Part shown: piece by piece, positions 1 to 64,000 of the stretch | Layout of the letters: the number at the start of each line of letters is the position of its first letter | Numbering within the stretch: the first letter of the stretch is position 1 | Assembly (NCBI GenBank): GCA_945865725.1 | Contig: CAMBEO010000003.1 | Location: 5,111 to 69,110, forward strand | Direction of reading: 5' to 3' | DNA from: Thermoflexus hugenholtzii JAD2 | Lineage (GTDB): Bacteria > Chloroflexota > UBA11872 > UBA12225 | Length of the DNA stretch: 64,000 nt | Made by a program: the position numbers and the translations under genes | Notes under the pieces: model-generated | Databases searched by the model: none | The model's input: only the letters and a program-made list of their open reading frames with translations | What the model was told of the DNA's origin: nothing

Positions 1-830
1 ACGAGGACACGCTCACGATCGCGATGCCCAGCACCCGCGTGGACGCCTTCAACGTGCATCTCGCTGGCCTGGTCGAGCGGGGACGCCGGTCCGGCATCAC
101 CTTCGCCCCCGAAGCCGGCACCGAGCGCATGCGCGACGTCATCCACAAGGGCGTCTCGGAGTCGGACACCCTCCATGCCGCCGACCTTGCCTTCAGCCGG
201 GGGTGGCAGACCCTGAAGCTCTACTTCATGATCGGCCTGCCGACGGAGACGGACGAGGACGTGGCGGGCATCAGCCACCTCGCGCAGGCGGTGCTAGACG
301 TCGGGCGCAGGCATCACGGCCGCCGCGCGCGGGTCACGGTCGGCGTGTCCACGATGGTCCCGAAGGCCCACACCCCCTTCCAGTGGGCCGCGCAGGCACG
401 CCGGGACGAGATCACGCACAAGGTGTCCATCCTTCATCGCACCATGCGTGACCGCGGCGTGCGCATGAGCTGGCACGACCCGGAGAGCACGATCGTGGAG
501 GGCATCCTCTCCCGCGGCGACCGGCGTGTCGGCACCGCGATCCTTGGCGCCTGGCGCCGGGGCGCGCGCTTCGACGCGTGGAACCGGCACCTGCGGTTTG
601 ACGCCTGGCAGGCCGGGATGGCCGACGCCGGCCTCGACATCGAGTCGTACGGGACGGCGGCCCGGGACGTGCGCGCCGCCCTGCCGTGGGACCATGTCGA
701 CGTCGGGGTCGCGAAGTGGCACCTGGCGGCGCAGTGGAACCGCGCGCGGGGCCTCGAGCCCGAGCCCCGGCAGCGCGAACGCTTCGTCCTCCTCCACGGC
801 GAGGAAGCGCCGACCGACCCATCACCGTAA
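1..830 (+). CDS. Radical SAM protein (TIGR03960-like family), C-terminal part; 5' end lies outside the window
   Basis: ORF is open back to position 1 in the same frame as 24..830. Translation (VDAFNVHLAG...IGLPTETDEDV...) resembles the C-terminal region of uncharacterised radical-SAM enzymes. Confidence 0.75.
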   Translation, partial: EDTLTIAMPSTRVDAFNVHLAGLVERGRRSGITFAPEAGTERMRDVIHKGVSESDTLHAADLAFSRGWQTLKLYFMIGLPTETDEDVAGISHLAQAVLDVGRRHHGRRARVTVGVSTMVPKAHTPFQWAAQARRDEITHKVSILHRTMRDRGVRMSWHDPESTIVEGILSRGDRRVGTAILGAWRRGARFDAWNRHLRFDAWQAGMADAGLDIESYGTAARDVRAALPWDHVDVGVAKWHLAAQWNRARGLEPEPRQRERFVLLHGEEAPTDPSP

Positions 831-851
831 GGCCGGGGCAAGAGTATTCCG

Positions 852-1331
852 ATGGCGAAACGATACGAGGACGAGATCCGCGAGCTTCTTGACCGGATGG
901 AAGGCTTTCCCGGTGAAGGGCGTCGCAGAACTCGACCCGCCCGGCGGTATCCACTGGCCACCTGGCTCGCCTCGTTGCGCGATGACCCTCGCCGCTTGAT
1001 GGGAGGGGCCCTCCTCCTCACCTTGTGCGCATGGGTGCTAGGGGCCCCGTGGTCACGGTCCTTCCCCATCCTCGTCGCGATCTCCGGATGGACGCAACTC
1101 ATCGGTCTCGCGCTCTTTGTCGTCGCGTTCTGGATGCTGTACCGCCGGGGTGCCTTTGCCTCCTCCCCCGGCATAGGCTCGACCGGGTCAGCGACGCGCT
1201 GGCGCGGCCAAGTGATCGAGATGCCCCGCAGGGGAGGCCTTCTTGCCACGACGATGTCCTTGGTTAGGCATTGGTGGCGCCTCGCCACGAACCGAGGCGG
1301 CGGACCACGGATCCCCCCACGTCGTCGGTGA
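852..1331 (+). CDS. Hypothetical membrane protein
   Basis: 159-aa ORF starting 22 nt after the upstream stop, with two hydrophobic segments. No recognisable motif. Confidence 0.35.
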   Translation: MAKRYEDEIRELLDRMEGFPGEGRRRTRPARRYPLATWLASLRDDPRRLMGGALLLTLCAWVLGAPWSRSFPILVAISGWTQLIGLALFVVAFWMLYRRGAFASSPGIGSTGSATRWRGQVIEMPRRGGLLATTMSLVRHWWRLATNRGGGPRIPPRRR

Positions 1332-1371
1332 CAAGGGTCAGCACGACCGTTTGCTACACTCTTCGCGCCCC

Positions 1372-1443
1372 GGCCCTCTAGCTCAATGGCAGAGCAGTTG
1401 ACTCTTAATCAATTGGTTCAGGGTTCAAGTCCCTGGGGGGCCA
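1372..1443 (+). tRNA. tRNA-Lys (anticodon CTT)
   Basis: Cloverleaf folded by hand: acceptor GGCCCTC/GGGGGCC, D arm GCTC/GAGC, anticodon stem GTTGA/TCAAT with loop CTCTTAA (U33, CTT, A37), T arm CAGGG-TTCAAGT-CCCTG, discriminator A. CCA is not encoded. Confidence 0.85.
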
Positions 1444-1462
1444 CCCAAGTTCCTTGATTAGA

Positions 1463-1499
1463 CCGCCTCGGAAACGTCGAGTTTCCGGGGCGGTTTTTC
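1463..1499 (+). terminator. Rho-independent terminator after tRNA-Lys
   Basis: GC-rich hairpin CCGCCTCGGAAAC-GTCGA-GTTTCCGGGGCGG followed by TTTTT. Confidence 0.6.
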
Positions 1500-1681
1500 G
1501 TTCACGTGCCTTCCCGGTCGGCAACGCACCCAGACTGGGATCAAGGACTGCCCGCACCGCAGGGGTTCCGCCTCCCCATGTTCGTTCCATCCCGCGAACG
1601 ACCGCGCGAAGTTCGCCCACGGGCCGTTAGGACAGGTGACGGGGGCGACGACCTCGCGCGCCCCGCCCCGGGAGGCATCAC

Positions 1682-2287
1682 GTGAACTGCCCCACGTGCG
1701 GGCTGCCGCTTCCCAACGTCTACAAGCCCTGTCCCCAATGCGCGGCCCGCTCAGGCATCGCGCCCGCTTCGCCCGCAACCGCTCGCCCCATGATCGCGAA
1801 AAAGGTCCTCGCGCCGGTCATGGCGACGTTGGTCGTGGTCACCCTCGGGACCATCGTCCTGGCCAGTTACGCGGGAGGGGCCTCGTCAGCCGGCGGCGCG
1901 CGATCACAATGGACCCCCACGCCCTCGACCGCGGAAGGGATCACGGCGGATGCCTTACAGGCCTACGCCCGCGCCAACTTCGGCTCGGCAGGCGCGAAGG
2001 GCGGCGTGGCTCTTTGGTGGCCGACGGTCACGGGGATGGACGTCCGCGCCGGATATGCGATCGCGCATACCACCCTTCACGACACCGCCAAGGACATCCG
2101 AATGGCAATCGACGTTTGCGTCGCCCTCGTCTACTTTGCAAACGACAAGGGCCGCAAGGGCATGAAGTTGACGCACGTGAAGGTCACTGGCGTCGACGGC
2201 CTCGTCCTTATCGACACGACCGCGGACGCGAGCGAAACCGACCCGTGCCAGTCATTCCGGGCGCGACCGACCCGCGCCCGCGATTGA
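1682..2287 (+). CDS. Zinc-ribbon (CxxC...CxxC) membrane-anchored hypothetical protein
   Basis: GTG start preceded by GGGAGG 7 nt upstream. N-terminus has CPTCG...CPQC, then a TM helix and a Gly/Ala-rich domain. Confidence 0.5.
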   Translation: MNCPTCGLPLPNVYKPCPQCAARSGIAPASPATARPMIAKKVLAPVMATLVVVTLGTIVLASYAGGASSAGGARSQWTPTPSTAEGITADALQAYARANFGSAGAKGGVALWWPTVTGMDVRAGYAIAHTTLHDTAKDIRMAIDVCVALVYFANDKGRKGMKLTHVKVTGVDGLVLIDTTADASETDPCQSFRARPTRARD

Positions 2288-2411
2288 CGCCCCTTGCCCC
2301 GTGACCGTCGTACGACGAGACCGGCCCGGGACGCAGGCACCCTGCCGACACCACCGGCAGCGCTCGGGGGCTTCCGTGGCGGAGCCCCCCAGCGTGGTAG
2401 CCGCTGCGCGC

Positions 2412-3353
2412 CTACTCGACCAGCCCGGTCCGGTCGATCGACTCCACGAAGAAGCGCTGCGTGAAGAGGTAGATTGACAGCGGCGGCACGATCACCAGGA
2501 AGACCGCTGCCATGACCAGGGCCTCGTTGAACAACTCGCTTGCCTGACCGCCGGTCGCCGTATCCAACGAGGGCGACAGGACCGACAGTCGCATCGGCAA
2601 CGTGAAGTATTCCATCCGGTTCAAGTAGATGAACGGCTCGAAGAAGTCGTTCCAGTGCCAGACCACGCTGAACAGGAAGACCACCACGACGGCCGGCATC
2701 GCGAGCGGCACCATGATCCGCCACCACGTGCCGAAGGCGCTCGCACCGTCGATGCGCGCCGCCTCCTCGAGCTCCCACGGCAGGGTCTTGAAGAACTGCC
2801 GGAAGACCACGACGAACAGCGCCCCCTTGAGGCCGTGTCCGAAGAAGCTTGGCACCACGAACGGGTTGTACGTGTTGATCCACCCGAGGTTCTTGTACAG
2901 GATGAACAGCGGCACGATGATCGTCTGGGGCGGCACGAGGAACGTGAACAGCACCAGGGCGAACAAGGCGTCACGCCCCGGGAACCGGATGCGCGCGAAC
3001 CCGTAGCCGACAAATGCGCAACTGACCGTCTGCCCGACGGCTGACCCCAGCGAAATATACAGGCTGTTCGAGAGCGACTTGACGTACGCCATCGAGAAGA
3101 ACGCCAACGGGTAGTTGATCCAGAAGAACCCGGACGGGATCCACACGATGGTCGGGTCGCTGAGGTCCTGCGACGTCTTCAGCGACGTGGCCATGATGTA
3201 GAAGATCGGCACGAGAAACACGAACGCGATATCAATCAGTACGAGGTACGTGAACGCCCGCTGCAGGAACGTGATCGACCGGCGGCGAACGATCTGGGGA
3301 TCGCGGTACCACTTCGGGCGCGCGATGAGAAACGGCGTGATCGTGGACGTCAC
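2412..3353 (-). CDS. Carbohydrate ABC transporter permease (MalG-like, CUT1)
   Basis: EAA-loop motif LEEAARIDGASAFGTWWRIMVPLAMP. GTG start at 3353, 1 nt after the upstream permease stop. The 5' part of the longer ORF would overlap the upstream gene. Confidence 0.75.
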   Translation of the reverse strand: MTSTITPFLIARPKWYRDPQIVRRRSITFLQRAFTYLVLIDIAFVFLVPIFYIMATSLKTSQDLSDPTIVWIPSGFFWINYPLAFFSMAYVKSLSNSLYISLGSAVGQTVSCAFVGYGFARIRFPGRDALFALVLFTFLVPPQTIIVPLFILYKNLGWINTYNPFVVPSFFGHGLKGALFVVVFRQFFKTLPWELEEAARIDGASAFGTWWRIMVPLAMPAVVVVFLFSVVWHWNDFFEPFIYLNRMEYFTLPMRLSVLSPSLDTATGGQASELFNEALVMAAVFLVIVPPLSIYLFTQRFFVESIDRTGLVE

Positions 3354-3354
3354 A

Positions 3355-4281
3355 CTAGCCACTGCGGTCCCCCGCGTAAAACACGTACCGGTTCGTGATC
3401 CGCACGACCACGAACAGGATGGCGAAGACGACGATGAAGTAGATCCAGCCAAGCGCCGCGGCGTACCCAAGGCGGAACCCGCCCGCGAACGCCGTCATCT
3501 GGATGTACTCGAGCACGCTATTGAACGTGTCCGTGAAGCTGTCCACGATCGTGTAGACGAGGTTGACCAGGATCACGGGCGACAGCAGGGGCAGCGTCAC
3601 CTTCCAGAACCGGTCCCAGTCTGTCGCGCCGTCGACGCGTGCCGCCTCGTAGAGGACCGGCGACACGCTGTTCAGGCCCGCAAGGAAGATGAGCATCTGC
3701 ACGCCGGTCTTCCAGAGGACGAACAGCAGGCGGTTCAGGAGGTCCGACACCCCCGCCGCGGCATCCGGGCCGATGTACTCGAAGACCAGCTCCTGGATGT
3801 TCACGCCTTGCGAGAGCGTGGCCCCGCCCACTCCCTGCGCGAACAGCTGCTTGATCACTTGCGCGGACCCGATCACCAGCGGCAGGAAGAACACCGCCCG
3901 GAACCCGATCACCCCCTTGATCTTCTGGTTCGCGAGGATTGCCGAGAACAAGCTGAAGATCATGATCACCGGCACGTCGAGCAGGTTGTTCCGCAACGTC
4001 TCCCAGAGGCGCGGCAGGAAGCGCGCGTCGATGACGAACGCCTCCTTGTAATTGTCGATGCCCTTCCACTTCAGGTCGGTCAGGCTTGTCGCCTGCAATT
4101 CATTGAAGCTCAAGAACAAGCTTTGGAACAACGGCCATGCCAGGAACACGAGGAAGCCGATCACCCACGGACTCACGAAGAAGTAGCCTTCAAGCGTGCG
4201 TTGGGTCGTCAAGGACATGCGGCGCCGCCGTGGACCCGCCCCCGCCAGCGCCTCGCTCGTTCGAGCGACCGCGATCCTCAT
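3355..4281 (-). CDS. Carbohydrate ABC transporter permease (MalF/UgpA-like)
   Basis: Six TM segments and EAA motif LYEAARVDGATDWDRFWKVTLP. ATG at 4281 with GGAAGG upstream; ATGA overlap with the upstream GH-like gene. Confidence 0.8.
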   Translation of the reverse strand: MRIAVARTSEALAGAGPRRRRMSLTTQRTLEGYFFVSPWVIGFLVFLAWPLFQSLFLSFNELQATSLTDLKWKGIDNYKEAFVIDARFLPRLWETLRNNLLDVPVIMIFSLFSAILANQKIKGVIGFRAVFFLPLVIGSAQVIKQLFAQGVGGATLSQGVNIQELVFEYIGPDAAAGVSDLLNRLLFVLWKTGVQMLIFLAGLNSVSPVLYEAARVDGATDWDRFWKVTLPLLSPVILVNLVYTIVDSFTDTFNSVLEYIQMTAFAGGFRLGYAAALGWIYFIVVFAILFVVVRITNRYVFYAGDRSG

Positions 4282-6596
4282 CGCCCGCCTGCCTTCCGTT
4301 CAAGGGCATACCCGTACCCGCGCACTTCCGCCCCGTCGGGCGTCCGCCTCGGCTCCGGGTTGTAGTTGACGTACAGGCGCGTGCCGTCCGCGTACGTCAC
4401 GCGGTTGAACTCGCGCGCCAGGATCTCGTGGTTCGTGATCGCCTGTCCCGCGAGAAACCCGAAGGTCTCCCGCATGAAGCGGTACTCGTTCGCCGCCGGT
4501 TCCAACCAGTCGTCGACCTGGCTCGAGTACAGGATGTTGTAGTCCGTTCGGATCAGGTCCGAAGACGGTGCCCAGGTGAGCTGGTACACCGGTTGCAACC
4601 CCCACTCGTACTGGCGGAGCAGCTCCGTCTTCGGGTCGTTCCGGAGGTTCGCCCGCACCGTGTGGCGCACCACCAGGCCCTGCGTCGCGATGTGGTACAC
4701 GGGCACGGCCACGTCGCCGAACGCGTCCAGCGACGCCACCGGCGCGTCGTACACCCGGTCGGTCCGACCGAGGACGTACGCGTTCGGACCCGACACGATC
4801 GCCCCGCCCAGGACCTCGCGCTCCCGGTCCGCCATCTTCATCCAGGTCTCGGCAACCTCCTGGCGCGAGAGCGGGTACCGGTCGTTGGTGTCCGACATGA
4901 CCATCGAGCCCATCTGGCGAAGGTTCACGCCATCGATGCCCATCGCCCGGTGCGTCGGCAAGTCGCGTTCGAGGTAATTGTTGCGGGCGATCACCGGGTT
5001 CAGGAGGTAGATGCCGCCCGACCCCTCGAAGACCGGCAGCTTGTTCACGCCCCGGACGGTGTCCCAGCGCGAGTTGAAGCCGTAGCTCCAGTTCGGCCAG
5101 ATGTTCCGCAGGCCGGGGATCTGCCCGATGATCCCGCCCGACGAGAACGTGTACCCGAACATGTAGTCGTCTTCCAGGATGACCCGCACGCCCAGCTCGT
5201 GCGCCGCCTTGATGAAGGCACGGAGGCCGTCATCCCCGCCCAGGCCGCTCTCGGCCGGGTACCTGCGCGGCCACCGGCCCCGGAAGCCGTCGTCCGCCCA
5301 GCCGATCAGGTGGACGTCGAAGTCCTTCACCCCGCGGTCGATGAACTGCCGGAGGATCGTGACCCCCTGCTCGAACGTCGTCGTCGGCACGAAGTCCTCG
5401 CGGAACGACGTGAGGCGCGTGATGCCCATGAACAGGTCGAGCATCGGGCGCGGCGGGTCGGCCGACACGGGCTTGAGGCCCTTGGCGGTCATGAGGTAGT
5501 CGCGGTAGGCGCGTGCCATCCCCGCGTAGCTGGAGTCATCGCCGGTCAGCAGGACGTACCGGACTTGCCGGTCGCCAGGCAGGCGTTCCTCCTCGATCTT
5601 GTTGACGAACACGCTGCGCCGGCGCGGGATGCTCGCCTGGCGACGGTAGAGGAACTCGGCCGACCCGCGGTTCGCGTTCATGATGTAACCGGCCAGGTAC
5701 GCGTTCACGTTGGCCTGGAACTCGCCTTGGGTCACGATCCCGGCGTAGGCCCCATCCGCGTGCTTCAACCCCCACAGGGGCATCGTGGGGCGCGTGACGA
5801 CCATCCCCGGCCGCCTGGAACCGCCACCGCCCGCGCCGAAGAGGTTGGACGCCACGTCCGGGCCGAAGATCTGGGCGGAGTACCGTTGCCGGTACTGCGG
5901 GTAATCGGGCTTGAACTCGACGATCGCCCCGGCGCCGTCCGGGACCATGACGTAGCCCTTCTCGCCGATGCGTGCCGCGCCGAAGAGGGGAAGCACCTCG
6001 AGTGTCACGACCTTGAAGCAGGTGCCGCTCGTCACCAGCGAGCAGTCGCCGTACTCCTCGATCCCCTTGTCGGGGATGGTGACCTCGAGGAACGGGATGG
6101 GCCGCCCGTCCGGCGCGCGGTCCTCCTTGATCGCGTAATCGACGGCGAGCCGGGTCTTGAACTTGCCGACGTCGTAGGTCGCCCGGAAGCCTCCCGGGCG
6201 TGGCACCACCGTGATCACGGGCTTCTCGGAGTTCCAGGTGAGCAGGTTCGTCATCTGGCGCTTGGCGTTGGTCACGCTCAGCAGGAAGAGCGCGTCCTCC
6301 TGCGAGGCCTTCTGCGCCGCGAGGGGCTCCAGCGGGTTGCTTGCCCACTGCTTCCCGGACCGCCGGTCCTCCACGACGAACCGCGAGTCGGTCACGTTCA
6401 CGTGCAGCCGCAGCGTCGCGGTCTCGGCAACCTGCTCGAAGCCGGCGGGGATCGGGGCGGGCGCGACCGACGATGCCACCTCGGCCCGTGCGGGGAGCGC
6501 AGGCAGCGCCCCGGTCGCGAGGACGGTCACCACCGCCAGCGCGCGCCACGCCACGCGGATCGCGGCCGTTCGTGCCACCCCTGAAAACGTCGTCAT
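4278..6596 (-). CDS. Secreted putative glycoside hydrolase-like protein (TIM-barrel-type; family not resolved)
   Basis: Internal ATG at 6596 with AGAGGA 7 nt upstream gives a clean signal peptide (MTTFSGVARTAAIRVAWRALAVVTVLATGALPALPARA). Upstream 248 codons of the long ORF are Arg/Gly/Pro-rich junk. Co-operonic with sugar permeases. Confidence 0.55.
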   Translation of the reverse strand: MTTFSGVARTAAIRVAWRALAVVTVLATGALPALPARAEVASSVAPAPIPAGFEQVAETATLRLHVNVTDSRFVVEDRRSGKQWASNPLEPLAAQKASQEDALFLLSVTNAKRQMTNLLTWNSEKPVITVVPRPGGFRATYDVGKFKTRLAVDYAIKEDRAPDGRPIPFLEVTIPDKGIEEYGDCSLVTSGTCFKVVTLEVLPLFGAARIGEKGYVMVPDGAGAIVEFKPDYPQYRQRYSAQIFGPDVASNLFGAGGGGSRRPGMVVTRPTMPLWGLKHADGAYAGIVTQGEFQANVNAYLAGYIMNANRGSAEFLYRRQASIPRRRSVFVNKIEEERLPGDRQVRYVLLTGDDSSYAGMARAYRDYLMTAKGLKPVSADPPRPMLDLFMGITRLTSFREDFVPTTTFEQGVTILRQFIDRGVKDFDVHLIGWADDGFRGRWPRRYPAESGLGGDDGLRAFIKAAHELGVRVILEDDYMFGYTFSSGGIIGQIPGLRNIWPNWSYGFNSRWDTVRGVNKLPVFEGSGGIYLLNPVIARNNYLERDLPTHRAMGIDGVNLRQMGSMVMSDTNDRYPLSRQEVAETWMKMADREREVLGGAIVSGPNAYVLGRTDRVYDAPVASLDAFGDVAVPVYHIATQGLVVRHTVRANLRNDPKTELLRQYEWGLQPVYQLTWAPSSDLIRTDYNILYSSQVDDWLEPAANEYRFMRETFGFLAGQAITNHEILAREFNRVTYADGTRLYVNYNPEPRRTPDGAEVRGYGYALERKAGGR

Positions 6597-6643
6597 GGTC
6601 GGGTCCTCTGCCTGGGTACGGGGGAGCGGGACTTGGCTACCTG

Positions 6644-7336
6644 CTAGCGCGTGGTGATCTCGTAGAAGACCTGGTAGAAGAACTCCCAGGTGTTGCTCGA
6701 CAGCGCGAAGACCAGCGAGGCCAGCGCCCAGATGACGATCACCGTCGCCGCGCTGATCGCGTAGGTCGCCATGGTCCGAGCCGCCGAGAAGTCGTGGATG
6801 ACCCGCACGTGCGTGTAGAAGAGGTACGCGACCCAGAACCGGACCCCCGATCCCAGGACCATGAACAGCCCCCGCTCCGGCAAGGTCATCACGTTGGTCA
6901 TGACCAGCACGAGCAGCGGTGCGAGGATGATGTACGGCCCGAAGCTGAAGGCAGCGGTAACGCAAATGTCGCGGAACGACCCCTCGCCGAACAGGATCAT
7001 CGAGACCGCGTAGTGCGCCAAGCACCACGTCACGAACGGGATGACGATGCGCACCCCCTCCTGGAGGATGGAGGTGTCCTCGGGGTTCCCGCCGTACAGG
7101 AACTGGGCCATGCCGAAGGTGAGGGTCCGCGTCACGAGGTCCATCGCCCGCTCGACGGACCACGTCGCCTGGTCGATCGCGAAGAAGGTGAAGTGGAACC
7201 CCATGGTCGCCATCACCAGGCCGCGCGCCGCGATAAGTAACGAGACCACGAACGCGACCGACCACCAGTCCCCGGAGCGCTTCAGCTCCCAGAACCCGTC
7301 CTCGGGATGCAGCGCGACGAACACCATCTGGCGCAT
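6644..7336 (-). CDS. Yip1-domain family integral membrane protein
   Basis: Five hydrophobic helices with a Yip1-like arrangement. ATG at 7336 chosen; an earlier GTG near 7531 would place a repeat element in frame, which is not excluded. Confidence 0.5.
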   Translation of the reverse strand: MRQMVFVALHPEDGFWELKRSGDWWSVAFVVSLLIAARGLVMATMGFHFTFFAIDQATWSVERAMDLVTRTLTFGMAQFLYGGNPEDTSILQEGVRIVIPFVTWCLAHYAVSMILFGEGSFRDICVTAAFSFGPYIILAPLLVLVMTNVMTLPERGLFMVLGSGVRFWVAYLFYTHVRVIHDFSAARTMATYAISAATVIVIWALASLVFALSSNTWEFFYQVFYEITTR

Positions 7337-7449
7337 CCACTTCGTGGAATACCAGCGCGCATCATCGACCGCCCGGCGCCACCCCGTCAGCTCCGTCCGC
7401 CGGTCGGAGGCCCGGTGCACCGGGAACCGCGCCGGATAGTAGGGGACGG

Positions 7450-7500
7450 TGGTGCTTCCCTCTCCCGCCGCAGCGGGGGAGGGACTGAGGGTGGGGGCGC
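7450..7500 (+). repeat. Mosaic GC-rich repeat, module A (CTTCCCTCTCCCGCCGCAGCGGGGGAGGGACTGAGGGTGGGGG)
   Basis: Exact copy of the 42-nt hairpin module that recurs across the window. Confidence 0.9.
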
Positions 7501-7527
7501 TTCCCGTCTCGGCGAAAGTCTCGATCG

Positions 7528-9039
7528 TCACTGGATGCCCCCGCGGTCGTCGAAGCGCATCGACATGAGCGCGGCCCCGATCCGCCGCCCGCCCCACGTG
7601 ACGAGCACGATCAGGCCGATGGCGGCGGGCAGCACCCAGCCAAACTCCTCGCGGATGAAGTCGTGCCTCAACTCGCCGAACGCGAGCGACCAGCCATCAC
7701 GATTGCGGGCGACCTCGTACTCCTGCATCGCCGCCACGTACTCCCCGCGCTTGAAGAAGGCCTTCGCGAGGCCCACGTGCGCCAGCTCGAAGTTGCTGTC
7801 CCGGCGCAAGACCTCGCGCCAGATCGCCTCCGCCTCCTGGTACTTGCCGTCGAAGTGCAGGCGGCTACCTCGGTGCAGCAGCTCCGCGAACTCGGTCGGG
7901 CGGAACGCCTGCACGTTGTTGCGGTTCGCATCCAGGACGTAGATCCGGCCGTTCGGACCGACCGCCAGGCTCTGGGGCAGCTCGAACTTCCCGCGCTGCG
8001 CCCCCCGCCCGCCGAAGATCGCCAGCAAGTTCGCGGACTGGTCGTACTGGTAGACGCGCCCGCTGTTGAAGTCGAGCGCCGACACCATCCCCTGCGAGTC
8101 GGTCGTGACGTCCACGAATTGCGGCTTGACCTGCTGCCCGGCGCGCCACTCGACCTCGCCGTACTTCCGGTTCCCCGTGGTGTACACGTCGTTGCCGATC
8201 GAGTTCAGCTTCTTGATCTGGTCGACGGCACCCAGCGGCGACACGGTGTAGATGAACCCCCGCTCGTCCACGAACATGTTGGCGTGATGCGTCGGCAAGG
8301 TCTTCGAGATCTGCTTCTTCTGCACCTCCGTCGTGAAGATGCGGATCAACAGGCGGCCAAGGTCGAACGTCAGGCGGTTCGCCCCGAAGAAGCCACGGAA
8401 GGTGCCCTCGCCGTCCAAGAGGAAGATCCCCCGGAAGTCACCGCCCCCGTTCAGCACGTAGAGGTATCCCCGACGATCGATCACCACCTTGTTCGGCTGG
8501 TAGACCTGGTCGTCGACGAGGAGCCGGGAGGACGGCTTCCCGAACTGCTTGACAAATTCGCCCGACGGGGTGAACAGGACGACCCGGCCATTGCCCCGGT
8601 CGGCGATCCACACGTCCCCCTGATGGGTGACGAAGACCCCCTCGGGCGCGTTCAGCTTCGCCGGTCCGTCAGGGGTGCCGAACTGCATGACGAACGTGCC
8701 GTCCGCATTGAACTTCAGTACGCGGTTGTTCCCGGTGTCCGCGATCCAGACGAACCCGAGCGAGTCGATGAAGATGTCGGCCGGGTTCTTGAACGTCCCC
8801 GACTTCTGGTACATCCCGTCTATTTCGAAGTCGTAGATGTATGGCAGCGGCGACGCGAGCGAACGGCTGTCCTTGTCGAGCGTCCACGAGTACTCGCGAT
8901 CCGCCGACGCGACGGGTGCGAGGCCCGGGGCCAGGGCAAGGCAGATCGCTGCGAGCGCACCGCCGACCGCCGCGCCCCAAGCACGAAGCCTCGGTGCGTG
9001 GCGAGGGGGCGCCAGAGGGCGTTGTCGCTGCCCGGTCAC
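7528..9039 (-). CDS. NHL-repeat beta-propeller protein with C-terminal TPR-like segment and TM anchor
   Basis: Repeated NHL-like blades (...GFVWIADTGNNRVLKF..., ...GDVWIADRGNGRVVLF..., ...GRIYVLDANRNNVQAF...). GTG start at 9039 forms a GTGA overlap with the upstream permease stop; a signal-peptide-like segment follows. Confidence 0.7.
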   Translation of the reverse strand: MTGQRQRPLAPPRHAPRLRAWGAAVGGALAAICLALAPGLAPVASADREYSWTLDKDSRSLASPLPYIYDFEIDGMYQKSGTFKNPADIFIDSLGFVWIADTGNNRVLKFNADGTFVMQFGTPDGPAKLNAPEGVFVTHQGDVWIADRGNGRVVLFTPSGEFVKQFGKPSSRLLVDDQVYQPNKVVIDRRGYLYVLNGGGDFRGIFLLDGEGTFRGFFGANRLTFDLGRLLIRIFTTEVQKKQISKTLPTHHANMFVDERGFIYTVSPLGAVDQIKKLNSIGNDVYTTGNRKYGEVEWRAGQQVKPQFVDVTTDSQGMVSALDFNSGRVYQYDQSANLLAIFGGRGAQRGKFELPQSLAVGPNGRIYVLDANRNNVQAFRPTEFAELLHRGSRLHFDGKYQEAEAIWREVLRRDSNFELAHVGLAKAFFKRGEYVAAMQEYEVARNRDGWSLAFGELRHDFIREEFGWVLPAAIGLIVLVTWGGRRIGAALMSMRFDDRGGIQ

Positions 9040-9944
9040 GCCTTGATTCCCGAATGTGCCATCGTCTGGATCACCTTCGCCTGCCGGAGGAGGAACACCG
9101 TGATGGTCGGCGCCGTCATGAGGAAGGCCGCCGCCGCTTGAGCGCCCTGCCGGGCGATCGTCGCCGGGCCGTTCGTCAGGCCGATCATCGCCACGCTCAC
9201 CGTCTTCATCGCCTCGCTCCGCGTGAACACGAGCGGGCTGAAGCTGTCGTTCCACAACTGGATGAACCCAAAGATGAGCAACGTGTTCCATGCCGGCGCC
9301 ACGTTCGGCATGACGATCCGCCAGAAGATCGTCCACTCCTGCGCGCCATCGACGCGCGCCGCCTCGATCAACTCGTTCGGCACCGCGTTGTCCATGAACT
9401 GCTTCATCATGAAGAGGCCGTACGACCAAGCGAGCGACGGCAGGATCAGCGCACCGTAGGTGTCGATCAATCCGAGCTTCTGGACGACCAGGTACTGCGG
9501 GATCCGGGTGACCTGCGGCGCAAACATCAGGGCCGCGACGATCGCGCCGAAGATCAGGTTGCGCCCCGGCAGCACCCGCGCCTTCGATAGCGGGTAGGCG
9601 CACATCGAGCACATCACCACTTGCAGCATGACCGTGCAGAGCACGACGAACACGCTGTTGAAGAGGTAGCGCGTGAACGGCACCGACAGCGCGTTCGTCG
9701 CGAAGAGCAAGTCCTGGAAGTTGTCGAGGGTCGGGCGCCGCACAAGGAACGGCGGCGGGAAGAGCAGCAGCTCCTCGAGCGGCTTGAATGCCGTCGAGAT
9801 CACGTACACGATCGGCAGCATCGAGAAGACGGCCATCGGCAGCAGGAAGAGGTACGACGGCGCCGGCGACGCACGGCGGATCGACCGCCAGAGGCGCGGC
9901 AGCGTGTCGTCGTATGCCACCCGTTGCTGGGCAATCGTGGCCAT
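9036..9944 (-). CDS. Carbohydrate ABC transporter permease (MalG-like)
   Basis: EAA motif IEAARVDGAQEWTIFWRIVMPNVAP; six TM segments. Confidence 0.85.
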   Translation of the reverse strand: MATIAQQRVAYDDTLPRLWRSIRRASPAPSYLFLLPMAVFSMLPIVYVISTAFKPLEELLLFPPPFLVRRPTLDNFQDLLFATNALSVPFTRYLFNSVFVVLCTVMLQVVMCSMCAYPLSKARVLPGRNLIFGAIVAALMFAPQVTRIPQYLVVQKLGLIDTYGALILPSLAWSYGLFMMKQFMDNAVPNELIEAARVDGAQEWTIFWRIVMPNVAPAWNTLLIFGFIQLWNDSFSPLVFTRSEAMKTVSVAMIGLTNGPATIARQGAQAAAAFLMTAPTITVFLLRQAKVIQTMAHSGIKA

Positions 9945-9964
9945 CGGTCATCCCTTCCTGCAAG

Positions 9965-10110
9965 TGATCTGGGGGTGGGGCGGTGGTGGTGACGGAGGGT
10001 GGGGGTGGTGCTTCCCTCTCCCGCCGCAGCGGGGGAGGGACTGAGGGTGGGGGTAAGGGTGGTGGTAAGGGTGGTGGTGACGGAGGGTGGGGGCAGTCCT
10101 TCGCTCGCCG
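9965..10110 (+). repeat. Mosaic repeat cluster (modules F-A-F plus 'cagtccttcgctcg' tail)
   Basis: GGTGGTGGTGACGGAGGGTGGGGG flanks module A on both sides. Lies between the two permease genes. Confidence 0.85.
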
Positions 10111-10119
10111 AAACCGACC

Positions 10120-11073
10120 CTAGTACTCGTTCTTGGATGAGAACATGCGCATCAGCAACCGCCCCATGCCGAACGTGAGGGCGAACAGGAAGACCGCCAC
10201 CGTCGTGGCGTACCCCATCTCAAATCGGATGAACGCGAAGTCATACATGTGCGCGACGATCGTGTGGCCGGCGTACAGCGGGCTCGGCAGCCCCGCCAGG
10301 CTCGTCGCAACCTCGAATACCGAGAACCCCGCCACCACCGCCATCACGCTGCCGAACAACAACTGCGGCTTGATCATCGGAAGCGTGATGTACCACACCT
10401 CCTGCAACGGGTTCTTGATGCCGTCCATCTTTCCCGCCTCGTACAGGTCGGTGGGAACCGTCTGCAACCCGGCGAGGAAGACCAGGAACCCCGTGCCCAT
10501 GCTCATCCACAAGGCGACGAACATGATCACCGGCATGATCGCCGCCTGCTCGGCGAGGAACATGTACGGCTCGTCGATCGCCCCGATCCCGAGCAACCAG
10601 TTGTTCAAGTACCCGTAGCGGTCGCCGGAGAAGACGATCTTCCACACCACGCCCATCGCCACCGCGCCGGTGATCGATGGCGCGTAGAAGCACAGGGCCA
10701 GCGGAGTCTTGAGCTTGAGCGGGTTGATCAGCCAGGCGAACATGAACGAGAGGAAGAACCCGATCGGGCCCGTGATGATCGCGAACGTCAGCGTGTTCCC
10801 GATCGCCGTGACGAAGACGTCGTCCTCAAGGAACAGCAACTTGTAGTTGCTCCACCCGATGAAGCGCGGCGCCTCGAGCACGTTGAAGTACGTGAAGCTC
10901 AGCGCCATCGCCGTCACGACCGGGGCGATCACGAAGACCACGAAAAAGGCGAGGAACGGCGCCATGAAGAAGTACGAGGTGCTGTACTTCCGCCACGCGA
11001 GCGCGAAACCAGCGGGCGCCTCCGCCCGTGCGGTCGAAAGCCGGGTTGCAAGCACTTCACTTCCCGTCGCCAT
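10120..11073 (-). CDS. Carbohydrate ABC transporter permease (MalF/UgpA-like)
   Basis: EAA motif LYEAGKMDGIKNPLQEVWYITLPMIKP; TM-rich. Confidence 0.85.
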   Translation of the reverse strand: MATGSEVLATRLSTARAEAPAGFALAWRKYSTSYFFMAPFLAFFVVFVIAPVVTAMALSFTYFNVLEAPRFIGWSNYKLLFLEDDVFVTAIGNTLTFAIITGPIGFFLSFMFAWLINPLKLKTPLALCFYAPSITGAVAMGVVWKIVFSGDRYGYLNNWLLGIGAIDEPYMFLAEQAAIMPVIMFVALWMSMGTGFLVFLAGLQTVPTDLYEAGKMDGIKNPLQEVWYITLPMIKPQLLFGSVMAVVAGFSVFEVATSLAGLPSPLYAGHTIVAHMYDFAFIRFEMGYATTVAVFLFALTFGMGRLLMRMFSSKNEY

Positions 11074-11153
11074 CGCTAGCCTCCCTTATCACCGGCGCAC
11101 CCCGCCGGGCCGCCCCGGGGGACGCGGTCGCCCGCGGACCAAACCCCACCGCC

Positions 11154-14100
11154 TTAGCCACGGCGGTACATCGACCGGTCGACCTTCACGCCGAACTCTT
11201 CCTGCTTCTTCGCGAGCTCCTTGTTGACGTCGTAGATCGCGTCTTCAAGCGCCTCGCGAGGGTTCATGCCCTGCAGGACCACCCGGTTCCACGCGTTCAG
11301 CACGTGTCGGCCGGTGAAGTACCCGCCCAGCACGACTGGTGGCTCCCGGAACCACTTCCACTGCTCCATGATGTTGGCGATGTCGCGCCGGGGCCACGGC
11401 AGTTCTTGCAGCGCCTCGAGGTTGGCGGTGTTCCAGCGGGCCTCGACCCCGATCAGGGCCTCCAGCTCGCCGCCGAAGCGCCGTTGCGCGTCCTTCGAGG
11501 ACCACCACTTGACGAACTCCCAACTTTCCGCCTTGTGCCTCGACTGCTCGAAGATCACCATGCTGGCGCCGGTGCCCCCGCTCGCGCGGATGATCGTCCC
11601 GTCCGGCACGGGCTTGCCGGTCTGGGTGTCGATGCACGGCACGATCGTCCCCATCGAGGTCGTCGACCCGCACCGGTGGCCCGGCATCGGGCGCATCTCC
11701 CACCGCCCGGTCAGCTCCGGCGCCGCGACCGACAAGCTGATGTAGATGCCGTACCCGGCCACGCCGATCGGCTGCTCGCCCGTCCGCATGCGCGTGAAGA
11801 AGTTCGCCTCGCGCGGGATCTTGTAGTTGCTGTAGAGGTCCGTCCACTCCTGGAAGCCCACGAGCGACTCCGGCGAGTCGAGCGCCGACCGGCAGGAGCC
11901 ATCCGTGCAACGGTAGTACTGCCCGCCGTTCTGGAACAGGAACGGCGTGAACCCGACCGCACCCTCGGTCACGGCAACGCCCGTCGGCGGCGGGTAGTAG
12001 AAGTCGAGGCCGGCCTGCTGCAATTTCAGCAGCGCCTCGTACAGGTCATCCCACGTGTCGGGCGGCTTGATCCCCAGTTCCGAAAGGATGTCCGTCCGGT
12101 AGAACGTCATCGCGAAGTCCTGGGTCTCCGGGATCGCCCAGTTCCCCTCCTCCAGCGTGAACGGGACCCGGTACCGGAAGGGGACCAGCGCGCCGTCCCG
12201 GAAGCGCTTCGCGACTTGCGGGTAGTCCGCGAACGTGGAGAGGTTCACCAGCCCCTTGCGGACGGCGAAGTCGACCGGCAGCTGGCTGGGCACGCCGACG
12301 GCGACGTCCGGCGCCTCGCCCGCGGTCGTCGCCAGGAGCAGGACGGACCCCGCGCCTTCCCCGAGGCTTGCGGGCGGGATGACGTGCACGTTCACCTTGA
12401 TCCCGGAGTTCGGCGTGAAGTCGTCCTCGATCATGTCCTTCATGATCTGGCCCCACTCCGTGCCGCGCCCGACCCACACGTCCAGCACGACCTCCTTGGA
12501 ATCCTTGGAGTAACTGCTGCCGAGGCCGGTGTAGTCGCGGGTGAACGACGACAGGAAGGTGGCGAGGCTGGCGTACGCCATCTCGAACATGTTGGCCTGC
12601 ACGCGTGGCAAGGGCGACCGCGCCGAGTGCACCATGAGCCACTCAACCGCGAGCGGATGGTTCTGCATGTGTAGCAGCCAACTGGCAAGGATGCCCTGGC
12701 TACGCAGGAAGTCCTCGAGCAGGCGGTGGATCTCGGCAGGCTTCTCGATCATGCGCTCGAGTTGCGCGCCGACCACCCGGAAGGCCGACGACGCGTCGTT
12801 CTTCGCCCGCCCGATCTCCTCCATGCGCGTCGCCTGCAAGTCCAGGCGGTCGCGCAGCTTGACGAGGCGAGGCACGAGGGTGGGGATCTTCTCGTGAAGG
12901 TCCCACTCCATGTTCACGTCGGGTTGCGAGCCGGTGACCATGAGCATCTCGCGGCTCATCTGGCTCATTTCCGAGAGCATCTGGTCAAGCTCGCGCATGG
13001 TCTCGGACATGAACCCGAGCGTCACCTCCATCTGGATGACGTTCGTGCCCTTTTTCAAGTGGAACAGGTAGGGCGCGCCGTCCGAGGACTGCTCCTCGCG
13101 GATCGTCTCGAGGCGCCAGTCGCGCTCCATCCGGAACAGGATCGCCCGCATCTCCCGGAACGGCATCTCGCCATTGACCCGGAGCGCCCGCAGGCGCGGG
13201 CGTCGTCCCGCCCAACCCTGCCAGATGTTGAAGCTCATCTGGTAGAGGCCCTCCTCGGGGACCTCCACCTCCCACCGCACCCATTGGCCAGGCAGGCGCC
13301 ACCGCCACCAGCCGAACGAGTTCAACGCGAACAGGCCGTCCGCGTACGGGCTTGCCAGCGCGTCGAAGTTCACCTCGCCACGGACGGTCGGGTCGGACTT
13401 GGTGAGCGTCTTCTCGGCCTCGACGCGAATGCCTTGCTTCAGCTCGACCTCGCGGAGGCCCTGTGCCTTCCATGCCTTGAGGCGGTCCGCGTACGTCGGC
13501 ACCACGACCGGGGAATGGATCGTGATGGACCCGAGGGCGATCGTCTCGCGCACGGTCTGGAAGCGAAGCACCTGCACGCCCTTTTCGAACAGGAACTGGA
13601 ACGGCGCGTCATACCTGCCGTCCGCGTCCTCGATCGTCTTGGTCTCCCAGCGCGGCGCTTCAATCTGGGGGGGGCGGACGTCGTTCCCCTGGTTGTCCTT
13701 CTTCGCCTCGGCGGAATCGCGCCAGACGCGATGGAAGACGACCCGTTTCGCTTCCCGGAACGGCAACTTTCCATTGATAAGGAGGTCACGTTGTACGGAT
13801 GCGCGCTTTCCCTTGATCGGGAAGTATTCGACCGTGATTTCGTAGAGGCCCGTCTCCGGGACGGGAACCTTCCACTCGACCCACCCGTCATCCTCCGCCC
13901 AGATGAGGGTCGGGCCTTTCCTGCCCTCGAAGTCCTGCTCGACGCGCAAGCCCTCGTTGCCCCCGCTGGCGGCGAAATCGACGGCGCGGATCTCGATGCG
14001 CTGGCCGGTAGTCGCCTTGTGCTGACGGTCCCAGTCGGCCTTCTGGTCCTGGTAGATCGGCTGGCCCGCGAGGTCCTCGGGAAGCATGTCCTCGAAGAGC

Positions 14101-14348
14101 TTGTCGCTCGGCGGGCGAGCCGCTGGCGCGGCCGGCGGCTGGGCCTGCGACGTCAGCTTGCCTCCCGGCGCCGTGCCGTTCATCGCGGCCGCCCCACGGG
14201 CATCCACGAGCGGCGCCAGCGACGCGCCGACGATCACGATCGCCAGCGCACGGCGCACCCACCCGCTCGCGCGCGCCCCATGCCTCGCCCTTCGACCATG
14301 GATGGCCGAGGCAGCCTGAAGCGCGTCCACGGTGCCGGAATCCTGCAT
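11154..14348 (-). CDS. Giant extracellular solute-binding protein (ABC, family 1) with N-terminal tandem carbohydrate-binding-like beta-sandwich repeats and a coiled-coil segment
   Basis: ATG at 14348 with GGGAGA 6 nt upstream, then a signal/TM segment. Two paralogous repeats (WVEWKVPVPETGLYEITVEYFPIKG...LINGKLPFREAKR and WVRWEVEVPEEGLYQMSFNIWQG...RVNGEMPFREMRA). The C-terminal 450 aa resemble a family-1 SBP. Upstream 290 codons of the long ORF are antisense-like junk. Confidence 0.7.
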   Translation of the reverse strand: MQDSGTVDALQAASAIHGRRARHGARASGWVRRALAIVIVGASLAPLVDARGAAAMNGTAPGGKLTSQAQPPAAPAARPPSDKLFEDMLPEDLAGQPIYQDQKADWDRQHKATTGQRIEIRAVDFAASGGNEGLRVEQDFEGRKGPTLIWAEDDGWVEWKVPVPETGLYEITVEYFPIKGKRASVQRDLLINGKLPFREAKRVVFHRVWRDSAEAKKDNQGNDVRPPQIEAPRWETKTIEDADGRYDAPFQFLFEKGVQVLRFQTVRETIALGSITIHSPVVVPTYADRLKAWKAQGLREVELKQGIRVEAEKTLTKSDPTVRGEVNFDALASPYADGLFALNSFGWWRWRLPGQWVRWEVEVPEEGLYQMSFNIWQGWAGRRPRLRALRVNGEMPFREMRAILFRMERDWRLETIREEQSSDGAPYLFHLKKGTNVIQMEVTLGFMSETMRELDQMLSEMSQMSREMLMVTGSQPDVNMEWDLHEKIPTLVPRLVKLRDRLDLQATRMEEIGRAKNDASSAFRVVGAQLERMIEKPAEIHRLLEDFLRSQGILASWLLHMQNHPLAVEWLMVHSARSPLPRVQANMFEMAYASLATFLSSFTRDYTGLGSSYSKDSKEVVLDVWVGRGTEWGQIMKDMIEDDFTPNSGIKVNVHVIPPASLGEGAGSVLLLATTAGEAPDVAVGVPSQLPVDFAVRKGLVNLSTFADYPQVAKRFRDGALVPFRYRVPFTLEEGNWAIPETQDFAMTFYRTDILSELGIKPPDTWDDLYEALLKLQQAGLDFYYPPPTGVAVTEGAVGFTPFLFQNGGQYYRCTDGSCRSALDSPESLVGFQEWTDLYSNYKIPREANFFTRMRTGEQPIGVAGYGIYISLSVAAPELTGRWEMRPMPGHRCGSTTSMGTIVPCIDTQTGKPVPDGTIIRASGGTGASMVIFEQSRHKAESWEFVKWWSSKDAQRRFGGELEALIGVEARWNTANLEALQELPWPRRDIANIMEQWKWFREPPVVLGGYFTGRHVLNAWNRVVLQGMNPREALEDAIYDVNKELAKKQEEFGVKVDRSMYRRG

Positions 14349-14612
14349 CGCGTCTCCCTGCGGGCGCGGAGCCCCGTACCGGGCGCTCCCCTGGACCTTG
14401 TCCCTGCCCGCTGCAAGCGGCGCCGAGTATAGCGGTGCCCGCCGATGCGCAAGGCGTGACCGCGCGTTCCCGCCCCGCGGCGAACGGGTCGCTATACTGG
14501 CCGTTGGCGCGAATCTATGCGTTCGTGGGCCGGCGTGCAACCTTTCGACGGGACGGCACGCCACCCCGAAACCTCCCTGCCTCGCCGGTCGGCGTTCGCC
14601 CAAGGGGGCGCG

Positions 14613-15185
14613 ATGGTACTTAGCGATCGGTCCATCCGCGCGCTCCTCGCCTCCGGGCGACTGGCCATCGACCCGTTCGACCCTGGCTCCATCCAGCCGT
14701 CGAGCATCGACTTGCGCCTTGACGCGCGCTTCCGCGTGTTCCGCAGCACGCGGTACACGCATATCGACCCGCGCGCCGACCAACCCGACCTTACCGAGCT
14801 GCTGGTCCTGGACGACGCGCACCCGTTCGTCCTGCAGCCCGGGCAGTTCTGCCTCGGCAACACGTTCGAGGAGCTCAGCCTCCCGGACGACGTGGTCGGG
14901 CGCCTCGAGGGCAAGAGCTCGCTCGGCCGTCTCGGTCTCGTCATCCACTCGACGGCCGGGTATGTCGACCCTGGCTTCCGCGGGCGGCTCACGCTCGAAC
15001 TGAGCAACGCCGCCGCCCTTCCCATCCTCCTCTACCCCGGCATGAAGATCGGCCAGCTGTCGCTGATCCAGATGACGACGCCTGCCGACAGCCCGTACGG
15101 GTCCCGGTCCCTCGGCAGCAAGTACCAGGGGCAGGACGAGCCCACCGCAAGTCGCAGCCACCTCGACTTCCGCGACCTTCCCTGA
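14613..15185 (+). CDS. dcd: dCTP deaminase
   Basis: ATG with AGGGGG 5 nt upstream. Full-length similarity to dCTP deaminase (…QPSSIDLRL…[14 protein letters not shown]…). Confidence 0.9.
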
Positions 15186-15246
15186 CGTGGTCGGGCGCCT
15201 CGAGGGCCAGGCCGGCACGGCGCCGACCCTGCGCTATAGTCGGTCA

Positions 15247-16899
15247 ATGCCCTTGCGCGACCGCATCTCGCGACGCCACGCCGGTCGGGCCGTCGTTGCC
15301 GCCAGCGGTGGCCTCCTCGTCGCTTGCCAGACGACCCCGTTCTCCCAGACTTCGGACGACCAGCCGCTCCGGACGTTCCTATGGGATTTCGACACCCTTG
15401 ACCCGGCGTTTACCGCTGGGGCCATCGAGGCCGAGTACGTCGTCCACCTGTTCGCCGGCCTGACAAGCCTGAACGAGAAGCTCGAGGCCGTGCCCGACCT
15501 CGCCGAGAAGTGGGCGGTGTCGAGCGACGGGCGCACCTACACCTTCACTTTGAGGCGCGGCGCCAAGTTCCATGATGGTCGGCCGATCGTCGCCGCCGAC
15601 GTGAAGTTCAGCCTCGAGCGCGCCGCTGACCCTGCGATCGCTTCCCCGGTCGCCCTGACCTACCTCGGCGACATCCAGGGCTTCGCCGCCCGCCAGTCCG
15701 GGCGCGCGCCTTCCGTCTCCGGCATCAAGGTGCGTGACGACGCGACCATCGAAATCGTCCTCGACGAGCCGCGGACCTACTTCCCGTCGAAGTTGACGTA
15801 CCCCGTGAGTTACGTCGTCGACGAACGTGACGTCGCGCGGGGCGCCCGCTGGTGGCTCACGCCCAATGGTTCGGGACCGTTCAAGGTCGCCAGCCTCATC
15901 CCGGGCGAGCGCTTCTCGCTGGTGCGCCACGAGGGGTACCACGGGACCAAGCCCGCCCTCGTTGGCGTCGACTACCTTGCCGTGCCCCCCGTCGAGGCGT
16001 ACGAGCACGGGATGATCGACATCGCGGCCGTCGACCTCGCCGACATCGACCGGGTCACCGACAAGAGCGACCCGCTAAATCGCGAGTTGCGCGTCCGTAC
16101 CGACCTCGACATCCAGTACCTCGCGCTAAACGTCACCGCCAAGCCGTTTGACGACCCGAAGGTGCGGCAGGCGTTCAATCACGCCCTTGATCGCGACCGC
16201 ATCGCCACGGTCACCCTGAAGCGCACGGTGATCAAGGCCGACGGGATCCTGCCCCCCGGCATGCCCGGGCGTGGCGACCGCGTACGTGGCCTGGACTACG
16301 ACGTCTCGCGCGCTCGGCAGCTCGTCGCCGAGTCCAGCTATCGCGACGTGCGGAACTTCCCAGAGATCTCGCTCACCGTCATGGGCTCGCGTACCGCACC
16401 CGCGCCCGAGGTGAACGCGATCATCGCCACCTATCGCCAGAGCCTCGGGGTTGACGTGCGCGTGCGCCAGCTCGACCGGGACGCGTTCCTGGCGGCGACG
16501 CAACGCGAACGCGACCGGCCCCAGATGTTCATGACCGGGTGGATCGCCGACTACGCCGATCCCCAGAACTTCCTCGACATCCTCTTCCATAGCCGCAGCC
16601 GCGAAAACGTCTCGCGCTACGCCAGCCCCGACGTCGATCGCGACCTCGAACGGGCGCGTGCCGACCGGGACAATGCCTCGCGGATGCGCGTCTACCAGGA
16701 CGTCGAGGCGCGCATCTTGCAAGACGCGCCATGGGTGCCGCTGTGGCACAACAAGCGCTACGTCCTCGTCAAGCCCTGGGTGCAAGGCTATGCCGCGCCC
16801 GCGATCATCCAGCCTTGGCTGAAGGCGGTCTCGCTCAAGGGACGCCCGCCGCTCGTCGCACCCGCTGCACCCACCCCGACCGCACCTCGCCGCGCCTGA
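15247..16899 (+). CDS. ABC transporter substrate-binding lipoprotein, family 5 (peptide/nickel type)
   Basis: Lipobox LLVAC after the ATG at 15247. Family-5 SBP fold-level similarity over the full length. No cognate permeases adjacent. Confidence 0.8.
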   Translation: MPLRDRISRRHAGRAVVAASGGLLVACQTTPFSQTSDDQPLRTFLWDFDTLDPAFTAGAIEAEYVVHLFAGLTSLNEKLEAVPDLAEKWAVSSDGRTYTFTLRRGAKFHDGRPIVAADVKFSLERAADPAIASPVALTYLGDIQGFAARQSGRAPSVSGIKVRDDATIEIVLDEPRTYFPSKLTYPVSYVVDERDVARGARWWLTPNGSGPFKVASLIPGERFSLVRHEGYHGTKPALVGVDYLAVPPVEAYEHGMIDIAAVDLADIDRVTDKSDPLNRELRVRTDLDIQYLALNVTAKPFDDPKVRQAFNHALDRDRIATVTLKRTVIKADGILPPGMPGRGDRVRGLDYDVSRARQLVAESSYRDVRNFPEISLTVMGSRTAPAPEVNAIIATYRQSLGVDVRVRQLDRDAFLAATQRERDRPQMFMTGWIADYADPQNFLDILFHSRSRENVSRYASPDVDRDLERARADRDNASRMRVYQDVEARILQDAPWVPLWHNKRYVLVKPWVQGYAAPAIIQPWLKAVSLKGRPPLVAPAAPTPTAPRRA

Positions 16900-16982
16900 G
16901 CGGCGGGACTTGGATCGCCGGCGTCCGCGCAGGCGCCACCACTGGGAGCGCCGGCACCCCGTCGGCCTCGAAAGGACCTGCC

Positions 16983-17714
16983 ATGGCCCGTGTTGACGGC
17001 CGCGCGCCCGACGCCCTGAGGATCACGCGGATCACTCCGGGCGTGCTTGACCACGCCGAGGGCTCGGCCATGATCGAGGTGGGCGGCACGCGCGTCCTCT
17101 GCGCGGCCAGCGTCGAGGAGTCGCAGCCCCCCCACCTCAAGGGCACCGACGGGGGTTGGGTCACGGCCGAGTACGCGATGTTGCCCCGCTCCACCCACAC
17201 TCGCAGGCAGCGCGACGCCACCCGGGGCCGGATTGACGGGAGGACCCACGAGATCCAGCGCCTGATCGGGCGGTCGCTGCGCGCATCGATGGACCTGTCC
17301 CGACTCGGGCCGCGTTCGATCTACATCGACTGCGACGTGATCCAGGCGGACGGTGGCACCCGCACCGCCGCGATCACGGGCGGCTATGTCGCACTCGCAC
17401 TCGCTGTCGAGTGGGTCATGCGCCGCCGGCATCTCAACAAGTCGCCTCTGGTCACCCAGGTCGCTTCCGTCAGCGCCGGGATCGTCGGCGGTGACCCGGC
17501 CCTCGACCTCTCGTATGAAGAGGACTCGCGAGCCGACCTAGACTTCAACGTCGTCATGACCGCTGCTGGCGAGTTCATCGAGGTCCAGGGCACGGCCGAA
17601 CGTCGCTCCTTCGATCGCGCGGGCCTGGCCTCCATCCTTGACCTTGCCGAGGGCGGGATACGGACGCTGTTCGCGATGCAACGCGACGCCATCGCTGCCG
17701 GTCGCCCGCGGTAG
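16983..17714 (+). CDS. rph: Ribonuclease PH
   Basis: MARVDGRAPDALR...DCDVIQADGGTRTAAITG, the canonical RNase PH core; AAAGGA RBS. Confidence 0.9.
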   Translation: MARVDGRAPDALRITRITPGVLDHAEGSAMIEVGGTRVLCAASVEESQPPHLKGTDGGWVTAEYAMLPRSTHTRRQRDATRGRIDGRTHEIQRLIGRSLRASMDLSRLGPRSIYIDCDVIQADGGTRTAAITGGYVALALAVEWVMRRRHLNKSPLVTQVASVSAGIVGGDPALDLSYEEDSRADLDFNVVMTAAGEFIEVQGTAERRSFDRAGLASILDLAEGGIRTLFAMQRDAIAAGRPR

Positions 17715-17715
17715 G

Positions 17716-17960
17716 CGCGGGGACGGTGGTGCTTCCCTCTCCCGCCGCAGCGGGGGAGGGACTGAGGGTGGGGGCCGTCCCGTCCAGGGGGTGAGGGACT
17801 GAGGGCGGTGGTGCTTCCCTCTCCCGCCGCAGCGGGGGAGGGACTGAGGGTGGGGGCCACCCGGGTGCCGCCGGGGTGGGGGGCTTGGTCCGCGGGCATC
17901 CCTGCCCGCCGGGGTGGGGCCTGAGTTCGTCGCCCCGGGCGGGGAACCGTCTAGCCTCAC
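17716..17960 (+). repeat. Mosaic repeat cluster: tandem module A x2 plus module B (TTGGTCCGCGGGCATCCCTGCCCGCCGGGGTGGGG)
   Basis: Two near-identical module A copies 78 nt apart, then module B. Intergenic between convergent rph and murD. Confidence 0.9.
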
Positions 17961-17961
17961 G

Positions 17962-19329
17962 TCACCCCAGGCCGCGGACGAGCGCGTTGAACTGGTCCCC
18001 GCGATCGAACTCGTTCCTGAACATCCCGAACGAGGCGCAACCCGGCGACAGCAGGACGGCGCCCCCAGCGACCGCAAGCGCTGACGCCTGGGTGACCGCG
18101 TCCGCGAGCCGTGCGTGCCGGCCACGCACCAGGCCGTGCCCGGCGTGTGCCACGAGCCGATCCGTCGCGGAACCCTCGAGCAGTACGACGTCGGTGACCG
18201 GGCCTCCCGTTCGCGACAGCGCGGCGCCAAGTCCCGCGAACTCAAGGCCCTTGTCGGCTCCCCCCGCGATCAGCACGATCGGCCCCGGTATCGACGCGAG
18301 GGCCGCCAATGTCGCGTCAGGGGTCGTTGCCGCCGTGTCGTTCACGTACCGGACGCCCCGGAGCACGCGCACGAGCTCCTGCCGGTAGGCGACCCCGCCG
18401 AACGTGCGCATCGTGGCCTCAATCGCCTCCTCGCTGGCACCGACCTCCCGAGCGAGCGTTGCCGCGCAGCGCGCGTTCGCGAGGTTGTGCGGCCCGGCCC
18501 AGCCGCGGGCGTTGTCAGTGAAGCCGGGCACGGGCGTCTCCGGTCCGAACCACGCCACGGCGCCCTGCACGCCGCGAGCAAGGTCGACACTCCGTTCGTC
18601 CTCCCGGTTCAACGCCACCACGCCTTCCTTGCCCTGGTACATGAAGGCCCGTCGTTTCGCGTCGACGTATGCCTCCATCGACACGTACCGGTTCAGGTGG
18701 TCTGGCATCAGATTTGTCACCGCCGTCACTCGCGGGCTTTGTTCGATCGCGTCAAGACCCTCCAACTGGAAGCTGGAAAGTTCCAATACGACCGTCGTGC
18801 CCGTCCCGATCCGGTCGATCTGGTCGAGCGCCGAAATGCGAAGGTTTCCGGCGACGACCACGTCCACGCCAGCCGCGCGCAGGATCTCCCCGACAAGGGT
18901 CGTCGTCGTCGTCTTCCCCTTCGTCCCGGTAATCCCGATCACATGGCGCGACGGGCAGGCGACGAGGAAGAGCGACATCTCCATGTGAACGGGGATTCCT
19001 CGCGCCTGCGCCTCGCGCACGAACGGCGATTCACGAGGCACTGCGGGGTTCCGCACGACCAGGTCGACGCCGTCGAGGTCCGCCTCGTCGTGGCGACCGA
19101 GGGTGTACGCGACGTCGAGTCCTCGGAGCGACTCCAGCGAACCTTGGAGGCGATCAGAGGGTTGCAGGTCAGTGACGCGCACCGAGGCGCCTGACCGGGC
19201 GAGGAAGCGCGCCACCCCAGCACCGCCCCCATGGACCCCTAGCCCGACGACAAGGGCGCGCTTGCCGGCAAACGTCTGCGAAGCGGGCGGCTTGGCGCGT
19301 TGGCCCGGCGCATCCGCGATCAGGTCCAT
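17962..19329 (-). CDS. murD: UDP-N-acetylmuramoyl-L-alanine--D-glutamate ligase
   Basis: N-terminal Rossmann segment (GKRALVVGLGVHGGG), ATP-binding motif GITGTKGKTTTT, and C-terminal Mur-ligase domain ending SPGCASFGMFRNEFDRG. ATG at 19329 with GGGAGG upstream. Confidence 0.85.
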   Translation of the reverse strand: MDLIADAPGQRAKPPASQTFAGKRALVVGLGVHGGGAGVARFLARSGASVRVTDLQPSDRLQGSLESLRGLDVAYTLGRHDEADLDGVDLVVRNPAVPRESPFVREAQARGIPVHMEMSLFLVACPSRHVIGITGTKGKTTTTTLVGEILRAAGVDVVVAGNLRISALDQIDRIGTGTTVVLELSSFQLEGLDAIEQSPRVTAVTNLMPDHLNRYVSMEAYVDAKRRAFMYQGKEGVVALNREDERSVDLARGVQGAVAWFGPETPVPGFTDNARGWAGPHNLANARCAATLAREVGASEEAIEATMRTFGGVAYRQELVRVLRGVRYVNDTAATTPDATLAALASIPGPIVLIAGGADKGLEFAGLGAALSRTGGPVTDVVLLEGSATDRLVAHAGHGLVRGRHARLADAVTQASALAVAGGAVLLSPGCASFGMFRNEFDRGDQFNALVRGLG

Positions 19330-19548
19330 CAGGCCTCCCGGCCGCCGCATCCCGACCGCCGGACGTCGTGGGTCTCCCTGGAGGCCGGTCGATGGGAGAC
19401 TTGCGCCATTCAGGTGCGAGACGGCAGTCCCTGGCCCGACACGCCGTCGGCGCGGGAGTATACTTCTACCCCTGCGCGCGACATTGGCGCGACTGCCCGC
19501 GTGGCGCCGCCAAGGTGACGCGCAACTCGACGGGGCCGCATCGCCAGC

Positions 19549-20128
19549 GATGGACGACTACCACCCAGCCGACCGCCCGTACCCGAGTCCTGCGACGCAG
19601 CGACGCACGGGAGAGATCTGGAAGGCTCGCCTTGGCCTCGGGTTCGTCAGCGCGCTGACGCTCGTGAGCGCCGCCGTGATGTTTCGCCTCGCCGGGCTCG
19701 GGATCGGGGCGGCGGTGAGCCCGTTCCAGTCGGCGGCCCCGACCTCCACGACGGTGGGCGGGGCTCGCGGAACCGTGCTCGCATCGTCAGCCTCGTTGAC
19801 CGCAACGCCGGGTCCGGGCGCGACCTTCGCTCCCGCCGGGGCATCGCCTTCGCCTTCCCCGAACCGGACCCTCGTACCCGGCCAGTCGACCACGCCGGTG
19901 CCCGGCCAGTCGAATCCGATCACCCCCCAGGTGACCGGAACGCCGATGCGGTCGCCCACGGCCACGCTAGTCACGGTCGCCACGCGTGAACACGCGGTCG
20001 CCTCGGGTGACACCCTCGGCGCGATCGCCGTCCGGTATGGAACGACCGTCGACACGATCGTCCGCTTGAACGACTACAAGGACCGGAACCAGACGCTGAA
20101 CATCGGGCAGAAGGTCAAGGTGCCGTAG
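19549..20128 (+). CDS. LysM-domain peptidoglycan-binding protein with N-terminal TM segment
   Basis: C-terminal LysM (VASGDTLGAIAVRYGTTVDTIVRLNDY...LNIGQKVKVP) after a Pro/Thr/Ser-rich linker. Start is uncertain (ATG 19549, weak RBS). Confidence 0.5.
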
Positions 20129-20279
20129 GCGCACCAATCGGGTCGCGTGTCGCTGGTACCCTCCTCCGAAGCCGGTCGTACGCGTCCGAGTGATCGCCTC
20201 TAACCCGAGCATCCTTCCTTCCCGTTCGGACGGTCTGACCGACGTCCCGCGCGGGGCACGCCCGACAGGAGACCCCACC

Positions 20280-21179
20280 ATGAGCGCAACGCGTGCCGGT
20301 TTCATCGGCCTCGGCAAGATGGGTCGCCCGATGGCCCTCAACATCCACAAGGCCGGGTTCCCGTTGACCGTTGCTAATCGCAGCCAGGCGGTCGTCGCTG
20401 ACCTCGCCTCCCACGGTGCGACGGCCGCTGCGACCCCCGCGGAAGTAGCCGCGCACGCCGACCTCATCTGCCTGTGCCTGCCGATGCCGGCACATGTCGA
20501 GGAAGTCGTCCTCGGCCCGAACGGCGTGATCGAAGGCATCCGTCCCGGCGCCATCGTGGTCGACTTCAGCACGATCGGCCCGTCTACCTGCCGTCTCGTC
20601 GCCGAGCGGCTAAAAGCCAAGGGTGCTCAGTACATCGACGCCCCGGTGTCCGGAGGGACCACCGGTGCCGTGGCCGGAACCCTGACCGTCATGGTCGGCG
20701 GTGACCAAGACGCGTACGACCGCGCCCTGCCTCTCCTGCAGTCGGTCGGACGGAAGATCGTCCATGCCGGGCCGGTCGGCGCAGGCGCTGTCGTCAAGCT
20801 CATGAACCAGCTCCTGGTCGCGATCAACCTCGCCGGCGCCGCCGAGGCAATGGTCCTCGGCACGAAGGCCGGCGTCGACCCGACACTCCTGTACGAGACG
20901 ATCGCGTCGGCCACTGGGAACAGCTTCCAGATGGCCCGCAACTTCCCCGACCTGATCCTCAAGGGCAAGTTCGATCCCATGTTCTCGGTGAACCTCCTCC
21001 ACAAGGACGTCGCCCTCGCCGTGGACGTCGGCCGGGAACAGCACGTGCGTCTCCTGCTTTCAGCCCTGGTCCAGCAGATCTTCGCCGAGGCCAGGGACGC
21101 CGGACACGGGGACGAGGACATCGCCGCGGTGATCCGTCCCCTTGAGAAGCTGGCGGGCACCGAGGTGCGCGCGCGCTAG
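20280..21179 (+). CDS. NAD(P)-dependent oxidoreductase, 3-hydroxyisobutyrate dehydrogenase / tartronate-semialdehyde reductase family
   Basis: GFIGLGKMG Rossmann motif and a HIBADH-type C-terminal domain. AGGAGA RBS 9 nt upstream of the ATG. Confidence 0.85.
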   Translation: MSATRAGFIGLGKMGRPMALNIHKAGFPLTVANRSQAVVADLASHGATAAATPAEVAAHADLICLCLPMPAHVEEVVLGPNGVIEGIRPGAIVVDFSTIGPSTCRLVAERLKAKGAQYIDAPVSGGTTGAVAGTLTVMVGGDQDAYDRALPLLQSVGRKIVHAGPVGAGAVVKLMNQLLVAINLAGAAEAMVLGTKAGVDPTLLYETIASATGNSFQMARNFPDLILKGKFDPMFSVNLLHKDVALAVDVGREQHVRLLLSALVQQIFAEARDAGHGDEDIAAVIRPLEKLAGTEVRAR

Positions 21180-21204
21180 GCGCCTGGCCGCGCGAGGGCG
21201 GGCG

Positions 21205-22443
21205 ATGCGGTTGCGCCACCTTGCCCTCGCGCACTTCCGGCGCTTCGCCGCCTTCGACCACGCCTTCGCTCCCGGCCCGACCATCATCTGGGGCGACAAC
21301 GGCGCCGGCAAGTCCAACCTCGTCGAGGCGGCATACCTCCTCGCGACGAGCCGGTCGCCATACTCCTCGTCCGAACGCGACTTGATCGCTTGGGACTGCC
21401 CCCACCGGCCCGCGTTCGCACGCACGATCGGCGACTGCGAGAGCCATTCTCGCCCCGTCCGAATCGAGATTCGCCTCGTCGAACCCGGGGGCAACCACTC
21501 CCTAGCCGACCCGGGTGCGGCGCCTGGTCCGGACGAGCCGTACCACCCGCCGTCGGTGCGGCGCCGCGCCCTGATTGACGGGCAGCCGAAGGCGATCGGC
21601 GAGATCCTGGGCCACTTGAACGCCGTTCATTTCTCGCCCGAGGAGGTCGAACTCGTCGCCGGCCCGGGGGAGAGGCGCCGACGCTTCCTTGACATCGCCC
21701 TCTCGCAACTCGATCGCGCCTACGTGCGTTCGCTGCGCCGCTTCCAGAGGGCGATCGTCCAGCGAAACGCCATGTTGCGGCGTCTCCGGGACGATCCCGC
21801 ATTGCCCCGGACGCAGCTCGACCCATGGGACGCGGAGGCCGTCGCGCACGGCGCGGTCGTCATCGCGTGTCGCCTCCGCGCCGTCAGCCGACTGAACGAG
21901 GCCCTGGCCAGCCTTGACGGCACCGCACCAGGGGCGGCGCCGATCCGGGCCGACTACGTGCCCTCAGTCGACCTGCGCGCGATCAACGTGCCCGACGGGC
22001 CGTACATCCGAGGATGGGACGAAGGTGACCCACAGGTCGTGGCTGTCGCAAGTGCCATGGCTCGCGCCATGACGGCTTCCCGCGGGCGCGACCTGGGCGC
22101 CGGAACCACGCTCGTTGGACCGCACCGCGACGACCTCGTGGTCCGGGCCGCCGGGATCGATCAGCGCCTATACGGTTCGCGCGGACAGCAGCGCACCGCG
22201 GCCCTCGCCATGAAGGTCGCGGAGGCGCACCTCATGGCTGAGGTGACCGGCGAAAAGCCGGTCCTCCTCCTTGACGACGTGATGTCCGAACTCGATCCGG
22301 GTCGCCGGCAGTTCGTCGAGGCGCTCGCGATCGATACCGACCAGGCAATCGTCACCGGCACTGAGGCCGCCGTGTTCAGCGACCGATTTCGCGGCGCCGC
22401 ATCGACCTACCGCCTCCAACACGGGAATCTCGTCCGGGCATGA
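21205..22443 (+). CDS. recF: DNA replication and repair protein RecF
   Basis: Walker A GDNGAGKSNLVEA, signature SGGQQRTAALAMKVAE, Walker B LLLDDVMSELD. Confidence 0.85.
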   Translation: MRLRHLALAHFRRFAAFDHAFAPGPTIIWGDNGAGKSNLVEAAYLLATSRSPYSSSERDLIAWDCPHRPAFARTIGDCESHSRPVRIEIRLVEPGGNHSLADPGAAPGPDEPYHPPSVRRRALIDGQPKAIGEILGHLNAVHFSPEEVELVAGPGERRRRFLDIALSQLDRAYVRSLRRFQRAIVQRNAMLRRLRDDPALPRTQLDPWDAEAVAHGAVVIACRLRAVSRLNEALASLDGTAPGAAPIRADYVPSVDLRAINVPDGPYIRGWDEGDPQVVAVASAMARAMTASRGRDLGAGTTLVGPHRDDLVVRAAGIDQRLYGSRGQQRTAALAMKVAEAHLMAEVTGEKPVLLLDDVMSELDPGRRQFVEALAIDTDQAIVTGTEAAVFSDRFRGAASTYRLQHGNLVRA

Positions 22444-22530
22444 CCCGATAACGAGTGCGCCTGAGGAGACCTGGGATGGTTTCGTCAGGGTGGTACGCTG
22501 GCCCACGGGGCATGGGTTGGCCCCGAGGAT

Positions 22531-23196
22531 TTGCCCGCCCGTGAGGACGCCTCCCCTGTGACCACCGCGCGCACTTCCACGACCAGGAGCCGCGCCACAT
22601 CCGCCCGGCTCGGCCGAGAGGCATCCCTCGCCTCCCAGCGAGACGCGCGCCTGCGCAGTCGTCGCCGGCGCCTGGTCACCTACTGGGCGTTCGGTGGAGC
22701 CACCCTCATCGCTATCGTGGGGTTGGTCGTGTGGGTCTCGACTCCCCAATCCACCGCCATCGGCGAATTGCAGGACTTCCCGATCCAAGGACGCACGCAC
22801 ATCCAGCGAGGGCAGAACCACCCCGCCTACAACAGCGTTCCTCCTACCTCCGGATGGCATTACGCCGACCAGGTCGCGACCGCAGGCGTCCATGTCGATC
22901 CCATCCCGAACGAAGTGCAAGCGCACAATCTCGAGCATGGCGAGGTGATGGTTCAGTACGATTGCCCGACGGGATGCCCGGAAATGGTGTCGGCTCTGGA
23001 ACGAATTGTCCGCACGTATCCCCGGAAGGTCGTCCTGGCGCCTTACCCGGGAATAGGTCGGCCCATCGCCCTGACGAGCTGGGGACGCTTGAAATACCTT
23101 GACCGTCCCGACGAGGCGGCAATTCGCTCGTTCGTGGCAGCCTTCAAGGACAAGGGTCCCGAGGTCTTCCCCGACGAACCGATGGCCACGCCGTGA
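22531..23196 (+). CDS. DUF3105-like membrane-anchored protein
   Basis: TM helix followed by a conserved HNLEHGEVMVQYDCPTGCPE region. Alternative (TTG) start, so start is uncertain. Confidence 0.45.
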   Translation: MPAREDASPVTTARTSTTRSRATSARLGREASLASQRDARLRSRRRRLVTYWAFGGATLIAIVGLVVWVSTPQSTAIGELQDFPIQGRTHIQRGQNHPAYNSVPPTSGWHYADQVATAGVHVDPIPNEVQAHNLEHGEVMVQYDCPTGCPEMVSALERIVRTYPRKVVLAPYPGIGRPIALTSWGRLKYLDRPDEAAIRSFVAAFKDKGPEVFPDEPMATP

Positions 23197-23732
23197 GCAG
23201 TGACATCCCATCGGCTAGCCTGTCAAGCGCCGACCACGACCCTGGCACCTACCGGGTCGCACCGCCCGACCCGGTTTTGGTCGGGGGATCCACCAGGCCA
23301 CTCGTACGTCGGCATCGCGACCCGCGCACGACCTTTCTCGTGGTCGTCGGGTTGATCACGGTCCTGTACGTCGCCACCTTCGTGCGCGGCCTCTGGTGGC
23401 AGTGGAAGGGCATCATCCTGGCGCAGCCAGCCACCGCCCCGGTCGTGGCTGGTGCGCCGCGGAGCGCGGCGGCACGCCCGGTCGGCGCCGCGCCCGGCAA
23501 CGCCGCCGCACGGAAGCCCCTCACCCGCACCGACGCGCCGGCGCCCCGCAACGTCACTGACGAGCGCGGTGTGACGTACGACGCGAACGGCGTCGCGGTC
23601 ATGGGAATCGATGCCGACCCGAGCGGCGTATACAACGTGCCCCCGGGGCGCCAGCTCCGCATCGGCGGTCCCGAAGGCGCGCTCTTCGATGTCGGCGACG
23701 GCGGGCGCCTGGTGCCCGCCGCGAAGCGCTAG
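23193..23732 (+). CDS. Hypothetical membrane protein
   Basis: GTGA overlap with the upstream stop; a single TM helix. Confidence 0.35.
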   Translation: MSSDIPSASLSSADHDPGTYRVAPPDPVLVGGSTRPLVRRHRDPRTTFLVVVGLITVLYVATFVRGLWWQWKGIILAQPATAPVVAGAPRSAAARPVGAAPGNAAARKPLTRTDAPAPRNVTDERGVTYDANGVAVMGIDADPSGVYNVPPGRQLRIGGPEGALFDVGDGGRLVPAAKR

Positions 23733-23879
23733 TAGCCGGTCGCGCCACGCACCACGCCGGTTCCTCAGAGGATTCTGATCCCGCCTGCCCGGCGGGCATC
23801 CCTATACTCGCGCCAAGGGGAGGATCGCGCCGCGTAGTGCGCGTGCGGTTCCGTCAATCCCCGCGGAAAGGCTGTCCTC

Positions 23880-26429
23880 ATGGGCGCCCTCGAGAAAATC
23901 GCCGCCATCATCGGGCGACGGTGGCGATCGCTTCTGGTCCTCCTCGTCCTCGGCGCGGCCTTCTTCCTGTGGTTCGTGCCGAACTACGACACTGCGATGC
24001 CATACGTCCTGTACGGGGCGTACCTCCTCTTCCAGCTGTTGTTCGCCGTCCTGTTCATGATCCTCCAGTTCGCCGCCCTGTTCTGGTTCCTCGGGCGCGG
24101 GCGAACCTACTGGGTCATGCCGGGCGAGACCGGCATCGGCTTCAAGGACTACCGGGGCCAGAACGACGTCCTCGAGACCGCCGAACGATGGGTCACCCTC
24201 CTTCGCGGCGTGAAGGAGTTCAAGCGCATGGGCGGGGAGGTCAGTCGGGGACTCCTCCTCGTCGGGCCTCCCGGTACCGGCAAGTCGTACCTCGCGCAAG
24301 CGATCGCGACCGAGGCGGGCGTGCCGTTCGGCTACACCTCCGCCTCTTCGTTCCGTGCCATGTTCATGGGCATGGACGTCCTCATCGTCTGGCGCCTCTA
24401 CCGCAAGGCCCGCAACCTCGCGAGGAAGCACGGCGCCTGCATCCTGTTCATCGACGAGATCGACTCCATCGGCGCCGCCCGGACCGCCGGGATGATGGGC
24501 GGCGGCGGGATGATGGGCGGTCTCATGGGTGGGGGTGGTGCCCTCAACCAGCTGCTCATGGAGATGGACCCGCCCCGCCTCAGCGAGGGGTGGAAGGAAC
24601 GCCTCCTGCGGCGCCTCGGCATCCTCCGCCGTCCCGTCATCCGGCCCAACGTCGTGACCATGGGCGCGACGAACATCGTCGAGACCCTCGACCAGGCCCT
24701 CCTCCGCGCCGGGCGCTTTGATCGCCAGCTCACCATCGACCCGCCCGACTCCGAGGGGCGCAAGGACATCATCGAGTACTACTTGTCGAAGGTCCGCCAC
24801 GAGGACATGCCGATCGACCGCATGGCCGGCGACACCATCGGCTACACGCCCGTCACGATCAAGTACATCGTCAACGAGGCGACCGTCGTGGCCCACTTCA
24901 ACGGGCGCGACGCCATCACCTACTTCGACTTCACCGAGGCGCGCGAGGCCCACGAATGGGGCATCAAGCAGCCGATCCGGGGCATGAAGCTCGAGGAGAA
25001 GCGTCGCCTCGCCTACCATGAGGCGGGCCATGCCTTCGCCATGGCGATCCTCCAGCGAGACCAGTTCCGCGTGTCAAAGGTCACGATCCAGCGCCACGGG
25101 CGCGCCCTCGGCTTCGCGGCGCCAAAGCCCGTCGAGGAGCGCTACACGCAGACGAATGACGAGGTCCTCTCCGAGATTCAGGTTTGCCTCGCAAGTCGCG
25201 CCGCCGAGGAGCTCTTCCTCGACACGCAACTCACCGGCGTGACCAGCGACCTGCAACACGCCACGCGCCTCGCCTTGGCCTACCTGGGCATCTATGGCAT
25301 GGGGGGCAGCTTCTACTCGCACCTCGTTGGCGGCAACATGATGGGGAGCGTCCCCGAGAAGCGCCGCGCCGAGCAGCTCCTCGACGAGCAGTACACCCGC
25401 GTCAAGACCCTGCTGTCCGTCCACTCCGACACCGTCCATGCCATCGCCCAAGCCTTGGTCCAGCGAGGCGAGCTGATCGGCGACGACATCCAGCGGATCA
25501 TCGACGAGAAGGAGCGGGAACGGCAGAGCCAGGACTTGACGCTCCGCGAGGACACCCGGCGCATTGCCTACCACGAGGCGGGCCACGCGGTCGCCCAGGC
25601 AATCCTCCTTCGCCGGCAGGACATCGGACGCGTCTCCATCGTCAGCACCACCGAACCGCAGACGTTCAACGAGCTTCGCCCCCTCACCAGTCAGCAGTCG
25701 TACTCACGCGACGAAGTCCTCGCCGAGATCCAGGTCCGCCTCGCCAGTCGGGCCGCCGAGGAGCTCTTCCTGGACCTCGTCCTTGATAACTCCGCGACCG
25801 ATATCAAGCGGGCACGCGACCTTGCGCGCTACGTCATTACCTACATGAACCCGTCGGACGTCCTGTTCGTCTACGAGCCGGAAACGCCCCAGGAGGAGGA
25901 GCGCCAAGGTGGGGACGGCAGTCCGGACACCTCGACGACCACGACTGGCACCGCAGACCCTGCCGCAGCGTCCGTCACCCCTCGCACTCGACGGCCGGCC
26001 ACGGGTGGTGACGCGCGTGTCCGCCGCGAGGTCGACTCCCTTCTGCGTGCGCAATACGACACCGTCAAGGCCCTGTTGCGCGACTGCGAGGTGGAGGTGC
26101 ATCGCCTCGCACGTGCCCTCGCCGAGAAGGGCGAGCTATCAGGCACGGACGTTCGCCGCATCCTCAACGGCAAGTTGGGGGGACGCTCCTCGGCGGCCGT
26201 GATCGCGACCGCCCAGGCGATCGCGAAAGGCCTCGGCGACGATCCTGTCTCGGCGGCGATTGGCCAGGTGACGCACGGCCCCGCTGCCGGCGTTCCAGCG
26301 GTCCACGCGTCGTCCGCGGTGACGGATGGCCCAACCTCGCCGATCACCGGCGGGACGTCGGCGCTCCCAGTCCCTGCCCATCCGGACGCCGTCACGCCGC
26401 CACTGCCGATGGACGGCACGACCACCTAG
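23880..26429 (+). CDS. FtsH-like AAA+ zinc metalloprotease with tandem duplicated M41 peptidase domains
   Basis: Two N-terminal TM helices with no periplasmic domain. Walker A GPPGTGKS and Walker B ILFIDEID. Gly/Met-rich insertion (MMGGGGMMGGLMGGGG). Two HEAGH motifs (AYHEAGHAFAMAIL and AYHEAGHAVAQAIL), each with a downstream Asp (SDLQHAT and ATDIKRA). Confidence 0.85.
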   Translation: MGALEKIAAIIGRRWRSLLVLLVLGAAFFLWFVPNYDTAMPYVLYGAYLLFQLLFAVLFMILQFAALFWFLGRGRTYWVMPGETGIGFKDYRGQNDVLETAERWVTLLRGVKEFKRMGGEVSRGLLLVGPPGTGKSYLAQAIATEAGVPFGYTSASSFRAMFMGMDVLIVWRLYRKARNLARKHGACILFIDEIDSIGAARTAGMMGGGGMMGGLMGGGGALNQLLMEMDPPRLSEGWKERLLRRLGILRRPVIRPNVVTMGATNIVETLDQALLRAGRFDRQLTIDPPDSEGRKDIIEYYLSKVRHEDMPIDRMAGDTIGYTPVTIKYIVNEATVVAHFNGRDAITYFDFTEAREAHEWGIKQPIRGMKLEEKRRLAYHEAGHAFAMAILQRDQFRVSKVTIQRHGRALGFAAPKPVEERYTQTNDEVLSEIQVCLASRAAEELFLDTQLTGVTSDLQHATRLALAYLGIYGMGGSFYSHLVGGNMMGSVPEKRRAEQLLDEQYTRVKTLLSVHSDTVHAIAQALVQRGELIGDDIQRIIDEKERERQSQDLTLREDTRRIAYHEAGHAVAQAILLRRQDIGRVSIVSTTEPQTFNELRPLTSQQSYSRDEVLAEIQVRLASRAAEELFLDLVLDNSATDIKRARDLARYVITYMNPSDVLFVYEPETPQEEERQGGDGSPDTSTTTTGTADPAAASVTPRTRRPATGGDARVRREVDSLLRAQYDTVKALLRDCEVEVHRLARALAEKGELSGTDVRRILNGKLGGRSSAAVIATAQAIAKGLGDDPVSAAIGQVTHGPAAGVPAVHASSAVTDGPTSPITGGTSALPVPAHPDAVTPPLPMDGTTT

Positions 26430-26444
26430 CGTCCCTACCCCCTC

Positions 26445-26500
26445 TCCCGCGCCAGCGGGGGAGGGGGTAGGGGTGGGGGTATTCCCCCCGCTCCCGAGCC
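26445..26500 (+). repeat. Mosaic repeat, variant of module A (CCCTCTCCCGCGCCAGCGGGGGAGGGGGTAGGGGTGGGGG)
   Basis: Hairpin-forming variant between the convergent ftsH-like and rsmG genes. Confidence 0.8.
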
Positions 26501-26519
26501 CGCATCGGGCGCGTCCGAC

Positions 26520-27287
26520 CTACCTCCGGCGCGGCTCCCGTTCCGTTCCCGACCCCAGCGGCCATCGCGCGGGCACGCCGGGACGCCTCGGATACCCCGG
26601 TGGCACGTCTCCCGTCCGGACCATCGTCACGACCGCACGGTTCGGCAGCACATCCTCCGGGATCACCACCACCCGCGACACCATCCCGCCGACCAGGTCG
26701 AGGGCGCGTTCCGCGGACGCAATCTCGTCATCGACGCCGGTCGCGGTCTTCAAGGCAATCGCGATTCCACCCGGGCGCAGGAGCGGGATGGCCATCTCCG
26801 CGATCGCGGCCAAGGAGGCGATCGCTCGCGCCGTGGCGACCCCGAACTGGCCACGCCACCCGGGATCGTGGCCAAGGTCCTCGGCCCGACCCGCGACGCC
26901 CCAGGCATTGGCGATGCCGGCGGCACGCACCGCACCGTCGACCCAGGCGGCCTTCCGCGCGGTCGCGTCGAGAAGGGTCACACCGGCCTCGGGCATCATC
27001 ACCGCGAGAGGCACGCCGGGAAAGCCTGCCCCGGTCCCGATGTCGATGATCCGCTCGCCCGCCGCCAGCGGCGCCGGCAGTCCCAGCATCGCGGTCAACG
27101 AGTCAAGGAAGAGCTTGTCGGCAACATCCTCCGGACCGGTAATCGTCGTGAGGTTTAGCCGGCTCCGCCCCTCCTCAAGGAGCGCGGCAAACGCCTCGAA
27201 CCGGTCAAGGTGCTGATCCTCGAGGGCGATCCCGAGGTTTGCGGCCCCGTCGGCCAGGCGACGTCGTGCCAGCGCCGGGGCGGTCAC
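26520..27287 (-). CDS. rsmG: 16S rRNA (guanine527-N7)-methyltransferase RsmG
   Basis: SAM-binding DIGTGAGFPGVPLA plus GidB-family conservation. GTG start in a GTGA overlap with the lepB stop. Confidence 0.8.
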   Translation of the reverse strand: MTAPALARRRLADGAANLGIALEDQHLDRFEAFAALLEEGRSRLNLTTITGPEDVADKLFLDSLTAMLGLPAPLAAGERIIDIGTGAGFPGVPLAVMMPEAGVTLLDATARKAAWVDGAVRAAGIANAWGVAGRAEDLGHDPGWRGQFGVATARAIASLAAIAEMAIPLLRPGGIAIALKTATGVDDEIASAERALDLVGGMVSRVVVIPEDVLPNRAVVTMVRTGDVPPGYPRRPGVPARWPLGSGTEREPRRR

Positions 27288-27907
27288 TCCCCGGGGCGCG
27301 CCGGGGCGCCCGCCGACGCGTCCGCGAATGCCACGCGGACGCCAGCGACCCGGGCAGGCGCCTCCGACTTCGCCAATCCGACTGCCGGATGGTCGATCAC
27401 CCCGGCGTACTGCCATGGCCAATAGGTCAGGCGAGCCTTGCCGATGATGTATTCGCGCGGCAGCCAGTCCCAGATGTGCGAGTCGTGACTGTTGTCCCGG
27501 TTGTCGCCGAGGACGTAGAAGTGGTTCTCCGGAACCAGCTTCCGCTCGTACCGGTAGTTTGCCGGCACCCGGATGTACGGCTCGTCAAGCACGTTCCCGT
27601 CCACCAGCACCCTCCGGTCGCGCACCTCAATCATCTCTCCCGGGAGCGCGATGATCCGCTTCACGAAGTCGCGCCTGGGATCGAGGGGGAATCGGATGAC
27701 AACGACGTCCCCGCGCTCGGGGTCGCCGATTCGGTACGCAACCTTGTCGACCAGAATGTACTGGCCGGTATGCAGGTTGGGCTCCATGCTGAACCCCTCC
27801 ACCCGGTAGTTCTGGAGGGTCAGGCGCACGCCAAGGAAGATGGCCAAGGTCAGGAGCGCGGTCTCGAGGACCTCGCGGATCGCGGCTTTGAACGGGAACG
27901 ACGTCAC
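27284..27907 (-). CDS. lepB: Signal peptidase I
   Basis: S26 motifs GFSMEPNL (catalytic Ser), KRIIALPGE (Lys) and GDNRDNSHDS. Confidence 0.85.
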   Translation of the reverse strand: MTSFPFKAAIREVLETALLTLAIFLGVRLTLQNYRVEGFSMEPNLHTGQYILVDKVAYRIGDPERGDVVVIRFPLDPRRDFVKRIIALPGEMIEVRDRRVLVDGNVLDEPYIRVPANYRYERKLVPENHFYVLGDNRDNSHDSHIWDWLPREYIIGKARLTYWPWQYAGVIDHPAVGLAKSEAPARVAGVRVAFADASAGAPARPGE

Positions 27908-27949
27908 GAAGGAACCCCTGAAATGGTAGCAGCGGCGCGCCGCGTTCGT

Positions 27950-28010
27950 TCACTCCCCTCACCCGCGCAACGTGGGAGTATTCAGCAGGGGGTGGGGGTC
28001 GTGGCGCTTC
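27950..28010 (+). repeat. Mosaic repeat, module C (CCCCTC(A/T)CCCGC...GTGGGAGT(A/T)TTCAGCAGGGGG)
   Basis: Same module recurs at 36668 and 58690. Confidence 0.8.
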
Positions 28011-28016
28011 CCCGGC

Positions 28017-29438
28017 CTAGACGCTGCCCGCCTCGATCGCGCGGCGCACGTCACGGAGGAACGCCCCGCCGGGTGCCCCATCGACGATGCGATGGTCGAT
28101 CGTCAACGAAAGCGTCACCATCGATCGCACGGCAAGCGCGTCGCCGACGACGGCCGGACGCTTGGCGATCCGACCCACTCCGAGGATCGCCGCCTGTGGC
28201 GGGTTCAGGATCGGGGTGAACGCATCGACTTCCATCTGGCCGAGGTTGGTGACCGTGAACGTGCCTCCCTGCAAGGAATCCGCGTCCAGGCGCCCGGCGC
28301 GGGCCGCCTCGGCAAGCGCCGCGACCTCCTGTGAGATCGCCTGGAGTGGCTTGCGGTCGGCGTCCCGGATCACCGGGACCACGAGCCCGTGGTCAAGGGC
28401 GACGGCCACGCCGACGTTGATCTCCTGCCACTCCGCAACCTCCAAGGCTCCCCCATCGGCCGTGGCAAGGCTGCTGTTGAGGCGCGGGTGGTCGCGAAGG
28501 ATGCGGGCGACGATGGACACGATCAGGTCGGTATAGGTCGGAGGACGGTGGCCGTACACCTTCGCCGCCACGACGAGCATGTCCCGCAACGCCACGAGGG
28601 CGGTCGCGTCGACGTCTGCGATGAGGGTCAGTTGCGCCGTGTCGCGCAGGCTTGCGGTCATGCGATCGGCAATGATCCGGCGCATCGCGTCAAACCGGTG
28701 CGTCGCCCGGCGCGTCAATGACGTCGCCGAGGTGCGCGGCGCGGGGGTCGATGCGACCGCCGCGAGGGTGCTGACAGGCGCAATCCGCGCGCCAATCGCG
28801 CCGTCGACGTCACGTTCGACAATCCGCCCGCCTGGTCCGGTACCGGGGACGGTCGCCAGGTCGATGCCGGCCTCGCGGGCGCGTCTTCGCGCCAACGGGG
28901 AGGCGAGAACCCAACTGTCGGTACCCGCCACGGGTGCCGCGACGTGGGCGCGCACGTCCTCCTCGATCACCCGACCGGCCGGCCCGCTGCCTCGAACGTG
29001 CGCGAGGTCGATCCCAAGCTCGCGTGCGAGGCGCCGGGCAAGCGGCGATGCGCGCACTTCGCTCTCGACTGGCGCCATGTCCGGGAGCGCCGACGTCCCG
29101 CCGCCACCTGCGACCACCGTCGTCCCGGCCGCCACCGCGGGTGCCTTCCGGGCAGCGACGGGTGCCACTAGCGCCGCCTCGATGGCCGCCTCCGGCTCGT
29201 CAATCGCGCCGATGACCGCCATCGCCTGCATCACCCGGATCGTGCCGCCAACGGGCGCGACGATCCGGCGAAGCACGCCAGTCGCGTTCGCCGTGACCTC
29301 CTGGCTGAGCTTGTCCGTCTCGATGTTCGCGAGAGGGTCGCCGCGCTCGACGCGGTCCCCCACCTCCTTCAACCACGCGACGACGGTCGCCTCGATCATG
29401 GTGACCCCGAACTGCGGAAGCTTGACGAGGGTCGCCAT
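28017..29438 (-). CDS. pdhC: Dihydrolipoamide acyltransferase (E2) of a 2-oxoacid (pyruvate) dehydrogenase complex
   Basis: Lipoyl domain (ETDK), two E3-binding domains (ASPLARRLARELGIDL and ASPLARRRAREAGIDL) and a catalytic domain with DHRIVDGA. Confidence 0.9.
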   Translation of the reverse strand: MATLVKLPQFGVTMIEATVVAWLKEVGDRVERGDPLANIETDKLSQEVTANATGVLRRIVAPVGGTIRVMQAMAVIGAIDEPEAAIEAALVAPVAARKAPAVAAGTTVVAGGGGTSALPDMAPVESEVRASPLARRLARELGIDLAHVRGSGPAGRVIEEDVRAHVAAPVAGTDSWVLASPLARRRAREAGIDLATVPGTGPGGRIVERDVDGAIGARIAPVSTLAAVASTPAPRTSATSLTRRATHRFDAMRRIIADRMTASLRDTAQLTLIADVDATALVALRDMLVVAAKVYGHRPPTYTDLIVSIVARILRDHPRLNSSLATADGGALEVAEWQEINVGVAVALDHGLVVPVIRDADRKPLQAISQEVAALAEAARAGRLDADSLQGGTFTVTNLGQMEVDAFTPILNPPQAAILGVGRIAKRPAVVGDALAVRSMVTLSLTIDHRIVDGAPGGAFLRDVRRAIEAGSV

Positions 29439-29440
29439 GC

Positions 29441-30409
29441 CTACCTCATCAGGCCGCGAACGGCCTGCACGACCTGCGCGGCGGAGGGGATCGACAACTC
29501 CTCCAGGGTGCGATTGAACGGGGTCGGCACGTTCGGGTTCGCCACCCGAATCGGCGGCGCGTCGAGGTAGTCGAACGCGTGTTGGACGATCTGCGCGACA
29601 AGTTCCGCGCCAAACCCGACGCGTTCGTGTGCCTCGTGCACGATCACCACCCGATGCGTCTTGCGGACCGACTTGACGATCGAATCAAGGTCAAGGGGCA
29701 CGATCGTGCGCGGGTCGATCACCTCGGCCTCGATGCCGATCTCCGCCAGCTCGTCGGCCGCCTCGAGCGCGATCTCGTTCATCCGCTGCAAGGCGACGAT
29801 CGTCACGTCCGTCCCGGCCCGCCGTATCGCCGCCTGGCCGAACGGGATGGTGTAGTCCGTCGACGGCACCTCGCCACGGGTCGTCGCGTACTGCACCTTG
29901 TTTTCGATGAAGATCACCGGGTTGTCGTCCCGGATCGACGTCTTGAGCAGTCCCTTCGCGTCGTAGGGCGTCGTCGGCATGACGATCTTGAGGCCGGGCA
30001 CGTGCGCGAACCACGCCTCCAGCGACTGCGTGTGCTGTGCCGCGTTCGCCCGGCCGGCGCCCGCCATCGTCCGGTAGACGATCGGGAGGACCGCCTTGCC
30101 GCCGAACATGTACTTCGACTTCGCCGCCTGGTTCACGACCTGGTCCATGGCGCACATCATGAACGTCATGTACATGAACTCGGCGACCGGCCGGAGGCCG
30201 ACGGAGGCCGCGCCAAGGACGGCGCCCGCGATCGCCGCCTCGGAGATCGGGGTACCAATGACCCGCTTGTGGCCATAGGTATCCCACAAGCCCTTGGTAA
30301 TGCCGTACGTGCTGTCCTTGATGTCCTCGCCGATGAGGAAGACACGCTCGTCCCGCGCCATTTCCTCGTGAAGGGCCATGTTCAGGGCCTGCGACATCGT
30401 CACGACTGC
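29441..30409 (-). CDS. pdhB: Pyruvate/2-oxoacid dehydrogenase E1 component, beta subunit
   Basis: Transketolase-like pyrimidine and C-terminal domains. GTG start with AGGAG 7 nt upstream. Confidence 0.9.
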   Translation of the reverse strand, partial: AVVTMSQALNMALHEEMARDERVFLIGEDIKDSTYGITKGLWDTYGHKRVIGTPISEAAIAGAVLGAASVGLRPVAEFMYMTFMMCAMDQVVNQAAKSKYMFGGKAVLPIVYRTMAGAGRANAAQHTQSLEAWFAHVPGLKIVMPTTPYDAKGLLKTSIRDDNPVIFIENKVQYATTRGEVPSTDYTIPFGQAAIRRAGTDVTIVALQRMNEIALEAADELAEIGIEAEVIDPRTIVPLDLDSIVKSVRKTHRVVIVHEAHERVGFGAELVAQIVQHAFDYLDAPPIRVANPNVPTPFNRTLEELSIPSAAQVVQAVRGLMR

Positions 30410-30513
30410 CACGTGGAAGCTCCTTGGGTCCGGCGCACCGGCGGCAAGCCGCGCCGGGGGATGCATATGGCGACGCGAGCCGACGGCACGCGCGACCGCC
30501 TGGGTCCGGCCGA

Positions 30514-31578
30514 CTAGCTGGCTCGTCCGTGCTCGTCGGCACCAGTGAAGATGTCGGTGAGCAGGACGCTTGCAGGCGGCTCCGGGCTGCTCTCGCCGAA
30601 CTCGATTGCCCGTTCCATCTCGTCGTCGATCTGCACGTGGATCGCCTGCAGGTCCTCCGCCGTCGCGACGCCAAGTTCCTGCAACTGCGCGCCGAACAAT
30701 TTCAGGGGGTCACGCGTCGCACGCGCGGCCGCCACCTCGGCTCGGGTCCGGTACGGCTCCGGGTCACCCAGGAAGTGGCCCTCGAAGCGATAGGTCTTCG
30801 CCTCGATCAGGGTCGGCCCGTCGCCCGCGCGCGCCCGGCGGACCGCCTCCTTGACTGCGCCGTACACGTCGAGCACGTCCTCGCCCTGCACGATCACGCC
30901 GGGGATGCCGTAGGAGATTGCCCGCGTCGCCACATGCTCGATCGGCAGGTCCTGCTTCACCGACTGGAACTGCGCGTACCCGTTGTTCTCGCAGATGAAG
31001 ACGACCGGGAGCTTGAGGCCGGCCGCAAAGTTGATGCCCTCGTGGAACGCGCCTTGGTTGGCCGCCCCGTCACCGAAGAAGCAGAGGGCCACGTTCGGCC
31101 GCTCTTGGATCCAAAATCCGAGCGCCGCCCCCGTGCTGATCGGGATGCCAGCGCCGACGATCCCGTTCGCACCGAGCATGCCGTGGTCCAGGCTGGCGAT
31201 GTGCATCGACCCGCCCTTGCCGTGGTTGTACCCCGTGACCTTCCCCATCAGCTCGGCCATCATCGGGCCGGTCTCCAACCCCATCGCGATGCAGTGGCCG
31301 TGGCCGCGATGGGTCGAACTGATGACGTCGCCGTCGCCGATCGCCTTGCACGCCGCGGTCGCGACTGCCTCCTCGCCGATGTAGAGGTGCACGCTGCCGT
31401 ACAGGCGCGCCTCCAGGAACAGGTCCTTCACCCGCTCCTCGAACCGACGGATCCGGAGCATCGTCCGGTACACGTCGATCAGGTCGCGATCAGTGAGGTC
31501 ATGGCGGTCGAGTGCCCCAGGCGCCGTGCCGAGGGACGGGGCGATTGCGGGTTCGATTGGCGAGACGATGGTGGCCAT
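30514..31578 (-). CDS. pdhA: Pyruvate/2-oxoacid dehydrogenase E1 component, alpha subunit
   Basis: Thiamine-diphosphate motif GDGAANQG...ENNGYA. ATG at 31578 sits directly after TATAGT with no SD, suggesting a leaderless transcript. Upstream 78 codons of the long ORF are junk. Confidence 0.9.
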   Translation of the reverse strand: MATIVSPIEPAIAPSLGTAPGALDRHDLTDRDLIDVYRTMLRIRRFEERVKDLFLEARLYGSVHLYIGEEAVATAACKAIGDGDVISSTHRGHGHCIAMGLETGPMMAELMGKVTGYNHGKGGSMHIASLDHGMLGANGIVGAGIPISTGAALGFWIQERPNVALCFFGDGAANQGAFHEGINFAAGLKLPVVFICENNGYAQFQSVKQDLPIEHVATRAISYGIPGVIVQGEDVLDVYGAVKEAVRRARAGDGPTLIEAKTYRFEGHFLGDPEPYRTRAEVAAARATRDPLKLFGAQLQELGVATAEDLQAIHVQIDDEMERAIEFGESSPEPPASVLLTDIFTGADEHGRAS

Positions 31579-31609
31579 GCGCGTACTATAGGCATCGGCC
31601 CCGGGAGCG

Positions 31610-32116
31610 TCAAAGTCGCTCGCCCGAAGGGGCCTGCGGATCCGTCGCACAGAGCCGCAGTGCAGCCTCCGCCCACGAGGCCACCTCCGGGGTGAGCCCC
31701 AAGTCCGACCACTCGCTCGGCCCGAACCATCCGGGGCGACCCCCACCCTCCACGTCTCGCGGCGACGCGTCGGCACCGGGCGCGACCCGTGCCGCGTACA
31801 CGAAATCGACATGCTGGTGGGCCGGGTTCCCCGGGCGCCCGGGAATGTCCTCGAGTTGGATCCCGATCGGCCCGGGCAACCGCGGGGGCACTCCCCCTGG
31901 CCGGGGCACGTCGCGGTAGAGCGCCGTCACCGCGTCAACGATGACTACCTGGACGCCCGTCTCCTCGAGCGTCTCCCGGACGGCCGCCGCGTCCGGGAGC
32001 TCGTCCGCGTCAACATGGCCTCCGGGCGGAAGCCAGCGTCCGAGCTTCTGGTGGAAGTGCAGGAGTACGGCACCCTCATGCGCGACCAGGACCGCAACGG
32101 CGTACTCGCGTCGCAA
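31610..32116 (-). CDS. NUDIX hydrolase
   Basis: Nudix box GGHVDADELPDAAAVRETLEETGV. Confidence 0.8.
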   Translation of the reverse strand: MRREYAVAVLVAHEGAVLLHFHQKLGRWLPPGGHVDADELPDAAAVRETLEETGVQVVIVDAVTALYRDVPRPGGVPPRLPGPIGIQLEDIPGRPGNPAHQHVDFVYAARVAPGADASPRDVEGGGRPGWFGPSEWSDLGLTPEVASWAEAALRLCATDPQAPSGERL

Positions 32117-32143
32117 GGAACTACCTCCGGTGACGCCGCCGAG

Positions 32144-32608
32144 CTACTCGCGCGACCCCAAGCGGAACACGAGCGCCAGACAGATGCCAGTCATCACCAG
32201 CGTCGAGATGGCAGTGAGCACCGCCGCCCCGATCCACCCGCCGCCAAGCCCGAGCCACAGGATGATGACATGCGTCGCCATGCTGAATGCGCCGGCTCCG
32301 GAGGCCAACGCCCACGGCACGACACCCTTCCGCCGCGCGACCGCCCATCGCCGTCCGATCGTGAGCGGGCCAAGCGCCTCACCGAGAAGCTCCGGCATCC
32401 GTCGGCGAAGCGCCTCGAGCCCTCGCATGTCCTGGGACGACAACCCCGGGCCGCGTGCCACGCCGAAGTACCGTGCGGCGAGCGACGCGCGCCGTTCCCA
32501 CGCGGGCAGGACCCGTACCGCCCGGCGCGCCGGCACCATGCGGACGGCCACGACGAGGGTCGCGAGAAATGCGACGGTGACGATGCCGCCCGCTAGCGCA
32601 CTGTCCAT
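32144..32608 (-). CDS. Hypothetical membrane protein
   Basis: Three hydrophobic helices; no motif. Confidence 0.35.
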   Translation of the reverse strand: MDSALAGGIVTVAFLATLVVAVRMVPARRAVRVLPAWERRASLAARYFGVARGPGLSSQDMRGLEALRRRMPELLGEALGPLTIGRRWAVARRKGVVPWALASGAGAFSMATHVIILWLGLGGGWIGAAVLTAISTLVMTGICLALVFRLGSRE

Positions 32609-32624
32609 CAGTCGTTGTGCTTCC

Positions 32625-32835
32625 CCCTACCGTTGGTCCGCGGGCATCCTTGCCCGCCCGGGGGAGGGGTAGTGGTGCTTCCCTCTCCCGCCGCAGCGGG
32701 GGAGGGACTGAGGGTGGGGGTAAGGGTGGTGGTGACGGAGGGGAGGGGCAGTCCTTCCCTCTCTCGTTGGTCCGCGGGCATCCTTGCCCGCCCGGGGGTG
32801 AGGGGAGGGGCAGTCCTTCGCTCGACGACACGAAC
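32625..32835 (+). repeat. Mosaic repeat cluster (modules B-A-F-B)
   Basis: TTGGTCCGCGGGCATCCTTGCCCGCC twice, module A once and GGTGGTGACGGAGGGG once. Lies between a divergent membrane-protein gene and mgtC. Confidence 0.9.
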
Positions 32836-32898
32836 TCTAGCAGTGACCGAGTCGCGTACGATCGCAAGGCGCGATGCCTTCCATCGCCGGACAGACTT

Positions 32899-33387
32899 AT
32901 GATCGAGTTCCTGCCGTCATGGCTTCTCCTTGAGATCGAGCTCGCCTTTCGACTGGCGTGCGCATGCGCCCTCGCCTACGTCATCGGGTGGGATCGCGAG
33001 GCACATCGCCGCCCTGCCGGGTTGCGAACCCACTTGCTCGTCGCGCTCGGTGCCTGCGCCTTCACGGTCGCCGGGATCATCCTTGGCGGCACGACCCTTG
33101 ACCGGGCCAGGCTCGCGGCGCAGGTCGTGACGGGCATCGGCTTCCTCGGGGCAGGCGTGATCTGGAAGTCGCCCGAGGAGCGGTTCGTCCACGGCCTGAC
33201 CACGGCAGCTAGCCTTTGGCTCGTCGCCGCGATCGGCGTACTCGTCGGCGTCGGTTCCTACGTCATCGCCGCCCTCGCCGCGGCCCTCGGGTTCGGCATC
33301 CTGCGCTTGCGTCGCCCTCCAGGTGAAACGGCCGACCAATCGCTCGCCGACCGCATGCCCGTGGACTCGTTCGGACACGACGAATGA
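32899..33387 (+). CDS. MgtC/SapB family membrane protein
   Basis: Four TM helices with the MgtC-type conserved core (…LVALGACAFTV…GIGFLGAGVI…). Confidence 0.7.
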   Translation: MIEFLPSWLLLEIELAFRLACACALAYVIGWDREAHRRPAGLRTHLLVALGACAFTVAGIILGGTTLDRARLAAQVVTGIGFLGAGVIWKSPEERFVHGLTTAASLWLVAAIGVLVGVGSYVIAALAAALGFGILRLRRPPGETADQSLADRMPVDSFGHDE

Positions 33388-34394
33388 ATACGACTACGCG
33401 CGGACGCCAGCCGGGTTCCACGGTCGATCGGCCGAACGCTCGCGATCCAGGTCACGCCAGTCGCCCGGCGCCCGTCGAGATCGACCTGCACGTCCACTCC
33501 GTCGCGTCGGCGTGCGGGTACCTCAGTCCCGAGGAGCTCGTCGCGATCACCCGCGCCGCCGGGCGCCAGGTCCTCGCCGTCTCCGACCATGACACCGCCG
33601 CCGGTGGCCTTGCCGTGCGCGACATCGTCGCCCGTACCGGGGACGACATCCTCGTCCTCGTCGGGATGGAGCTTTCCACCAGCGACGCAGGCCACGTGCT
33701 CGTCTATGGGGATGGCGTCGAGGGCGACTGGGGGTGGCGGCGAGGAAGCCCGATGCCACGCCACCTCCCGGACGGGTGGGTGGCGATCAAGGCGCACCCG
33801 TTCCGTGACGTCGTGAAGGTTGCGCCCCCCGGACCCATTCCCGACCGGTTGCCAGACCTCCCCGGGTCGATTGACGCGGTCGAGCAATGGAATGGGAACG
33901 ACTTGCTCGTCAAGGCCCCGCACCGCCGCGCGGACCTCGACGTCGCGTCGCGGAACTACGTCGCGCGCCAAGGCAAGGTCGCCATCGCGGCCTCGGACGC
34001 CCACCGCGCGTCGAGCCTCCATGCCTACCACGCGGTCTTCGCTCGACCGGTCGCTTCGGTCGCGGACGCCGTCGATCAGGTCCGCGGCGGTGAGGTCCGA
34101 CCGGGTTCGCTACCGGAGCCGGAGCTCGAGGCTCGCCGAGGTGCGTGGCGCCGCCGTCGCGTCGTGGGTTGGTACGTGGAGGGCCGCGACTGGCGCGCTG
34201 ACGCGCGGGACGCCCAGCTCGACGAGTGCGAGGCCGAGGAGGTGGTCGCCTGTTTCAAGGGGGTTCGCCGCCTCGCGCGCTCCGGCGCAACGGTGGCCGA
34301 CGTCGTTCGGGACGCAGGCCTCGACGCCATCGCCGCGATCGATTTCCTCGCGATCGTGCGTGAGGAGGCCCTGCAACCACCTCGGGTGCGCTGA
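33384..34394 (+). CDS. PHP-domain phosphoesterase
   Basis: HVHS...SDHD metal-binding motifs typical of PHP domains. ATGA overlap with mgtC. Confidence 0.65.
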   Translation: MNTTTRGRQPGSTVDRPNARDPGHASRPAPVEIDLHVHSVASACGYLSPEELVAITRAAGRQVLAVSDHDTAAGGLAVRDIVARTGDDILVLVGMELSTSDAGHVLVYGDGVEGDWGWRRGSPMPRHLPDGWVAIKAHPFRDVVKVAPPGPIPDRLPDLPGSIDAVEQWNGNDLLVKAPHRRADLDVASRNYVARQGKVAIAASDAHRASSLHAYHAVFARPVASVADAVDQVRGGEVRPGSLPEPELEARRGAWRRRRVVGWYVEGRDWRADARDAQLDECEAEEVVACFKGVRRLARSGATVADVVRDAGLDAIAAIDFLAIVREEALQPPRVR

Positions 34395-34443
34395 CCGCGC
34401 CGCGCGCACCGACGTCCTGATCGGGGGCCGTGCACCCCGGCCG

Positions 34444-35280
34444 CTAGCGGAGGCCCAGCTCCCTCTCGAGCGAGACGAACAGGGTGCGCATCGCGACGAT
34501 GCAACTCGGGATGTCGCGTGCCACGCCCACAGGGCCGTCAACGGGCCGCAGGTCGACGTACTCGATCGCGAACTTGCCGTAGTAGCCGACGTCGTGCAGG
34601 CGCGACGCGACTTGGCCGAAGTCGATGTCGCCGTATCCCGGAGCCATCTGGAGGGACAACGGCAGCAATCGCGCGTCACGCAAGGTCACGTGCCTGACAT
34701 GCGGGAGCACTTGCCAGAAGGGCTCCCCCTCGTTCGCGCCAACCACATAGTGGCTCGCCTCAAGGGTGAGGCCCAGGTCAGGCACCGACTCGCACAAGCG
34801 CACCGCGTCATCCGGCATCTCGCCAATGAGGCCCCGGTGGGTCTTCATGCAGGTGACGAGGCCGCGTTCCGCGTGCAACGCCCGGATCGCCTTGAGCCGA
34901 TCCACCGCCGCGTCGAACGGCGTGCCGGTCATCGACCCCAGGACGGTGACCAGGGGCACTCCGAGGGCGGCGGCGAGGTCGGCGACGGCTGCCTGGCGCC
35001 GGAGTTCCTCCGCGAGCGGGGTCCCTGCATCACCAGCACCGGTGTACATCGTGGAGACCTGCCGCACCCCGTGCTCGGCCATGAGGTCGCGAACGCGTGC
35101 CGCGGTGGCCGCGACCTCCGCCGCCCCTCCATCGGCCAGCACCTTTGGCCTGATGCCCCCGTAGGCCTGGAACACTGCGAGTTCGGCCTGGGACATCTCA
35201 AGCGCCCCGATGCCAGCAAAGGCAGCGTCCAGCGACTTGCCACCCCACCCCAGTGTTGAAACGGTCACGTGGTTCGGCAT
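34444..35280 (-). CDS. Sugar phosphate isomerase/epimerase (xylose isomerase-like TIM barrel)
   Basis: AP-endonuclease-2 / xylose-isomerase-like TIM-barrel pattern. ATG at 35280. Confidence 0.75.
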   Translation of the reverse strand: MPNHVTVSTLGWGGKSLDAAFAGIGALEMSQAELAVFQAYGGIRPKVLADGGAAEVAATAARVRDLMAEHGVRQVSTMYTGAGDAGTPLAEELRRQAAVADLAAALGVPLVTVLGSMTGTPFDAAVDRLKAIRALHAERGLVTCMKTHRGLIGEMPDDAVRLCESVPDLGLTLEASHYVVGANEGEPFWQVLPHVRHVTLRDARLLPLSLQMAPGYGDIDFGQVASRLHDVGYYGKFAIEYVDLRPVDGPVGVARDIPSCIVAMRTLFVSLERELGLR

Positions 35281-35491
35281 CAGTCCCCAACTAGTCTCAG
35301 GTTGCAATCTGGCGGCCGACATGCCGCGCAGATGGATGCTACCGTGTCACACATGGTCGTGCAGCGCACCGTGCGAGCCGACCCGTCAACTATCGCCCAT
35401 CGCGTTTCGCGGCTCGCCACCGGTTGCCGATCAGAACCGGTACACATGAGGCGCGCCAACAAAGGTCGGCCGCACGCGTCGGAGCCTCACC

Positions 35492-35776
35492 ATGCCAGAT
35501 GACCTGCCCAAGCCCGCGACCGAGGTGGTCGTCATTCAGCCGTGGCAGCTCCTCCCGTTCCTCGACACCTTGCGCAGCCACGGTCACGCGACAGTCGGAT
35601 GGGGCCGCGAGACGATTGACGTCGCCGAGGCGATCGAACGGGCACGAGGCCTCTCGCCGACCGCGACGGTCGTCGTCGACGGCACCACGATCTACGCGGG
35701 TGAACCTGATCACTCCGCTGACGACCCGGCCCTTCACCGCGGTCCGGTCGCGTTCGTCAAGCGCCGTCCGCAGTAG
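35492..35776 (+). CDS. Hypothetical protein
   Basis: 94-aa ORF; nothing recognisable. Confidence 0.3.
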   Translation: MPDDLPKPATEVVVIQPWQLLPFLDTLRSHGHATVGWGRETIDVAEAIERARGLSPTATVVVDGTTIYAGEPDHSADDPALHRGPVAFVKRRPQ

Positions 35777-35826
35777 GATCGTCCGGCTTCCGGGCTGGTG
35801 TTGCCCGGCGCGGAAGGAGGCATTGC

Positions 35827-36193
35827 GATGAAGGTGTACGGCCGGATGGTCGACTTGCGCGACGACCCGGAACGAGTGGAGGCGTACGTCCGCTACCACG
35901 CCGAGGTCTGGCCCGAGGTCCTTGAGGGCTTGCGCCAGGACGGCGTGACCGACATGAAGATCTTCCTGCGCGGGCGCCGCATGTTCATGTACATGACGGC
36001 GACGGATGACTACGTGCCGGGGGGTCGCCCGGGCGCGCCGGCGCATCATCCGCGCGTCTTCGAGTGGGACCGCCTCATGCGCACGCTGCAGACGCCGTCC
36101 CCTGAGGCGACGGCGGACGAGTGGTGGGCCGACATGGAACTCGTCTTCGACCTGCACTGGCCGCAGCACCTGCCCGACCTTGCCGGTCACTGA
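35827..36193 (+). CDS. L-rhamnose mutarotase family protein
   Basis: GAAGGAGG RBS 7 nt upstream. RhaM-like fold length with conserved YHAEVWPEV...MKIF segments. Confidence 0.7.
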
Positions 36194-36194
36194 C

Positions 36195-36250
36195 GGCGAC
36201 GCCGCCGTGGGGCAACCCCTTTTTTTTGGGGGAACCCCACGGGCTACGGG
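36195..36250. terminator. Bidirectional rho-independent terminator between convergent genes
   Basis: Palindrome CCGTGGGGCAACCCC-TTTTTTTT-GGGGGAACCCCACGG. An 8-T tract is rare in this GC-rich sequence. Confidence 0.6.
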
Positions 36251-36265
36251 CGTCAGCCGCGCGCG

Positions 36266-36538
36266 TCACGCCTCGGTGGCGGCGAACCCCTTGGAGATGA
36301 GGAAGGCCTCGACTTCGGTGCCCGCGACGTCCGCAAGCATCTCACCGTCAATCTCGACGCACGGCGACAACGGTTGCCCGCTCTTCCGCACCATCTCGCT
36401 GTAGTTGCTGCGATCGTTGATGATGTCGCGATCCTCGTACGGCAACTCGTACTTGCTCAATACCGCGCGCACGCTGTTGCTCCACCCGCAGACGGGCTTC
36501 AGGTACGCGACGATCGTAGGCGTCGAACGTTCGGACAT
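36266..36538 (-). CDS. Glutaredoxin-like protein (CxxS type)
   Basis: Thioredoxin-fold start IVAYLKPVCGWSNSV. GGAGGAGG RBS upstream of the ATG at 36538. Confidence 0.6.
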   Translation of the reverse strand: MSERSTPTIVAYLKPVCGWSNSVRAVLSKYELPYEDRDIINDRSNYSEMVRKSGQPLSPCVEIDGEMLADVAGTEVEAFLISKGFAATEA

Positions 36539-36659
36539 GGCTTGCCTCCTCCGGGTCGCGCCCGCGACCACCAAGGCCAACGGCGCGAGCGATGACACAG
36601 TGTAGCCGGGCAGGTGCGCCCCCCCCGATGTCGCCCATTGGTGGGAGCCTTGCCGGGAT

Positions 36660-36800
36660 CGCCGGCGCACCTCGCTCCCCTCTCCCGCCGGCGTGGGAGT
36701 TTTCAGCAGGGGGCGGTGCTTCCCTCTCCCGCCGCAGCGGGGGAGGGATCGCGTACGCGGATAACGATGGTGGGGGTCGTATTGGGGCAGGGGGTGGGGG
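36660..36800 (+). repeat. Mosaic repeat cluster (modules C-A-D)
   Basis: Module C, a truncated module A, then module D (CGCGTACGCGGATAACGATGGTGGGGG). Confidence 0.85.
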
Positions 36801-36845
36801 CCTCGCCGATCACGACTGGCCCGGCGCGCCCTCTCCCGACCAGTG

Positions 36846-37581
36846 CCGCGTCGGCGACATCGTGGTGGACGTGATCGGTGATCCAGTCGGCGTCGTCGAT
36901 ACCATCATCCGGCCGGCATCCGGGCCACGGCTGATCATGGTGGTCGCGGAAGCCGAGCGTTCCCGCGCACGGTATGTCGTCTGCCCGGAATCTGATGCCG
37001 TGCCGGCGACTTGTCAACCATTCGGAGGCGCCGCGCGCCGCGCCCTTGCCGTCCCGCGCGAGGCCGTTCTCGCCTCCGGATCCTATCGTCGCGAGATGGG
37101 CCGCCTCGTGCGCGACCAGTCCCAGGTCGACATGTTCCGATGCAGGGCCGGCTCAGGATGGCGCGATGCCGACGCGCGGACACGGGACGAGATCCGCGCC
37201 GACTTTGAGCGAGCGATCCTGACCACCGGTCAGCCGGTCGATATCGAGGTCTGGCACGGCGTCGCCCACCTCCACGGACGGATCGCGACGGATGCCGGCG
37301 TCATCGAGGCGCTCTACATCTCACGCGCCAACGCCGGGACTTGGCACGCCATCTCGTCACTCATCAGCGACGAGGCCCTCGTCGCCCAGATGCGACGGCA
37401 GGTCCGCGCCTCCGCTGTGGCGGCGGCCGTCGCCGCGGTCGGGGTCTCGCGGGGCGTCGCCACCGTCACCCTTGCCCACGGCGCGACGATCAAACCGGCC
37501 ATCCTCGCGGCGTGGCAGGACGCCGTGCCCGGCCTCGTCAAGATCAGGGCGATGCCACCGGGCGGCGCCGCGAGGGAATGA
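36846..37581 (+). CDS. Hypothetical protein, PRC-barrel-like N-terminus with BON-like C-terminal repeats
   Basis: VGDIVVDVIGDPVGVVDTII resembles a PRC barrel. Start is uncertain; the upstream part of the ORF runs through the repeat cluster. Confidence 0.35.
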
Positions 37582-37632
37582 CCGCAGCCCATGGCCAGGG
37601 GGACGACGACGCTCGGTCGCGCGACCCGGTTG

Positions 37633-39114
37633 CTACGCCCCGAGCAACTTGAGCGCCCGGTCGAGGACAGGGTCCTTCCCGGCCGCAAGTTCCTCGCGGG
37701 AGACTTCGACAACCTCGTCCGGCTCGAGACCGACCCGGTTCAGCTCTTCTCCCGCCGGACCAGACAGCTTCCGGGTCGTGACCGACACCGCCGACCCGTC
37801 AGGCAACCCGTACCGCGACCCGATGCCGACGCATCCGGCGGTCCGCGTCCCGACGACCTTGCCGATCCCGTACCGCTTCACGGCGGCACTGAACGCCTCG
37901 GCCGCGGACGCGGTGCTGTCGCTGACGAGGACCACGAGGGGCACCTTCAGGCCCGCGTACGATCCGTCGGGTCCAAGCGCGATCCGGTCGCCCTTCCGAC
38001 TGGTTTCGTACCCGAATGGCCCGTCCTTCAGGAACTTGCTCAGGAACGACAGGAACACGTTCAGGTCGCCCCCCCCGTTCGTGCGCAAGTCCAGGATCAC
38101 GCCTTTCGTCGCTTTCGCCTGCAGCGACCCGATCGCCGCCAATGCCTGGTCTTGGGCGGTAGCCGAGAACCCGTTCACGCGCACGAGCGCCACGCGGTCG
38201 CCTCCGACCAGCCGGGACTCGACGACCTTCTCGCTGATCGCGACCCGGGCGATTGACACGGTCCGGGGCGCCTTCTCGCCAGGGTGCTGGATGGCGACCT
38301 GCACCGACGTCCCTTCCTTGCCCCGGATGCGGGCGGCGATGTCGTCCAGGTCCAGGTCGACCAGCGATGTTCCATCGACGGCCATGAGCGCATCCCCGGG
38401 CTTGATCCCCGCCTTGCCCGCGGACCCGCCGGGGATCAATTCGTACACGATCGCCGGTTCGCCCTTCTTCCGCTTGATGCGTACGCCGATGCCCGCGAAG
38501 CGCAACACGCCTTCCTGGCGCTGGTTCGCCTCCGCGAGTTGCGCGGGAGTCGAGAAGCCGGTGTGGCAGTCACCGATCGCCTTCACCATCGCGCGGATCG
38601 CGGCGTATGCGGCGACGGAATGCGCGGTCGAGGGGCCGGGCGTGGTTCGCGACGCCTCGAGATAGGCCGCCTCAAACGCGTCGATGTCAGCCTGGGGATC
38701 GACACCCCTGATGACGGGCGCCGGGACCGTGGCCCCGCTCGTGGCGGTTTCGAACCCGTTCCACGCCGCGCGCAGGAGCGCTCCGGGATCGAGCGGTTCG
38801 ACGTACTCGTTGGCGAACAGCAGCCACGCGTTCGCGATGAGCTGGACGCCCTGTTCCGCCAGGATCGGCTTCAGGTTCGCGTCGACCGCCGTCGTAGGGG
38901 CGACGCTCGGCGCCGGCACGACCGTGGGACTGCCGGCGACGTCCGACGAAATTCTGGGGGTGAACGCGTCCGCCGGCGTGCAGCCTGCGATGACAGTGGC
39001 GGCAACGCCAATGGCAACGATGGCTCGCGCCACCGTTTCGCGCAAGTGCCAAGGCGTTCGCGCTTCTGGGGCTCGCCTCGTGAACGCGGATAGCCCGTGT
39101 CGGAACGGCATTGC
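37633..39114 (-). CDS. S41 family C-terminal processing peptidase
   Basis: PDZ domain (GIKPGDALMAVDG) and S41 catalytic region (LVVLVSDSTASAAEAFSAAVKRYGIGKVVGTRTAG). N-terminal lipoprotein-like signal. Confidence 0.8.
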   Translation of the reverse strand, partial: AMPFRHGLSAFTRRAPEARTPWHLRETVARAIVAIGVAATVIAGCTPADAFTPRISSDVAGSPTVVPAPSVAPTTAVDANLKPILAEQGVQLIANAWLLFANEYVEPLDPGALLRAAWNGFETATSGATVPAPVIRGVDPQADIDAFEAAYLEASRTTPGPSTAHSVAAYAAIRAMVKAIGDCHTGFSTPAQLAEANQRQEGVLRFAGIGVRIKRKKGEPAIVYELIPGGSAGKAGIKPGDALMAVDGTSLVDLDLDDIAARIRGKEGTSVQVAIQHPGEKAPRTVSIARVAISEKVVESRLVGGDRVALVRVNGFSATAQDQALAAIGSLQAKATKGVILDLRTNGGGDLNVFLSFLSKFLKDGPFGYETSRKGDRIALGPDGSYAGLKVPLVVLVSDSTASAAEAFSAAVKRYGIGKVVGTRTAGCVGIGSRYGLPDGSAVSVTTRKLSGPAGEELNRVGLEPDEVVEVSREELAAGKDPVLDRALKLLGA

Positions 39115-39183
39115 CGGGATCATACCGGCGGGGAAGTCAGTTCCAGCAATGGGGCGACGGCTGTCGCCCCGGCCCATTCGGGA

Positions 39184-39297
39184 CTACCCGCTACGCCGGC
39201 CGCCGGTCGTCGCCTGGCGGGCGGTGCGTTCCTTCAGGCGGGCCTTCTCACGGGTCTTGCGGCGCTTCACTCGGGCCACGCGTCGACGCTTGTTCAT
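39184..39297 (-). CDS. Small, extremely basic 37-aa ORF (MNKRRRVARVKRRKTREKARLKERTARQATTGGRRSG)
   Basis: Hand-translated ATG...TAG ORF below the 60-aa cutoff of the ORF track; intergenic between the S41 peptidase gene and the serine hydrolase gene. Composition is ribosomal-protein-like. No family assigned. Confidence 0.3.
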   Translation of the reverse strand: MNKRRRVARVKRRKTREKARLKERTARQATTGGRRSG

Positions 39298-39338
39298 CGT
39301 CGTGGATTGTACAGTGCGCCCGCCACGTTTCAGGAACG

Positions 39339-40436
39339 ATGACCGGTACCAGCGCCCCCAAGGGATCGCGCGGCTTCGACGCCCTCGACCGCATCGTCGA
39401 TCGCGCGGTGGCCGGAGGCATCTCCGCCGTCGCTGGCGCCGTCGGTGATCGTGACGGTACCCGCTGGCGGCGCTTGGCCGGGCACGTCCGCGCGCAACCA
39501 GGAGCTGCGCCTCTCTCCCCGGTGGATCGTTTCGACCTCGCTTCGCTGACGAAGGTGCTCGTCGCGATGCCCCTGGTCCTCCGCCTCGTCGAGTCAGGCG
39601 ACCTGCATCTCGGGAAAAAGGTTGCCGACCTCGTCCCGGAGTTTGCGGGTGACGGCAAGGGCGACATCACGGTGGCGCACTTGCTGACCCACGCCTCCGG
39701 ATTGCCGGCGCACGTGCCATTCTGGCGCGAACGCAGTGACGTGGCGTCGGTGCGCGCCCGTGTCCTCGCGACCCCTCTCGTCGCGCCACCCGCGACCGCG
39801 ATCACGTACTCCGACCTCGGCTACATGATCCTTGGGTTCCTCATCGAACGCATCCACGGACGGCCCCTCGATGAGGTTGCCCGGAAGGAGGCCTTCGCAC
39901 CCCTCGGCCTCGAAGGTGCGACCTTTCGCCCGAAGGACGCAGGCTTGCCCTACGTCGCAACTGAGGTCGTCGAGGAACGTGGTGGCCTTGTCGCGGGCGA
40001 GGTCCACGACGAGAACGCGATGGCGCTAGGCGGGATTGCCGGGCACGCCGGCCTGTTCGGGACGCTCGACGATGTCGTGCGGGTCGCGCGCTTCTGGGCC
40101 GGTGGGGGCACCACCACCGGCGCGCGATGGCTTTCTGGCGCGTCGATGGCCGCGGCGATGGCTGACCAGACCTCGAGCATCGACCCATCCGCCGCGCGGG
40201 GCCTGGCGTGGGTTCGAACCCCGAACCCGTTCGCGATCCCGAACGACCTTGCCTCCCCGCACGCCGTCAGCCACACCGGGTTCACCGGCACGTCAATCAT
40301 GGTCGACCCGACCTGGGGAACCTGGGCAGTCCTCCTGACCAACCGCGTGCACCCGACCCGACACGGCGACAGCCCGGCACGGATCCGCGAGACGCGCGCG
40401 ACCTTTCACGGCGCGGCTTGGGCAGCGCTTACGTAG
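39339..40436 (+). CDS. Serine hydrolase, beta-lactamase / PBP-like family
   Basis: SxxK motif (SLTK) near the N-terminus and class-C / DD-peptidase-like length. Confidence 0.8.
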   Translation: MTGTSAPKGSRGFDALDRIVDRAVAGGISAVAGAVGDRDGTRWRRLAGHVRAQPGAAPLSPVDRFDLASLTKVLVAMPLVLRLVESGDLHLGKKVADLVPEFAGDGKGDITVAHLLTHASGLPAHVPFWRERSDVASVRARVLATPLVAPPATAITYSDLGYMILGFLIERIHGRPLDEVARKEAFAPLGLEGATFRPKDAGLPYVATEVVEERGGLVAGEVHDENAMALGGIAGHAGLFGTLDDVVRVARFWAGGGTTTGARWLSGASMAAAMADQTSSIDPSAARGLAWVRTPNPFAIPNDLASPHAVSHTGFTGTSIMVDPTWGTWAVLLTNRVHPTRHGDSPARIRETRATFHGAAWAALT

Positions 40437-40516
40437 GCCGGTGCCGTAACTGGGAGCGACGGCCCCCATCTCCCCCTCTACCAAGAAGCGGCGGAGTGTG
40501 GAGCGTCTGACAGGCG

Positions 40517-41740
40517 TCAGGCGGGTCGGCGCGCCGTGCGGCGCAAGCGCTCCATCTGGGCCGCCGGGCGGGTCAAATATCGCTGCGACAACGGGTCGTC
40601 CTTGGGCCAGTCGAATCCGCCCGCGAGGAGCACTGAAGTCGCCTGCAGGAGGGCCGCGCACCCGCGCAGGTCATCGACGTGAACGTACTCGGCGGCGATC
40701 CCGCCCGTGGGTGCCTGGTTGTGGTAGTTCCCGAGGGGCACGCACACGGCCCCGGTCACGTATCCGGCGGCCGTGTAGGTGGTCCCCTCGCACACCCCAC
40801 CGCTCATCAGTTGCCGCTGTACTCGCGCCCCCGGATCCTCGCGCCGCATCGCGTCGCGCGCCGCCCGCAGGAGCGCGTCGCCCGCAGGATGGAAGGTCGT
40901 CGCCGCGTCGCCGACGCGGATCACCGGCCCCTCGCCGATGATTGCGCCCGGCAATTCCCGGCTTGCCTCGATCGACACCACGAGCGCATCGTCCGGCAGG
41001 CCTCGACGGGAGGCCAAGGCCGCCGCGCCAACGAGGCCGACCTCCTCCGCGCGCGTGAACACGCCACCTGAATCGGCGCCCACGCCGTCGCGCACGCAAC
41101 GTGCCAGCCACGCGAGCACGATCGCGCATCCGGCGAGATCGTCCGCCGCCGTCAGGTGGAGGCACCCTGTTGCGGGATCGTGCCGGACCGGGCCGAAGTC
41201 GAACGTGCCGAACGCACCCACCGGCACGTCCGCCTCCGACTCGAGGTCGAGTGCCACCCTCGCGTCAGGGTCGCCCGCAAGCGGCGCGGCGCCGATGACC
41301 CGGCCGGTCGCATCCTGCCACCGACCCCCACTCGCCGCCGCCCTTTCGTCATCGCGGGAAGGGTCAGCCTCCCTCCAGAAGAGGCGTACCGGCACCGGGT
41401 CGACGAACGACTCGGGGCGGATGCTGCCGAGGAGCCTCGCGCGGAGCGGCGCGACATTGGTGATTTCGAGTGCCGGGTGATCCATGTGGGCACTGACCGC
41501 GATCGAGCGGTGTGCCGACCCGCCTGGTCCGCGATGCCAGACCTGGAGGTTGCCGTCGTCGTCCGCCTCGACCGCGAGGCCAATCGTCGCGGCGAAGGCA
41601 TGAACGCAGGCGGCGATCCCGTCCTCGTGATACGCCGCCGTCGGTACCGAGCCAAGCCATGCAAGGATGTCGGCAGGATCCGCCACGTCCCCGAGGAACG
41701 CCGGTGGCTTGTCGAGGGCGGCGGCGATCTGGATGCTCAT
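40517..41740 (-). CDS. M42/M28-like metallo-aminopeptidase family protein
   Basis: Metal-binding segments SAHMDHPAL and TRAEEVGLVGA. ATG at 41740 follows GATACT with no SD (leaderless-like). Upstream part of the ORF is repeat-derived. Confidence 0.65.
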   Translation of the reverse strand: MSIQIAAALDKPPAFLGDVADPADILAWLGSVPTAAYHEDGIAACVHAFAATIGLAVEADDDGNLQVWHRGPGGSAHRSIAVSAHMDHPALEITNVAPLRARLLGSIRPESFVDPVPVRLFWREADPSRDDERAAASGGRWQDATGRVIGAAPLAGDPDARVALDLESEADVPVGAFGTFDFGPVRHDPATGCLHLTAADDLAGCAIVLAWLARCVRDGVGADSGGVFTRAEEVGLVGAAALASRRGLPDDALVVSIEASRELPGAIIGEGPVIRVGDAATTFHPAGDALLRAARDAMRREDPGARVQRQLMSGGVCEGTTYTAAGYVTGAVCVPLGNYHNQAPTGGIAAEYVHVDDLRGCAALLQATSVLLAGGFDWPKDDPLSQRYLTRPAAQMERLRRTARRPA

Positions 41741-41749
41741 CGGCGCGCA

Positions 41750-41990
41750 GTATCGCACCGGGGGAGGCCCTTCCCTCTCCCGCCTCGGCGTTGGGGGTGC
41801 TCGTGGCGCCCCCACCATCGTTATCCGCGTAGGCGACCCCTCTCCCGCCGTAGCGTCGGCAGGCACTAATCGCAGCAGATGGGAGGGGTGGGTGGTGCTT
41901 CCCTCTCCCGCCGCAGCGGGGGAGGGATTGAGGGTGGGGGCCGTCCTGCTCCCCTCTCCCGCCGGCGCGTGCGGGCGCGCATCCGGGTCG
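41750..41990 (+). repeat. Mosaic repeat cluster (modules A-D-C'-A-A')
   Basis: Four hairpin modules, including a near-perfect module A at about 41893 and the reverse of module D (CCACCATCGTTATCCGCGTA). Confidence 0.85.
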
Positions 41991-42047
41991 CTAGACTGCC
42001 AGTAGGCCCTTCGCCTCAAGGATCAATGCGGGAGGCACCCGAGTCGC

Positions 42048-43328
42048 ATGGAACCAATGGCGGGCATGCACACGGGGCGGGGCGGGCGTAGGTCCGCGCT
42101 CGCCGGAGGCATCGCGCTCGCAGGCACGGCCGCCTTTCGCGCGACGGGACCCGCCCGCGCCCAAGGCACCTCTCGCGCCACCTGCACCCTTGCTGACGGC
42201 GAGGACACGGCGGCGCCCGTCGATTGCTCCGGTGACGACGCGGCGCGTGCAGGCATCGCGGCATCGCTCGTCGCCCGTGCCGACGCCCTCGCCCAAGGGG
42301 ACCGTGACGCGTTCCTCGCGACGCTTGACCTACGCAACCCGACCTGGCGACGCATCCAGACCGACTATTTCGCGGCGCGTGGCGCCAGCGTCCGGCGGGT
42401 GACCTTGCGCGGCACGCCTCGCGCACTGCAAGCAAAACCGCGTGGCTACGTGCGTGCGACGATCGAGTTCGCTCCGCCCGGCGCGAGCGCGACCGAGCCG
42501 GGTGCCGGCTCCAGCCGCGCCTCATGGGTCTTCTCGCGCGGTGACGATGGCACGTGGCGCCACGCCGAGCCGCTCAACGAGGAACTTGGCCCGCGACGAA
42601 CTGATGATCGGGGCCTGTTCGTGCTCTCCTACTACGACTGGGACGCCGACGTCCTCGATCGCGTCGCCGCCGTCGCGCGCACCGCATGGGCGAAGGTCGG
42701 CCAGTCGCTTCCCTTGCCGGTCGACGTCCGCCCGACGATCTCGCTCAATCCGACATACGCCTCGCACTCCGGCCTTCGCGGGTCCACCACCTGGGCGGCG
42801 TACCTCCCTGGTTCGCGGGGCACGGTCCTCCTCCGGTCGCCCGACTCGTACGGAGCCGGAACCGTGCCCATCGGCGAGTCACCTGACGACCAGTTGCTCG
42901 TGCCCCTCGCGCATGAGATGACGCACCTCGTCAATGACGCGATCATCTCGATCGTACGCATCCCGCAGTGGATGTCCGAGGGCCTTGCCGAACACGTGGC
43001 CGAGCACCTTCGTGCTGGTGATATGGCGGGGGCCGTGCGGAGCGGTCGCACGTGGACCCTTGACAAGGCGAGCGACGTGATCGAATGGGGCGCCGACCCC
43101 GCTCGCGACTACACCCCTTCCGACGTCTCGCTCGCCTACGCCCACGCTGCGCACGGCGTGCACTACTTCGTCGAGCGGTTCGGGATGGCGTCGTTCTGGG
43201 ATCTCGCGCGCGAGTTCGCCACGTCTCGTTCGTGGGACCGCTCCTTCGTGTCAGCCACCGGCACTTCGTGGGAAGCCTTTGGCGCCGACTGGGGGGCGTG
43301 GCTCGCGGATCGCTACGGGCGCAGCTGA
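42048..43328 (+). CDS. Secreted HExxH zinc-metallopeptidase-like protein (peptidase MA-like)
   Basis: HEMTH motif. N-terminus GRRSALAGGIALAGTAAF suggests a Tat or Sec signal. Confidence 0.55.
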   Translation: MEPMAGMHTGRGGRRSALAGGIALAGTAAFRATGPARAQGTSRATCTLADGEDTAAPVDCSGDDAARAGIAASLVARADALAQGDRDAFLATLDLRNPTWRRIQTDYFAARGASVRRVTLRGTPRALQAKPRGYVRATIEFAPPGASATEPGAGSSRASWVFSRGDDGTWRHAEPLNEELGPRRTDDRGLFVLSYYDWDADVLDRVAAVARTAWAKVGQSLPLPVDVRPTISLNPTYASHSGLRGSTTWAAYLPGSRGTVLLRSPDSYGAGTVPIGESPDDQLLVPLAHEMTHLVNDAIISIVRIPQWMSEGLAEHVAEHLRAGDMAGAVRSGRTWTLDKASDVIEWGADPARDYTPSDVSLAYAHAAHGVHYFVERFGMASFWDLAREFATSRSWDRSFVSATGTSWEAFGADWGAWLADRYGRS

Positions 43329-43329
43329 G

Positions 43330-43440
43330 AGAACTGGGAGCGTTCCCCTTCGCGTCCCCCGGCCGTCCCTACTGGGGAGCGCTGGCGCCTTGCCGCCGGC
43401 GCGACGCCCCAATGCCTCCCCGTCCCCCGGCCGTCCCTAC
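43330..43440 (+). repeat. Mosaic repeat, module E x2 (TCCCCCGGCCGTCCCTACTGGG)
   Basis: Direct duplication 75 nt apart, between the convergent metallopeptidase and folD genes. Confidence 0.85.
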
Positions 43441-43462
43441 TGGGAATGTCGGCGTCCGTTCG

Positions 43463-44326
43463 CTACAACGAACCCCCAGCGACGGCCCGGGCGGCGGTGA
43501 CGACGTTGCGCAACAGGACGGCGGTCGTCATCGGCAACGTCCCCCCGGGCACTGGCGACACCCACGCGGCGACTTGCGACACGCTTGCGAAGTCAACGTC
43601 GCCGTGCATCTGGCCATGCGCGTCGACCGTCGTGCCGAAGTCAACGACGACGGCGCCGGGAGCGACCATGTCGCCGCTGATGAGGCCCCGTCGCCCGGCG
43701 GCAACGAATAGCAATTCGGCGTCGAGGCAGGCCTCTTTCAGGTTTCGTGTCGCGGTGTGGCACACCGTCACCGTCGCGCCCGCCGTGATCAGCAGTAGCG
43801 CAAGTGGCCTCCCGATCACGACACTTCGCCCGACCACCGTCGCACGCGCGCCCCGGACTTCGAGGCCGTGATGGCGGAGCAGTTCCAGGCCACCGAGCGG
43901 CGTTGCCGGGACGAGGCCCGGGCGACCCGTCGCGAGCAGGCCGGCCGACTCCGGGGTGACCCCGTCGACATCCTTGCGCGGCGAGAGCGTCGCCCCGACC
44001 GCGGCGACCGAGAACGTCGCCGGGAGCGGCATCTGCACGATCACCCCGTGCACCTCATCATCCGCGTTCAGGCGCTCAAGGCATGCGACAAGGTCGTGAT
44101 CAGTCCCGTCGGCGGGGACTTCGACCAGGCGTGCCTCGATACCGACCCGGCCGCACGCCCGGGAGATTGCCCGGGCGTATGCGCCCGATGACGCGTCCCC
44201 TGGGACGATGACCGTCGCCAAGCACGGGGGCCGCCGAAGGACTGCGGTGATCGCAGCCGCTTCGCGCGCAACCGCCTGCCGGATCGCCGCCGACGCGGCC
44301 GACCCATCAAGGAGTTGCGCGGTCAT
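43463..44326 (-). CDS. folD: Bifunctional methylenetetrahydrofolate dehydrogenase / methenyl-THF cyclohydrolase
   Basis: Canonical FolD organisation (...GRSVVIGRPLALLL...PVPGGTLPMTTAVLL). Confidence 0.9.
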   Translation of the reverse strand: MTAQLLDGSAASAAIRQAVAREAAAITAVLRRPPCLATVIVPGDASSGAYARAISRACGRVGIEARLVEVPADGTDHDLVACLERLNADDEVHGVIVQMPLPATFSVAAVGATLSPRKDVDGVTPESAGLLATGRPGLVPATPLGGLELLRHHGLEVRGARATVVGRSVVIGRPLALLLITAGATVTVCHTATRNLKEACLDAELLFVAAGRRGLISGDMVAPGAVVVDFGTTVDAHGQMHGDVDFASVSQVAAWVSPVPGGTLPMTTAVLLRNVVTAARAVAGGSL

Positions 44327-44387
44327 TCGGGCCTCCACGCGGTCGGGTCCCGACCCGATGTTTCATCCGCTGCCAGGCCAGCGTGCA

Positions 44388-45245
44388 TCAAGCGTGCTGC
44401 ATCGCGTTCCAGGCGGCCAGGCACCGGCGCGTGCCTTCCTCCCCGCCCGCCGAAAACGCCGACCCACCGGGGCGTTTCACGAGTTCGTCGTCAAGCGCGC
44501 CGTGCACCCGGTAATGCGTCTCGAGGGAGACGAACCCGTCAAACCCGTCGCGGCGCAAAGTCTCGAGTTGTGCCGGGATCCCGACTGCGCCCTCGCCGAG
44601 GACCGTCGCCGCGTGCCCGCCATCCGGTGACGGCAGCGCATCCTTGACATGCACGTGCGCGACATGCCCGCGCACGCGTGCGTACCCGGCGCCAACCGCA
44701 TCCGCCTCGCCCGACCAGTACGCGTTGCACGGGTCCCACAACGCACGGACGGACGAGTTGCCGAGACGGTCGAGGAACGAGGCGATCTCGTGCGACGTCG
44801 CGACGTTGCACGTGTGTTCGTTCTCGATCACCAGCGTCAGCCCCGTCCCCTCCAGCACGCGGATCGCGACCGCGAAGTGGTCAGCGATCTCGCCTACCCG
44901 TGCCCCGGGGTCATCCGCACGCCAGAAGGTGAAGGCGCGGACGAGGCGGGTGTCGAGGGCATGCGCCGCTTCGATGCATCGCCGGAGGATGTCGAGGTGT
45001 TCTGCGACCTCCGCCGGGTCGTCCAGGTTGCACTTGAACACTGGCGAGGCCAAGCTGGCGACGACGAGGCCACGACCCGTGGCGGTATCCCGCACCCGCC
45101 GAAGCTGGTCCGGTGTCATGCGGTCGATCCGCACGTCCCAGGCCGTCCGAACCTCGATGCCGTCGAGGCCAAACGCACTGGCCATCTCTACCGCGACGTC
45201 GAGGTCCTGGGAGATCTCATCAGTAATGACTGCACGCCTGAACAT
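44388..45245 (-). CDS. Sugar phosphate isomerase/epimerase (xylose isomerase-like TIM barrel)
   Basis: TIM-barrel AP-endo-2 family pattern. ATG at 45245 follows CTACACT at -8 (leaderless-like). Confidence 0.75.
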   Translation of the reverse strand: MFRRAVITDEISQDLDVAVEMASAFGLDGIEVRTAWDVRIDRMTPDQLRRVRDTATGRGLVVASLASPVFKCNLDDPAEVAEHLDILRRCIEAAHALDTRLVRAFTFWRADDPGARVGEIADHFAVAIRVLEGTGLTLVIENEHTCNVATSHEIASFLDRLGNSSVRALWDPCNAYWSGEADAVGAGYARVRGHVAHVHVKDALPSPDGGHAATVLGEGAVGIPAQLETLRRDGFDGFVSLETHYRVHGALDDELVKRPGGSAFSAGGEEGTRRCLAAWNAMQHA

Positions 45246-45284
45246 GGCGGCCAGTGTAGCGGAGACACCCGTCGCTTCTGGCCC

Positions 45285-45425
45285 CGGGTCCGCCGGCATC
45301 CCTGCCCGCTCCGCCCACGTCGTGCCTCCCCCACTCGGGTTGGCGCGGGCCATGTCCGTCCCACTTCTCCACCCGTGAGAACTTTTCCGCAAGCGCCGGA
45401 CGACGCGTACGCGGATGACGAGGGA
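45285..45425 (+). repeat. Degenerate mosaic repeat fragments (B-like, E-like, D-like)
   Basis: GCCGGCATCCCTGCCCGC, CGGGTTGGCGCGGGC and CGCGTACGCGGATGACGAGGG match modules at other loci with mismatches. Confidence 0.6.
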
Positions 45426-45486
45426 ATTTTCGCTCCGACCTGCTCCGGAGCCGCGACGGTCGCCTATCGGGTCGACCGACTGAACG

Positions 45487-46092
45487 TCACCCGAACCCGA
45501 ACGGGTCCTGGCGGCGCACGATGATCGTGATGCCATGGTCGCGCGCGAGGGTGTCGACGAGGCGACGGTCACTTCCTGACAGCCCACCAGCGGAACCCGC
45601 ACCGCCGAAGGGGTCACGACCGCCCAGGCGGCGGTCAAGGATCACGACGACGACTGCCTCGTATCGCGTGGCGAGGAGGACCGCGTCCGCGATCGCCGCT
45701 TGCGCCGGTCGCGCGTCCTGCCTCAGGACACACAGCGTGACCGCGACGCCGCCGGCGGTCCGTAAAGGGCGCGGCCGCTGGGCGCCCCCGCCAAAAAGGT
45801 CGAGCGGCGCCTGATCGGTCGGCCGGGGCGCGTCGCCCGGCCGAAACGCCGCGAGGTCCGGCACGACCCGCATGCCCAGGAACCCGGCCCCTGGTGGGTC
45901 GGCACCCCCGTCGCCGGTGACCACCACCTCGGACCCGTCGCCCAAGGCCTCGCGAACCGCGCGCGCCGCATCCTCTCGCAGGTAAACCGGGCCGGCATGC
46001 TGCGGGTCGAACTCGCCAATCTCTAGCGCCTTCACGACGGCGGCCACTCGCTCGTCAATGTCGGCGGTGTCGTCCGCGCGGCGTGCTGCCAT
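45487..46092 (-). CDS. Hypothetical protein (possible Rossmann-like nucleotide-binding fold)
   Basis: ATG at 46092 follows TACGAT (leaderless-like). Upstream 188 codons of the long ORF are junk. Confidence 0.4.
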   Translation of the reverse strand: MAARRADDTADIDERVAAVVKALEIGEFDPQHAGPVYLREDAARAVREALGDGSEVVVTGDGGADPPGAGFLGMRVVPDLAAFRPGDAPRPTDQAPLDLFGGGAQRPRPLRTAGGVAVTLCVLRQDARPAQAAIADAVLLATRYEAVVVVILDRRLGGRDPFGGAGSAGGLSGSDRRLVDTLARDHGITIIVRRQDPFGFG

Positions 46093-46209
46093 GCTTCGAT
46101 CGTAGCGACGGCGACGATCAAGGGCAACCGCGCGGGGACCACCGATGGGGATCGGGATTCGGCGCCCCCTTCGTCCCCCTCCAGGCGTGGCGCGGCTACA
46201 CTTCGCTCG

Positions 46210-46446
46210 ATGGCCGAAGTCCTTTGCTCCAGATGCGGGCGGCACGCGCCCGGGCTCGATGAACCGCCGCTTGCCGGCGCGCGCGGCGCCACCGTCGTGG
46301 CGAGGGTCTGCGCCGCCTGCTGGGGTGAATGGGTCGAGGAGTCGAAGCTGCTGATCAACCACCACGGGATCGAGGTCGCCGACCCGCAGCAGCGCCAGCG
46401 CCTCTACCCGATCATGGCCGAATATCTCAAGATCCCCGGCCTCTGA
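46210..46446 (+). CDS. YggX-like Fe(2+)-trafficking / oxidative-damage protection protein
   Basis: 78 aa with an N-terminal CxxC and a YggX-like C-terminus (…LINHHGIEVADPQQRQRLYPIMAEYLK). CTACACT 7 nt before the ATG. Confidence 0.65.
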   Translation: MAEVLCSRCGRHAPGLDEPPLAGARGATVVARVCAACWGEWVEESKLLINHHGIEVADPQQRQRLYPIMAEYLKIPGL

Positions 46447-46622
46447 CGCGCAAACCTCCCGGTGACGTACACTTCGGGCCAATGCCCCGTGGGCCAGTCG
46501 TGTTCGCACGGTCGGCAGGCGGGATCCCTGATGCGGTCGCCCGGGCACGCGCGTGCCCGCACCCGCCATCGACCAGGCGGCGCGTGGGGCTGTCCCGACC
46601 GCTTCCTTCAAGGAGAATTCGC

Positions 46623-46940
46623 GTGCTGAGGATGCGTCTGACGCGCTTGGGAGCAAAGAAGCGCCCGAGCTACCGCGTGATCGTGACCGAGAGCGACTAC
46701 CCGCGCGAGGGCCGTCACGTCGAGATCCTCGGTCACTACGACCCGATGACCACGCCGGCGACGGTCAAGCTCAAGACTGATCGCGCCGTCACGTGGCTCC
46801 TGAACGGCGCGCAGCCGTCCGACCGCGTGCGGATCCTCCTCCGCCATGCGGGCGTCCTCAAGGCGTGGGAAGCCGCGCGGATTGCCGCCAAGAAGGCCCG
46901 CAAGGAAGCCGACGCCGCCGCGGCCGCGCAGTCCTCCTGA
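46623..46940 (+). CDS. rpsP: 30S ribosomal protein S16
   Basis: …LRMRLTRLGAKKRPSYRVIV…, the canonical bS16 N-terminus. GTG start with AAGGAGA 7 nt upstream. Confidence 0.9.
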   Translation: MLRMRLTRLGAKKRPSYRVIVTESDYPREGRHVEILGHYDPMTTPATVKLKTDRAVTWLLNGAQPSDRVRILLRHAGVLKAWEAARIAAKKARKEADAAAAAQSS

Positions 46941-46960
46941 CCCGTATCGGAGCGTCACCC

Positions 46961-47188
46961 ATGAAGCCGCTTGTCGAGTTCATCGCCCGCGGCCTCGTCG
47001 ACGAACCCGACGAGGTCGAAGTCCGGCAGCGCGAGAACGGCCGGATCCTCGTCGTCTCGCTCGCCTGCGCGCAGGCGGACACCGGCAAGGTCATCGGCAA
47101 GGAGGGCCGCGTCGCGAAGGCGATGCGCGCCATCCTCGCCACGGCGGCAAATCGCCGGCGCCGCCGCGCCATCCTCGAGATCGGCTGA
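46961..47188 (+). CDS. KH-domain RNA-binding protein (YlqC-like)
   Basis: KH motif VIGKEGRVAKAMRAIL; conserved position between rpsP and rimM. Confidence 0.85.
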   Translation: MKPLVEFIARGLVDEPDEVEVRQRENGRILVVSLACAQADTGKVIGKEGRVAKAMRAILATAANRRRRRAILEIG

Positions 47189-47838
47189 TGGCGGCGGCCC
47201 CTCGCCGCCTCGGCATGCCCGCGCGGCTTCGCATGGCCCCCAGCCTGGCCCGGGGTGCCCGTCGGCCCGTGGTCGAACGGGTTCCCGCCCCGCTGCCCGA
47301 GCCGCCCGCGCCATCCATCGTCCCGCCCGCCAACGGGCTTGACGGGTGCATCGCCGTCGGTCAGGTCATGGGTGCCTTCGGCCCGCGCGGCGACGTGCGC
47401 GTCCAGCCGTTCAGCGACCATCCCGAGCGGTTCAAGGCGATCAAGCGCCTCTTCATCGGTGACGCCCTCGTGCCTGCCCGCATCCTCGGGCGTGGCGTCC
47501 ACGGCCTTGGGATCACCCTGCGCCTCGACGGCATCACCACCCGGGAACATGCGAAGGGGCTCTTCGGCTCCCTCCTCTACGTCCCCGAGGAGGAAGCCGT
47601 GACGCTCCCTCCCGGCGAGTATTTCGTCCACCTCCTGATCGGGTCGGGGGTCGTCACCGACGAGGGCGAACACTTGGGTACCGTGACCGAGATCCTGCGC
47701 ACCGGCAGCAACGATGTCTACGTAATCGCCGGCCCGCGCGGCGAGGTCCTTGTCCCGGTGATCCCCGACGTGGTCAAGCGCGTCGATCTCGAGGCCCGGA
47801 CGATCCACGTCACCCTGATGCCCGGTCTCATCGACTGA
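47188..47838 (+). CDS. rimM: 16S rRNA processing protein RimM (with about 50-aa N-terminal extension)
   Basis: RimM core ([24 protein letters not shown]…) plus a PRC-barrel C-terminus. The start overlaps the KH-gene stop (TGATG). Confidence 0.8.
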
Positions 47839-47866
47839 CACCCGTGGGCGGGCCCGCCGACGACCG

Positions 47867-48640
47867 ATGCGGATCGACGTCCTGACCCTCTTCCCGGACA
47901 TGGTCCGCGACCCCCTGCGCCACAGCATCGTGGCCCGTGCGACGGCCGCCGGGATCGCCGAGGTCTGCGTCCATGACCTGCGCGACTGGACGACCGACCG
48001 GCGCCGCACCGCGGACGACACCCCGTACGGCGGTGGTGCCGGGATGGTGATGACCCCCGGCCCCCTGGTGAAGGCGATCCGCGCGGTGTCGGACGGCGCA
48101 AGCCCGGCCCCGCTCCGCGTCCTGCTGTGCCCGCAAGGCGAACCCTTGACCCAACGCCTGGTCGCCGAACTTGCCGCGCACCCGCGCCTCCTCCTCGCCT
48201 GCGGACATTACGAGGGCATCGATGAGCGGGTGCGGCAGACCGTCATCGACCGGGAGGTCTCGATCGGCGACTTCGTCCTCTCCGGCGGCGAACTCGCGGC
48301 CCTTGTCATCGTCGATGCCGTGGTCCGCCTCCTGCCGGGCGCTCTTGGTTCGCCCGAATCAGCCATCGACGAGAGCCATTCGGACGGCCTCCTCGAATAC
48401 CCGCAGTACACCCGCCCGCCGGCCTTCGAAGGGATCGACGTGCCCGACGTCCTCCTGTCCGGACATCATGGCCGCGTGGATGTCTGGCGGCGCGCGCAGT
48501 CGATTGCGCGTACGCGCGAGCGCCGGCCGGACCTCTACGCCCGCTGGTGGGTCGCCGACCGTGTCGACCGGGCGATGGCCCCACCACCGCGGAAACGGCG
48601 CCGTCGCACGCCCCCGTCCACGCCCATCGACGGGGCCTGA
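47867..48640 (+). CDS. trmD: tRNA (guanine37-N1)-methyltransferase
   Basis: [12 protein letters not shown]…YGGGAGMVM, typical of TrmD. Confidence 0.9.
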
Positions 48641-48756
48641 CTGGTAGACTTGCCATCTAGTGGGTCCGGCCGAGGCCGCGATCCGATCCTTGCACGCGCG
48701 GTGGCAGGCCATGTCACGCCGCCCCACGGTCACGTGCGCCCCCGGAGACTCCGACC

Positions 48757-49107
48757 ATGGCGAACGTCATCGACGAACTCAACCGCGAGCAGTTGCGCAC
48801 CGACGTCCCGCAGTTTGGGCCGGGCGACACCGTGCGCGTCCAGGTGAAGGTCACCGAAGGCACCCGCGAGCGCCTGCAGGCCTTCGAGGGCGTCTGCATG
48901 CGCTACAAGGGCGGCAGCGTGCTTACGCGCTTCACCGTCCGCAAGATCTCCTCGGGGATCGGCGTGGAGCGGACCTTCCTCCTGCACTCCCCGAAGATCG
49001 ACCGAATCGAGGTCGTCCGGCGAGGCAAGGTACGGCGCGCCCAGCTGTACTACCTGCGCGGCCTGACCGGCAAGGCGGCTCGGATCAAGGAACTGCGACG
49101 CCGCTGA
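48757..49107 (+). CDS. rplS: 50S ribosomal protein L19
   Basis: Full-length bL19 (…[13 protein letters not shown]…RAQLYYLR…). Confidence 0.95.
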
Positions 49108-49124
49108 TCCGTCGTCTCGGCGAC

Positions 49125-49892
49125 TTGCACCACGAGGTGGCCCTCCTCTCGGCGGGCCACCGTTCCCTTGTCGGCATCGACGAGGTCGGGCGCGGCGCCT
49201 GGGCAGGTCCGGTCGTCGCTGGTGCCGTCTCGGTCCCCCTAGCCGCCTACGCCGACCCCGCGATCCTTGCCGGCGTCGACGACTCGAAGCGCCTGTCCGC
49301 ATCGCGCCGCGAGCGTCTCGCGTCGGAAATCCGGGGTGTCGCCTCAGCCGCCGTCGGGTGGGTCGACCCACGCACGATGGATGCCCTCGGCGCGGGCGAG
49401 GCGACGCGCCTGGCGATGCGTGCCGCCCTCGCCGCCCTCGCCACGAGCGACCGGGATGGCGCCGTGGAAGGCCTCGGGTGGCATGCCCGCCGCGTGTCCG
49501 GTCCAGCCATCCTCGCCGACGTCGTCCTCGTCGACGGACATCCGATCGACGGCATCGCCGCCCCCCAGCGCGCCTTCATCAAGGGCGATCGCCTGTGCCT
49601 TGCCATCGCCGCGGCCAGCATCGTCGCGAAGGTCGCGCGCGACCGGTACATGACCGCCCTCGCCCACCCGTTCCCGGCGTACGGCTTCGACCGCCACGCG
49701 GGATACGGCACGCGCCAACACTTCACCGCCCTCCTCCGCCACGGGGTGACGCCCCAGCATCGCCGACGATTCCAGCCGGTACGCCACCTTGACCAGTGCG
49801 CCGCGACGTCTACCCGCGCCCTCCCGCCGGGCGCCGACCGGTCGCCGCGGATCCCGTTGCAAGGGCTTGCAGGGGCATGGACACCACGATGA
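49125..49892 (+). CDS. rnhB: Ribonuclease HII
   Basis: GIDEVGRGAWAGPVV and DDSKRLS motifs. TTG or GTG start just after the rplS stop. Confidence 0.8.
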   Translation: MHHEVALLSAGHRSLVGIDEVGRGAWAGPVVAGAVSVPLAAYADPAILAGVDDSKRLSASRRERLASEIRGVASAAVGWVDPRTMDALGAGEATRLAMRAALAALATSDRDGAVEGLGWHARRVSGPAILADVVLVDGHPIDGIAAPQRAFIKGDRLCLAIAAASIVAKVARDRYMTALAHPFPAYGFDRHAGYGTRQHFTALLRHGVTPQHRRRFQPVRHLDQCAATSTRALPPGADRSPRIPLQGLAGAWTPR

Positions 49893-50269
49893 CGGGCCGC
49901 CTGACGTCGCGGCAGCGCACGGGCCAGGCCGGCGAGGCCATCGCCGCGACGTACGCGCGCCAGCGAGGGTGGCAGGTCCTCGAGTCGAACGTGCGCCTGC
50001 CTTCCGGAGAGATCGACCTCGTGGTCCGCGACGGCGACGAAATCGCCCTCGTCGAGGTGCGGACCCGGCATTCGGACGCGTTCGGCACCGGAGCCGAGAG
50101 CCTCACGACGCGCAAGCGTGCCCGGATGGCGGCCTGTGCGTTCGAGTACCTCCTCGCGCGGGCGATCGACCCGGACACGGCGCGATGGCGCGTCGACCTG
50201 GTCGCCATCGTCCTCGTCGCGGGAGGCACGCCCCGCGTGGAGCATCTTCCGCATGTCCTCGCCGGATAG
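49889..50269 (+). CDS. yraN: YraN/UPF0102 family endonuclease
   Basis: ATGA overlap with the rnhB stop. GEIDLVVRDGDEIALVEVRTR core. Confidence 0.75.
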   Translation: MTGRLTSRQRTGQAGEAIAATYARQRGWQVLESNVRLPSGEIDLVVRDGDEIALVEVRTRHSDAFGTGAESLTTRKRARMAACAFEYLLARAIDPDTARWRVDLVAIVLVAGGTPRVEHLPHVLAG

Positions 50270-50541
50270 CCCGGTGCCGGGCACGCGCGTCGTCCGACGT
50301 CGCCCTCGGGGGGTCAGCGGCGAGCGCCGGTGGTTCCTGACCGCGATTCGCGGCCAGTTGGCCGGCGCGCGGATCCTCGGCTACGTCGCGATAGCGGTCG
50401 CCATTGGCGCCGGGGCGTGGTGGATCATTGGCACTACCGGGTCACCGGTCGTTGGCGCGGGTTTCATCGCCCTTGGCGCCGTCCTCGGGGCCGCGATCTG
50501 GTCATTCGCCGGGTTGATGCGGATGATCGGCGGGGCACCTG

Positions 50542-53307
50542 TCAGCGGGCGGTTGCCTGCAGTCCCGCCTGGAGTACCGGTCGCGCCATCGGCGCCGCCG
50601 CTTCCGCACCCCACCCGCCGAACTCCCTGAGCACGACGACCGCGACGCGCGGCGCATCCAACGGGGCAATCCCGACAAACCATGCGTGGTCGGGGCGCCC
50701 GGGCACGCTCTGCCCCGTGCCGGTCTTGCCCCCGACCCGGACCCCCGTGATCGCCCCGGCTCCCGAGAAGCCGTCATCCACGGCCAGGCCCATCATCGCC
50801 CGAACCGCGCCCGCCGTCGCCGGGGTGACCGCGCGCCCCAGCGAGGCCGGATGAGTGCGCCGAACCGTCGCCACGCCCCCATCGACCTGCGCGACGACCT
50901 CCGCGACGATCCACGGGCGAGGCACGTCACCGTCCCGAGCGATCGTCGCGGCGATTACCGCCACTTGGAGTGGGGACAGGAGCAGCTCGCCCTGGCCGAA
51001 CGCGGTCGACGCCAGCAGCGACGGCGGCATCGGGCTGGTCCTCCCGACGCTCGTCGCACTGGTGTCGATCCCGAGGGGCAGGGCAGTGCCGATGCCAAAT
51101 CTCCCGGCGTAATCGCGCAGGCGCGCCTCGCCAATCTTTCCACCCACCTCGGCGAACACGACGTTCGAGGACCATGCAAACGCGCGCGCGAAGTCGAACG
51201 TCGGACGCGGCGGGCGCATCGCGTCGGTGACCCGGAACCCGTCGATGGTCACCTCACCCGTCGGGTCGCTGGTGATGGTTGCCAGCGTCATCACGCCCGA
51301 GTCGATCGCCGCGGCCGCCGTCACGACCTTGAAGGTGCTGCCCGGCACGTACAAGCCCTGCGCGGCCCGGTTCACCAGCGGCTTGGCCGGATCAGCGAGC
51401 AGCGACGACCACCGGGCGTCGATCCCCTCCACCGGCAGGGGCGGGTTGCTTGCCATCGCCAGCACGGCACCCGTTCGCGTGTCGAGGGCAATGGCGGCGC
51501 CAGCGGCGTCGCCGAGGGCCGCAGCCGCCGCGGCCTGCACGTCCGGGTCGATCGTCAAGCCCACGTTCGCCCCGCGACCGGGCAATCGCGCCACCTGCCG
51601 CACGAGGTCGCCGTAGGAGAGCGGCGCGCCCGTCCCCGTCAAGGCGGCGTCCTCGGCGCGTTCGACCCCCGAGGTCCCGTAGCGTGCCGACCGGTAGCCG
51701 ACGACATGCCCCAGCGATGGCACCAGCAGGTGACGCGTGCCGTCCGCTCGCGATTCGACGACGACGTTCCCGTGCCGGTCGACGATCTGCCCTCGCATCG
51801 CATGCCGGCCGTCCTGGGCGAGGCGCGGGTTCTGGGGCGCGGCCGCGAGCGCGCCCGACGCGACCGCCTGCCAGTACCCCGCGAACGCCGCGAGCACGCC
51901 GAAGAGTGCGAGGAATAGCGTCCCGAGGCTTCGCGCGTGCGCCCCCATCGCGCCTGGCGACCCGGTGGTGGCTGCCCCGGGACGATCGCCCGCTTCCTCG
52001 TGGGACGCACGCAAGAGCAGGCCCAGCAACAGCCACGACGCGAGCATCGACGATCCGCCATAGCTGACGAACGGCAGCGTCACGCCGGTCAGGGGGATCA
52101 GCCGCACGTTTCCGCCGACGATCGTCACCACCTGGAAGGCGATGACCGCGGCCAGCCCGGCGGCGAGCAGCTGCCGGAACGGGTCGCGCGCGCGCATGGC
52201 GATCCCAAGCCCAGAGGCGACGAGGACCGCGTACGCCAGGACCAGTGCAAGGCTTCCCGCCAGCCCGGCCTCCTCGGCGAAGGCCACGAACGGGTAGTCC
52301 GTGTGGGCCGCCGGCACGTAGAGCGGGTAGCCGTTCCCGAGGCCCCGACCCGCGATCCCTCCCGACGCCATCGCATACATCGCCTGCACGATCTGGTACG
52401 ACCGTCCCAGCGGATCGACCCACGGGTCAAGCCACACCTCCACCCGCAAGCGCACGTGCGCGAACAGGCGGAAGCAGGCGTACGCGCCGACCCCGAAGAC
52501 CGCGACCGATCCGACGACGTATCGCGCCCGGCCGATCGCGACGTGGAGCATCGCGAGGAAGGTGGCGTAAAAGAGCAGCGCCGACCCGAGGTCCCGTTGC
52601 ACCACGAGCAGGACCAGGCACCCGCCCCACATCGCGACGAGCGGGATGAGCCAGGCGATGGGCGGCACCGGCACGCCCCACAGGCGCGATGGCGCGACGA
52701 GCAGCATCGCCCGCTTCTCGGTCAGGTAGCCCGCGAGGAACAGGACGAGCACGATCTTGAGGAGCTCGCTCGGCTGGAACACGTAGCCCAGGAGGCCGAG
52801 CCAGAGGCGGTCACCGCTGCCGTTCAGGTCACGCCCGGCGACGAGCGTCAGGGCGACCAGGGCGATCCCGGCCACGAGGATCGCGTACTTGAAGCGCTCG
52901 AGGTGGCGGGTCTCCCATGGCCCGGCGGCGACCACGACGGCCCCGGTCGCCCCGAGCGCGACCCACGTCGCCTGCCTCGCGGCGGCGTCCGGTACCAGCC
53001 GGGTCACGATCACGATCCCGACGCCCACGAGGCACGCCACGACCGGGAACGTCACCTGGTCGCCCCGGTTCCCGGTTGCCACGAGCATCAGGTGGGTAAC
53101 CACCAGCGTCGCCCCGACCGCGTACGCGGGCCAGAAGCGCGCGTCGTCAAGTGCGCGTTCCCACGTCACGGCAAGCGTCGCTACCCCGAGGGCGAGCACC
53201 ACCAGCGCGACCGCGAGCAGCCCGGTCTCCGTCCACCGGGCCGCCGGCCGAACGACGGGCATCCATCCGGCACGTCGCACCTGCCTGCGAGGACCCTGCC
53301 CGATCAT
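50542..53307 (-). CDS. Fused SEDS glycosyltransferase (RodA/FtsW) and class B penicillin-binding protein (transpeptidase)
   Basis: N-terminal 470 aa: 10 TM helices with SEDS hallmarks (…FQPSELLKI…, …LIPLTGVTLPFVSYGGSSM). C-terminal 450 aa: PBP dimerisation region plus transpeptidase motifs STFK, SSN-like and KTGT. ATG at 53307 in an ATGA overlap with the fhaB stop. Confidence 0.85.
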   Translation of the reverse strand: MIGQGPRRQVRRAGWMPVVRPAARWTETGLLAVALVVLALGVATLAVTWERALDDARFWPAYAVGATLVVTHLMLVATGNRGDQVTFPVVACLVGVGIVIVTRLVPDAAARQATWVALGATGAVVVAAGPWETRHLERFKYAILVAGIALVALTLVAGRDLNGSGDRLWLGLLGYVFQPSELLKIVLVLFLAGYLTEKRAMLLVAPSRLWGVPVPPIAWLIPLVAMWGGCLVLLVVQRDLGSALLFYATFLAMLHVAIGRARYVVGSVAVFGVGAYACFRLFAHVRLRVEVWLDPWVDPLGRSYQIVQAMYAMASGGIAGRGLGNGYPLYVPAAHTDYPFVAFAEEAGLAGSLALVLAYAVLVASGLGIAMRARDPFRQLLAAGLAAVIAFQVVTIVGGNVRLIPLTGVTLPFVSYGGSSMLASWLLLGLLLRASHEEAGDRPGAATTGSPGAMGAHARSLGTLFLALFGVLAAFAGYWQAVASGALAAAPQNPRLAQDGRHAMRGQIVDRHGNVVVESRADGTRHLLVPSLGHVVGYRSARYGTSGVERAEDAALTGTGAPLSYGDLVRQVARLPGRGANVGLTIDPDVQAAAAAALGDAAGAAIALDTRTGAVLAMASNPPLPVEGIDARWSSLLADPAKPLVNRAAQGLYVPGSTFKVVTAAAAIDSGVMTLATITSDPTGEVTIDGFRVTDAMRPPRPTFDFARAFAWSSNVVFAEVGGKIGEARLRDYAGRFGIGTALPLGIDTSATSVGRTSPMPPSLLASTAFGQGELLLSPLQVAVIAATIARDGDVPRPWIVAEVVAQVDGGVATVRRTHPASLGRAVTPATAGAVRAMMGLAVDDGFSGAGAITGVRVGGKTGTGQSVPGRPDHAWFVGIAPLDAPRVAVVVLREFGGWGAEAAAPMARPVLQAGLQATAR

Positions 53308-53768
53308 CGCTGGCCCGCTGGCCGCGGCGCCAATGCCTCGTACCGCCACGCCAGGCCACCGGTCCGGATCGTGTCGCCATGGCGGAGGCGCACGGGCGCG
53401 TCGACCGACCGGCCGTTGACCGTCGTCCCGTTCCGGCTCCCGACGTCAGACACCTGCCAGCCATCGCCTGACGCCTCAAGGCGCAGGTGGTGTGACGACA
53501 CGCCGTCGTCGCGCACCACGATGTCGTTCGCCGGTCCGCGGCCGAGCGTGGAGGCACGTCCGACCAGCGGCACCGCGCGACCGGCGTCATCACCGCCATC
53601 GCCCGCCTCGACAAGCACGAGGCGCGACACCCCGCGCACGGGTGGGGCCGCGCCAGCGAGCGCCCGGCGAAGGGCGAGGAGCGCGACTGCGACGAACACG
53701 TACAGCGAGACCGCGAACGCCAGCCGCAGGATGAGGACGAGCGCTTCCGCGCCGGCCAGCCCGGTCAC
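53304..53768 (-). CDS. FhaB/FipA-like protein (N-terminal TM helix plus C-terminal FHA domain)
   Basis: FHA domain (…TLGRGPANDIVVRDDGVSSHHLRL…NGTTVNGRSVDAPVRLRHGDTIRTG). GTG at 53768 chosen because the upstream part of the ORF is repeat sequence. Confidence 0.55.
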   Translation of the reverse strand: MTGLAGAEALVLILRLAFAVSLYVFVAVALLALRRALAGAAPPVRGVSRLVLVEAGDGGDDAGRAVPLVGRASTLGRGPANDIVVRDDGVSSHHLRLEASGDGWQVSDVGSRNGTTVNGRSVDAPVRLRHGDTIRTGGLAWRYEALAPRPAGQR

Positions 53769-53789
53769 GAGCGACGTCTCGCGCCCTGG

Positions 53790-54010
53790 TGCCGGCCAGT
53801 GCCTCCCTCTCCCGTTGGTCCGCGGGCATCCTTGCCCGCCGGGGTGGGGTCTGGGTGCTTCCCTCTCCCGCCGCAGCGCGGGAGTGGATGGGGGGTGGCG
53901 CTTCCCTCTCCCGCCGCAGCGGGGGAGGGACTGAGGGTGGGGGCTAGGGACTGAGGGTGGGGGTCCTTCTCCCCTCTCTCGCCGCAGCGTTGGGGGGGCG
54001 CTTCTTGCGG
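53790..54010 (+). repeat. Mosaic repeat cluster (modules B-A-A plus 'GGGACTGAGGGTGGGGG' duplication)
   Basis: Lies between fhaB and fhaA inside the cell-division gene cluster. Confidence 0.9.
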
Positions 54011-54045
54011 CAGATGGAAGGGGGCCTCCGCCCTTGCGAGAAAAG

Positions 54046-54843
54046 TCACGATCGGTCGCCCTCACCGACCCGCATGGACACGTCACCGAACTGCACCAGG
54101 CCCCCCGGGCGCACGACCGCGTGTCGGACCCGTCGACCATCGACCACCGTCCCGTTTGTGCTGTCCAGGTCCTCGATCTCAAGCGCCGGCCCAGTGCTCG
54201 CCACTTCAGTCCAGGCGACCGTCGCGTGCCGTCGCGAGACGCTCCCATCCTCGAGCACGACGTGGCACGCGCGGTCCCGCCCGACGTCCAGGCGCGTGCC
54301 GCGGGCGACCTGCCACGTGGCACCATCGAGCGCCGAAAGCGTGAGGGATCCCGCCACTGGGGCTGGCACGCGGCCGCTTGCGGGGCGCGCCTCCACGACC
54401 GGCATCACGCGCGTCGCACCCGGTGCCTCGCCCGGCGGGGGCGCCTCGTGCGTCGCGACGACCGTCGCCCGGCCCGACGGGTGCCCCGCGGCGACGCCGA
54501 TGACCACGCGCGGCGCGCCGGCGAGGCGGTAGCCTCGACCCGACGCCTCCGTCTCGACAAACCGTTCGAACTCGCGTTGCAACGCGTCCACGATGCCCGC
54601 CATCGCGGCGTGGTCGGCCTCCGCCACGGTGACCTCGTACCGGTTCGGCGCGAGCGGGCGGTCCCCCGTCACCAGGATCGCGTCGTCCATCGCGACCACC
54701 AGTCGGCGCGCGATCTCCACTGGTTGGACGCGTTGGCCGGTCAGCCAGCGGGCGGGGCCCTCGACGGCCGCCTGCAGCCAGGATTCCAGTCTCGTGAGCG
54801 CGCTCACCCTTCCTGTCCCCTTCGCGCGTGCGCGCGTCCGCAC
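54046..54843 (-). CDS. FhaA-like protein (DUF3662 N-terminal domain plus C-terminal FHA domain)
   Basis: DUF3662-like N-terminus (…LESWLQAAVEG…VQPVEIARRL…) and an FHA domain (GRDRACHVVLEDGSVSRRHATV…NGTVVDGRRV). Confidence 0.7.
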   Translation of the reverse strand: MRTRARAKGTGRVSALTRLESWLQAAVEGPARWLTGQRVQPVEIARRLVVAMDDAILVTGDRPLAPNRYEVTVAEADHAAMAGIVDALQREFERFVETEASGRGYRLAGAPRVVIGVAAGHPSGRATVVATHEAPPPGEAPGATRVMPVVEARPASGRVPAPVAGSLTLSALDGATWQVARGTRLDVGRDRACHVVLEDGSVSRRHATVAWTEVASTGPALEIEDLDSTNGTVVDGRRVRHAVVRPGGLVQFGDVSMRVGEGDRS

Positions 54844-54943
54844 CCTCGAACGGGCGGGGCATCACGCGGGGCGACGCGACCGTGTCCTGCCTCCGGCGCC
54901 TCCCGTCGGCCATGTGGGAACATGTGTGCAGTGGGAGACATGA

Positions 54944-55243
54944 GTGGAGTGGCTTGGCGCGACGCGTGACGTCGTCATCATCGCAGTCGCCTTGACCTCG
55001 CTGGCCGCCAACGTCGCCCTCATCGTCCTCGCGTGGCGGATGTGGGTCCTCGTCAAGTCGCTTCGCGAGGAAGTGGCGCCGATCCTCGAATCGGTCAGGC
55101 GCACCAGCGAGACCGTCCGGGGCACCAGCACCGTCGTCGGCGATGCCGTGATCCGGCCGGTGGCCCGGCTCGCGGGCATGGCGGCGGCCGCGCGGACCTT
55201 TTCCGTCAACATGGGCACCATCCTGCGCGGAGGCTTGCGATGA
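54944..55243 (+). CDS. DUF948-like small membrane protein
   Basis: One TM helix followed by an amphipathic coil, typical of DUF948. Confidence 0.4.
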   Translation: MEWLGATRDVVIIAVALTSLAANVALIVLAWRMWVLVKSLREEVAPILESVRRTSETVRGTSTVVGDAVIRPVARLAGMAAAARTFSVNMGTILRGGLR

Positions 55244-55488
55244 GCGGTCGCGACCCCTGGTTCGCCGCCGGTCTCCTCGCCGGCGCCCTCGTCGCGATCG
55301 CCATCGTCTGGCTGTTTGCCCCGGAAGCCGGGCGAGCCCTCGTCGCCCGGTTGAAGCACGAGGTCCGCCGGACCCGCGACGAGGCCCGCGTCGCCGGCAA
55401 GCGCACCGAGGCCGAGATCCTCGACCGCTATCGCGACGTGCGTGCGCGGGCGACCGAGCCGATCTCCCCGATGCCGATCCGCGCGTGA
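55240..55488 (+). CDS. YtxH-like small membrane protein
   Basis: FAAGLLAGALVAIAIVWLFAPEAGRALVARLKHEV matches the YtxH consensus. ATGA overlap with the previous gene. Confidence 0.5.
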   Translation: MSGRDPWFAAGLLAGALVAIAIVWLFAPEAGRALVARLKHEVRRTRDEARVAGKRTEAEILDRYRDVRARATEPISPMPIRA

Positions 55489-55495
55489 GTTCACG

Positions 55496-56008
55496 GTGAG
55501 GCAACTCGTCATCTGGGTCGCCGGCGCCGTCGGCGGCACCTTCATCGCCAGCATCGCCATCGGCATCGCCGCCGTGGAACTCGGCGGGCGCGACGCCGTC
55601 ATCATCGGCCGCGACCTCGGGGTATTCCTGATCGCCCTCATGACGTGGATCGCCGCGGTGGTCGGGTTTGCCATCTGGTTCGGCCTCGCCGCCGGAACCG
55701 GAGCGGCCACCGGGCCTCTCGTGCGCGCCCTTCGCCGGGCCGGGGCCAAGGCGCGCGACGCCGACGAGGCGATCTCCCGGGGCCTCGAGCGTTTCGTCGT
55801 CCGCCCCCTCGCGATCGGCGCCGGTGCCGCCACGACGATTGCCGAGGCGCAACGCACCGCGCGAACGCGATCAGGCGACGCCTTCAGGGCGGCGGTGCGT
55901 GCCGTCCGGGACGCCTTCGCTGAACTCCGCGAGCATGCGTCATCGTTCCGGCCAACCAGCAAGGTCAACGTCCGCACTGGGGTGCCTCCCCCGCCGGACG
56001 TGCCCTGA
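55496..56008 (+). CDS. Hypothetical membrane protein
   Basis: GTG start. Two TM helices followed by an Ala/Arg-rich helical tail. Confidence 0.35.
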   Translation: MRQLVIWVAGAVGGTFIASIAIGIAAVELGGRDAVIIGRDLGVFLIALMTWIAAVVGFAIWFGLAAGTGAATGPLVRALRRAGAKARDADEAISRGLERFVVRPLAIGAGAATTIAEAQRTARTRSGDAFRAAVRAVRDAFAELREHASSFRPTSKVNVRTGVPPPPDVP

Positions 56009-56029
56009 CCGAGAGCGCTCGCGCGCCTA

Positions 56030-56160
56030 CTGGGTTGGCGCGGGCACGGGGACGGCCCCCTTCCATTGGCCGCAAGCGCCCCGCGCTGCGGCGGGAGAGG
56101 GAAGCACGGCCCCCACCTTAGTTACCCGAGTACTCGGTCCCTCCCCGCCAGGGGGGACGC
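56030..56160 (+). repeat. Mosaic repeat cluster (modules E'-G-A(rev)-D(rev))
   Basis: ATTGGCCGCAAGCGCCCCGCGCTGCGGCGGGAGAGGGAAGCAC and TTAGTTACCCGAGTACTCGGTCCCTCC. Overlaps the 3' end of glf. Confidence 0.85.
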
Positions 56161-57291
56161 CGGTCGTCCTGCCCGGGCCATCGCGATCTCACCAAACACG
56201 GTCAACGCTTGCCCGACGACTTGGTGCATGTCGTAGTACTGGTACGTCGCAAGCCGCCCGGCAAAGAACGTGTCGGGGGTCTGTTGCGCGAGTTCCCGGT
56301 ACTTCCGGTACAGGGCGGCATTCTCCGGGCGCGGCACCGGGTAGTAGGGGTCGCCTGTCGCGCGCGGGAACTCGTAGACGACCGACGTCCGTGCGTGGGC
56401 CTGCCCCGTCAGGTGCTTGAACTCGGTCCGGCGAGTGTAGTCGTGGTCGTTCGGGAAGTTCACGACCGCAACCGGTTGCACGCGATCCACCGGCAACGTC
56501 TCGTGCCGGAACTCCAGCGAACGGTATGGCAGCTTGCCGAACTGCATCCCGAAGAACTCGTCGATTGGCCCCGTGTAGACCATCGTCTGGAACGGTACGA
56601 CGCCGATCAGCTCGCGATAGTCGACCCCCAGGCGAACGGTGATGTTCGGGTGCGCCAGGATCCGCTCGAACATCGCCGTGTAACCGTCGCGCGGCATCGC
56701 CTGGAAGCTGTCGGTGAAATACCGTACGTCGTCATTGGTGCGAGGCGCGATCCGGGCCAGGACGCTCGCGTCGAGCTCCGAGGGGTCGAGGCCCCACTGC
56801 TTGCGCGTGTAGTTGCGGACGAACTTCTCGTAGAGGGCGCGCCCCACCTTGGAGACGACGATGTCTTCCGAGTTGCGCACCTGGGCCACTGGTTCCGCGA
56901 CCGACGCAAACCACGCCGCGCACGCCGCCTCGTCCGGCAGTTCCAGGCCATACAACTGGTTCACCGTCGCCCGGCTGATCGGCACGGGCAAGAGTCTCCC
57001 GTCCACCTGCGCAAGCACGCGGTGCTCGTACGGGCGCCATTCGGTGAACTGGCTCAAGTACGCGACGACGCGCGCCGCGCTCGTGTGGAATATGTGGGGC
57101 CCGTACTGGTGGACGAGGATCCCCGCCTCGTCAAGGTGGTCATGTGCATTGCCGGCGACGTGCGGGCGCCGGTCGCAGACGAGGACGCGCTTCCCCGCTT
57201 GGCTCGCCAGGCGCTCGGCGATGACGGCCCCCGCGAACCCCGCCCCGACGACGAGGACGTCGACCCCCCTGACCTGTCCGACGCGCGGCAC
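56122..57291 (-). CDS. glf: UDP-galactopyranose mutase
   Basis: FAD motif VLVVGAGFAGAV and full-length UGM similarity (…HQYGPHIFHT…YYPVPRPENAALY…). GTG at 57291 directly abuts the repeat cluster. Confidence 0.85.
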   Translation of the reverse strand: MPRVGQVRGVDVLVVGAGFAGAVIAERLASQAGKRVLVCDRRPHVAGNAHDHLDEAGILVHQYGPHIFHTSAARVVAYLSQFTEWRPYEHRVLAQVDGRLLPVPISRATVNQLYGLELPDEAACAAWFASVAEPVAQVRNSEDIVVSKVGRALYEKFVRNYTRKQWGLDPSELDASVLARIAPRTNDDVRYFTDSFQAMPRDGYTAMFERILAHPNITVRLGVDYRELIGVVPFQTMVYTGPIDEFFGMQFGKLPYRSLEFRHETLPVDRVQPVAVVNFPNDHDYTRRTEFKHLTGQAHARTSVVYEFPRATGDPYYPVPRPENAALYRKYRELAQQTPDTFFAGRLATYQYYDMHQVVGQALTVFGEIAMARAGRPASPLAGRDRVLG

Positions 57292-57480
57292 CGACCACGG
57301 GACGGCCCCCACCCTCGTTATCCGAGTACTCGGTCCCTCCCCCGCTGCGGCGGGAGAGGGAAGCACCACCGCCCCTCCCCCGGGGGACGTGGTTGCCCGC
57401 GGACCAACGGGAGAGGGAAGCACTTCCCCCACCCTCAGTCCCTCCCCCGCTGCGGCGGGAGAGGGAAGCACCACCGCACG
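57292..57480 (+). repeat. Mosaic repeat cluster (reverse-orientation modules D-A-B-A)
   Basis: Three GGGAGAGGGAAGCAC cores in reverse orientation plus TTGCCCGCGGACCAACGGG. Overlaps the stop region of the glycosyltransferase. Confidence 0.9.
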
Positions 57481-58637
57481 TCCGCGAACGCGGCGTCCAT
57501 CTCGCGATCCATCGCGCCGGCGATCGCGTCCCACGAATGGGCGCGCAACACCGCTTCCTCGCGGTCGATCCGCGCGCGGCGCTGGTCAGGTTCCTCGACG
57601 AGTGCCCGGTCGATCGCATCGACAAACGCATCCGCATCACGCGCGATCGTCACGACCTCCCCAAAGGCGCGCACGACGTCCGTGACCGGCGTCGAGACGA
57701 TCGGACGGTGCGCGGCCATGTATTCGAGGGTCTTGGTGGGCGAGATGAATCGCGTCGCGTCGTTCAAGGCGAACGGCATCATGCAGGCGGCGAACTCCTT
57801 CAAGTAGGCGGGAAGCGTCGCGTATGCCTTCTGCCCGAGGTACGCGATGTTCGGCGCGACCGGCAAGTCCGCCCGGTCGACCTTGACCACTGGCCCGACC
57901 ATGGCCCATGTCACCCCCGGCCGGCGCGCCGCCACCTCGCGGAGGAGGTCGTAGTCGATCCGCTCGTCGATCACGCCGACGTAACCGACGCGTGGCACGG
58001 GCCAGGCCTCCAAGTCGCGTGGCACGGGCAAGGCTGGCGACAACGCCTTTCGGAAGTGGTCGACCTCGACGCCGCTCGAAAATGTCCGGACGCGTGCGTG
58101 GCGCCGTGCCTTCGCCTCACCAAGGCTCGCGCCACCAGCAAACGTGATCGCCGCCCGGCGAAGGAGCGACGCTTCACGGTCTGCCAGCCCCGCCGGCGCA
58201 AACCGGAACAGCGTCAACTCGTCCATCGCGTCGTACGCGATGCGAACGTTGCGCAACCGGTCGATGGCCGGCAGGAGCATCGGCGTGTAGAACCACGCGA
58301 CCGGATCCTCGAGGCCCTCGTCGTCAACGAGGGCCTCGACGAGGCGCGCGTACGCCGCGTCCAGGACGGGCCCGCCGCCGGGACCGGGATCCTGGCAGAC
58401 CGGACGCACGACCGTGACCCCGCTAGAGGCAGTCGCCCGGGGCGATCCGGATGGTGCGCGGTCGAACCGTAGCGCCGCGCCGTCCGGTGCCGGACCCGCC
58501 GCGTCCTCGAAGACTGGTTCCTCGATGAAGTAGACGCGCCGGTCGCGCGCAAACCTCGTCATCAACTGCTGGGGCCGTTGCCAGACGAAGTCCCAACGCA
58601 AGTGCGAGAAGCACAGGATCGGCGGACGCGGTCCCAC
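57435..58637 (-). CDS. Glycosyltransferase (GT1-like), putative galactofuranosyl transferase partner of glf
   Basis: GT-B fold-level similarity. GTG start with GGAG 7 nt upstream. The last 12 codons (…RWCFPLPPQRGRD) are encoded by the repeat cluster. Confidence 0.7.
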   Translation of the reverse strand: MGPRPPILCFSHLRWDFVWQRPQQLMTRFARDRRVYFIEEPVFEDAAGPAPDGAALRFDRAPSGSPRATASSGVTVVRPVCQDPGPGGGPVLDAAYARLVEALVDDEGLEDPVAWFYTPMLLPAIDRLRNVRIAYDAMDELTLFRFAPAGLADREASLLRRAAITFAGGASLGEAKARRHARVRTFSSGVEVDHFRKALSPALPVPRDLEAWPVPRVGYVGVIDERIDYDLLREVAARRPGVTWAMVGPVVKVDRADLPVAPNIAYLGQKAYATLPAYLKEFAACMMPFALNDATRFISPTKTLEYMAAHRPIVSTPVTDVVRAFGEVVTIARDADAFVDAIDRALVEEPDQRRARIDREEAVLRAHSWDAIAGAMDREMDAAFADVRWCFPLPPQRGRD

Positions 58638-58669
58638 GGTGCGCTCCGTTCCGCGCCGCGGTGGCGGGC

Positions 58670-58730
58670 ATCGGCCAATCCCCTCCCTCGCGAAGCGCGG
58701 GAGTTTTCAGCAGGGGGTGATGGGCGGGCA
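58670..58730 (+). repeat. Mosaic repeat, module C variant
   Basis: CCCTCCCTCGCGAAGCGCGGGAGTTTTCAGCAGGGGG. Confidence 0.8.
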
Positions 58731-58873
58731 TCGCCGACCCCCGTGGCCCCACAATATAGCGAGGCCCGCGCCGTGACTGGCACGCCGCCTGCCGTCGCCC
58801 GTGATCGCGGCGCGAACGAGGACGCCGCGCGCCGCCACCGGTGGTGCGCCCACGCACTGACGGGCCGCCCGCC

Positions 58874-59633
58874 GATGAACGAACGCGACGTGCGCGCCCT
58901 CCTCGACGGCGTCGCCCGGGGCGACATGCCCGTGGACGACGCGGTCCGGCGCTTGCGCGCCCTCGACACGGCTGACCTGGGCTTCGCGCGGGTCGACCGC
59001 CATCGCGCCCTTCGCCGGGGCTTTCCTGAGGTCATCTTTGCCCAAGGAAAGACTCCCGACCAGATCGCGTCCATCGCCCGAAGCCTGTACGACAGCGGTT
59101 CGCCCGTCCTTGCGACACGATGCGACCCGGACGGTGCCGCCGCCTTGGTCGCGGCGATCCCTGGTGCCACGTACGACCCGGTCTCGCGTTGCGCCGTCGC
59201 CGTGCCCCACCCGATCGATCCGGTCCCCGGGCGCGTCGTCGTCGCCACCGGTGGCACGACCGACATCCCGGTCGCCGAGGAGGCCGCGATCACTGCCTCC
59301 CTCACCGGCGTCGCCGTCGACCGCCTGTGGGACGTTGGCGTCGGCGGCATCCACCGCATGCTGGCGAATGTCTCGCTCTTTGATGACGCCGATGCGATCA
59401 TCGCCGTCGCAGGCATGGAGGGTGCCTTGCCGAGCGTCATCGCCGGCCTCGTCGCCTGCCCGGTGATCGCCGTCCCCACCAGCGTCGGGTACGGCGCGGC
59501 CTTCAACGGCCTCGCGCCGCTCCTCGGCATGCTCACCGCCTGCTCGCCCGGCGTGGCCGTGGTGAACATCGACAACGGCTTCGGCGCCGGCTACCTCGCC
59601 GGGACGATCGCCCGCCGCCTGGCCCGCCCCTGA
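58874..59633 (+). CDS. larB: Nickel-pincer cofactor biosynthesis protein LarB (PurE-like carboxylase/hydrolase)
   Basis: PurE-like core (…VVVATGGTTDIPVAEEAAITASLTG…AVAGMEGALPSVIAGLVACPVIAVPTSVGYGA…). Start is uncertain: ATG 58874 chosen, with GTG 58767 as the alternative. Confidence 0.65.
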
Positions 59634-59669
59634 CCGGTGGCGCGCCCCTTCCCGACGGGAGCCCAGACC

Positions 59670-61229
59670 ATGCGCGACTCGACCGACCCTGCGACGCCCG
59701 TGATGGCGTATTTCGAGTGCTTCTCCGGCGCGAGCGGCGACATGATCCTCGGGGCCCTCGTCGATGCCGGATGGCCCGTTGCGGCCATGCGCGCCACCTT
59801 CGAGGCAGTCGGTCTCGGCGGTTGGGCCCTCGATGTCGCCCCCACCAAGAAGGGCGCCCTTCGAGCGACCCGCGTCACCATCCGCGTGACCGAACCCCAA
59901 CCCGAGCGGTCCGTTCGCGAGATCGTTCCCATGATCGAGGCAAGCACCCTCGCCGCGACCGTCAAGGCGACAGCCATCGCCCTCTTCCGCGAGCTTGCCG
60001 ACGTGGAGGCACTACAGCACGCGGACGAGCCGGAGAACGTGCACTTCCACGAGGTCGGAGCCGTCGACTCGATCCTTGACATCATCGGCGCGGTCGCCGG
60101 CCTCGAAGCCCTGGGCGTCAATCGCGTTCGCGTGTCGCCGATGAACGTCGGCGGGGGCTTGGTGAACACGCGCGACGGCATCCTTCCCGTCCCCGGGCCA
60201 GCCACCATCGAGGTCCTGCGGCGACGCGGCATCCCGATCTACTCGACGGAGTACGGACCCGAGTTCCTCACCCCCACGGGCGCCCTCGTCCTCGCGTGCC
60301 TCGCCGACGACAGCGGCCCCTTCCCCGCGATGACCGTCACGCGCATCGGCTACGGCGCCGGCCAGAAGGACTTCCGGATCCCGAACGTCCTGCGGGTCTC
60401 CATCGGTCCTGCCCTCCCCGGTCCCGACCCGGTCGGACGCGTCCGCGCGGCCCTTGCCGCCATCGACCCGGTTCGCGCCAGTGCGGACCACGGCCCGCAT
60501 GAGCCTCAAGCGGTGCCTGACGTCGGGTTGGATGACCACGGGCACGACCACGGGCACGGGCACGACCACGGGCACGGGCACGGGCACGGGCACGACCACG
60601 GGCACGGGCACGACCACGGGCACGGGCACGGGCACGACGGCGAACACGGGCAGGGCGCCTCTTTAAATTGGCCGCAAGCGCCCCGCGCTGCGGCGGGAGA
60701 GGGGAGAACCGCCCCCTCTCACTTCCGAGGTGTCGCACCGGTGACGAGTTCCGTGGACGCCGAACGCCTCGGGTACCTCGAGGACGAGGTGGTCCAACTC
60801 GAGACGAACGTCGACGACATGAGCGGCGAGTGGTTCGGTTACCTCTCCGAGACCTTGATGGCCCGGGGTGCCCTCGACGTCACCATGCTCCCGGCGACGA
60901 TGAAGAAGGGGCGACCTGCGACGGTGATTTCCGTCCTCGTGCGCCCCGAACGGGCTGAAGAGGCGATCACCGCCCTGTTCCGCGAGACGACTACCTTAGG
61001 CGTGCGCGTGGGTTCAACCAGGCGACTGATGCTTCCCCGGCGGTCCGACGTGATAGAGACCGAGTACGGCACGATCCGCGTCAAGGTCGCGTTGCACGGA
61101 ACGGTCGTCCGCGGCATCGCACCCGAGTACGAGGACTGCCGGGCCGCGGCCTCCCGCGCCGACGTGCCCCTTCAAGTTGTCATGGCCGCCGCGTCCGACG
61201 AGTGGCGACGCCGGCTCCGCACGGCCTGA
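59670..61229 (+). CDS. larC: Nickel insertion protein LarC (DUF111/TIGR00299 family) with His-rich linker
   Basis: N-terminal YFECFSGASGDM motif and a His-rich tract (HGHDHGHGHDHGHGHGHGHDHGHGHDHGHGHGHD). A mosaic repeat is inserted in frame after it. The C-terminal domain is intact. ATG at 59670 has a GGGAG RBS; a GTG at 59637 is also possible. Confidence 0.8.
   Translation: MRDSTDPATPVMAYFECFSGASGDMILGALVDAGWPVAAMRATFEAVGLGGWALDVAPTKKGALRATRVTIRVTEPQPERSVREIVPMIEASTLAATVKATAIALFRELADVEALQHADEPENVHFHEVGAVDSILDIIGAVAGLEALGVNRVRVSPMNVGGGLVNTRDGILPVPGPATIEVLRRRGIPIYSTEYGPEFLTPTGALVLACLADDSGPFPAMTVTRIGYGAGQKDFRIPNVLRVSIGPALPGPDPVGRVRAALAAIDPVRASADHGPHEPQAVPDVGLDDHGHDHGHGHDHGHGHGHGHDHGHGHDHGHGHGHDGEHGQGASLNWPQAPRAAAGEGRTAPSHFRGVAPVTSSVDAERLGYLEDEVVQLETNVDDMSGEWFGYLSETLMARGALDVTMLPATMKKGRPATVISVLVRPERAEEAITALFRETTTLGVRVGSTRRLMLPRRSDVIETEYGTIRVKVALHGTVVRGIAPEYEDCRAAASRADVPLQVVMAAASDEWRRRLRTA
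60655..60725 (+). repeat. Mosaic repeat module G located inside the larC reading frame
   Basis: AATTGGCCGCAAGCGCCCCGCGCTGCGGCGGGAGAGG is identical to the copy at about 56045. Translated in frame as ...SLNWPQAPRAAAGEGRTAPSHF... Confidence 0.85.
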
Positions 61230-61243
61230 CGACACCGCCGGGC

Positions 61244-61903
61244 CTACTGTTGGGGGATGGTCCGGTGCAAGAGGCGCGCCATGAACGAGACCGGGTCAGC
61301 CGGGTTAGGGTTCCGCCTGATGAACTGCGCGACCACGGCGGACGGGTGGAGGCGTAGCAGGTCGATCACCGTGTCGCCACTCAAGTCCCCGAAGCGGTAC
61401 TGGGCTAGCACGACGGCGTGGTCGGCGTGTGCCCTCATCGCCGCGTGGCTCGCCGCCTCGTAGCGCAGGATTGCCTCGGCTTCACCCGGCCCGCCGTACC
61501 AGTGCATGTCGACCAGGATCCGGACGCGCCCGGACGTCCTCATGTCGCATGAATCAGTCAGGTGGCGCGCAACCAGCCGGTACGGGTCAAACGTGCCCTG
61601 TCCGACGGTACGTGCCGGGCCGATGTCATCGAAGCGAAGGCGCCCGGACTCGAATGCCTGGTCAGGGTCGATCCCCTCGCCATCCAGGTACTCAAGCAGT
61701 CCCGGTGCCTCCGGCACGAGTGCAACGCAGCGATCACCCGCCCGCAGCCCGTCACGCACGAAAGCGCGCGCCGTCGCTTCCGCATCGTGCGTCGTTGTCG
61801 CCAACTGGCACGCATGCGCCGCTACCTCTACGGTGGCGCGCCGCCCTCCCGCCTCCAACACGATCATCCGCCCAACCCCCACCCCGACCGCAACCCGCCG
61901 CAC
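61244..61903 (-). CDS. MEDS-domain-like protein
   Basis: …CVALVPEAPGLL…ILVDMHWYGG… resembles the MEDS (DcmR-type) sensory domain. Confidence 0.4.
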   Translation of the reverse strand: MRRVAVGVGVGRMIVLEAGGRRATVEVAAHACQLATTTHDAEATARAFVRDGLRAGDRCVALVPEAPGLLEYLDGEGIDPDQAFESGRLRFDDIGPARTVGQGTFDPYRLVARHLTDSCDMRTSGRVRILVDMHWYGGPGEAEAILRYEAASHAAMRAHADHAVVLAQYRFGDLSGDTVIDLLRLHPSAVVAQFIRRNPNPADPVSFMARLLHRTIPQQ

Positions 61904-61968
61904 GGCGGGACGTAGACTCCCTCGCCAGCGTATCGCGCCCCGAGGACGCGACGGACGAGGACGAGCCC

Positions 61969-62439
61969 ATGGCCACCCGCACCATCGAACCTGGCGGCAC
62001 CATCGCGATGCCCGCCGAAGCCTATCGCCTTACGACACCTCCCGGCACCAGCATCGACCTGGCCGGTGTCGCCCTGCAAAGCCTGGATGCGTCCGTCGCG
62101 ACGATGGACCGCAGTGCCGTCGGCCGCCTGCACGGCAAGCGAGCGACCCTGCGATTCAGCGCCGTGGCCACCGCCATCACTCGCACCCTTGAAGCCAACT
62201 GGTCGTCCTTCGGCGCCGCGATCGCTGGAAAGGTCGAAGGCAGGTTCCTGGCCGCCCAGTGGCTGATCGGAGGGGTCGTCAACGTCGACACCATCTACGC
62301 CGTGGTCGTCGTCTCACCGCGCGTCACGGGCAACATCCGCGCGGTCATGGGGTTTCGCGGCGCCCTTGGCCTTGGCCTCGGCCTCGGGATCTCGTCAGTC
62401 GTCGCCCGGTGGGTGCGCGACCGCACCCGCCGGGCATGA
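61969..62439 (+). CDS. Hypothetical protein
   Basis: 156-aa ORF from an internal ATG; the upstream part of the long ORF is Pro/Arg-rich junk. Gly-Leu repeat tail. Confidence 0.35.
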   Translation: MATRTIEPGGTIAMPAEAYRLTTPPGTSIDLAGVALQSLDASVATMDRSAVGRLHGKRATLRFSAVATAITRTLEANWSSFGAAIAGKVEGRFLAAQWLIGGVVNVDTIYAVVVVSPRVTGNIRAVMGFRGALGLGLGLGISSVVARWVRDRTRRA

Positions 62440-62459
62440 CCACCGCCGCCTGCGGTCCC

Positions 62460-63572
<1,113 letters not shown>

Positions 63573-63926
63573 GCCGTGTCCTCACGCTAAGTGGACCGTG
63601 CCGGATGGGACGCGCCGCCAAGGGGCGACACGCCGCGCACGCGGCTGGTCTGGATGACGATCATGCCGTCCGGCAGCGCCTGAACCTTTCGGCCATCGGC
63701 CGCGCGCCACCGGCGTGTCTCGTTGCGCCTGCCTGACGCCTGGCCTCGGTAGCGGGGCCGTGGAGTCTCGACAAGGCGAGCGCCGGGCGGCGCGCTTGGC
63801 TCCTGCGTGGCCACTCCCTTGCCCGGGACAGGCAACCCCACTCTGGTCCCGGCGGCGCCCGAGTGTAGCATCGCCCTCGAAGCCGCGGGACGTCGACCGG
63901 CGTGCCGTTGCCCGGAGGTATCCCCG

Positions 63927-64000
63927 GTGTTGATGAGTTGCTCGATCGCGATCGCCGCGGGCCTGAACCCGTACGTCACGACCCTTTTCGTCGCCGCCCT
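63927..64000 (+). CDS. Hypothetical membrane protein, 5' fragment (continues past the window end)
   Basis: GTG with GGAGGT 7 nt upstream. The hydrophobic N-terminus runs off the window. Confidence 0.3.
   Translation, partial: MLMSCSIAIAAGLNPYVTTLFVAA

Follow-up and report, generated by a model that had tools for sequence, protein, structure and literature searches.

A gene for an FtsH-like protein with two M41 domains

The window analysed here, a 64,000-nucleotide stretch of contig CAMBEO010000003.1, carries on its plus strand a single open reading frame (ORF) at 23880-26429 that begins with ATG and encodes 849 amino acids, as a preliminary description of this DNA had stated. Met1 is nearly invariant in an alignment of 34 homologues. 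The ORF is a real gene that looks expressed, and its product is a non-canonical membrane AAA+ zinc protease of the FtsH type from a Thermoflexus-like Chloroflexota bacterium of hot springs. The gene, its parts and its upstream neighbours are:

22531..23732, plus strand: candidate operon partners, one ORF for a DUF3105 membrane protein (22531-23196) and one for a single-pass membrane protein of 179 aa (23193-23732)
23880..26429, plus strand: complete gene for the FtsH-like protein (TM hairpin, AAA+, M41, M41, disordered tail), from the ORF list and Pfam/NCBIfam scans
23922..24092, plus strand: N-terminal membrane hairpin, aa 15-71, a pair of TM helices with a very short connecting loop, from hydropathy and AlphaFold
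24129..24965, plus strand: AAA+ ATPase module, aa 84-362, from Pfam and alignment to Thermus FtsH 2DHR
24486..24539, plus strand: Gly/Met-rich loop AGMMGGGGMMGGLMGGGG at the pore-2 loop position, aa 203-220, from alignment and composition
24570..24650, plus strand: second subfamily-specific AAA segment PPRLSEGWKERLLRRLGILRRPVIRPN, aa 231-257, from alignment to Thermus FtsH and the model
24966..25520, plus strand: first M41 protease domain (d1), aa 363-547, with H380, E381, H384, E443 and D457, from Pfam and the 2DHR alignment
25017..25031, plus strand: HEAGH zinc motif of d1, aa 380-384, from a motif search
25521..26174, plus strand: second M41 protease domain (d2), aa 548-765, with H565, E566, H569, E627 and D641, from Pfam, AlphaFold and Foldseek
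25572..25586, plus strand: HEAGH zinc motif of d2, aa 565-569, from a motif search
25857..26006, plus strand: hypervariable low-complexity loop in d2, aa 660-709, predicted disordered (pLDDT < 50), with abundant Thr, Pro, Glu, Gly and Ala
26175..26426, plus strand: C-terminal tail, aa 766-849, predicted disordered (pLDDT < 50), with abundant Ala, Gly, Pro and Thr

In the NCBIfam scan the protein scores 378.2 bits with TIGR01241 (the FtsH equivalog), below the curated cut-off of 600, and 206.9 bits with PRK10733, below the cut-off of 1008. Because of the sub-cut-off TIGR01241 score, and because a canonical M41 gene is reported for Thermoflexus hugenholtzii JAD2, where a published supplement also holds another FtsH-like gene (PMC8129789), the earlier label of FtsH paralogue is reasonable. 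The orthologue of the window gene was not located in the table of that supplement, whose gene order does not match the window, and tblastn found no further FtsH-like genes within the window. A promoter and terminator scan found no promoter-like site; the only terminator-like hairpins fall within the 5' end of the gene but on the other strand, and were about as numerous as expected by chance.

Membrane hairpin and AAA+ module

The two closely spaced N-terminal TM helices with no periplasmic domain that had been read from the sequence are borne out by hydropathy, structure prediction and domain scans. Hydrophobic segments at approximately aa 14-37 and 39-74 have only a few residues between them, Kyte-Doolittle peaks are centred at aa 23-28 and 48-65, AlphaFold predicts helices at 15-32 and 36-71, and the Pfam scan of the protein gave no FtsH_ext (PF06480) match even at E up to 1.

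Pfam places the AAA domain at aa 125-286 (93.4 bits). Walker A (GPPGTGKS), the pore-1 loop (MFMGM), Walker B (ILFIDEID) and the second region of homology (RAGRFDRQ) can all be aligned to Thermus FtsH (2DHR) and are invariant in the 34-homologue alignment. The Gly/Met-rich run, with 11 Gly and 5 Met, falls between Walker B and 'LNQLL', opposite the 'GSGVGGGNDEREQT' loop of Thermus FtsH, where it is aligned with 'GSGVGGGND......EREQT'. Equivalent Gly/Met or Gly/Phe/Leu loops occur in relatives from Chloroflexota and Firmicutes that have a single M41 domain, and the alignments indicate that a whole FtsH-like subfamily, whether with one M41 domain or two, has this run as its pore-2 loop. The Gly/Met insertion singled out in the preliminary description is thus present in the AAA module, but it is common to the subfamily and not peculiar to this protein.

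The segment at aa 231-257 had been overlooked. It comprises 27 basic, partly helical residues (helix 238-245 in the AlphaFold model), is about 20 residues longer than the corresponding stretch of Thermus FtsH, and has W238, R241, L243, R244, G247, P252, R255 and P256 invariant or nearly so in the homologue alignment. The window protein belongs to this uncharacterised FtsH-like subfamily, which is marked by the TM hairpin, the Gly/Met pore-2 loop and the extra basic AAA segment.

Two consecutive M41 domains

Peptidase_M41 (PF01434) matches the whole protein in two stretches, and each half passes the cut-off of 29.9 bits when scanned alone: aa 363-547 (d1) at 106.9 bits, over profile positions 3-191 of 191, and aa 548-849 (the d2 half) at 77.6 bits. 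The HEAGH motifs begin at aa 380 and 565, and in alignments to solved FtsH structures D457 and D641 fall in the column of the Asp that is the third zinc ligand. Neither motif shows the loss of zinc-binding or catalytic HEXXH residues that marks FtsHi-like pseudoproteases. The claim of two consecutive M41 domains, each with an intact HEAGH and a downstream Asp, therefore stands. The catalytic residues of d1 are present in 45/45 family sequences, and its zinc motif is invariant as HE[AT]GH across all relatives.

Whether the second region is an M41 fold at all had been named as a point to check, and structure prediction bears the assignment out. AlphaFold models d2 as an M41 fold (pLDDT 78, pTM 0.70). 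Its top PDB matches in Foldseek are the protease domains of FtsH, AFG3L2, YME1 and FtsHi (8xku and 8xks among them), with no other folds, and its TM score relative to the isolated protease domain 2di4 is 0.72-0.74. The d2 profile also matches Thermotoga FtsH at E 2e-34 with the HEAGH and Asp columns aligned.

Two parts of d2 depart from the canonical domain. The 'PRGxALG' strand motif by the active site is absent, aa 585-606 being predicted with low confidence, and the disordered loop of about 50 residues at aa 660-709 (mean identity 0.20 across homologues, relaxed dN/dS) replaces an ordered canonical M41 segment between the Asp helix and the C-terminal helices. Because of the lost motif and the disordered loop, substrate binding at site 2 may be impaired, zinc ligands notwithstanding. 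In the monomer model the d1 helix 534-551 runs almost straight into the d2 HEXXH helix 554-576; the relative orientation of the two domains in that model is unreliable (pTM 0.38, no defined packing). The C-terminal tail is not conserved (mean identity 0.11, dN/dS 0.18-1.06), and relatives are 30-50 aa shorter. The tail had been described as Thr/Pro-rich, which is not strictly so; it is rich in Ala and Gly as well.

Relatives, origin of d2 and gene neighbourhood

The AAA-M41-M41 architecture is conserved in approximately 44 relatives, all from Chloroflexota, with those of Thermoflexus the closest, an outcome in favour of the preliminary description, which had proposed a check of the distribution. 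When 1.84 billion representative proteins are clustered at 50% identity, these relatives make up a single full-length cluster, and the tandem clade comprises P0001-P0044 together with loci L001, L002, L003, L005 and L017. The census comes from the search that found these relatives; a d2-specific search of a 5.8-billion-protein database, in which shared words select the candidates, returned mostly short fragments and added few d2 pieces. No description of tandem M41 domains or of the FtsH-like subfamily was found in the literature searched, which covered part of the journals, and the arrangement is apparently limited to a narrow bacterial group and never described before.

Single-M41 relatives are about 600 aa long, 51-61% identical over aa 1-545, and end after the first M41 domain. 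They occur in Chloroflexus, Roseiflexaceae, Thermomicrobium, Nitrolancea, Paenibacillus, Brevibacillus, Neobacillus, Sporolactobacillus and others, and are annotated only as 'AAA family ATPase'. The d2 domain shares 40-50% identity with the M41 domains of its own subfamily and 29-42% with those of canonical FtsH, and a neighbour-joining tree places it basally in the subfamily, with the canonical outgroups outside it. This greater similarity to the subfamily's own domains and the tree placement indicate that d2 arose by internal duplication of an M41 domain of about 185 residues within the subfamily. The d2 of P0044 is 47-50% identical to d1 domains and 34-42% to other d2 domains; the tree and identity matrix appear compatible with either one duplication or two to three.

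The DUF3105 gene (Pfam match of 85 bits) and the 179-aa ORF overlap by 4 nt, upstream of the FtsH-like gene. DUF3105 lies directly upstream in 5/5 tandem genome loci and 0/75 single-M41 loci, and the same gene order is seen beside P0018 and P0020 and not beside P0037. We tentatively regard the two upstream ORFs as operon partners or members of the same system. The other neighbours are housekeeping genes (recF, rsmG, lepB and 2-oxoacid dehydrogenase). An anti-phage or mobile-element AAA protease was considered and rejected on this housekeeping context and on the match to the defence ATPase model IteA, which at 65.9 bits is far below its cut-off of 510.

Selection and the fate of the second zinc site

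Purifying selection on d2 is as strong as on d1. In three comparisons dN/dS was 0.03, 0.09 and 0.14 for the d2 core, 0.02, 0.08 and 0.13 for d1, and 0.03, 0.07 and 0.18 for the AAA module. Site 2 is intact in 22/43 family sequences that cover the d2 motif and lost in 21/43, in which H565 is replaced by D/N/E/G/S/R and H569 by K/R/Q and the motif reads DEAGK, NEAGK and so on. Despite these histidine losses, E566 and E627 are invariant and D641 is kept in 42/43, and the d2/d1 divergence ratio is 1.24 in the intact clade and 1.17 in the lost clade. Because d2 is no less constrained in the relatives that have lost its zinc-binding histidines, we infer that the conserved, selected function of d2 is mainly architectural or structural. 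Where it is intact, the H-E-H-D set is kept across lineages whose d2 domains are only 35-50% identical, and on this retention site 2 of the window protein is probably functional. The picture of two proteases in one chain thus fits the window protein, but half of its tandem relatives have lost the second-site zinc histidines.

Proposed architecture and alternatives

The reading that we favour, and consider somewhat more probable than improbable as a whole, is a hexamer in which an AAA+ ring feeds a d1 protease ring and d2 forms a tier that is mainly architectural, with a site 2 that probably works in this protein. Like FtsH, the window protein presumably forms a membrane-bound hexamer, in which the single AAA+ ring would thread substrates into the first M41 ring. 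Starting directly after the last helix of d1, d2 would most likely form an extra tier under that ring and so extend or cap the degradation chamber. The FtsH hexamer consists of two rings, the protease ring having six-fold symmetry (PMC8943139), and by analogy a stacked second protease ring is plausible. Since all zinc ligands and the catalytic Glu are retained, the second tier here is probably catalytic and would provide six further working zinc-peptidase sites that cut the translocated chain again. A bolder form of this proposal, possible though somewhat doubtful, is a three-tier single-chain machine with one AAA+ ring, two coaxial and sequential zinc-protease rings and twelve active sites per hexamer. 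If true, this would make it the first AAA+ protease in which one motor serves two proteolytic chambers in series, and its relatives would be a natural series in which the distal chamber becomes a dead structural cap, with Lys or Arg replacing zinc ligands.

That d2 is a pseudoprotease in the window protein too, perhaps binding zinc but serving only as scaffold, cap or docking platform while d1 does all proteolysis, seems to us rather unlikely. It would fit the half of the family that lacks the site-2 histidines with no change in d2 evolution rate, the degenerate and poorly predicted active-site strand with its long inserted disordered loop, and the precedent of chloroplast FtsHi, in which M41 rings persist without catalysis (PMC11266112). 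The window protein, however, has H565, E566, H569 and D641 all in place, and retention of the zinc set by 22 sequences from very divergent d2 lineages would be difficult to account for unless the metal site is under selection. We find it quite improbable that d2 is instead a peripheral module outside any stacked ring, used for substrate or adaptor recognition, for interaction with DUF3105 or the small protein, or for tail-to-tail pairing of hexamers. The DUF3105 gene upstream of most tandem genes and of none of the single-M41 genes would suit such a role, as would the undefined d1-d2 packing of the monomer model, but P0037 is a tandem gene that has no adjoining DUF3105, and common descent of the loci may be all that lies behind the co-occurrence. 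The conserved domain of DUF3105 is, moreover, probably outside the cytoplasmic membrane while d2 is cytoplasmic, and the very short helical d1-d2 junction favours a fixed over a free-swinging arrangement.

The tandem arrangement could also have been an artefact, whether an assembly duplication (a concern of the preliminary description), a chimeric contig or a read-through fusion of two genes, and we regard this as extremely improbable. The d1 and d2 proteins are only about 35% identical (E 1e-27), and at the DNA level their similarity is confined to short stretches of 66 nt (88%) and 62 nt (79%). With copies this divergent, no long DNA repeat and the exact protein on 3 contigs, from NCBI, Logan and ENA, we reject assembly duplication. 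The reading frame is continuous through both M41 copies, the orthologue cluster has 33 members on many contigs, and the same architecture is found in approximately 44 protein clusters of independent assemblies and in 5 species-representative genomes; the strong purifying selection on d2 also argues against an artefact.

To our knowledge, characterised FtsH-type and Lon-type proteases all pair one ATPase ring with one protease ring per chain. The AAA-M41-M41 arrangement raises the questions of what a second tier gains (product length, processivity, gating or stability), by what route a translocated chain would reach the distal tier, and why d2 catalysis is dispensable while the domain is kept. 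The tandem family offers a ready comparison of active and dead second sites, and the window protein should suit cryo-EM and biochemistry because its close relative Thermoflexus hugenholtzii is a cultured thermophile. Beyond the tandem clade, the analysis draws attention to a wider FtsH-like subfamily, so far uncharacterised, whose members in Chloroflexota and spore-forming Firmicutes have no periplasmic domain and carry a Gly/Met pore-2 loop.

Comparison with known systems

Like canonical bacterial FtsH (MEROPS M41; TIGR01241; 2CE7, 2DHR, 7TDO), the window protein has a pair of N-terminal TM helices and a single AAA+ module of the classic clade, which contains Walker A and B, Arg fingers and a pore-1 loop of the aromatic-hydrophobic-Gly type and is followed by an M41 zinc-protease domain with HEXXH and Asp. 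It differs in lacking the periplasmic or extracellular domain of about 70 residues that canonical FtsH has between its TM helices, in its longer Gly/Met pore-2 loop and about 20 extra basic AAA residues, and in the second, complete M41 domain and the long disordered tail that come after d1. Single-M41 members of the subfamily have the same TM hairpin, Gly/Met-type pore-2 loop and AAA insertion but stop after d1, with DUF3105 nearby at none of their 75 loci. Two M41 domains per polypeptide are also found in head-to-tail fusions of two whole FtsH units, such as P0127 (1428 aa) and P0134 (1021 aa). These are arranged AAA-M41-AAA-M41 and are unrelated to the tandem clade, whereas the window protein has one AAA module for two M41 domains.

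The chloroplast Ycf2-FtsHi motor (8XKU, 8XKS, 8XQW) keeps zinc-motif-less M41 domains as structural parts of an AAA+ machine (PMC11266112). The 21 tandem relatives that have lost the second zinc site parallel this, although in FtsHi the inactive M41 is the sole one of a separate subunit, whereas in the tandem clade the extra M41 lies in the same chain behind an intact d1, and in the window protein it is not degenerate. Type II AAA+ proteins (p97/Cdc48, NSF, ClpB) have a ring-forming ATPase domain duplicated in one chain to give stacked rings, and after such internal duplication of a ring domain one copy often degenerates catalytically. Deg7, an ATP-independent HtrA protease in which one protease domain is active and the other degenerate, follows the same principle but has a fold unrelated to that of the window protein. 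What is doubled in type II AAA+ proteins is the ATPase domain; in the window protein it is the protease domain.

An FtsH-like protein with two M41 protease domains

The FtsH-like gene encodes a protein in which a single AAA module is followed by two M41 protease domains.

23880-26429, + strand: FtsH-like gene, single ORF, 849 aa
aa 125-286: AAA domain (Pfam, 93.4 bits)
24570-24650, + strand (aa 231-257): basic segment PPRLSEGWKERLLRRLGILRRPVIRPN in the AAA module, from alignment with 2DHR

Pfam matched Peptidase_M41 to two stretches of the protein. When the halves were scanned separately, residues 363-547 (the first domain, d1) scored 106.9 bits with the entire profile covered and residues 548-849, which contain the second domain (d2, aa 548-765), scored 77.6 bits, against a gathering cut-off of 29.9. 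The HEAGH motif occurs at aa 380 and again at aa 565; when the protein is aligned to solved FtsH structures, D457 and D641 match the position of the third zinc ligand, and E443 and E627 map to the conserved 'RAAEE' helix. At the N-terminus, hydropathy identifies two hydrophobic segments at about aa 14-37 and 39-74 with few residues between them, AlphaFold predicts helices at 15-32 and 36-71, and Pfam finds no FtsH_ext match in the protein, bearing out the transmembrane hairpin without a periplasmic domain that had been proposed. The tail (aa 766-849) had been called Thr/Pro-rich, and it is rich in both residues, but Ala and Gly are abundant too; it is predicted to be disordered and is not conserved across homologues.

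To examine the fold of d2, we modelled aa 548-775 alone with a 22-sequence alignment, obtaining a pLDDT of 78.4 and a pTM of 0.70, with confident helices and weaker regions at aa 585-606 and in the loop at aa 660-709. Foldseek searches of the PDB with this model returned FtsH-family protease domains only, led by Thermotoga 2ce7 (E 4e-9) and including Aquifex, Thermus, E. coli, AFG3L2, YME1 and FtsHi complexes, with a TM score of 0.72-0.74 relative to the isolated protease domain 2di4. The d2 profile matched Thermotoga FtsH across the full protease domain (E 2e-34). The model, the exclusively FtsH matches and the profile score uphold the second M41 domain and speak against d2 being something other than an M41 fold. 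It departs from canonical M41 in two places: the 'PRGxALG' strand beside the active site is replaced by STTEPQTFNELRP, and between the Asp helix and the C-terminal helices about 50 residues of hypervariable, low-complexity loop stand where canonical M41 has an ordered segment.

Insertions in the AAA module

We compared the AAA module residue by residue with Thermus thermophilus FtsH (2DHR). The module retains intact Walker A, pore-1 loop, Walker B, sensor-1 and Arg-finger motifs, with FMG in the pore-1 loop where canonical FtsH has FVG. The preliminary description had the module interrupted by a Gly/Met run. The run, AGMMGGGGMMGGLMGGGG, is present at aa 203-220 between Walker B and 'LNQLL', but it lies opposite GSGVGGGNDEREQT of canonical FtsH, the pore-2 loop of FtsH structures, and is common to the whole subfamily of FtsH-like proteins to which this one belongs. 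The loop is six residues longer than its canonical counterpart and consists of Gly and Met. Equivalent Gly/Met or Gly/Phe/Leu loops occur in relatives with a single M41 domain from Chloroflexus, Thermomicrobium, Nitrolancea, Ktedonobacterales, Paenibacillus, Brevibacillus, Neobacillus, Sporolactobacillus and Limnochordia. The basic segment PPRLSEGWKERLLRRLGILRRPVIRPN, which the preliminary description did not mention, exceeds its Thermus counterpart by about 20 residues, lies between the helix following the pore-2 loop and the sensor-1 strand, has several invariant residues and is likewise common to the subfamily. Both insertions are traits of the whole subfamily. Speculatively, the Gly/Met loop may form a flexible hydrophobic grip suited to membrane-protein segments.

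In two single-M41 subfamily members from the search of representatives, P0129 (839 aa) and P0125 (1434 aa), the AAA module contains inteins (Intein_splicing in both, LAGLIDADG in P0125), which explains their long Walker A-to-HEXXH spacing.

Duplication of the protease domain and loss of the second zinc site

The domains d1 and d2 share 35% protein identity (E 1e-27), and their DNA similarity is confined to 66 nt at 88% and 62 nt at 79%, at offsets of 552 and 555 nt. At this level of divergence the copies are not a misassembled repeat but the product of an old, in-frame duplication spanning about 185 codons. The same 849-aa protein, residue for residue, appears on three contigs (NCBI, Logan, ENA), and the closest cluster of orthologues comprises 33 members spread over many contigs.

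The helix 'DEVLxEIQVxLASRAAEELFLD' (25158-25223 in d1, 25710-25775 in d2) is the same in both domains at 20 of 22 residues and has 88% DNA identity, against about 35% protein identity domain-wide; this could reflect extreme constraint in both copies or local gene conversion. Separately, P0096 (488 aa) and P0304 (269 aa) share one 104,563-bp ENA contig and apparently represent a divided tandem gene, one piece holding the AAA module plus d1 and the other d2, which could be a frameshift, a pseudogene or a sequencing error.

The d2 domains are 40-50% identical to subfamily M41 domains (d1 or single forms) and only 29-42% identical to those of canonical FtsH, and a neighbour-joining tree has them branching basally within the subfamily, with the canonical outgroups outside them, which together indicate an origin by internal duplication. 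The duplication may have occurred once, with later loss in single forms of the P0045 type, or two to three times; the d2 of the tandem cluster P0044 is nearer to d1 domains than to other d2 domains.

Against orthologues L017, L001 and L002, respectively, dN/dS was 0.03, 0.09 and 0.14 for the d2 core, 0.02, 0.08 and 0.13 for d1, and 0.03, 0.07 and 0.18 for the transmembrane plus AAA region, values that are qualitative since dS is partly saturated. By this measure constraint on the d2 core is indistinguishable from that on d1 and on the transmembrane plus AAA region; dN/dS is relaxed in the d2 loop and in the protein's tail (0.18-1.06).

The zinc site of d1 (H380, E381, H384, E443, D457) is present in 45/45 family sequences. 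For the d2 site, excluding two sequences that end before it, HExxH is kept in 22 and lost in 21, with H565 replaced by D, N, E, G, S or R and H569 by K, R or Q, while E566 and E627 are invariant and D641 is present in 42/43. In the d2 tree the sequences that lost the motif essentially group as a single clade, with P0029 (REAGH) as a separate case. The median d2/d1 divergence ratio is 1.24 in the intact clade and 1.17 in the lost clade, equality that indicates selection on d2 largely independent of zinc catalysis and points to a structural role. The Asp/Asn and Lys/Arg replacements beside the retained Glu and Asp would form a salt-bridge network in place of the metal. Even lineages that share only 35-50% identity with one another in d2 keep the full H-E-H-D set, which argues that the metal site is functional where kept, including in the 849-aa protein.

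Distribution and genomic context

The closest genomes are Thermoflexus (L001 and L017, 81-82% identity), and the G+C of the stretch that holds the 849-aa gene is 63-73% across 2-kb windows, mostly 65-72%, near the 67.3% of T. hugenholtzii (PMC8129789). The long form occurs in about 44 clusters at 90% identity (P0001-P0044) in a database of 5.8 billion proteins, and all the named ones are Chloroflexota. Among the 80 best loci in species-representative genomes 5 are tandem (L001, L002, L003, L005, L017) and 75 have single-M41 forms. An exhaustive HMM search with the d2 profile over 1.84 billion representatives clustered at 50% identity gave more than 230 bits for P0016 and four fragments only, followed by generic M41 scores; P0016 also stands for the divergent tandem forms, each of which exceeds 50% identity to it. 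The remaining multi-M41 proteins in the top 150 are fusions of two complete FtsH units, each with its own AAA module, so that among these 150, ranked by similarity to d2, AAA-M41-M41 appears limited to a narrow clade.

Three unrelated proteins with two M41 domains are FtsH units fused head to tail: P0127 (1428 aa) and P0134 (1021 aa) have two AAA modules, the first unit of P0134 lacking HEXXH, and P0126 (670 aa) has an M41 fragment and then one complete FtsH unit. They may be real fusions or gene-calling artefacts. The subfamily is otherwise from Chloroflexota and Firmicutes, the exceptions, in bins labelled as other phyla, being L012 (a MAG labelled Proteobacteria), L076 (a MAG labelled Singulisphaera) and NDF55064.1 (labelled Pseudomonadota), among them a partial copy in the 849-aa protein's own 90% cluster; these are likely binning or labelling errors, or possibly gene transfer.

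The neighbours of the tandem gene are housekeeping genes, listed here in order.

3-hydroxyisobutyrate-dehydrogenase-like gene, ahead of recF
recF, before the DUF3105 gene
22531-23196: DUF3105 membrane protein gene, directly on the upstream side
23193-23732: 179-aa single-pass membrane ORF, 4-nt overlap with the DUF3105 gene, no Pfam match
rsmG, lepB and 2-oxoacid dehydrogenase E2/E1β, after the tandem gene, all on the opposite strand

All five tandem genome loci, the divergent L003 and L005 among them, have a DUF3105 gene directly upstream, and none of the 75 single-M41 loci contains one. Such a gene also adjoins the tandem clusters P0018 and P0020 and is not beside P0037. The association could be a functional link or inherited synteny.

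Relation to known FtsH proteins and a proposed mechanism

T. hugenholtzii JAD2 has a canonical M41 gene (MEROPS E 1.2e-77) and two I87 (HflK/C-type) inhibitors (PMC8129789). It also has an FtsH-like gene, 2143740492, whose neighbours are rodA and minCDE and whose MEROPS M41 match is weak (E 5e-16; H394, H398, D473) (PMC8129789 supplement). That makes the tandem gene a further paralogue and not the main FtsH of the organism, and Thermoflexus may have three FtsH-type genes. The 849-aa protein qualifies as FtsH at the level of its domains and is predicted to work like FtsH, but it falls short of canonical FtsH in both the periplasmic domain and the equivalog score (378 bits against a 600-bit cut-off). 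NCBIfam has no model specific to the subfamily, whose public names are only 'AAA family ATPase', 'cell division protease FtsH' and 'ATP-dependent Zn protease'. The protein is best filed as a tandem-M41 variant within an uncharacterised FtsH-like subfamily.

FtsH assembles as a hexamer in which an AAA ring sits on a six-fold protease ring, and the ATPase pulls substrates through its pore and on to the protease sites (PMC8943139). Here a single AAA module that looks competent is followed by a first protease domain and a second M41 fold, both complete, and in the AlphaFold model helix 534-551 of d1 passes with hardly a break into helix 554-576 of d2. With the C-terminal helices of M41 probably on the distal face, close to the six-fold axis, d2 would come to lie underneath d1. 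We infer a stacked double-chamber mechanism in which six d2 domains would form a third tier of the hexamer, extending or capping the chamber. This tier would supply six further zinc sites in the lineage of the 849-aa protein and be a dead structural ring in the clade that lost the histidines.

No description of tandem M41 domains was found in the literature searched, and for family M41 the pseudo-metallopeptidase review has FtsHi only (PMC11266112). The AAA-M41-M41 architecture rests on solid evidence, and specialists in AAA+ proteases would find it surprising. Type II AAA+ proteins have stacked rings that arose from internal domain duplication, and they are one of the two closest conceptual parallels to tandem M41. 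The other is the FtsHi pseudoproteases, in which M41 rings are retained without catalysis (PMC11266112).

Follow-up and report, generated by a model that had tools for sequence, protein, structure and literature searches.

A probable natural in-frame fusion of rodA- and pbpA-type genes in a Thermoflexus-like Chloroflexota lineage

Introduction

The locus described here raises the question of whether a SEDS protein and a class B PBP (bPBP), a pair that an earlier note on this DNA took to be normally a two-protein complex, are genuinely encoded as one polypeptide and, if so, how the single gene arose. It lies in a stretch of 64,000 nucleotides (64 kb; the window) whose host is a Thermoflexus-like Chloroflexota lineage. 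Polymerase and cross-linker share one polypeptide in class A PBPs as well, which combine a GT51 glycosyltransferase and a transpeptidase in one chain; there the polymerase is the monotopic GT51 domain, unrelated to the polytopic SEDS module of the window protein.

Two kinds of system invite comparison. The first is the Mycobacterium tuberculosis operon fhaA-fhaB-pstP-rodA-pbpA-pknA-pknB (PMC11898655), in which the genes of RodA (Rv0017c) and PbpA (Rv0016c), members of the two enzyme families found in the window protein, likewise come after fhaA and fhaB, rodA before pbpA. Nevertheless, they are two polypeptides there and one in the window, whose 64 kb contain no pstP, pknA or pknB. The second is the set of engineered RodA-linker-PBP2 fusions, which join the SEDS C-terminus to the bPBP N-terminus as the window protein does and are active both in vivo and in vitro (PMC6207328, PMC10449877). 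Their linkers have 8-12 residues and that of the window protein 11, but the latter fusion is natural. Here, we report that the rodA-type (SEDS) and pbpA-type (class B PBP) genes of this fhaA-fhaB-rodA-pbpA cluster very probably form a genuine, natural in-frame fusion, whose predicted product is a single-chain bifunctional peptidoglycan synthase.

Domain organization of the fused protein

The fused gene is complete and occupies 50542-53307 on the minus strand, with 921 codons followed by a stop at 50542-50544. Two starts are possible in this frame, a GTG at 53349 (935 aa) and an ATG at 53307 (921 aa); public assemblies carry the shorter form as their gene call, and its start codon shares the sequence ATGA with the stop of fhaB. 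The ORF list gives no internal stop along the 921-codon frame, the third-position GC is 0.88, and the SEDS and PBP tblastn segments share one stop-to-stop ORF in the window and in the four compared public contigs (L036-L039). On the opposite strand, the public assemblies carry a 125-aa ORF that overlaps the 3' end of the gene (about 50253-50630); it has no Pfam match and is probably spurious.

Pfam reports three domains only, with no GT51 domain among them. In the 935-aa numbering, these are PF01098 (FTSW_RODA_SPOVE) at 123-452 (243.7 bits against a cut-off of 26.4, E 3.8e-72), PF21922 (PBP_dimer_2) at 519-596 (34 bits against 27) and PF00905 (Transpeptidase) at 617-927 (196 bits against 22.1, E 1e-57). 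The uninterrupted frame and the three domains thus bear out the claim of the earlier note that both proteins form one polypeptide, and the domain matches and motif positions agree with the order that it gave, from SEDS through pedestal to a transpeptidase with STFK and KTGT. All residue numbers below refer to the 921-aa form.

The SEDS core spans residues 86-440 (51988-53052, minus strand) and was delimited by phmmer and by the helices of an AlphaFold2 (AF2) model, which has a pLDDT of 91.6 and a pTM of 0.83. Its ten membrane helices are residues 86-104, 106-128, 140-157, 179-203, 217-236, 240-258, 261-281, 339-372, 376-400 and 418-440. The earlier note had counted ten transmembrane helices for the protein; this number holds for the core, but the whole protein has 13 long hydrophobic helices in the model, namely the ten of the core, one bPBP anchor and two extra N-terminal helices at residues 25-77 (25-48 and 55-77; 53077-53235, minus strand) that are also seen as hydropathy peaks. 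A basic, cytoplasmic N-terminus precedes these two helices, and the alignment to Thermus thermophilus RodA begins only at residue 89, which corresponds to RodA residue 18. Among the motifs of the core, QPSE falls at residues 178-181, the sequence QPSELLK supplying the Glu and Lys of TM4 (E181 and K184), and HTD at residues 335-337. By counting along the alignment, D337 (codon at 52297-52299) falls on residue 255 of T. thermophilus RodA in 6BAR, an aspartate in the large extracellular loop before TM8 that we take to be the catalytic residue. E181 and D239 are invariant among 62 fused homologues, and D337 is conserved in 61 of them.

Between the modules lies a cytoplasmic linker, residues 441-451 (DRPGAATTGSP; 51955-51987, minus strand), followed by the bPBP membrane-anchor helix at residues 452-482 (51862-51954, minus strand), whose hydrophobic core, 461-482, is evident from hydropathy and the AF2 helix. 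Next comes a PBPA-type pedestal (dimerisation) domain at residues 505-582 (51562-51795, minus strand; PF21922), for which the closest solved structures come from M. tuberculosis (PBPA, 3LO7/3UN7) and Coriobacteriia (4JBF/4MNR). The D,D-transpeptidase domain (PF00905) spans residues 603-913 (50569-51501, minus strand) and carries S657-T-F-K660 (51328-51339), S713-S-N715 (51163-51171) and K861-T-G863 (50719-50727). When the whole model was compared with the PDB by Foldseek, the top 50 matches were confined to the periplasmic PBP part, and the transpeptidase domain reached target-normalised TM-scores of 0.86-0.91 against PBPA-type structures. Compared with M. tuberculosis PBPA (3LO7/3UN7), the periplasmic part gives an E-value of about 5e-48, an identity of 32-34% and a TM-score of about 0.86. 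Homologous fragments (the 4JBF series and 3UPN-3UPP) have been solved as β-lactam complexes, those of the 3UP* entries being titled acyl-enzyme complexes. A single anchor, a non-catalytic pedestal and a transpeptidase with SxxK, SxN and KTG together place this half in class B, and, as far as sequence can tell, all catalytic residues of the SEDS and transpeptidase modules are intact.

Relative to the two-chain RodA-PBP2 complexes (T. thermophilus 6PL5/6PL6 and Escherichia coli 8TJ3), the SEDS core is homologous and its catalytic Asp is conserved. Nevertheless, there are two differences. The pedestal is of the short PBPA type rather than the PBP2 type (PF03717), and the two extra N-terminal helices set the window protein apart from both these complexes and the engineered fusions.

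Genomic context

The fhaA-fhaB context claimed in the earlier note is borne out by Pfam and gene calls, both genes lying directly upstream on the same strand as the fusion. The fhaB-like gene (53304-53768, minus strand; public gene call) encodes 154 aa with an N-terminal membrane helix and an FHA domain (Pfam E 1.4e-18), and its TGA stop forms the ATGA overlap with the fusion start at 53304-53307. The NCBIfam model FhaB_Rv0019c gives this protein 75 bits, below its equivalog cut-off of 125. The fhaA gene (54046-54843, minus strand; public gene call) has FhaA_N (2.1e-22) and FHA (3.5e-16) domains; its longest ORF starts at a GTG and has 265 aa, while the public call starts at 54807 and has 253 aa.

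The same note had remarked on the lack of PP2C phosphatase and PASTA kinase genes in the window, and three approaches agree with it. tblastn with seeds from L040, the locus of a fused relative, returned no PP2C or Ser/Thr kinase at E<1e-5 in the 64 kb; HMMs built from 13-14 family members gave best E-values of 0.8-3 over the same stretch; and Pfam reported none among about 36 of its large ORFs. Nor was any PP2C, Hanks or PASTA kinase gene found around the genes of the two nearest relatives, in about 5 kb upstream and 10 kb downstream in L001 and 10 kb on each side in L002. PP2C and kinase genes are present in the clusters of L040, L005-L012, L016, L021 and L027, the order in L040 being Pkinase-FhaA-FhaB-PP2C-[fusion]-PASTA kinase. 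We infer that the kinase and phosphatase genes of the window's host must lie elsewhere in its genome. A phospho-Thr docking motif in the linker was also considered as a candidate and dropped: T447 and T448 are followed at +3 by Ser and Pro, which do not fit the usual FHA phospho-Thr preference, and the evidence counts neither way.

Distribution and origin of the fusion

The earlier note had implied that such a fusion is rare, and this did not hold. Of the top 120 database homologues 118 are fused in the same way, giving at least 118 fused homologue clusters, and among the 150 best representatives of clusters at 50% identity, about 130 reach a length of some 800 aa or more and span both halves. 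A survey published in 2025 (PMC12516126; Microlife) describes `bifunctional bPBP' chimeras with the domain order of the window protein, among them one of 931 aa from Senegalimassilia faecalis (FtsW/RodA/SpoVE, PBPA_dimer and TPase) and one of 947 aa from Rhodococcus jostii RHA1. These chimeras share with the window protein the succession of membrane GTase, pedestal and TPase and a length of about 900-950 aa, and the S. faecalis protein also has a PF21922 pedestal. The main text of this survey of 117 proteins gives no Chloroflexota chimera; the window differs in its Thermoflexus-like Chloroflexota host and in a fusion that apparently arose separately from the other chimeras, since its nearest relatives are split. 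Natural SEDS-bPBP fusions are thus already described and common, and the window protein is an apparently fairly recent example rather than a new kind of enzyme. In a listing of related loci, 20-30 representative genomes seemed to share the fusion; this candidate set was rejected, as the frames show two adjacent ORFs in nearly all of them. Most Chloroflexota fusions lack the transpeptidase active site, and some also carry a fused FhaB.

In the two nearest relatives, L001 and L002 (76-77% identity), rodA and pbpA are distinct genes whose stop and start overlap as ATGA. Their RodA ends `...HEEAVAAARA*' and their PbpA begins `MTGTGGGM...', where the window reads `...HEEAGDRPGAATTGSPGAM...'. In the nucleotide alignment of the junction, the window has a net gain of 4 nt and no stop, reading GCCACCACC against GCATGACC/GGATGACG. 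The net +4 nt and the loss of the stop would have put pbpA into the rodA frame. The junction lies at about 51961-51975 (AATTG), and the linker corresponds to the former C-terminal tail of RodA and N-terminal tail of PbpA. A neighbour-joining tree places the window protein with L001 and L002, both split, and intermingles fused with split forms. For each half, the closest representative among the 50% clusters is likewise a stand-alone protein (P0121, 470 aa, 66%; P0137, 463 aa, 58%). The tree and the junction make this look like a lineage-specific in-frame fusion, as opposed to a fission in L001 and L002. A scan of metagenome contigs for relatives at 77-100% identity, which might have dated the event, returned at best 62% over a fragment.

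We lean towards a broader reading of this history, in which the fusion is recent and independent, an ATGA overlap having turned into an in-frame linker while sisters at about 77% identity keep the genes separate. The event would then belong to a series repeated across Chloroflexota and neighbouring groups that also yielded FhaB-RodA-PbpA triple fusions and a large clade with dead transpeptidases.

Alternative explanations

The split of L001 and L002 exactly at the junction, where a frame change of +1 would suffice, also brings to mind an assembly or sequencing indel in the rodA/pbpA overlap that merged two real genes. This is very improbable. The junction difference is a net +4 nt in a locally diverged stretch, in which the TGA is replaced and not merely shifted; third-position GC remains high through the frame; and hundreds of relatives have the same fused architecture. 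Furthermore, an identical 921-aa protein occurs on eight contigs from at least four samples, all possibly of one population or study, and these come from two assembly pipelines, ENA (names k141_...) and Logan. Of the four compared contigs, L038 and L039 show 1-2 nt of difference from the window gene, all synonymous, as the translated protein stays identical. The frameshift or stop between the halves that the earlier note named as its refutation thus appears in none of the public contigs and, judged from them, the fusion is not an assembly artefact. Another doubt, that this copy is decaying or no longer catalytic, for example with a dead transpeptidase like those of many Chloroflexota fusions, draws on the 82 of 118 fused homologues that have lost SxxK, SxN and KTG; yet in the window protein all three motifs are retained, as are the E/D/D residues of the SEDS module, internal stops are absent and the coding GC3 is strong, which leaves this reading scarcely credible. 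It is somewhat easier to imagine that the fused ORF still yields two proteins, either because translation also starts internally, at M454, or because the linker is cleaved. M454 aligns with a second Met that is conserved where PbpA is a separate protein (Met8 in L001 and L002), confidence inside the AF2 model drops at the linker alone (pLDDT 61 for the block 441-450), and a minor fraction of an engineered RodA-PBP2 fusion is cleaved (PMC6207328). However, only a weak AGG can be read upstream of the M454 ATG, and the RodA part has no stop codon, so a full-length product must form anyway. Across 62 aligned fusions, the linker varies freely in sequence and ranges from 11 to 75 residues, as expected of a passive tether. 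Two products are therefore improbable, and a single chain is preferred.

The remaining alternative concerns the identity of the pair, which might be a fused division-specific FtsW-FtsI rather than an elongation or accessory RodA-PbpA. The SEDS half is marginally nearer to FtsW, both with the NCBIfam profiles (TIGR02614 ftsW, 246.3 bits; TIGR02210 rodA, 207.9 bits) and with phmmer (FtsW 8BH1, 1.3e-36; RodA 6BAR, 9.4e-35; RodA 6PL5, about 1e-34), although both profile scores are far under their equivalog cut-offs (337.5 and 336.7, respectively). The other half points away from division: the pedestal is of the PBPA type, and once the Coriobacteriia fragments (4JBF family) are set aside, the best solved match is to PBPA of M. 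tuberculosis rather than to FtsI. Likewise, the order fhaA-fhaB-(pstP)-rodA-pbpA-(pknB) matches the rodA/pbpA operon of actinobacteria (PMC11898655), and the flanks of the fusion lack dcw-cluster genes. An FtsW-FtsI pair is thus unlikely, if less so than the readings above, and a RodA-type protein is the best explanation, one that rests on synteny and pedestal type while the ftsW profile scores slightly higher.

Discussion

From what is known of the two families, the SEDS module would polymerise lipid II into glycan strands, using D337, and the periplasmic transpeptidase would cross-link stem peptides through S657. Since the SEDS module ends, and the bPBP begins, on the cytoplasmic side, the 11-residue linker can lead TM10 of the SEDS core directly into the anchor helix. 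By analogy with the two-chain RodA-PBP2 complexes, this helix is predicted to pack on the SEDS module, at TM8/TM9; in the model it is the high pTM that speaks for a defined arrangement. The fusion would set a fixed 1:1 ratio and make the complex permanent. Upstream, fhaB is probably coupled translationally to the fusion by the ATGA overlap, and regulation may involve the phospho-Thr-binding proteins FhaA and FhaB.

Taken alone, the window fusion matters little, as such fusions are already documented in nature, and engineered ones serve routinely in biochemistry and cryo-EM. It is, however, a clean example of an ATGA-coupled gene pair turning into one gene, with the unfused state kept in sister genomes. 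As a naturally single-chain synthase with intact catalytic residues, probably derived from a thermophile, it is possibly also a convenient structural and biochemical target. The loss of the transpeptidase site in most Chloroflexota fusions and the fusion to FhaB in some may be of more interest than the window gene itself. If the repeated series is real, it would be a natural experiment on the effects of covalently tethering the SEDS-bPBP pair and its FHA regulator, and would provide `Rosetta-stone' evidence, in which gene fusion is a sign of physical interaction, for a direct action of FhaB on the synthase.

The fusion gene and its product

A single open reading frame on the reverse strand of the window encodes both a SEDS (RodA/FtsW) module and a class B PBP (bPBP) module. 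Its stop lies at 50542-50544 and its start either at a GTG at 53349 (935 aa) or at an ATG at 53307 (921 aa). Because this ATG shares bases with the stop codon of the gene upstream (…CAG CGA TGA / ATG ATC…) and is also the start chosen by public gene calls, 921-aa numbering is adopted here, except for the Pfam domain bounds, which follow the 935-aa form: FTSW_RODA_SPOVE at residues 123-452 (243.7 bits), PBP_dimer_2 at 519-596 (34 bits) and Transpeptidase at 617-927 (196 bits). The single polypeptide proposed in the earlier note is thus borne out, with all three domains in one product. The third-position GC of the frame (0.88) is typical of real genes in this window of ~70% GC. An identical 921-aa protein occurs on eight contigs from at least four samples (ENA assemblies, contigs k141_..., and Logan assemblies); the nucleotide sequences of L036 and L037 equal that of the window, and L038 and L039 differ at one or two gene positions (195 and 2088), which are synonymous as the protein is unchanged. 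This recurrence with synonymous variants makes a shared assembly error a very unlikely source of the reading frame.

Using phmmer, residues 81-437 were aligned to FtsW (8BH1; 1.3e-36) and residues 89-435 to T. thermophilus RodA (6BAR; 9.4e-35). Counted along the latter alignment, D337 (HTD) corresponds to RodA residue 255, the catalytic Asp; E181 and K184 come from QPSELLK. An AlphaFold2 model built with a 62-sequence alignment (pLDDT 91.6, pTM 0.83) contains two N-terminal helices (residues 25-48 and 55-77) ahead of the start of RodA homology, ten helices forming the SEDS core (86-440), a short linker modelled at low confidence (DRPGAATTGSP, 441-451) and a long helix (452-482), the hydrophobic part of which (461-482) is the bPBP anchor. 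Hydropathy and the model therefore give 13 membrane helices instead of the ten counted in the earlier note, the finding of which is otherwise real and rightly interpreted. Taken with the known topology of the SEDS and bPBP families, the model predicts a self-consistent arrangement: a basic N-terminus inside, 12 helices returning the SEDS C-terminus inside, a cytoplasmic linker at 441-451 and a 13th helix that would place the PBP domains outside.

For the periplasmic part, matches were obtained to M. tuberculosis PBPA (3LO7/3UN7; E ~5e-48) and to two Coriobacteriia fragments, 4JBF and 4MNR (E ~3e-50), with Foldseek TM-scores to PBPA-type structures of 0.86-0.91 (normalised to target). The transpeptidase motifs are all kept: S657TFK660 and K861TG863, as previously noted, and also S713SN715. 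PDB entries 4JBF, 4N1X, 4RA7 and 4MNR, from Atopobium parvulum and Eggerthella lenta, are titled 'peptidoglycan glycosyltransferase' and are PBPA-type transpeptidase fragments. Since 4JBF and 4MNR can be aligned over their full length to the C-terminal half of P0043, a 961-aa natural fusion (536 bits), these entries are probably periplasmic pieces of natural SEDS-bPBP fusions.

Origin of the fusion

Many genomes returned by the related-locus search seemed to carry the same fused protein; a reading-frame check showed that almost all of L001-L035 encode the SEDS and PBP regions in separate, neighbouring ORFs. Both nearest relatives, at 76-77% identity, are split: L001 (uncultured Chloroflexi MAG) and L002 (uncultured Thermoflexus sp. 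MAG). Their RodA ends in '…LLRASHEEAV(A/S)…*' and their PbpA starts with 'MTG(T/S)(G/S)GGM…ALGTF…', the two genes being joined by a classic ATGA stop/start overlap. The window protein runs through this junction without a break ('…LLRASHEEAGDRPGAATTGSPGAMGAHARSLGTLF…'). By nucleotide alignment, the segment enclosed by conserved flanks changes from GCATGACC/GGATGACG in the relatives to GCCACCACC in the window, a net +4 nt. This eliminates the stop and exactly compensates for the overlap's +1 frame difference. The former PbpA N-terminal tail persists as the fusion linker.

In a representative library of 1.84 billion proteins, the closest match of each half stands alone: P0121 (470 aa, 66% to residues 456-920) for PBP and P0137 (463 aa, 58% to residues 31-454) for SEDS. 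Concatenating the two halves and building a neighbour-joining tree placed the window beside the split L001 and L002, with split and fused forms interleaved throughout. The most economical reading would be a lineage-specific fusion in the window lineage; fission in the sister lineage is formally admissible. In the same tree, L004 (JBLNDL010000013.1), labelled a Sphingomonadaceae MAG, groups with the Chloroflexi contig L003; its FhaA-FhaB-RodA-PbpA genes are 44-51% identical to those of the window, and it looks like a mis-binned contig.

Genomic surroundings

As the earlier note described, fhaA (54046-54843; FhaA_N and FHA) and an fhaB-like gene (53304-53768; membrane helix and FHA) lie upstream on the same strand according to Pfam/NCBIfam and public gene calls, the fhaB-like gene overlapping the fusion by ATGA. 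The reported absence of PP2C phosphatase and PASTA kinase genes also held: for PP2C and Hanks/PASTA kinases, tblastn of the whole window with proteins from the related locus L040 gave no match at E<1e-5, HMMs from 13-14 homologues against all six-frame ORFs gave a best E of 0.8-3 (noise), and Pfam found none among ~36 large ORFs. A second SEDS or bPBP was not found in the 64-kb window. The neighbours are housekeeping genes: an rpsP-KH-rimM-trmD-rplS block, a UPF0102 gene (YraN-type family), glf and a glycosyltransferase.

Several other features were observed. GC-rich intergenic repeats (53794-53981, 56054-56146 and 57302-57492; core CCCGCGCTGCGGCGGGAGAGGGAAGCAC, units of ~43-57 nt, both orientations) cluster between fhaA and fhaB and on both sides of glf, and look like REP-type palindromic elements. 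A MurD-like Mur ligase (17962-19350, reverse), an S41 (Ctp-type) PDZ peptidase (37633-39177, reverse) and a PF00144 beta-lactamase/D-Ala-D-Ala-carboxypeptidase-family protein (39111-40436, forward) are envelope-related and scattered, none adjoining the fusion. A 125-aa forward-strand gene of public assemblies (~50253-50630), which has no Pfam match and overlaps the last ~89 nt of the fusion gene, is probably a spurious high-GC ORF. Among ABC-transporter genes lie a 1020-aa DUF5696 protein (4278-7340, reverse) and a 1354-aa ORF (11154-15218, reverse), the only Pfam match of which is a C-terminal solute-binding domain, SBP_bac_1 (residues 920-1245); its true start may be much later.

Distribution and variation of the architecture

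The architecture recurs among database homologues. Same-order fusions make up 118 of the 120 top homologue clusters (90% identity), and ~130 of the best 150 representatives (50%-identity clusters) are at least ~800 aa long, with matches spanning both halves; named sources are mostly Anaerolineae, Dehalococcoidia, Thermoflexales, Promineifilum and 'Chloroflexota'. At the DNA level, L014, L040, L041 and L042 are true fusions. L040 (4974-13709; GCA_942493275.1, 2.5-Mb contig), which encodes the fused relative P0010 (41% identity), has the full cluster Pkinase-FhaA-FhaB-PP2C-[SEDS-bPBP fusion]-PASTA kinase, so the fusion also occurs with a complete phospho-signalling set. Many actinobacterial and clostridial loci carry FhaA-FhaB-PP2C-RodA-PbpA-PknB as separate genes; the Thermoflexus-like group (window, L001 and L002) has only FhaA-FhaB-RodA/PbpA.

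All three transpeptidase motifs are lost in 82 of 118 fused homologues (for example AQ/AP/HWG versus SK/SN/KTG) with the SEDS E/D/D residues kept, as in P0021, P0023, P0024, P0027, P0029, P0056, P0059, P0060 and P0089, among others. In most fusions found, from Chloroflexota where named, the PBP domain thus seems to be catalytically dead and is presumably retained for activation or scaffolding; the window protein is among the minority that is intact. We found no description of this loss in the literature cited here. Triple fusions of ~1055-1098 aa (P0013, P0016, P0017, P0020 and P0022; L041, 3587-6757) place an FhaB-like membrane helix and FHA domain ahead of SEDS and bPBP, that of L041 following a gene with only an FhaA_N domain. 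Given the ATGA overlap of fhaB and fusion in the window, one further frame change would yield this form. The triple fusions suggest that FhaB acts directly on the synthase.

Discussion

Natural and engineered chimeras provide comparators. A 2025 survey of 'bifunctional bPBP' proteins gives an InterPro count of 117, including a Senegalimassilia faecalis chimera (931 aa) with a PBPA_dimer pedestal, the same type as in the window fusion, and an R. jostii chimera (947 aa) ordered GTase, pedestal, TPase (PMC12516126). Engineered RodA-(GGGS)3-PBP2 and RodA-TSGSGSGS-PBP2 are functional and served biochemistry and cryo-EM, and a SEDS-bPBP fusion was reported to function in B. subtilis sporulation (PMC6207328, PMC10449877). 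The Mycobacteriales operon is fhaA-fhaB-pstP-rodA-pbpA-pknA-pknB (PMC11898655).

The analysis shows a single ORF, intact catalytic motifs in both modules and a confident single-chain model; the following mechanism is drawn from family knowledge. The SEDS module would polymerise lipid II and the bPBP module would cross-link the glycan product, activating SEDS allosterically via the anchor helix and pedestal; fusion would fix the stoichiometry at 1:1 and make the complex permanent. FhaA and FhaB would bind phospho-Thr targets and may couple the synthase to Ser/Thr kinases whose genes lie elsewhere. The window fusion belongs to an already described, numerically large class; specific to this locus are a cluster that lacks the phosphatase and kinase genes and a fusion that can be traced clearly to an ATGA overlap, the sister genomes being unfused.

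Follow-up and report, generated by a model that had tools for sequence, protein, structure and literature searches.

Rickettsia palindromic elements (RPEs) are short, AT-rich interspersed repeats of ~100-150 bp, carried by an obligate intracellular alphaproteobacterium and found both in intergenic regions and within open reading frames (ORFs). They are often intragenic (44 insertions in R. conorii), lying in frame and free of stop codons and adding a peptide to a conserved protein at a permissive place (PMC10969869). REP/BIME sequences are imperfect palindromes of 20-40 nt, present in high copy number and arranged in mosaic intergenic arrays; occasional units lie wholly within ORFs, and those located at the end of a gene provide its stop codon (PMC3733652). 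Both intragenic REPs and REP-supplied stop codons have been documented elsewhere (Di Nocera et al. 2013, PMC3733652; PMC10969869). Bacterial miniature elements (MITEs), such as ERIC, BOX, Correia and cyanobacterial elements, are small non-autonomous hairpin repeats that can insert without closing the ORFs of the host (PMC10969869).

The LarC1 and LarC2 domains of LarC are connected by a flexible linker of unconserved sequence, and the conserved catalytic nickel site is located on the LarC1 surface (PMC13510736). In the Moorella enzyme the linker comprises 13 residues, and its alteration (lengthening was not among the changes tried) cut activity to <10% (PMC13510736). In Lactiplantibacillus plantarum the protein is encoded by two ORFs, larC1 and larC2, which are joined by programmed frameshifting at the domain boundary (PMC13510736).

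The stretch of DNA analyzed here (hereafter the window, 64 kb in its entirety) comes from a Thermoflexus-related member of the Chloroflexota. Its larC gene carries a segment that is very probably a REP/MITE-like repeat unit inserted in frame, which the hypervariable linker tolerates. Events of this kind have been described in other bacteria, so the locus is a tidy example and does not represent a new phenomenon. The following features were distinguished in the larC region:

58773..59633, + strand: larB, directly 5′ of larC (NCBIfam LarB, NF033503; E=2e-81, 272.6 bits; a 286-aa gene in assembly L081)
59670..61229, + strand: larC, a single ORF of 519 aa from the ATG at 59670, or 530 aa if read from the GTG at 59637
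59706..60404, + strand: LarC1 (N-terminal) domain, Pfam stretch at residues 24-256 of the 530-aa reading, AlphaFold confidence mostly high
60405..60788, + strand: interdomain linker of ~128 aa, flanked by the profile matches to LarC1 and LarC2; its length is hypervariable among orthologues, and disorder is predicted
60531-60650, + strand: (HG/HD)n histidine-rich tract, a tandem DNA repeat of period 12/18 (direct-repeat family D4)
60657..60722, + strand: repeat-derived in-frame segment of ~66 nt (22 codons, ASLNWPQAPRAAAGEGRTAPSH), exact core at 60667-60703, 5′ edge possibly extending up to 60645
60789..61142, + strand: LarC2 (C-terminal, CTP-binding) domain, NF052512 match at residues 385-502, confident AlphaFold model

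As the first-pass annotation had proposed, the larC reading frame is continuous across the repeat. Read from the first GTG, the ORF (59637..61229) encodes 530 aa and is unbroken at the repeat site, with LarC1 (residues 91-255) and LarC2 (residues 385-502) both found in this one frame on the basis of NCBIfam profiles. Translation likely starts at the ATG at 59670, in agreement with the N-termini of orthologues and with the gene call in assembly L081, whose 519-aa product is 100% identical to the window protein. The protein matches PF01969 with 418 bits (Pfam; E=4e-125, cut-off 22.1), its N-terminal half matches TIGR00299 with 184 bits (NCBIfam; cut-off 90), and the C-terminal residues of the same ORF match NF052512 (LarC2, CTP-binding) with 145.6 bits (cut-off 50). 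On the basis of these profile matches, the larC product is LarC, a predicted nickel-pincer cofactor cyclometallase. Neither larE nor larA was seen in the larC neighbourhood listed, and no internal terminator or promoter was found within larC.

Linker length varies widely among the aligned orthologues. In the AlphaFold model, residues 277-375 of the window LarC have a pLDDT of <50 and no secondary structure, and the insert (residues 341-362 of the 530-aa reading) falls inside this coil stretch, which is a structure prediction only. The segment directly follows the (HG/HD)n tract and is found in the translated context ...GQGASLNWPQAPRAAAGEGRTAPSHFRGV.... This position had been given correctly by the first-pass annotation, but the metal-binding tract named there is not the conserved catalytic nickel site; it is a lineage-specific expansion of the linker. 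Orthologue linkers contain other His-X repeats and have other lengths, and a syntenic sister locus (L001) encodes a linker with its own His tract, of period 21. Comparison of the long linkers of five loci from other lineages (L001-L005) with the rest of each respective locus gave no matches, so no local-repeat origin was found for them.

The same variant of the repeat occurs at a second place in the window:

56055..56120, + strand: intergenic sister copy of the variant (“module G”; direct-repeat family D5), outside the segments conserved with L001

The two copies had been described as identical, which holds for a 37-nt core (60667-60703 = 56065-56101) but not for the flanks, the alignment having 8 mismatches and 2 gaps over 72 columns (~86% identity). 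The local alignment spans 60645-60716 and scores 90, compared with a maximum of 27 in 300 shuffles. A 36-nt pattern was found exactly twice in the window, and none of 100 shuffles contained any match. In the larC copy, divergence is greater in the flanks than in the core, the ends (60645-60657 and ~60716-60725) are ambiguous, and the copy continues into diverged versions of the flanking modules of the repeat family described below. Its 3′ limit was placed where an orthologue-like motif resumes (FRGV here versus LRGV/LRDV in orthologues).

Judged by sequence similarity, the larC segment is a unit of an interspersed family of GC-rich hairpin repeats. The 20-nt core of this family, GCGGCGGGAGAGGGAAGCAC, has 16 matches in the window at ≤3 mismatches (0.03 expected) and 19 at ≤4, which corresponds to a density of ~one unit per 3-4 kb. 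A hairpin fold was obtained for the stem CCCTC-CCCGC/GCGGGAGAGGG, and the canonical unit has the layout ...CCCTCAGT-stem-AAGCACC.... A change in the strand of the repeats was observed at 54-56 kb; a replication landmark was ruled out as its cause, the GC skew being negative throughout.

In its short imperfect palindromes (stem of 5-13 bp), high copy number, mosaic arrangement and mostly intergenic location, the family resembles REP/BIME sequences. It differs from them in that no GTAG/CTAC or CGTC/GACG tag was seen on inspection by eye next to the stem, and units within a cluster have the same orientation instead of forming head-to-head pairs. No RAYT (IS200/IS605-type tyrosine transposase) was seen among 33 ORFs of the window scanned with Pfam, nor a transposase domain of any kind, the window being a small part of the genome. 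The units are also similar to MITEs in being small, apparently non-autonomous hairpin repeats, but the ends of the larC unit are too ambiguous for terminal inverted repeats and a flanking target-site duplication to be defined, and a parent IS element is not known. A close parallel to the larC unit itself is found among RPEs: it lies in frame in a conserved ORF, contains no stop codon, has intact host domains on both sides and occupies a predicted permissive region. In contrast to RPEs, the unit is only ~66 nt long and very GC-rich, its host is a Thermoflexus-related bacterium, and a mere two of the ~19 units in the window touch conserved coding sequence.

The second of these two units is located at a gene end, as are the stop-donating REPs:

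57435..57477, − strand: canonical unit that forms the 3′ end of a glycosyltransferase gene (57435..58637, − strand; gene call in L081), contributing its final 13 codons (RWCFPLPPQRGRD) and its TGA stop

The glycosyltransferase orthologue at L001, likewise of 400 aa, ends in ...GVTLRGSA. A translated copy had been considered rare for this class of repeats; the larC copy is indeed in frame, but with the glycosyltransferase unit it is not the sole one.

The family is apparently undescribed and lineage-specific, and searches of public collections revealed no copies of it. An exact scan for the module-G variant in 185,579 species-representative genomes (GTDB), among which the source genome is not included, gave 0 matches, as did scans of JGI metagenome contigs and of viral contigs with module G and with the canonical core. 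Within the window, Rfam at gathering thresholds detected only a tRNA at 1372-1443 and gave no match to the repeat, and a brief literature search turned up no description of repeats in this Chloroflexota clade.

Alignment with LarC orthologues, which had been recommended as a check, revealed that the segment is absent from all of them (29/29). Apart from a chance RAAAG, none of its peptide 5-mers occurs in the 137 proteins retrieved, and the core is missing from 80 larC loci in other species. The sister locus L001 can be aligned with the sequence flanking the linker on either side; it does not have the segment, nor any interspersed repeats in 21 kb. Its DNA alignment with larC breaks only between 60455 and 60773, and it is without a unit at every site that carries one in the 49-64 kb part of the window, a pattern of presence/absence polymorphism. 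No empty site was found in a close relative (a large protein search gave at best ~78% identity, and the nearest segment-free LarC is ~75-78% identical, with a linker that is unalignable at the DNA level), and for this reason we can only infer the insertion, its exact ends and any target-site duplication.

It had also been suggested that the element fuses what would otherwise be separate LarC1 and LarC2 frames. This idea was rejected, because both domains are already joined in one ORF of 464-549 aa in every close orthologue that lacks the element; the fusion therefore predates the element and is independent of it. In contrast to the two recoded ORFs of L. plantarum, larC here and in all close orthologues is one ORF, with or without the element, which neither joins nor separates frames. 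The other suggestion, in which a tolerant linker received an in-frame copy of a mobile or dispersed repeat, agrees with the family of 16-19 units, the absence from orthologues and the predicted disorder of the stretch. Taken as a whole, the first-pass observation is partly confirmed and its interpretation partly supported.

According to the preferred explanation, larC in the lineage of the window would have received, by transposition or recombination and after the split from the nearest sampled relatives, a unit of a mosaic palindromic repeat family that is lineage-specific, GC-rich and present in high copy number. The unit would have landed in a long, flexible, length-variable and His-rich tether between LarC1 and LarC2. 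With a net length that is a multiple of three and a stop-free frame, the unit would be read through, adding ~22 residues to a disordered tether of ~100-130 residues, and LarC would carry it as a tolerated passenger. An in-frame open insertion is not improbable, because five of the six frames of the canonical unit are open and the family is dense.

As far as can be told from its sequence, LarC with the insert is most likely still functional. The opposite view, that the insertion inactivated larC and left a recent pseudogene which still looks intact, seems quite unlikely to us. Changes in the linker are not automatically harmless, because the Moorella enzyme loses most of its activity when its linker is altered. 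However, the larC ORF is intact, both domain profiles match strongly, and the window LarC conforms in all 129 alignment columns that are invariant among 30 sequences. The coding GC1/2/3 signature of the larC frame is present both 5′ and 3′ of the insert. Moreover, the insertion lengthens an already very long and variable linker, and neither shortens nor stiffens it.

Two further features of the larC copy bear on whether the element could act as a recoding signal:

60662..60668, + strand: T_TTA_AAT heptamer, X_XXY_YYZ in the larC phase (codons TCT TTA AAT), at the diverged 5′ edge of the element
60671..60720, + strand (larC mRNA sense): two adjacent hairpins with folding energies of -18.4 and -22.3 kcal/mol (z-scores -1.4 and -2.3)

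The TTTAAA at 60662-60667, earlier described as the only one in the region, is the single occurrence in the whole window, which is not significant alone (at least one copy was present in 28 of 100 shuffles). The intergenic copy reads CTTCCAT at this place, and the larC sequence corresponds to three C-to-A/T changes in a genome of 69% GC. Such changes against the GC bias could hint at selection on the larC copy rather than pure neutrality. Selection after the insertion might then have reshaped the element into a signal that sets the ratio of LarC1-plus-His-tract to full-length LarC: U_UUA_AAU, which is in the correct phase and is followed by two stable hairpins, would cause a -1 frameshift or a strong pause at the LarC1/LarC2 boundary, giving a LarC1-only product beside the full-length one, reminiscent of the two products of L. 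plantarum larC1/larC2. The programmed frameshift of L. plantarum larC, at the same boundary, counts in favour of this scenario, under which a selfish repeat would have given rise here, independently of lactobacilli, to a counterpart of their larC1/larC2 frameshift. We nevertheless regard it as very unlikely. In known -1 frameshift sites the stimulatory structure lies ~5-9 nt downstream, whereas the first hairpin here starts at 60671, leaving a spacer of 2 nt, and the z-scores of the hairpins are unremarkable because of the GC-rich background. The -1 frame encodes a 96-residue Arg-rich tail up to a stop at 60958, which resembles a GC-rich gene read out of frame more than a domain. The zero frame already yields the full enzyme, so no recoding is needed, and TTTAAAT is absent from larC of the nearest orthologue loci.

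The direction of transfer could also be reversed, with the segment native to the larC linker and the intergenic copy at 56055-56120, or even the whole family, derived from larC. The module-G variant is present in only 2 copies in ~72 kb of the source genome, and the similarity includes, at its 5′ end, CACGGG codons resembling those in the His tract. A larC origin is nonetheless highly improbable: the 3′ half of the segment is the common arm of the family, found in at least 16 other places, and starts resembling CACGGGACGGCCCCC are found at other units located far from larC. The segment is in no orthologue, and the larC copy is more diverged from the family consensus than the intergenic one (GGGGAGAAC versus GGGAAGCAC).

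Three other assemblies (L081-L083), reached by exact look-up of the neighbouring MEDS protein (exact look-up of LarC gave no match), cover the locus without contradiction, and only one of them spans the element. This is the ENA assembly L081, which is 100% identical over 12.8 kb through the element and has one 519-aa gene. The Logan contig L082, which derives from another run, has its break at 60679, within the exact core; such a break is expected when the reads show a repeat of ≥31 nt in two contexts. All three represent the same organism as the window (100% identity), so they confirm the sequence and add no evolutionary information. It is extremely improbable that a repeat-induced chimera or collapse put the element in larC. 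The sequence does derive from metagenome assemblies, and the genome contains further copies of the element, but the flanking sequence on either side is larC, in one frame and in the right order. The exact repeat, at 37 nt, is also much shorter than the k=141 that the contig name implies, and L081 is identical through the element while L082 holds its 3′ junction.

In the annotation of this genome, gene models should be treated with care, because GC-rich repeats in which five frames are open lengthen ORF calls and provide genes with stop codons. The locus provides a documented case from the Chloroflexota of a selfish interspersed repeat that would be carried as translated sequence in a conserved enzyme. 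For LarC it constitutes a natural experiment: the linker that is sensitive in Moorella has here reached ~130 residues through a His-rich microsatellite and a repeat unit. If this LarC is active, the length of the tether would be far more permissive upward than downward.

The larC gene is a single open reading frame extending from GTG 59637 to 61229 (530 aa), with a likely true start at ATG 59670 (519 aa), which fits the orthologue N-termini and agrees with the gene model of an independent assembly. Its product matches Pfam PF01969 (E=4e-125), and NCBIfam assigns LarC1 to residues 91-255 and LarC2 to residues 385-502 (530-aa reading), in one frame; larB adjoins the gene on the upstream side. 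The stretch flagged by the first-pass annotation, just 3′ of the (HG/HD)n tract, translates as ...GQGASLNWPQAPRAAAGEGRTAPSHFRGV.... That the LarC ORF is unbroken across the repeat was borne out, since LarC1 and LarC2 lie in one ORF, as was the position of the element directly after the tract, which ends at 60650. The linker contains the following features:

Interdomain linker, about 128 residues between LarC1 and LarC2, holding the (HG/HD)n tract and then the element
60531-60650, (HG/HD)n tract within the larC linker, a tandem DNA repeat (family D4)
Residues 341-362 of the 530-aa reading, repeat-derived, within the stretch with pLDDT <50

A 36-nt pattern taken from the element matched exactly two sites in the window, 60668-60703 in larC and 56066-56101 in an intergenic copy, and none of 100 shuffles contained any match. 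The exact core shared by these copies is 37 nt, counting the preceding A. Their gapped local alignment scored 90 (maximum of 27 in 300 shuffles) and covered 60645-60716; its 72 columns include 8 mismatches and 2 gaps. The larC segment is thus a repeat copy but, contrary to the earlier proposal, it is not identical to the intergenic one. Past the core, the similarity runs on into a diverged spacer, GCCCCCTCTCACTTCC, and an orthologue-like motif then resumes at FRGV (LRGV or LRDV in relatives), which would place the element at about 60657-60722 (66 nt, 22 codons). Its putative 5′ edge may lie as far back as 60645, since units of the family commonly start with CACGGGACGGCCCCC, which is similar to the CACGGG codons found in the His tract. 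The TTTAAA at 60662-60667, singled out earlier, is indeed unique in the 64-kb window, but at least one was present in 28 of 100 shuffles, so its uniqueness carries little significance.

The common arm of the repeat, i.e. the 3′ half of the core (GCGGCGGGAGAGGGAAGCAC), has 16 matches in the window at ≤3 mismatches (0.03 expected) and 19 at ≤4 mismatches. Side-by-side comparison of the clusters revealed a mosaic family with several alternative inserts, module G (the variant found in larC and in the intergenic copy) being one of them; the units have in common the GCCCCCACCCTCAGT spacer, the CCCTCCCCCGC / GCGGGAGAGGG hairpin and the AAGCAC tail. An Rfam search of the window identified no family matching the repeat, the sole match being a tRNA gene at 1372-1443 (+). 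No RAYT or other transposase was found among 33 ORFs scanned in the window, which samples only a small part of the genome. Upstream of 54 kb (7452-53917) the repeat cores, 11 in number, are all on the - strand, whereas the five downstream of 56 kb (56088-60709) are all on the + strand; this flip was rejected as a replication landmark, since the GC skew keeps its sign there. Beyond the window end (64000), another assembly of the same genome (L081, 1-7868) carries the ATP synthase operon, an EPSP synthase gene and mreB, with at least three further repeat clusters in the spacers (4255-4403, 6014-6210 and 6173-6339).

Three further assemblies of the organism (L081, L082 and L083) were reached through the neighbouring MEDS-domain protein. 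L081 (ENA) is 100% identical to the window across 12,757 nt, and its gene caller reports larC as one 519-aa gene, element included. L082 (Logan, different run) retains identity from 63000 down to 60679, ending inside the 37-nt exact core, the break expected for a k=31 assembler if the repeat truly has two read contexts. L083 spans only 63000-60966, short of the element. As larC lies on both flanks, in order and in frame, and L081 and L082 agree, misassembly at the element is very unlikely.

In a large protein search the nearest LarC showed about 78% identity at best, and the best matches were all from uncultured Chloroflexota. The element was missing from all 29 aligned LarC orthologues, as an insertion would lead one to expect, and each of these is a single protein with LarC1 and LarC2. 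The best genome-level comparison, L001 (a Thermoflexus sp. MAG), is syntenic with window positions 49-64 kb at 70-77% DNA identity; inside larC the alignment breaks only from 60455 to 60773, where the L001 linker reads ...HDGRPEDTDGPIQPSGGLRDVSSLPGSQYLEDEVV, without the repeat, and no interspersed repeats of any kind were found over 21 kb of this locus. None of the 80 larC loci retrieved from other species contained the family core. Neither the core nor the module-G variant matched JGI metagenome contigs or viral contigs, and the variant had no match in GTDB representative genomes. Since segment and family are absent from the sampled relatives, the family must have expanded in this lineage after the split from them, and the larC copy is a derived state. 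The insertion itself, its precise boundaries and a possible target duplication are inferred rather than observed, as no near relative with an empty site was found. The repeat was very probably inserted in frame into a tolerant larC linker, as first proposed; the segment-free orthologues and the variable, predicted-disordered linker support this. At a density of about 1 unit per 3-4 kb, it is to be expected that now and then an insertion is in frame, free of stops and retained at a permissive site.

There is a low probability that the element provides a recoding (-1 frameshift) signal in larC. T_TTA_AAT (60662-60668) has the X_XXY_YYZ heptamer pattern in the right phase and arose at the 5′ edge of the element (CTTCCAT in the sister copy), and two hairpins (-18.4 and -22.3 kcal/mol) lie 3′ of it. 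However, the spacer to the first stem is only 2 nt, the hairpin fold z-scores are ordinary at this GC content, the -1 frame product is just an Arg-rich tail of 96 residues that terminates at 60958, and the whole enzyme is already encoded in frame zero. The suggestion that the element joins separate LarC1 and LarC2 frames, such as those of L. plantarum larC1 and larC2, joined via a programmed frameshift (restated in PMC13510736), was rejected, since close orthologues lacking the element all have both domains in one ORF already.

The element extends an interdomain tether of already great length. Linker length and the type of His-X repeat vary greatly among the 29 aligned orthologues. AlphaFold2 (30-sequence alignment) modelled the LarC1 and LarC2 domains mostly with high confidence, and residues 277-375, spanning the His tract and the repeat-derived residues, with pLDDT <50 and no secondary structure. 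The His-rich tract (60525-60662) is a microsatellite-like tandem DNA repeat of period 12/18; its L001 counterpart (10812-10937) has a period of 21. Almost every orthologue has a different unit and tract length, suggesting that slippage expanded the tract independently in each lineage. In the 2026 cryo-EM structure of Moorella thermoacetica LarC, LarC1 trimers are attached to a LarC2 hexamer core by flexible linkers of 13 residues whose sequence is not conserved; activity fell to <10% when the linker was deleted, shortened, stiffened or replaced, and the histidines essential for function are on the LarC1 surface, outside the linker (PMC13510736). The tract described earlier as metal-binding therefore represents a lineage-specific expansion of the linker, and a role for it in nickel handling is conjecture only.

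The glycosyltransferase ORF 57435..58637 (- strand, 400 aa) has the C-terminus ...DVRWCFPLPPQRGRD (stop), and a canonical repeat unit (57435-57477), read on the opposite strand, forms its last 13 codons (RWCFPLPPQRGRD) and TGA stop. The L001 orthologue, also of 400 aa, has a different, unrelated C-terminus, ...GVTLRGSA (stop). With this second case, translation of the repeat class is less rare than the first-pass annotation had it, while larC remains the sole two-sided coding copy: among 19 core hits checked, it alone is flanked on both sides by a coding GC1/2/3 signature in frame. The copy in the glycosyltransferase ORF is 17 nt from the 3′ end of that gene, and the remaining hits are intergenic or within 5′ ORF over-extensions. 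Five of the six frames are stop-free in the canonical unit and likewise in module G. As the repeats are GC-rich and mostly stop-free, mechanical ORFs traverse their clusters [56122-57534 (-), 58578-59633 (+) and 40517-42019 (-)]; spurious N-terminal extensions affect the UDP-galactopyranose mutase gene, larB and an M42 peptidase gene, and over-calling of gene starts is an easy error in this genome. Elsewhere, an unusually long FtsH-like ORF (23880-26429 (+), 849 aa) with two Peptidase_M41 stretches may contain an internal duplication; it includes a 66-nt direct repeat (25158-25223 / 25710-25775, 88% identical, 552 nt apart).

In-frame intragenic palindromic repeats are known from Rickettsia palindromic elements and other MITEs (PMC10969869), and the larC case belongs to this class. 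In the GTAG/CGTC REP superfamilies, surveyed in bacteria including Chloroflexi, some units lie entirely inside ORFs and some donate stop codons (PMC3733652). The present family similarly has a unit wholly inside an ORF (larC) and one donating a stop (glycosyltransferase), but its units lack a GTAG or CGTC tag and, in contrast to the defining features of REPs, those within any one cluster share an orientation. It is best described as a REP/BIME- or MITE-like lineage-specific repeat, assigned to no named family because it does not show all the features that define REPs. Although the phenomenon is already known, its occurrence in this host clade and with this repeat family, in a linker whose functional importance was demonstrated recently, makes the larC element a useful example and a testable natural experiment.
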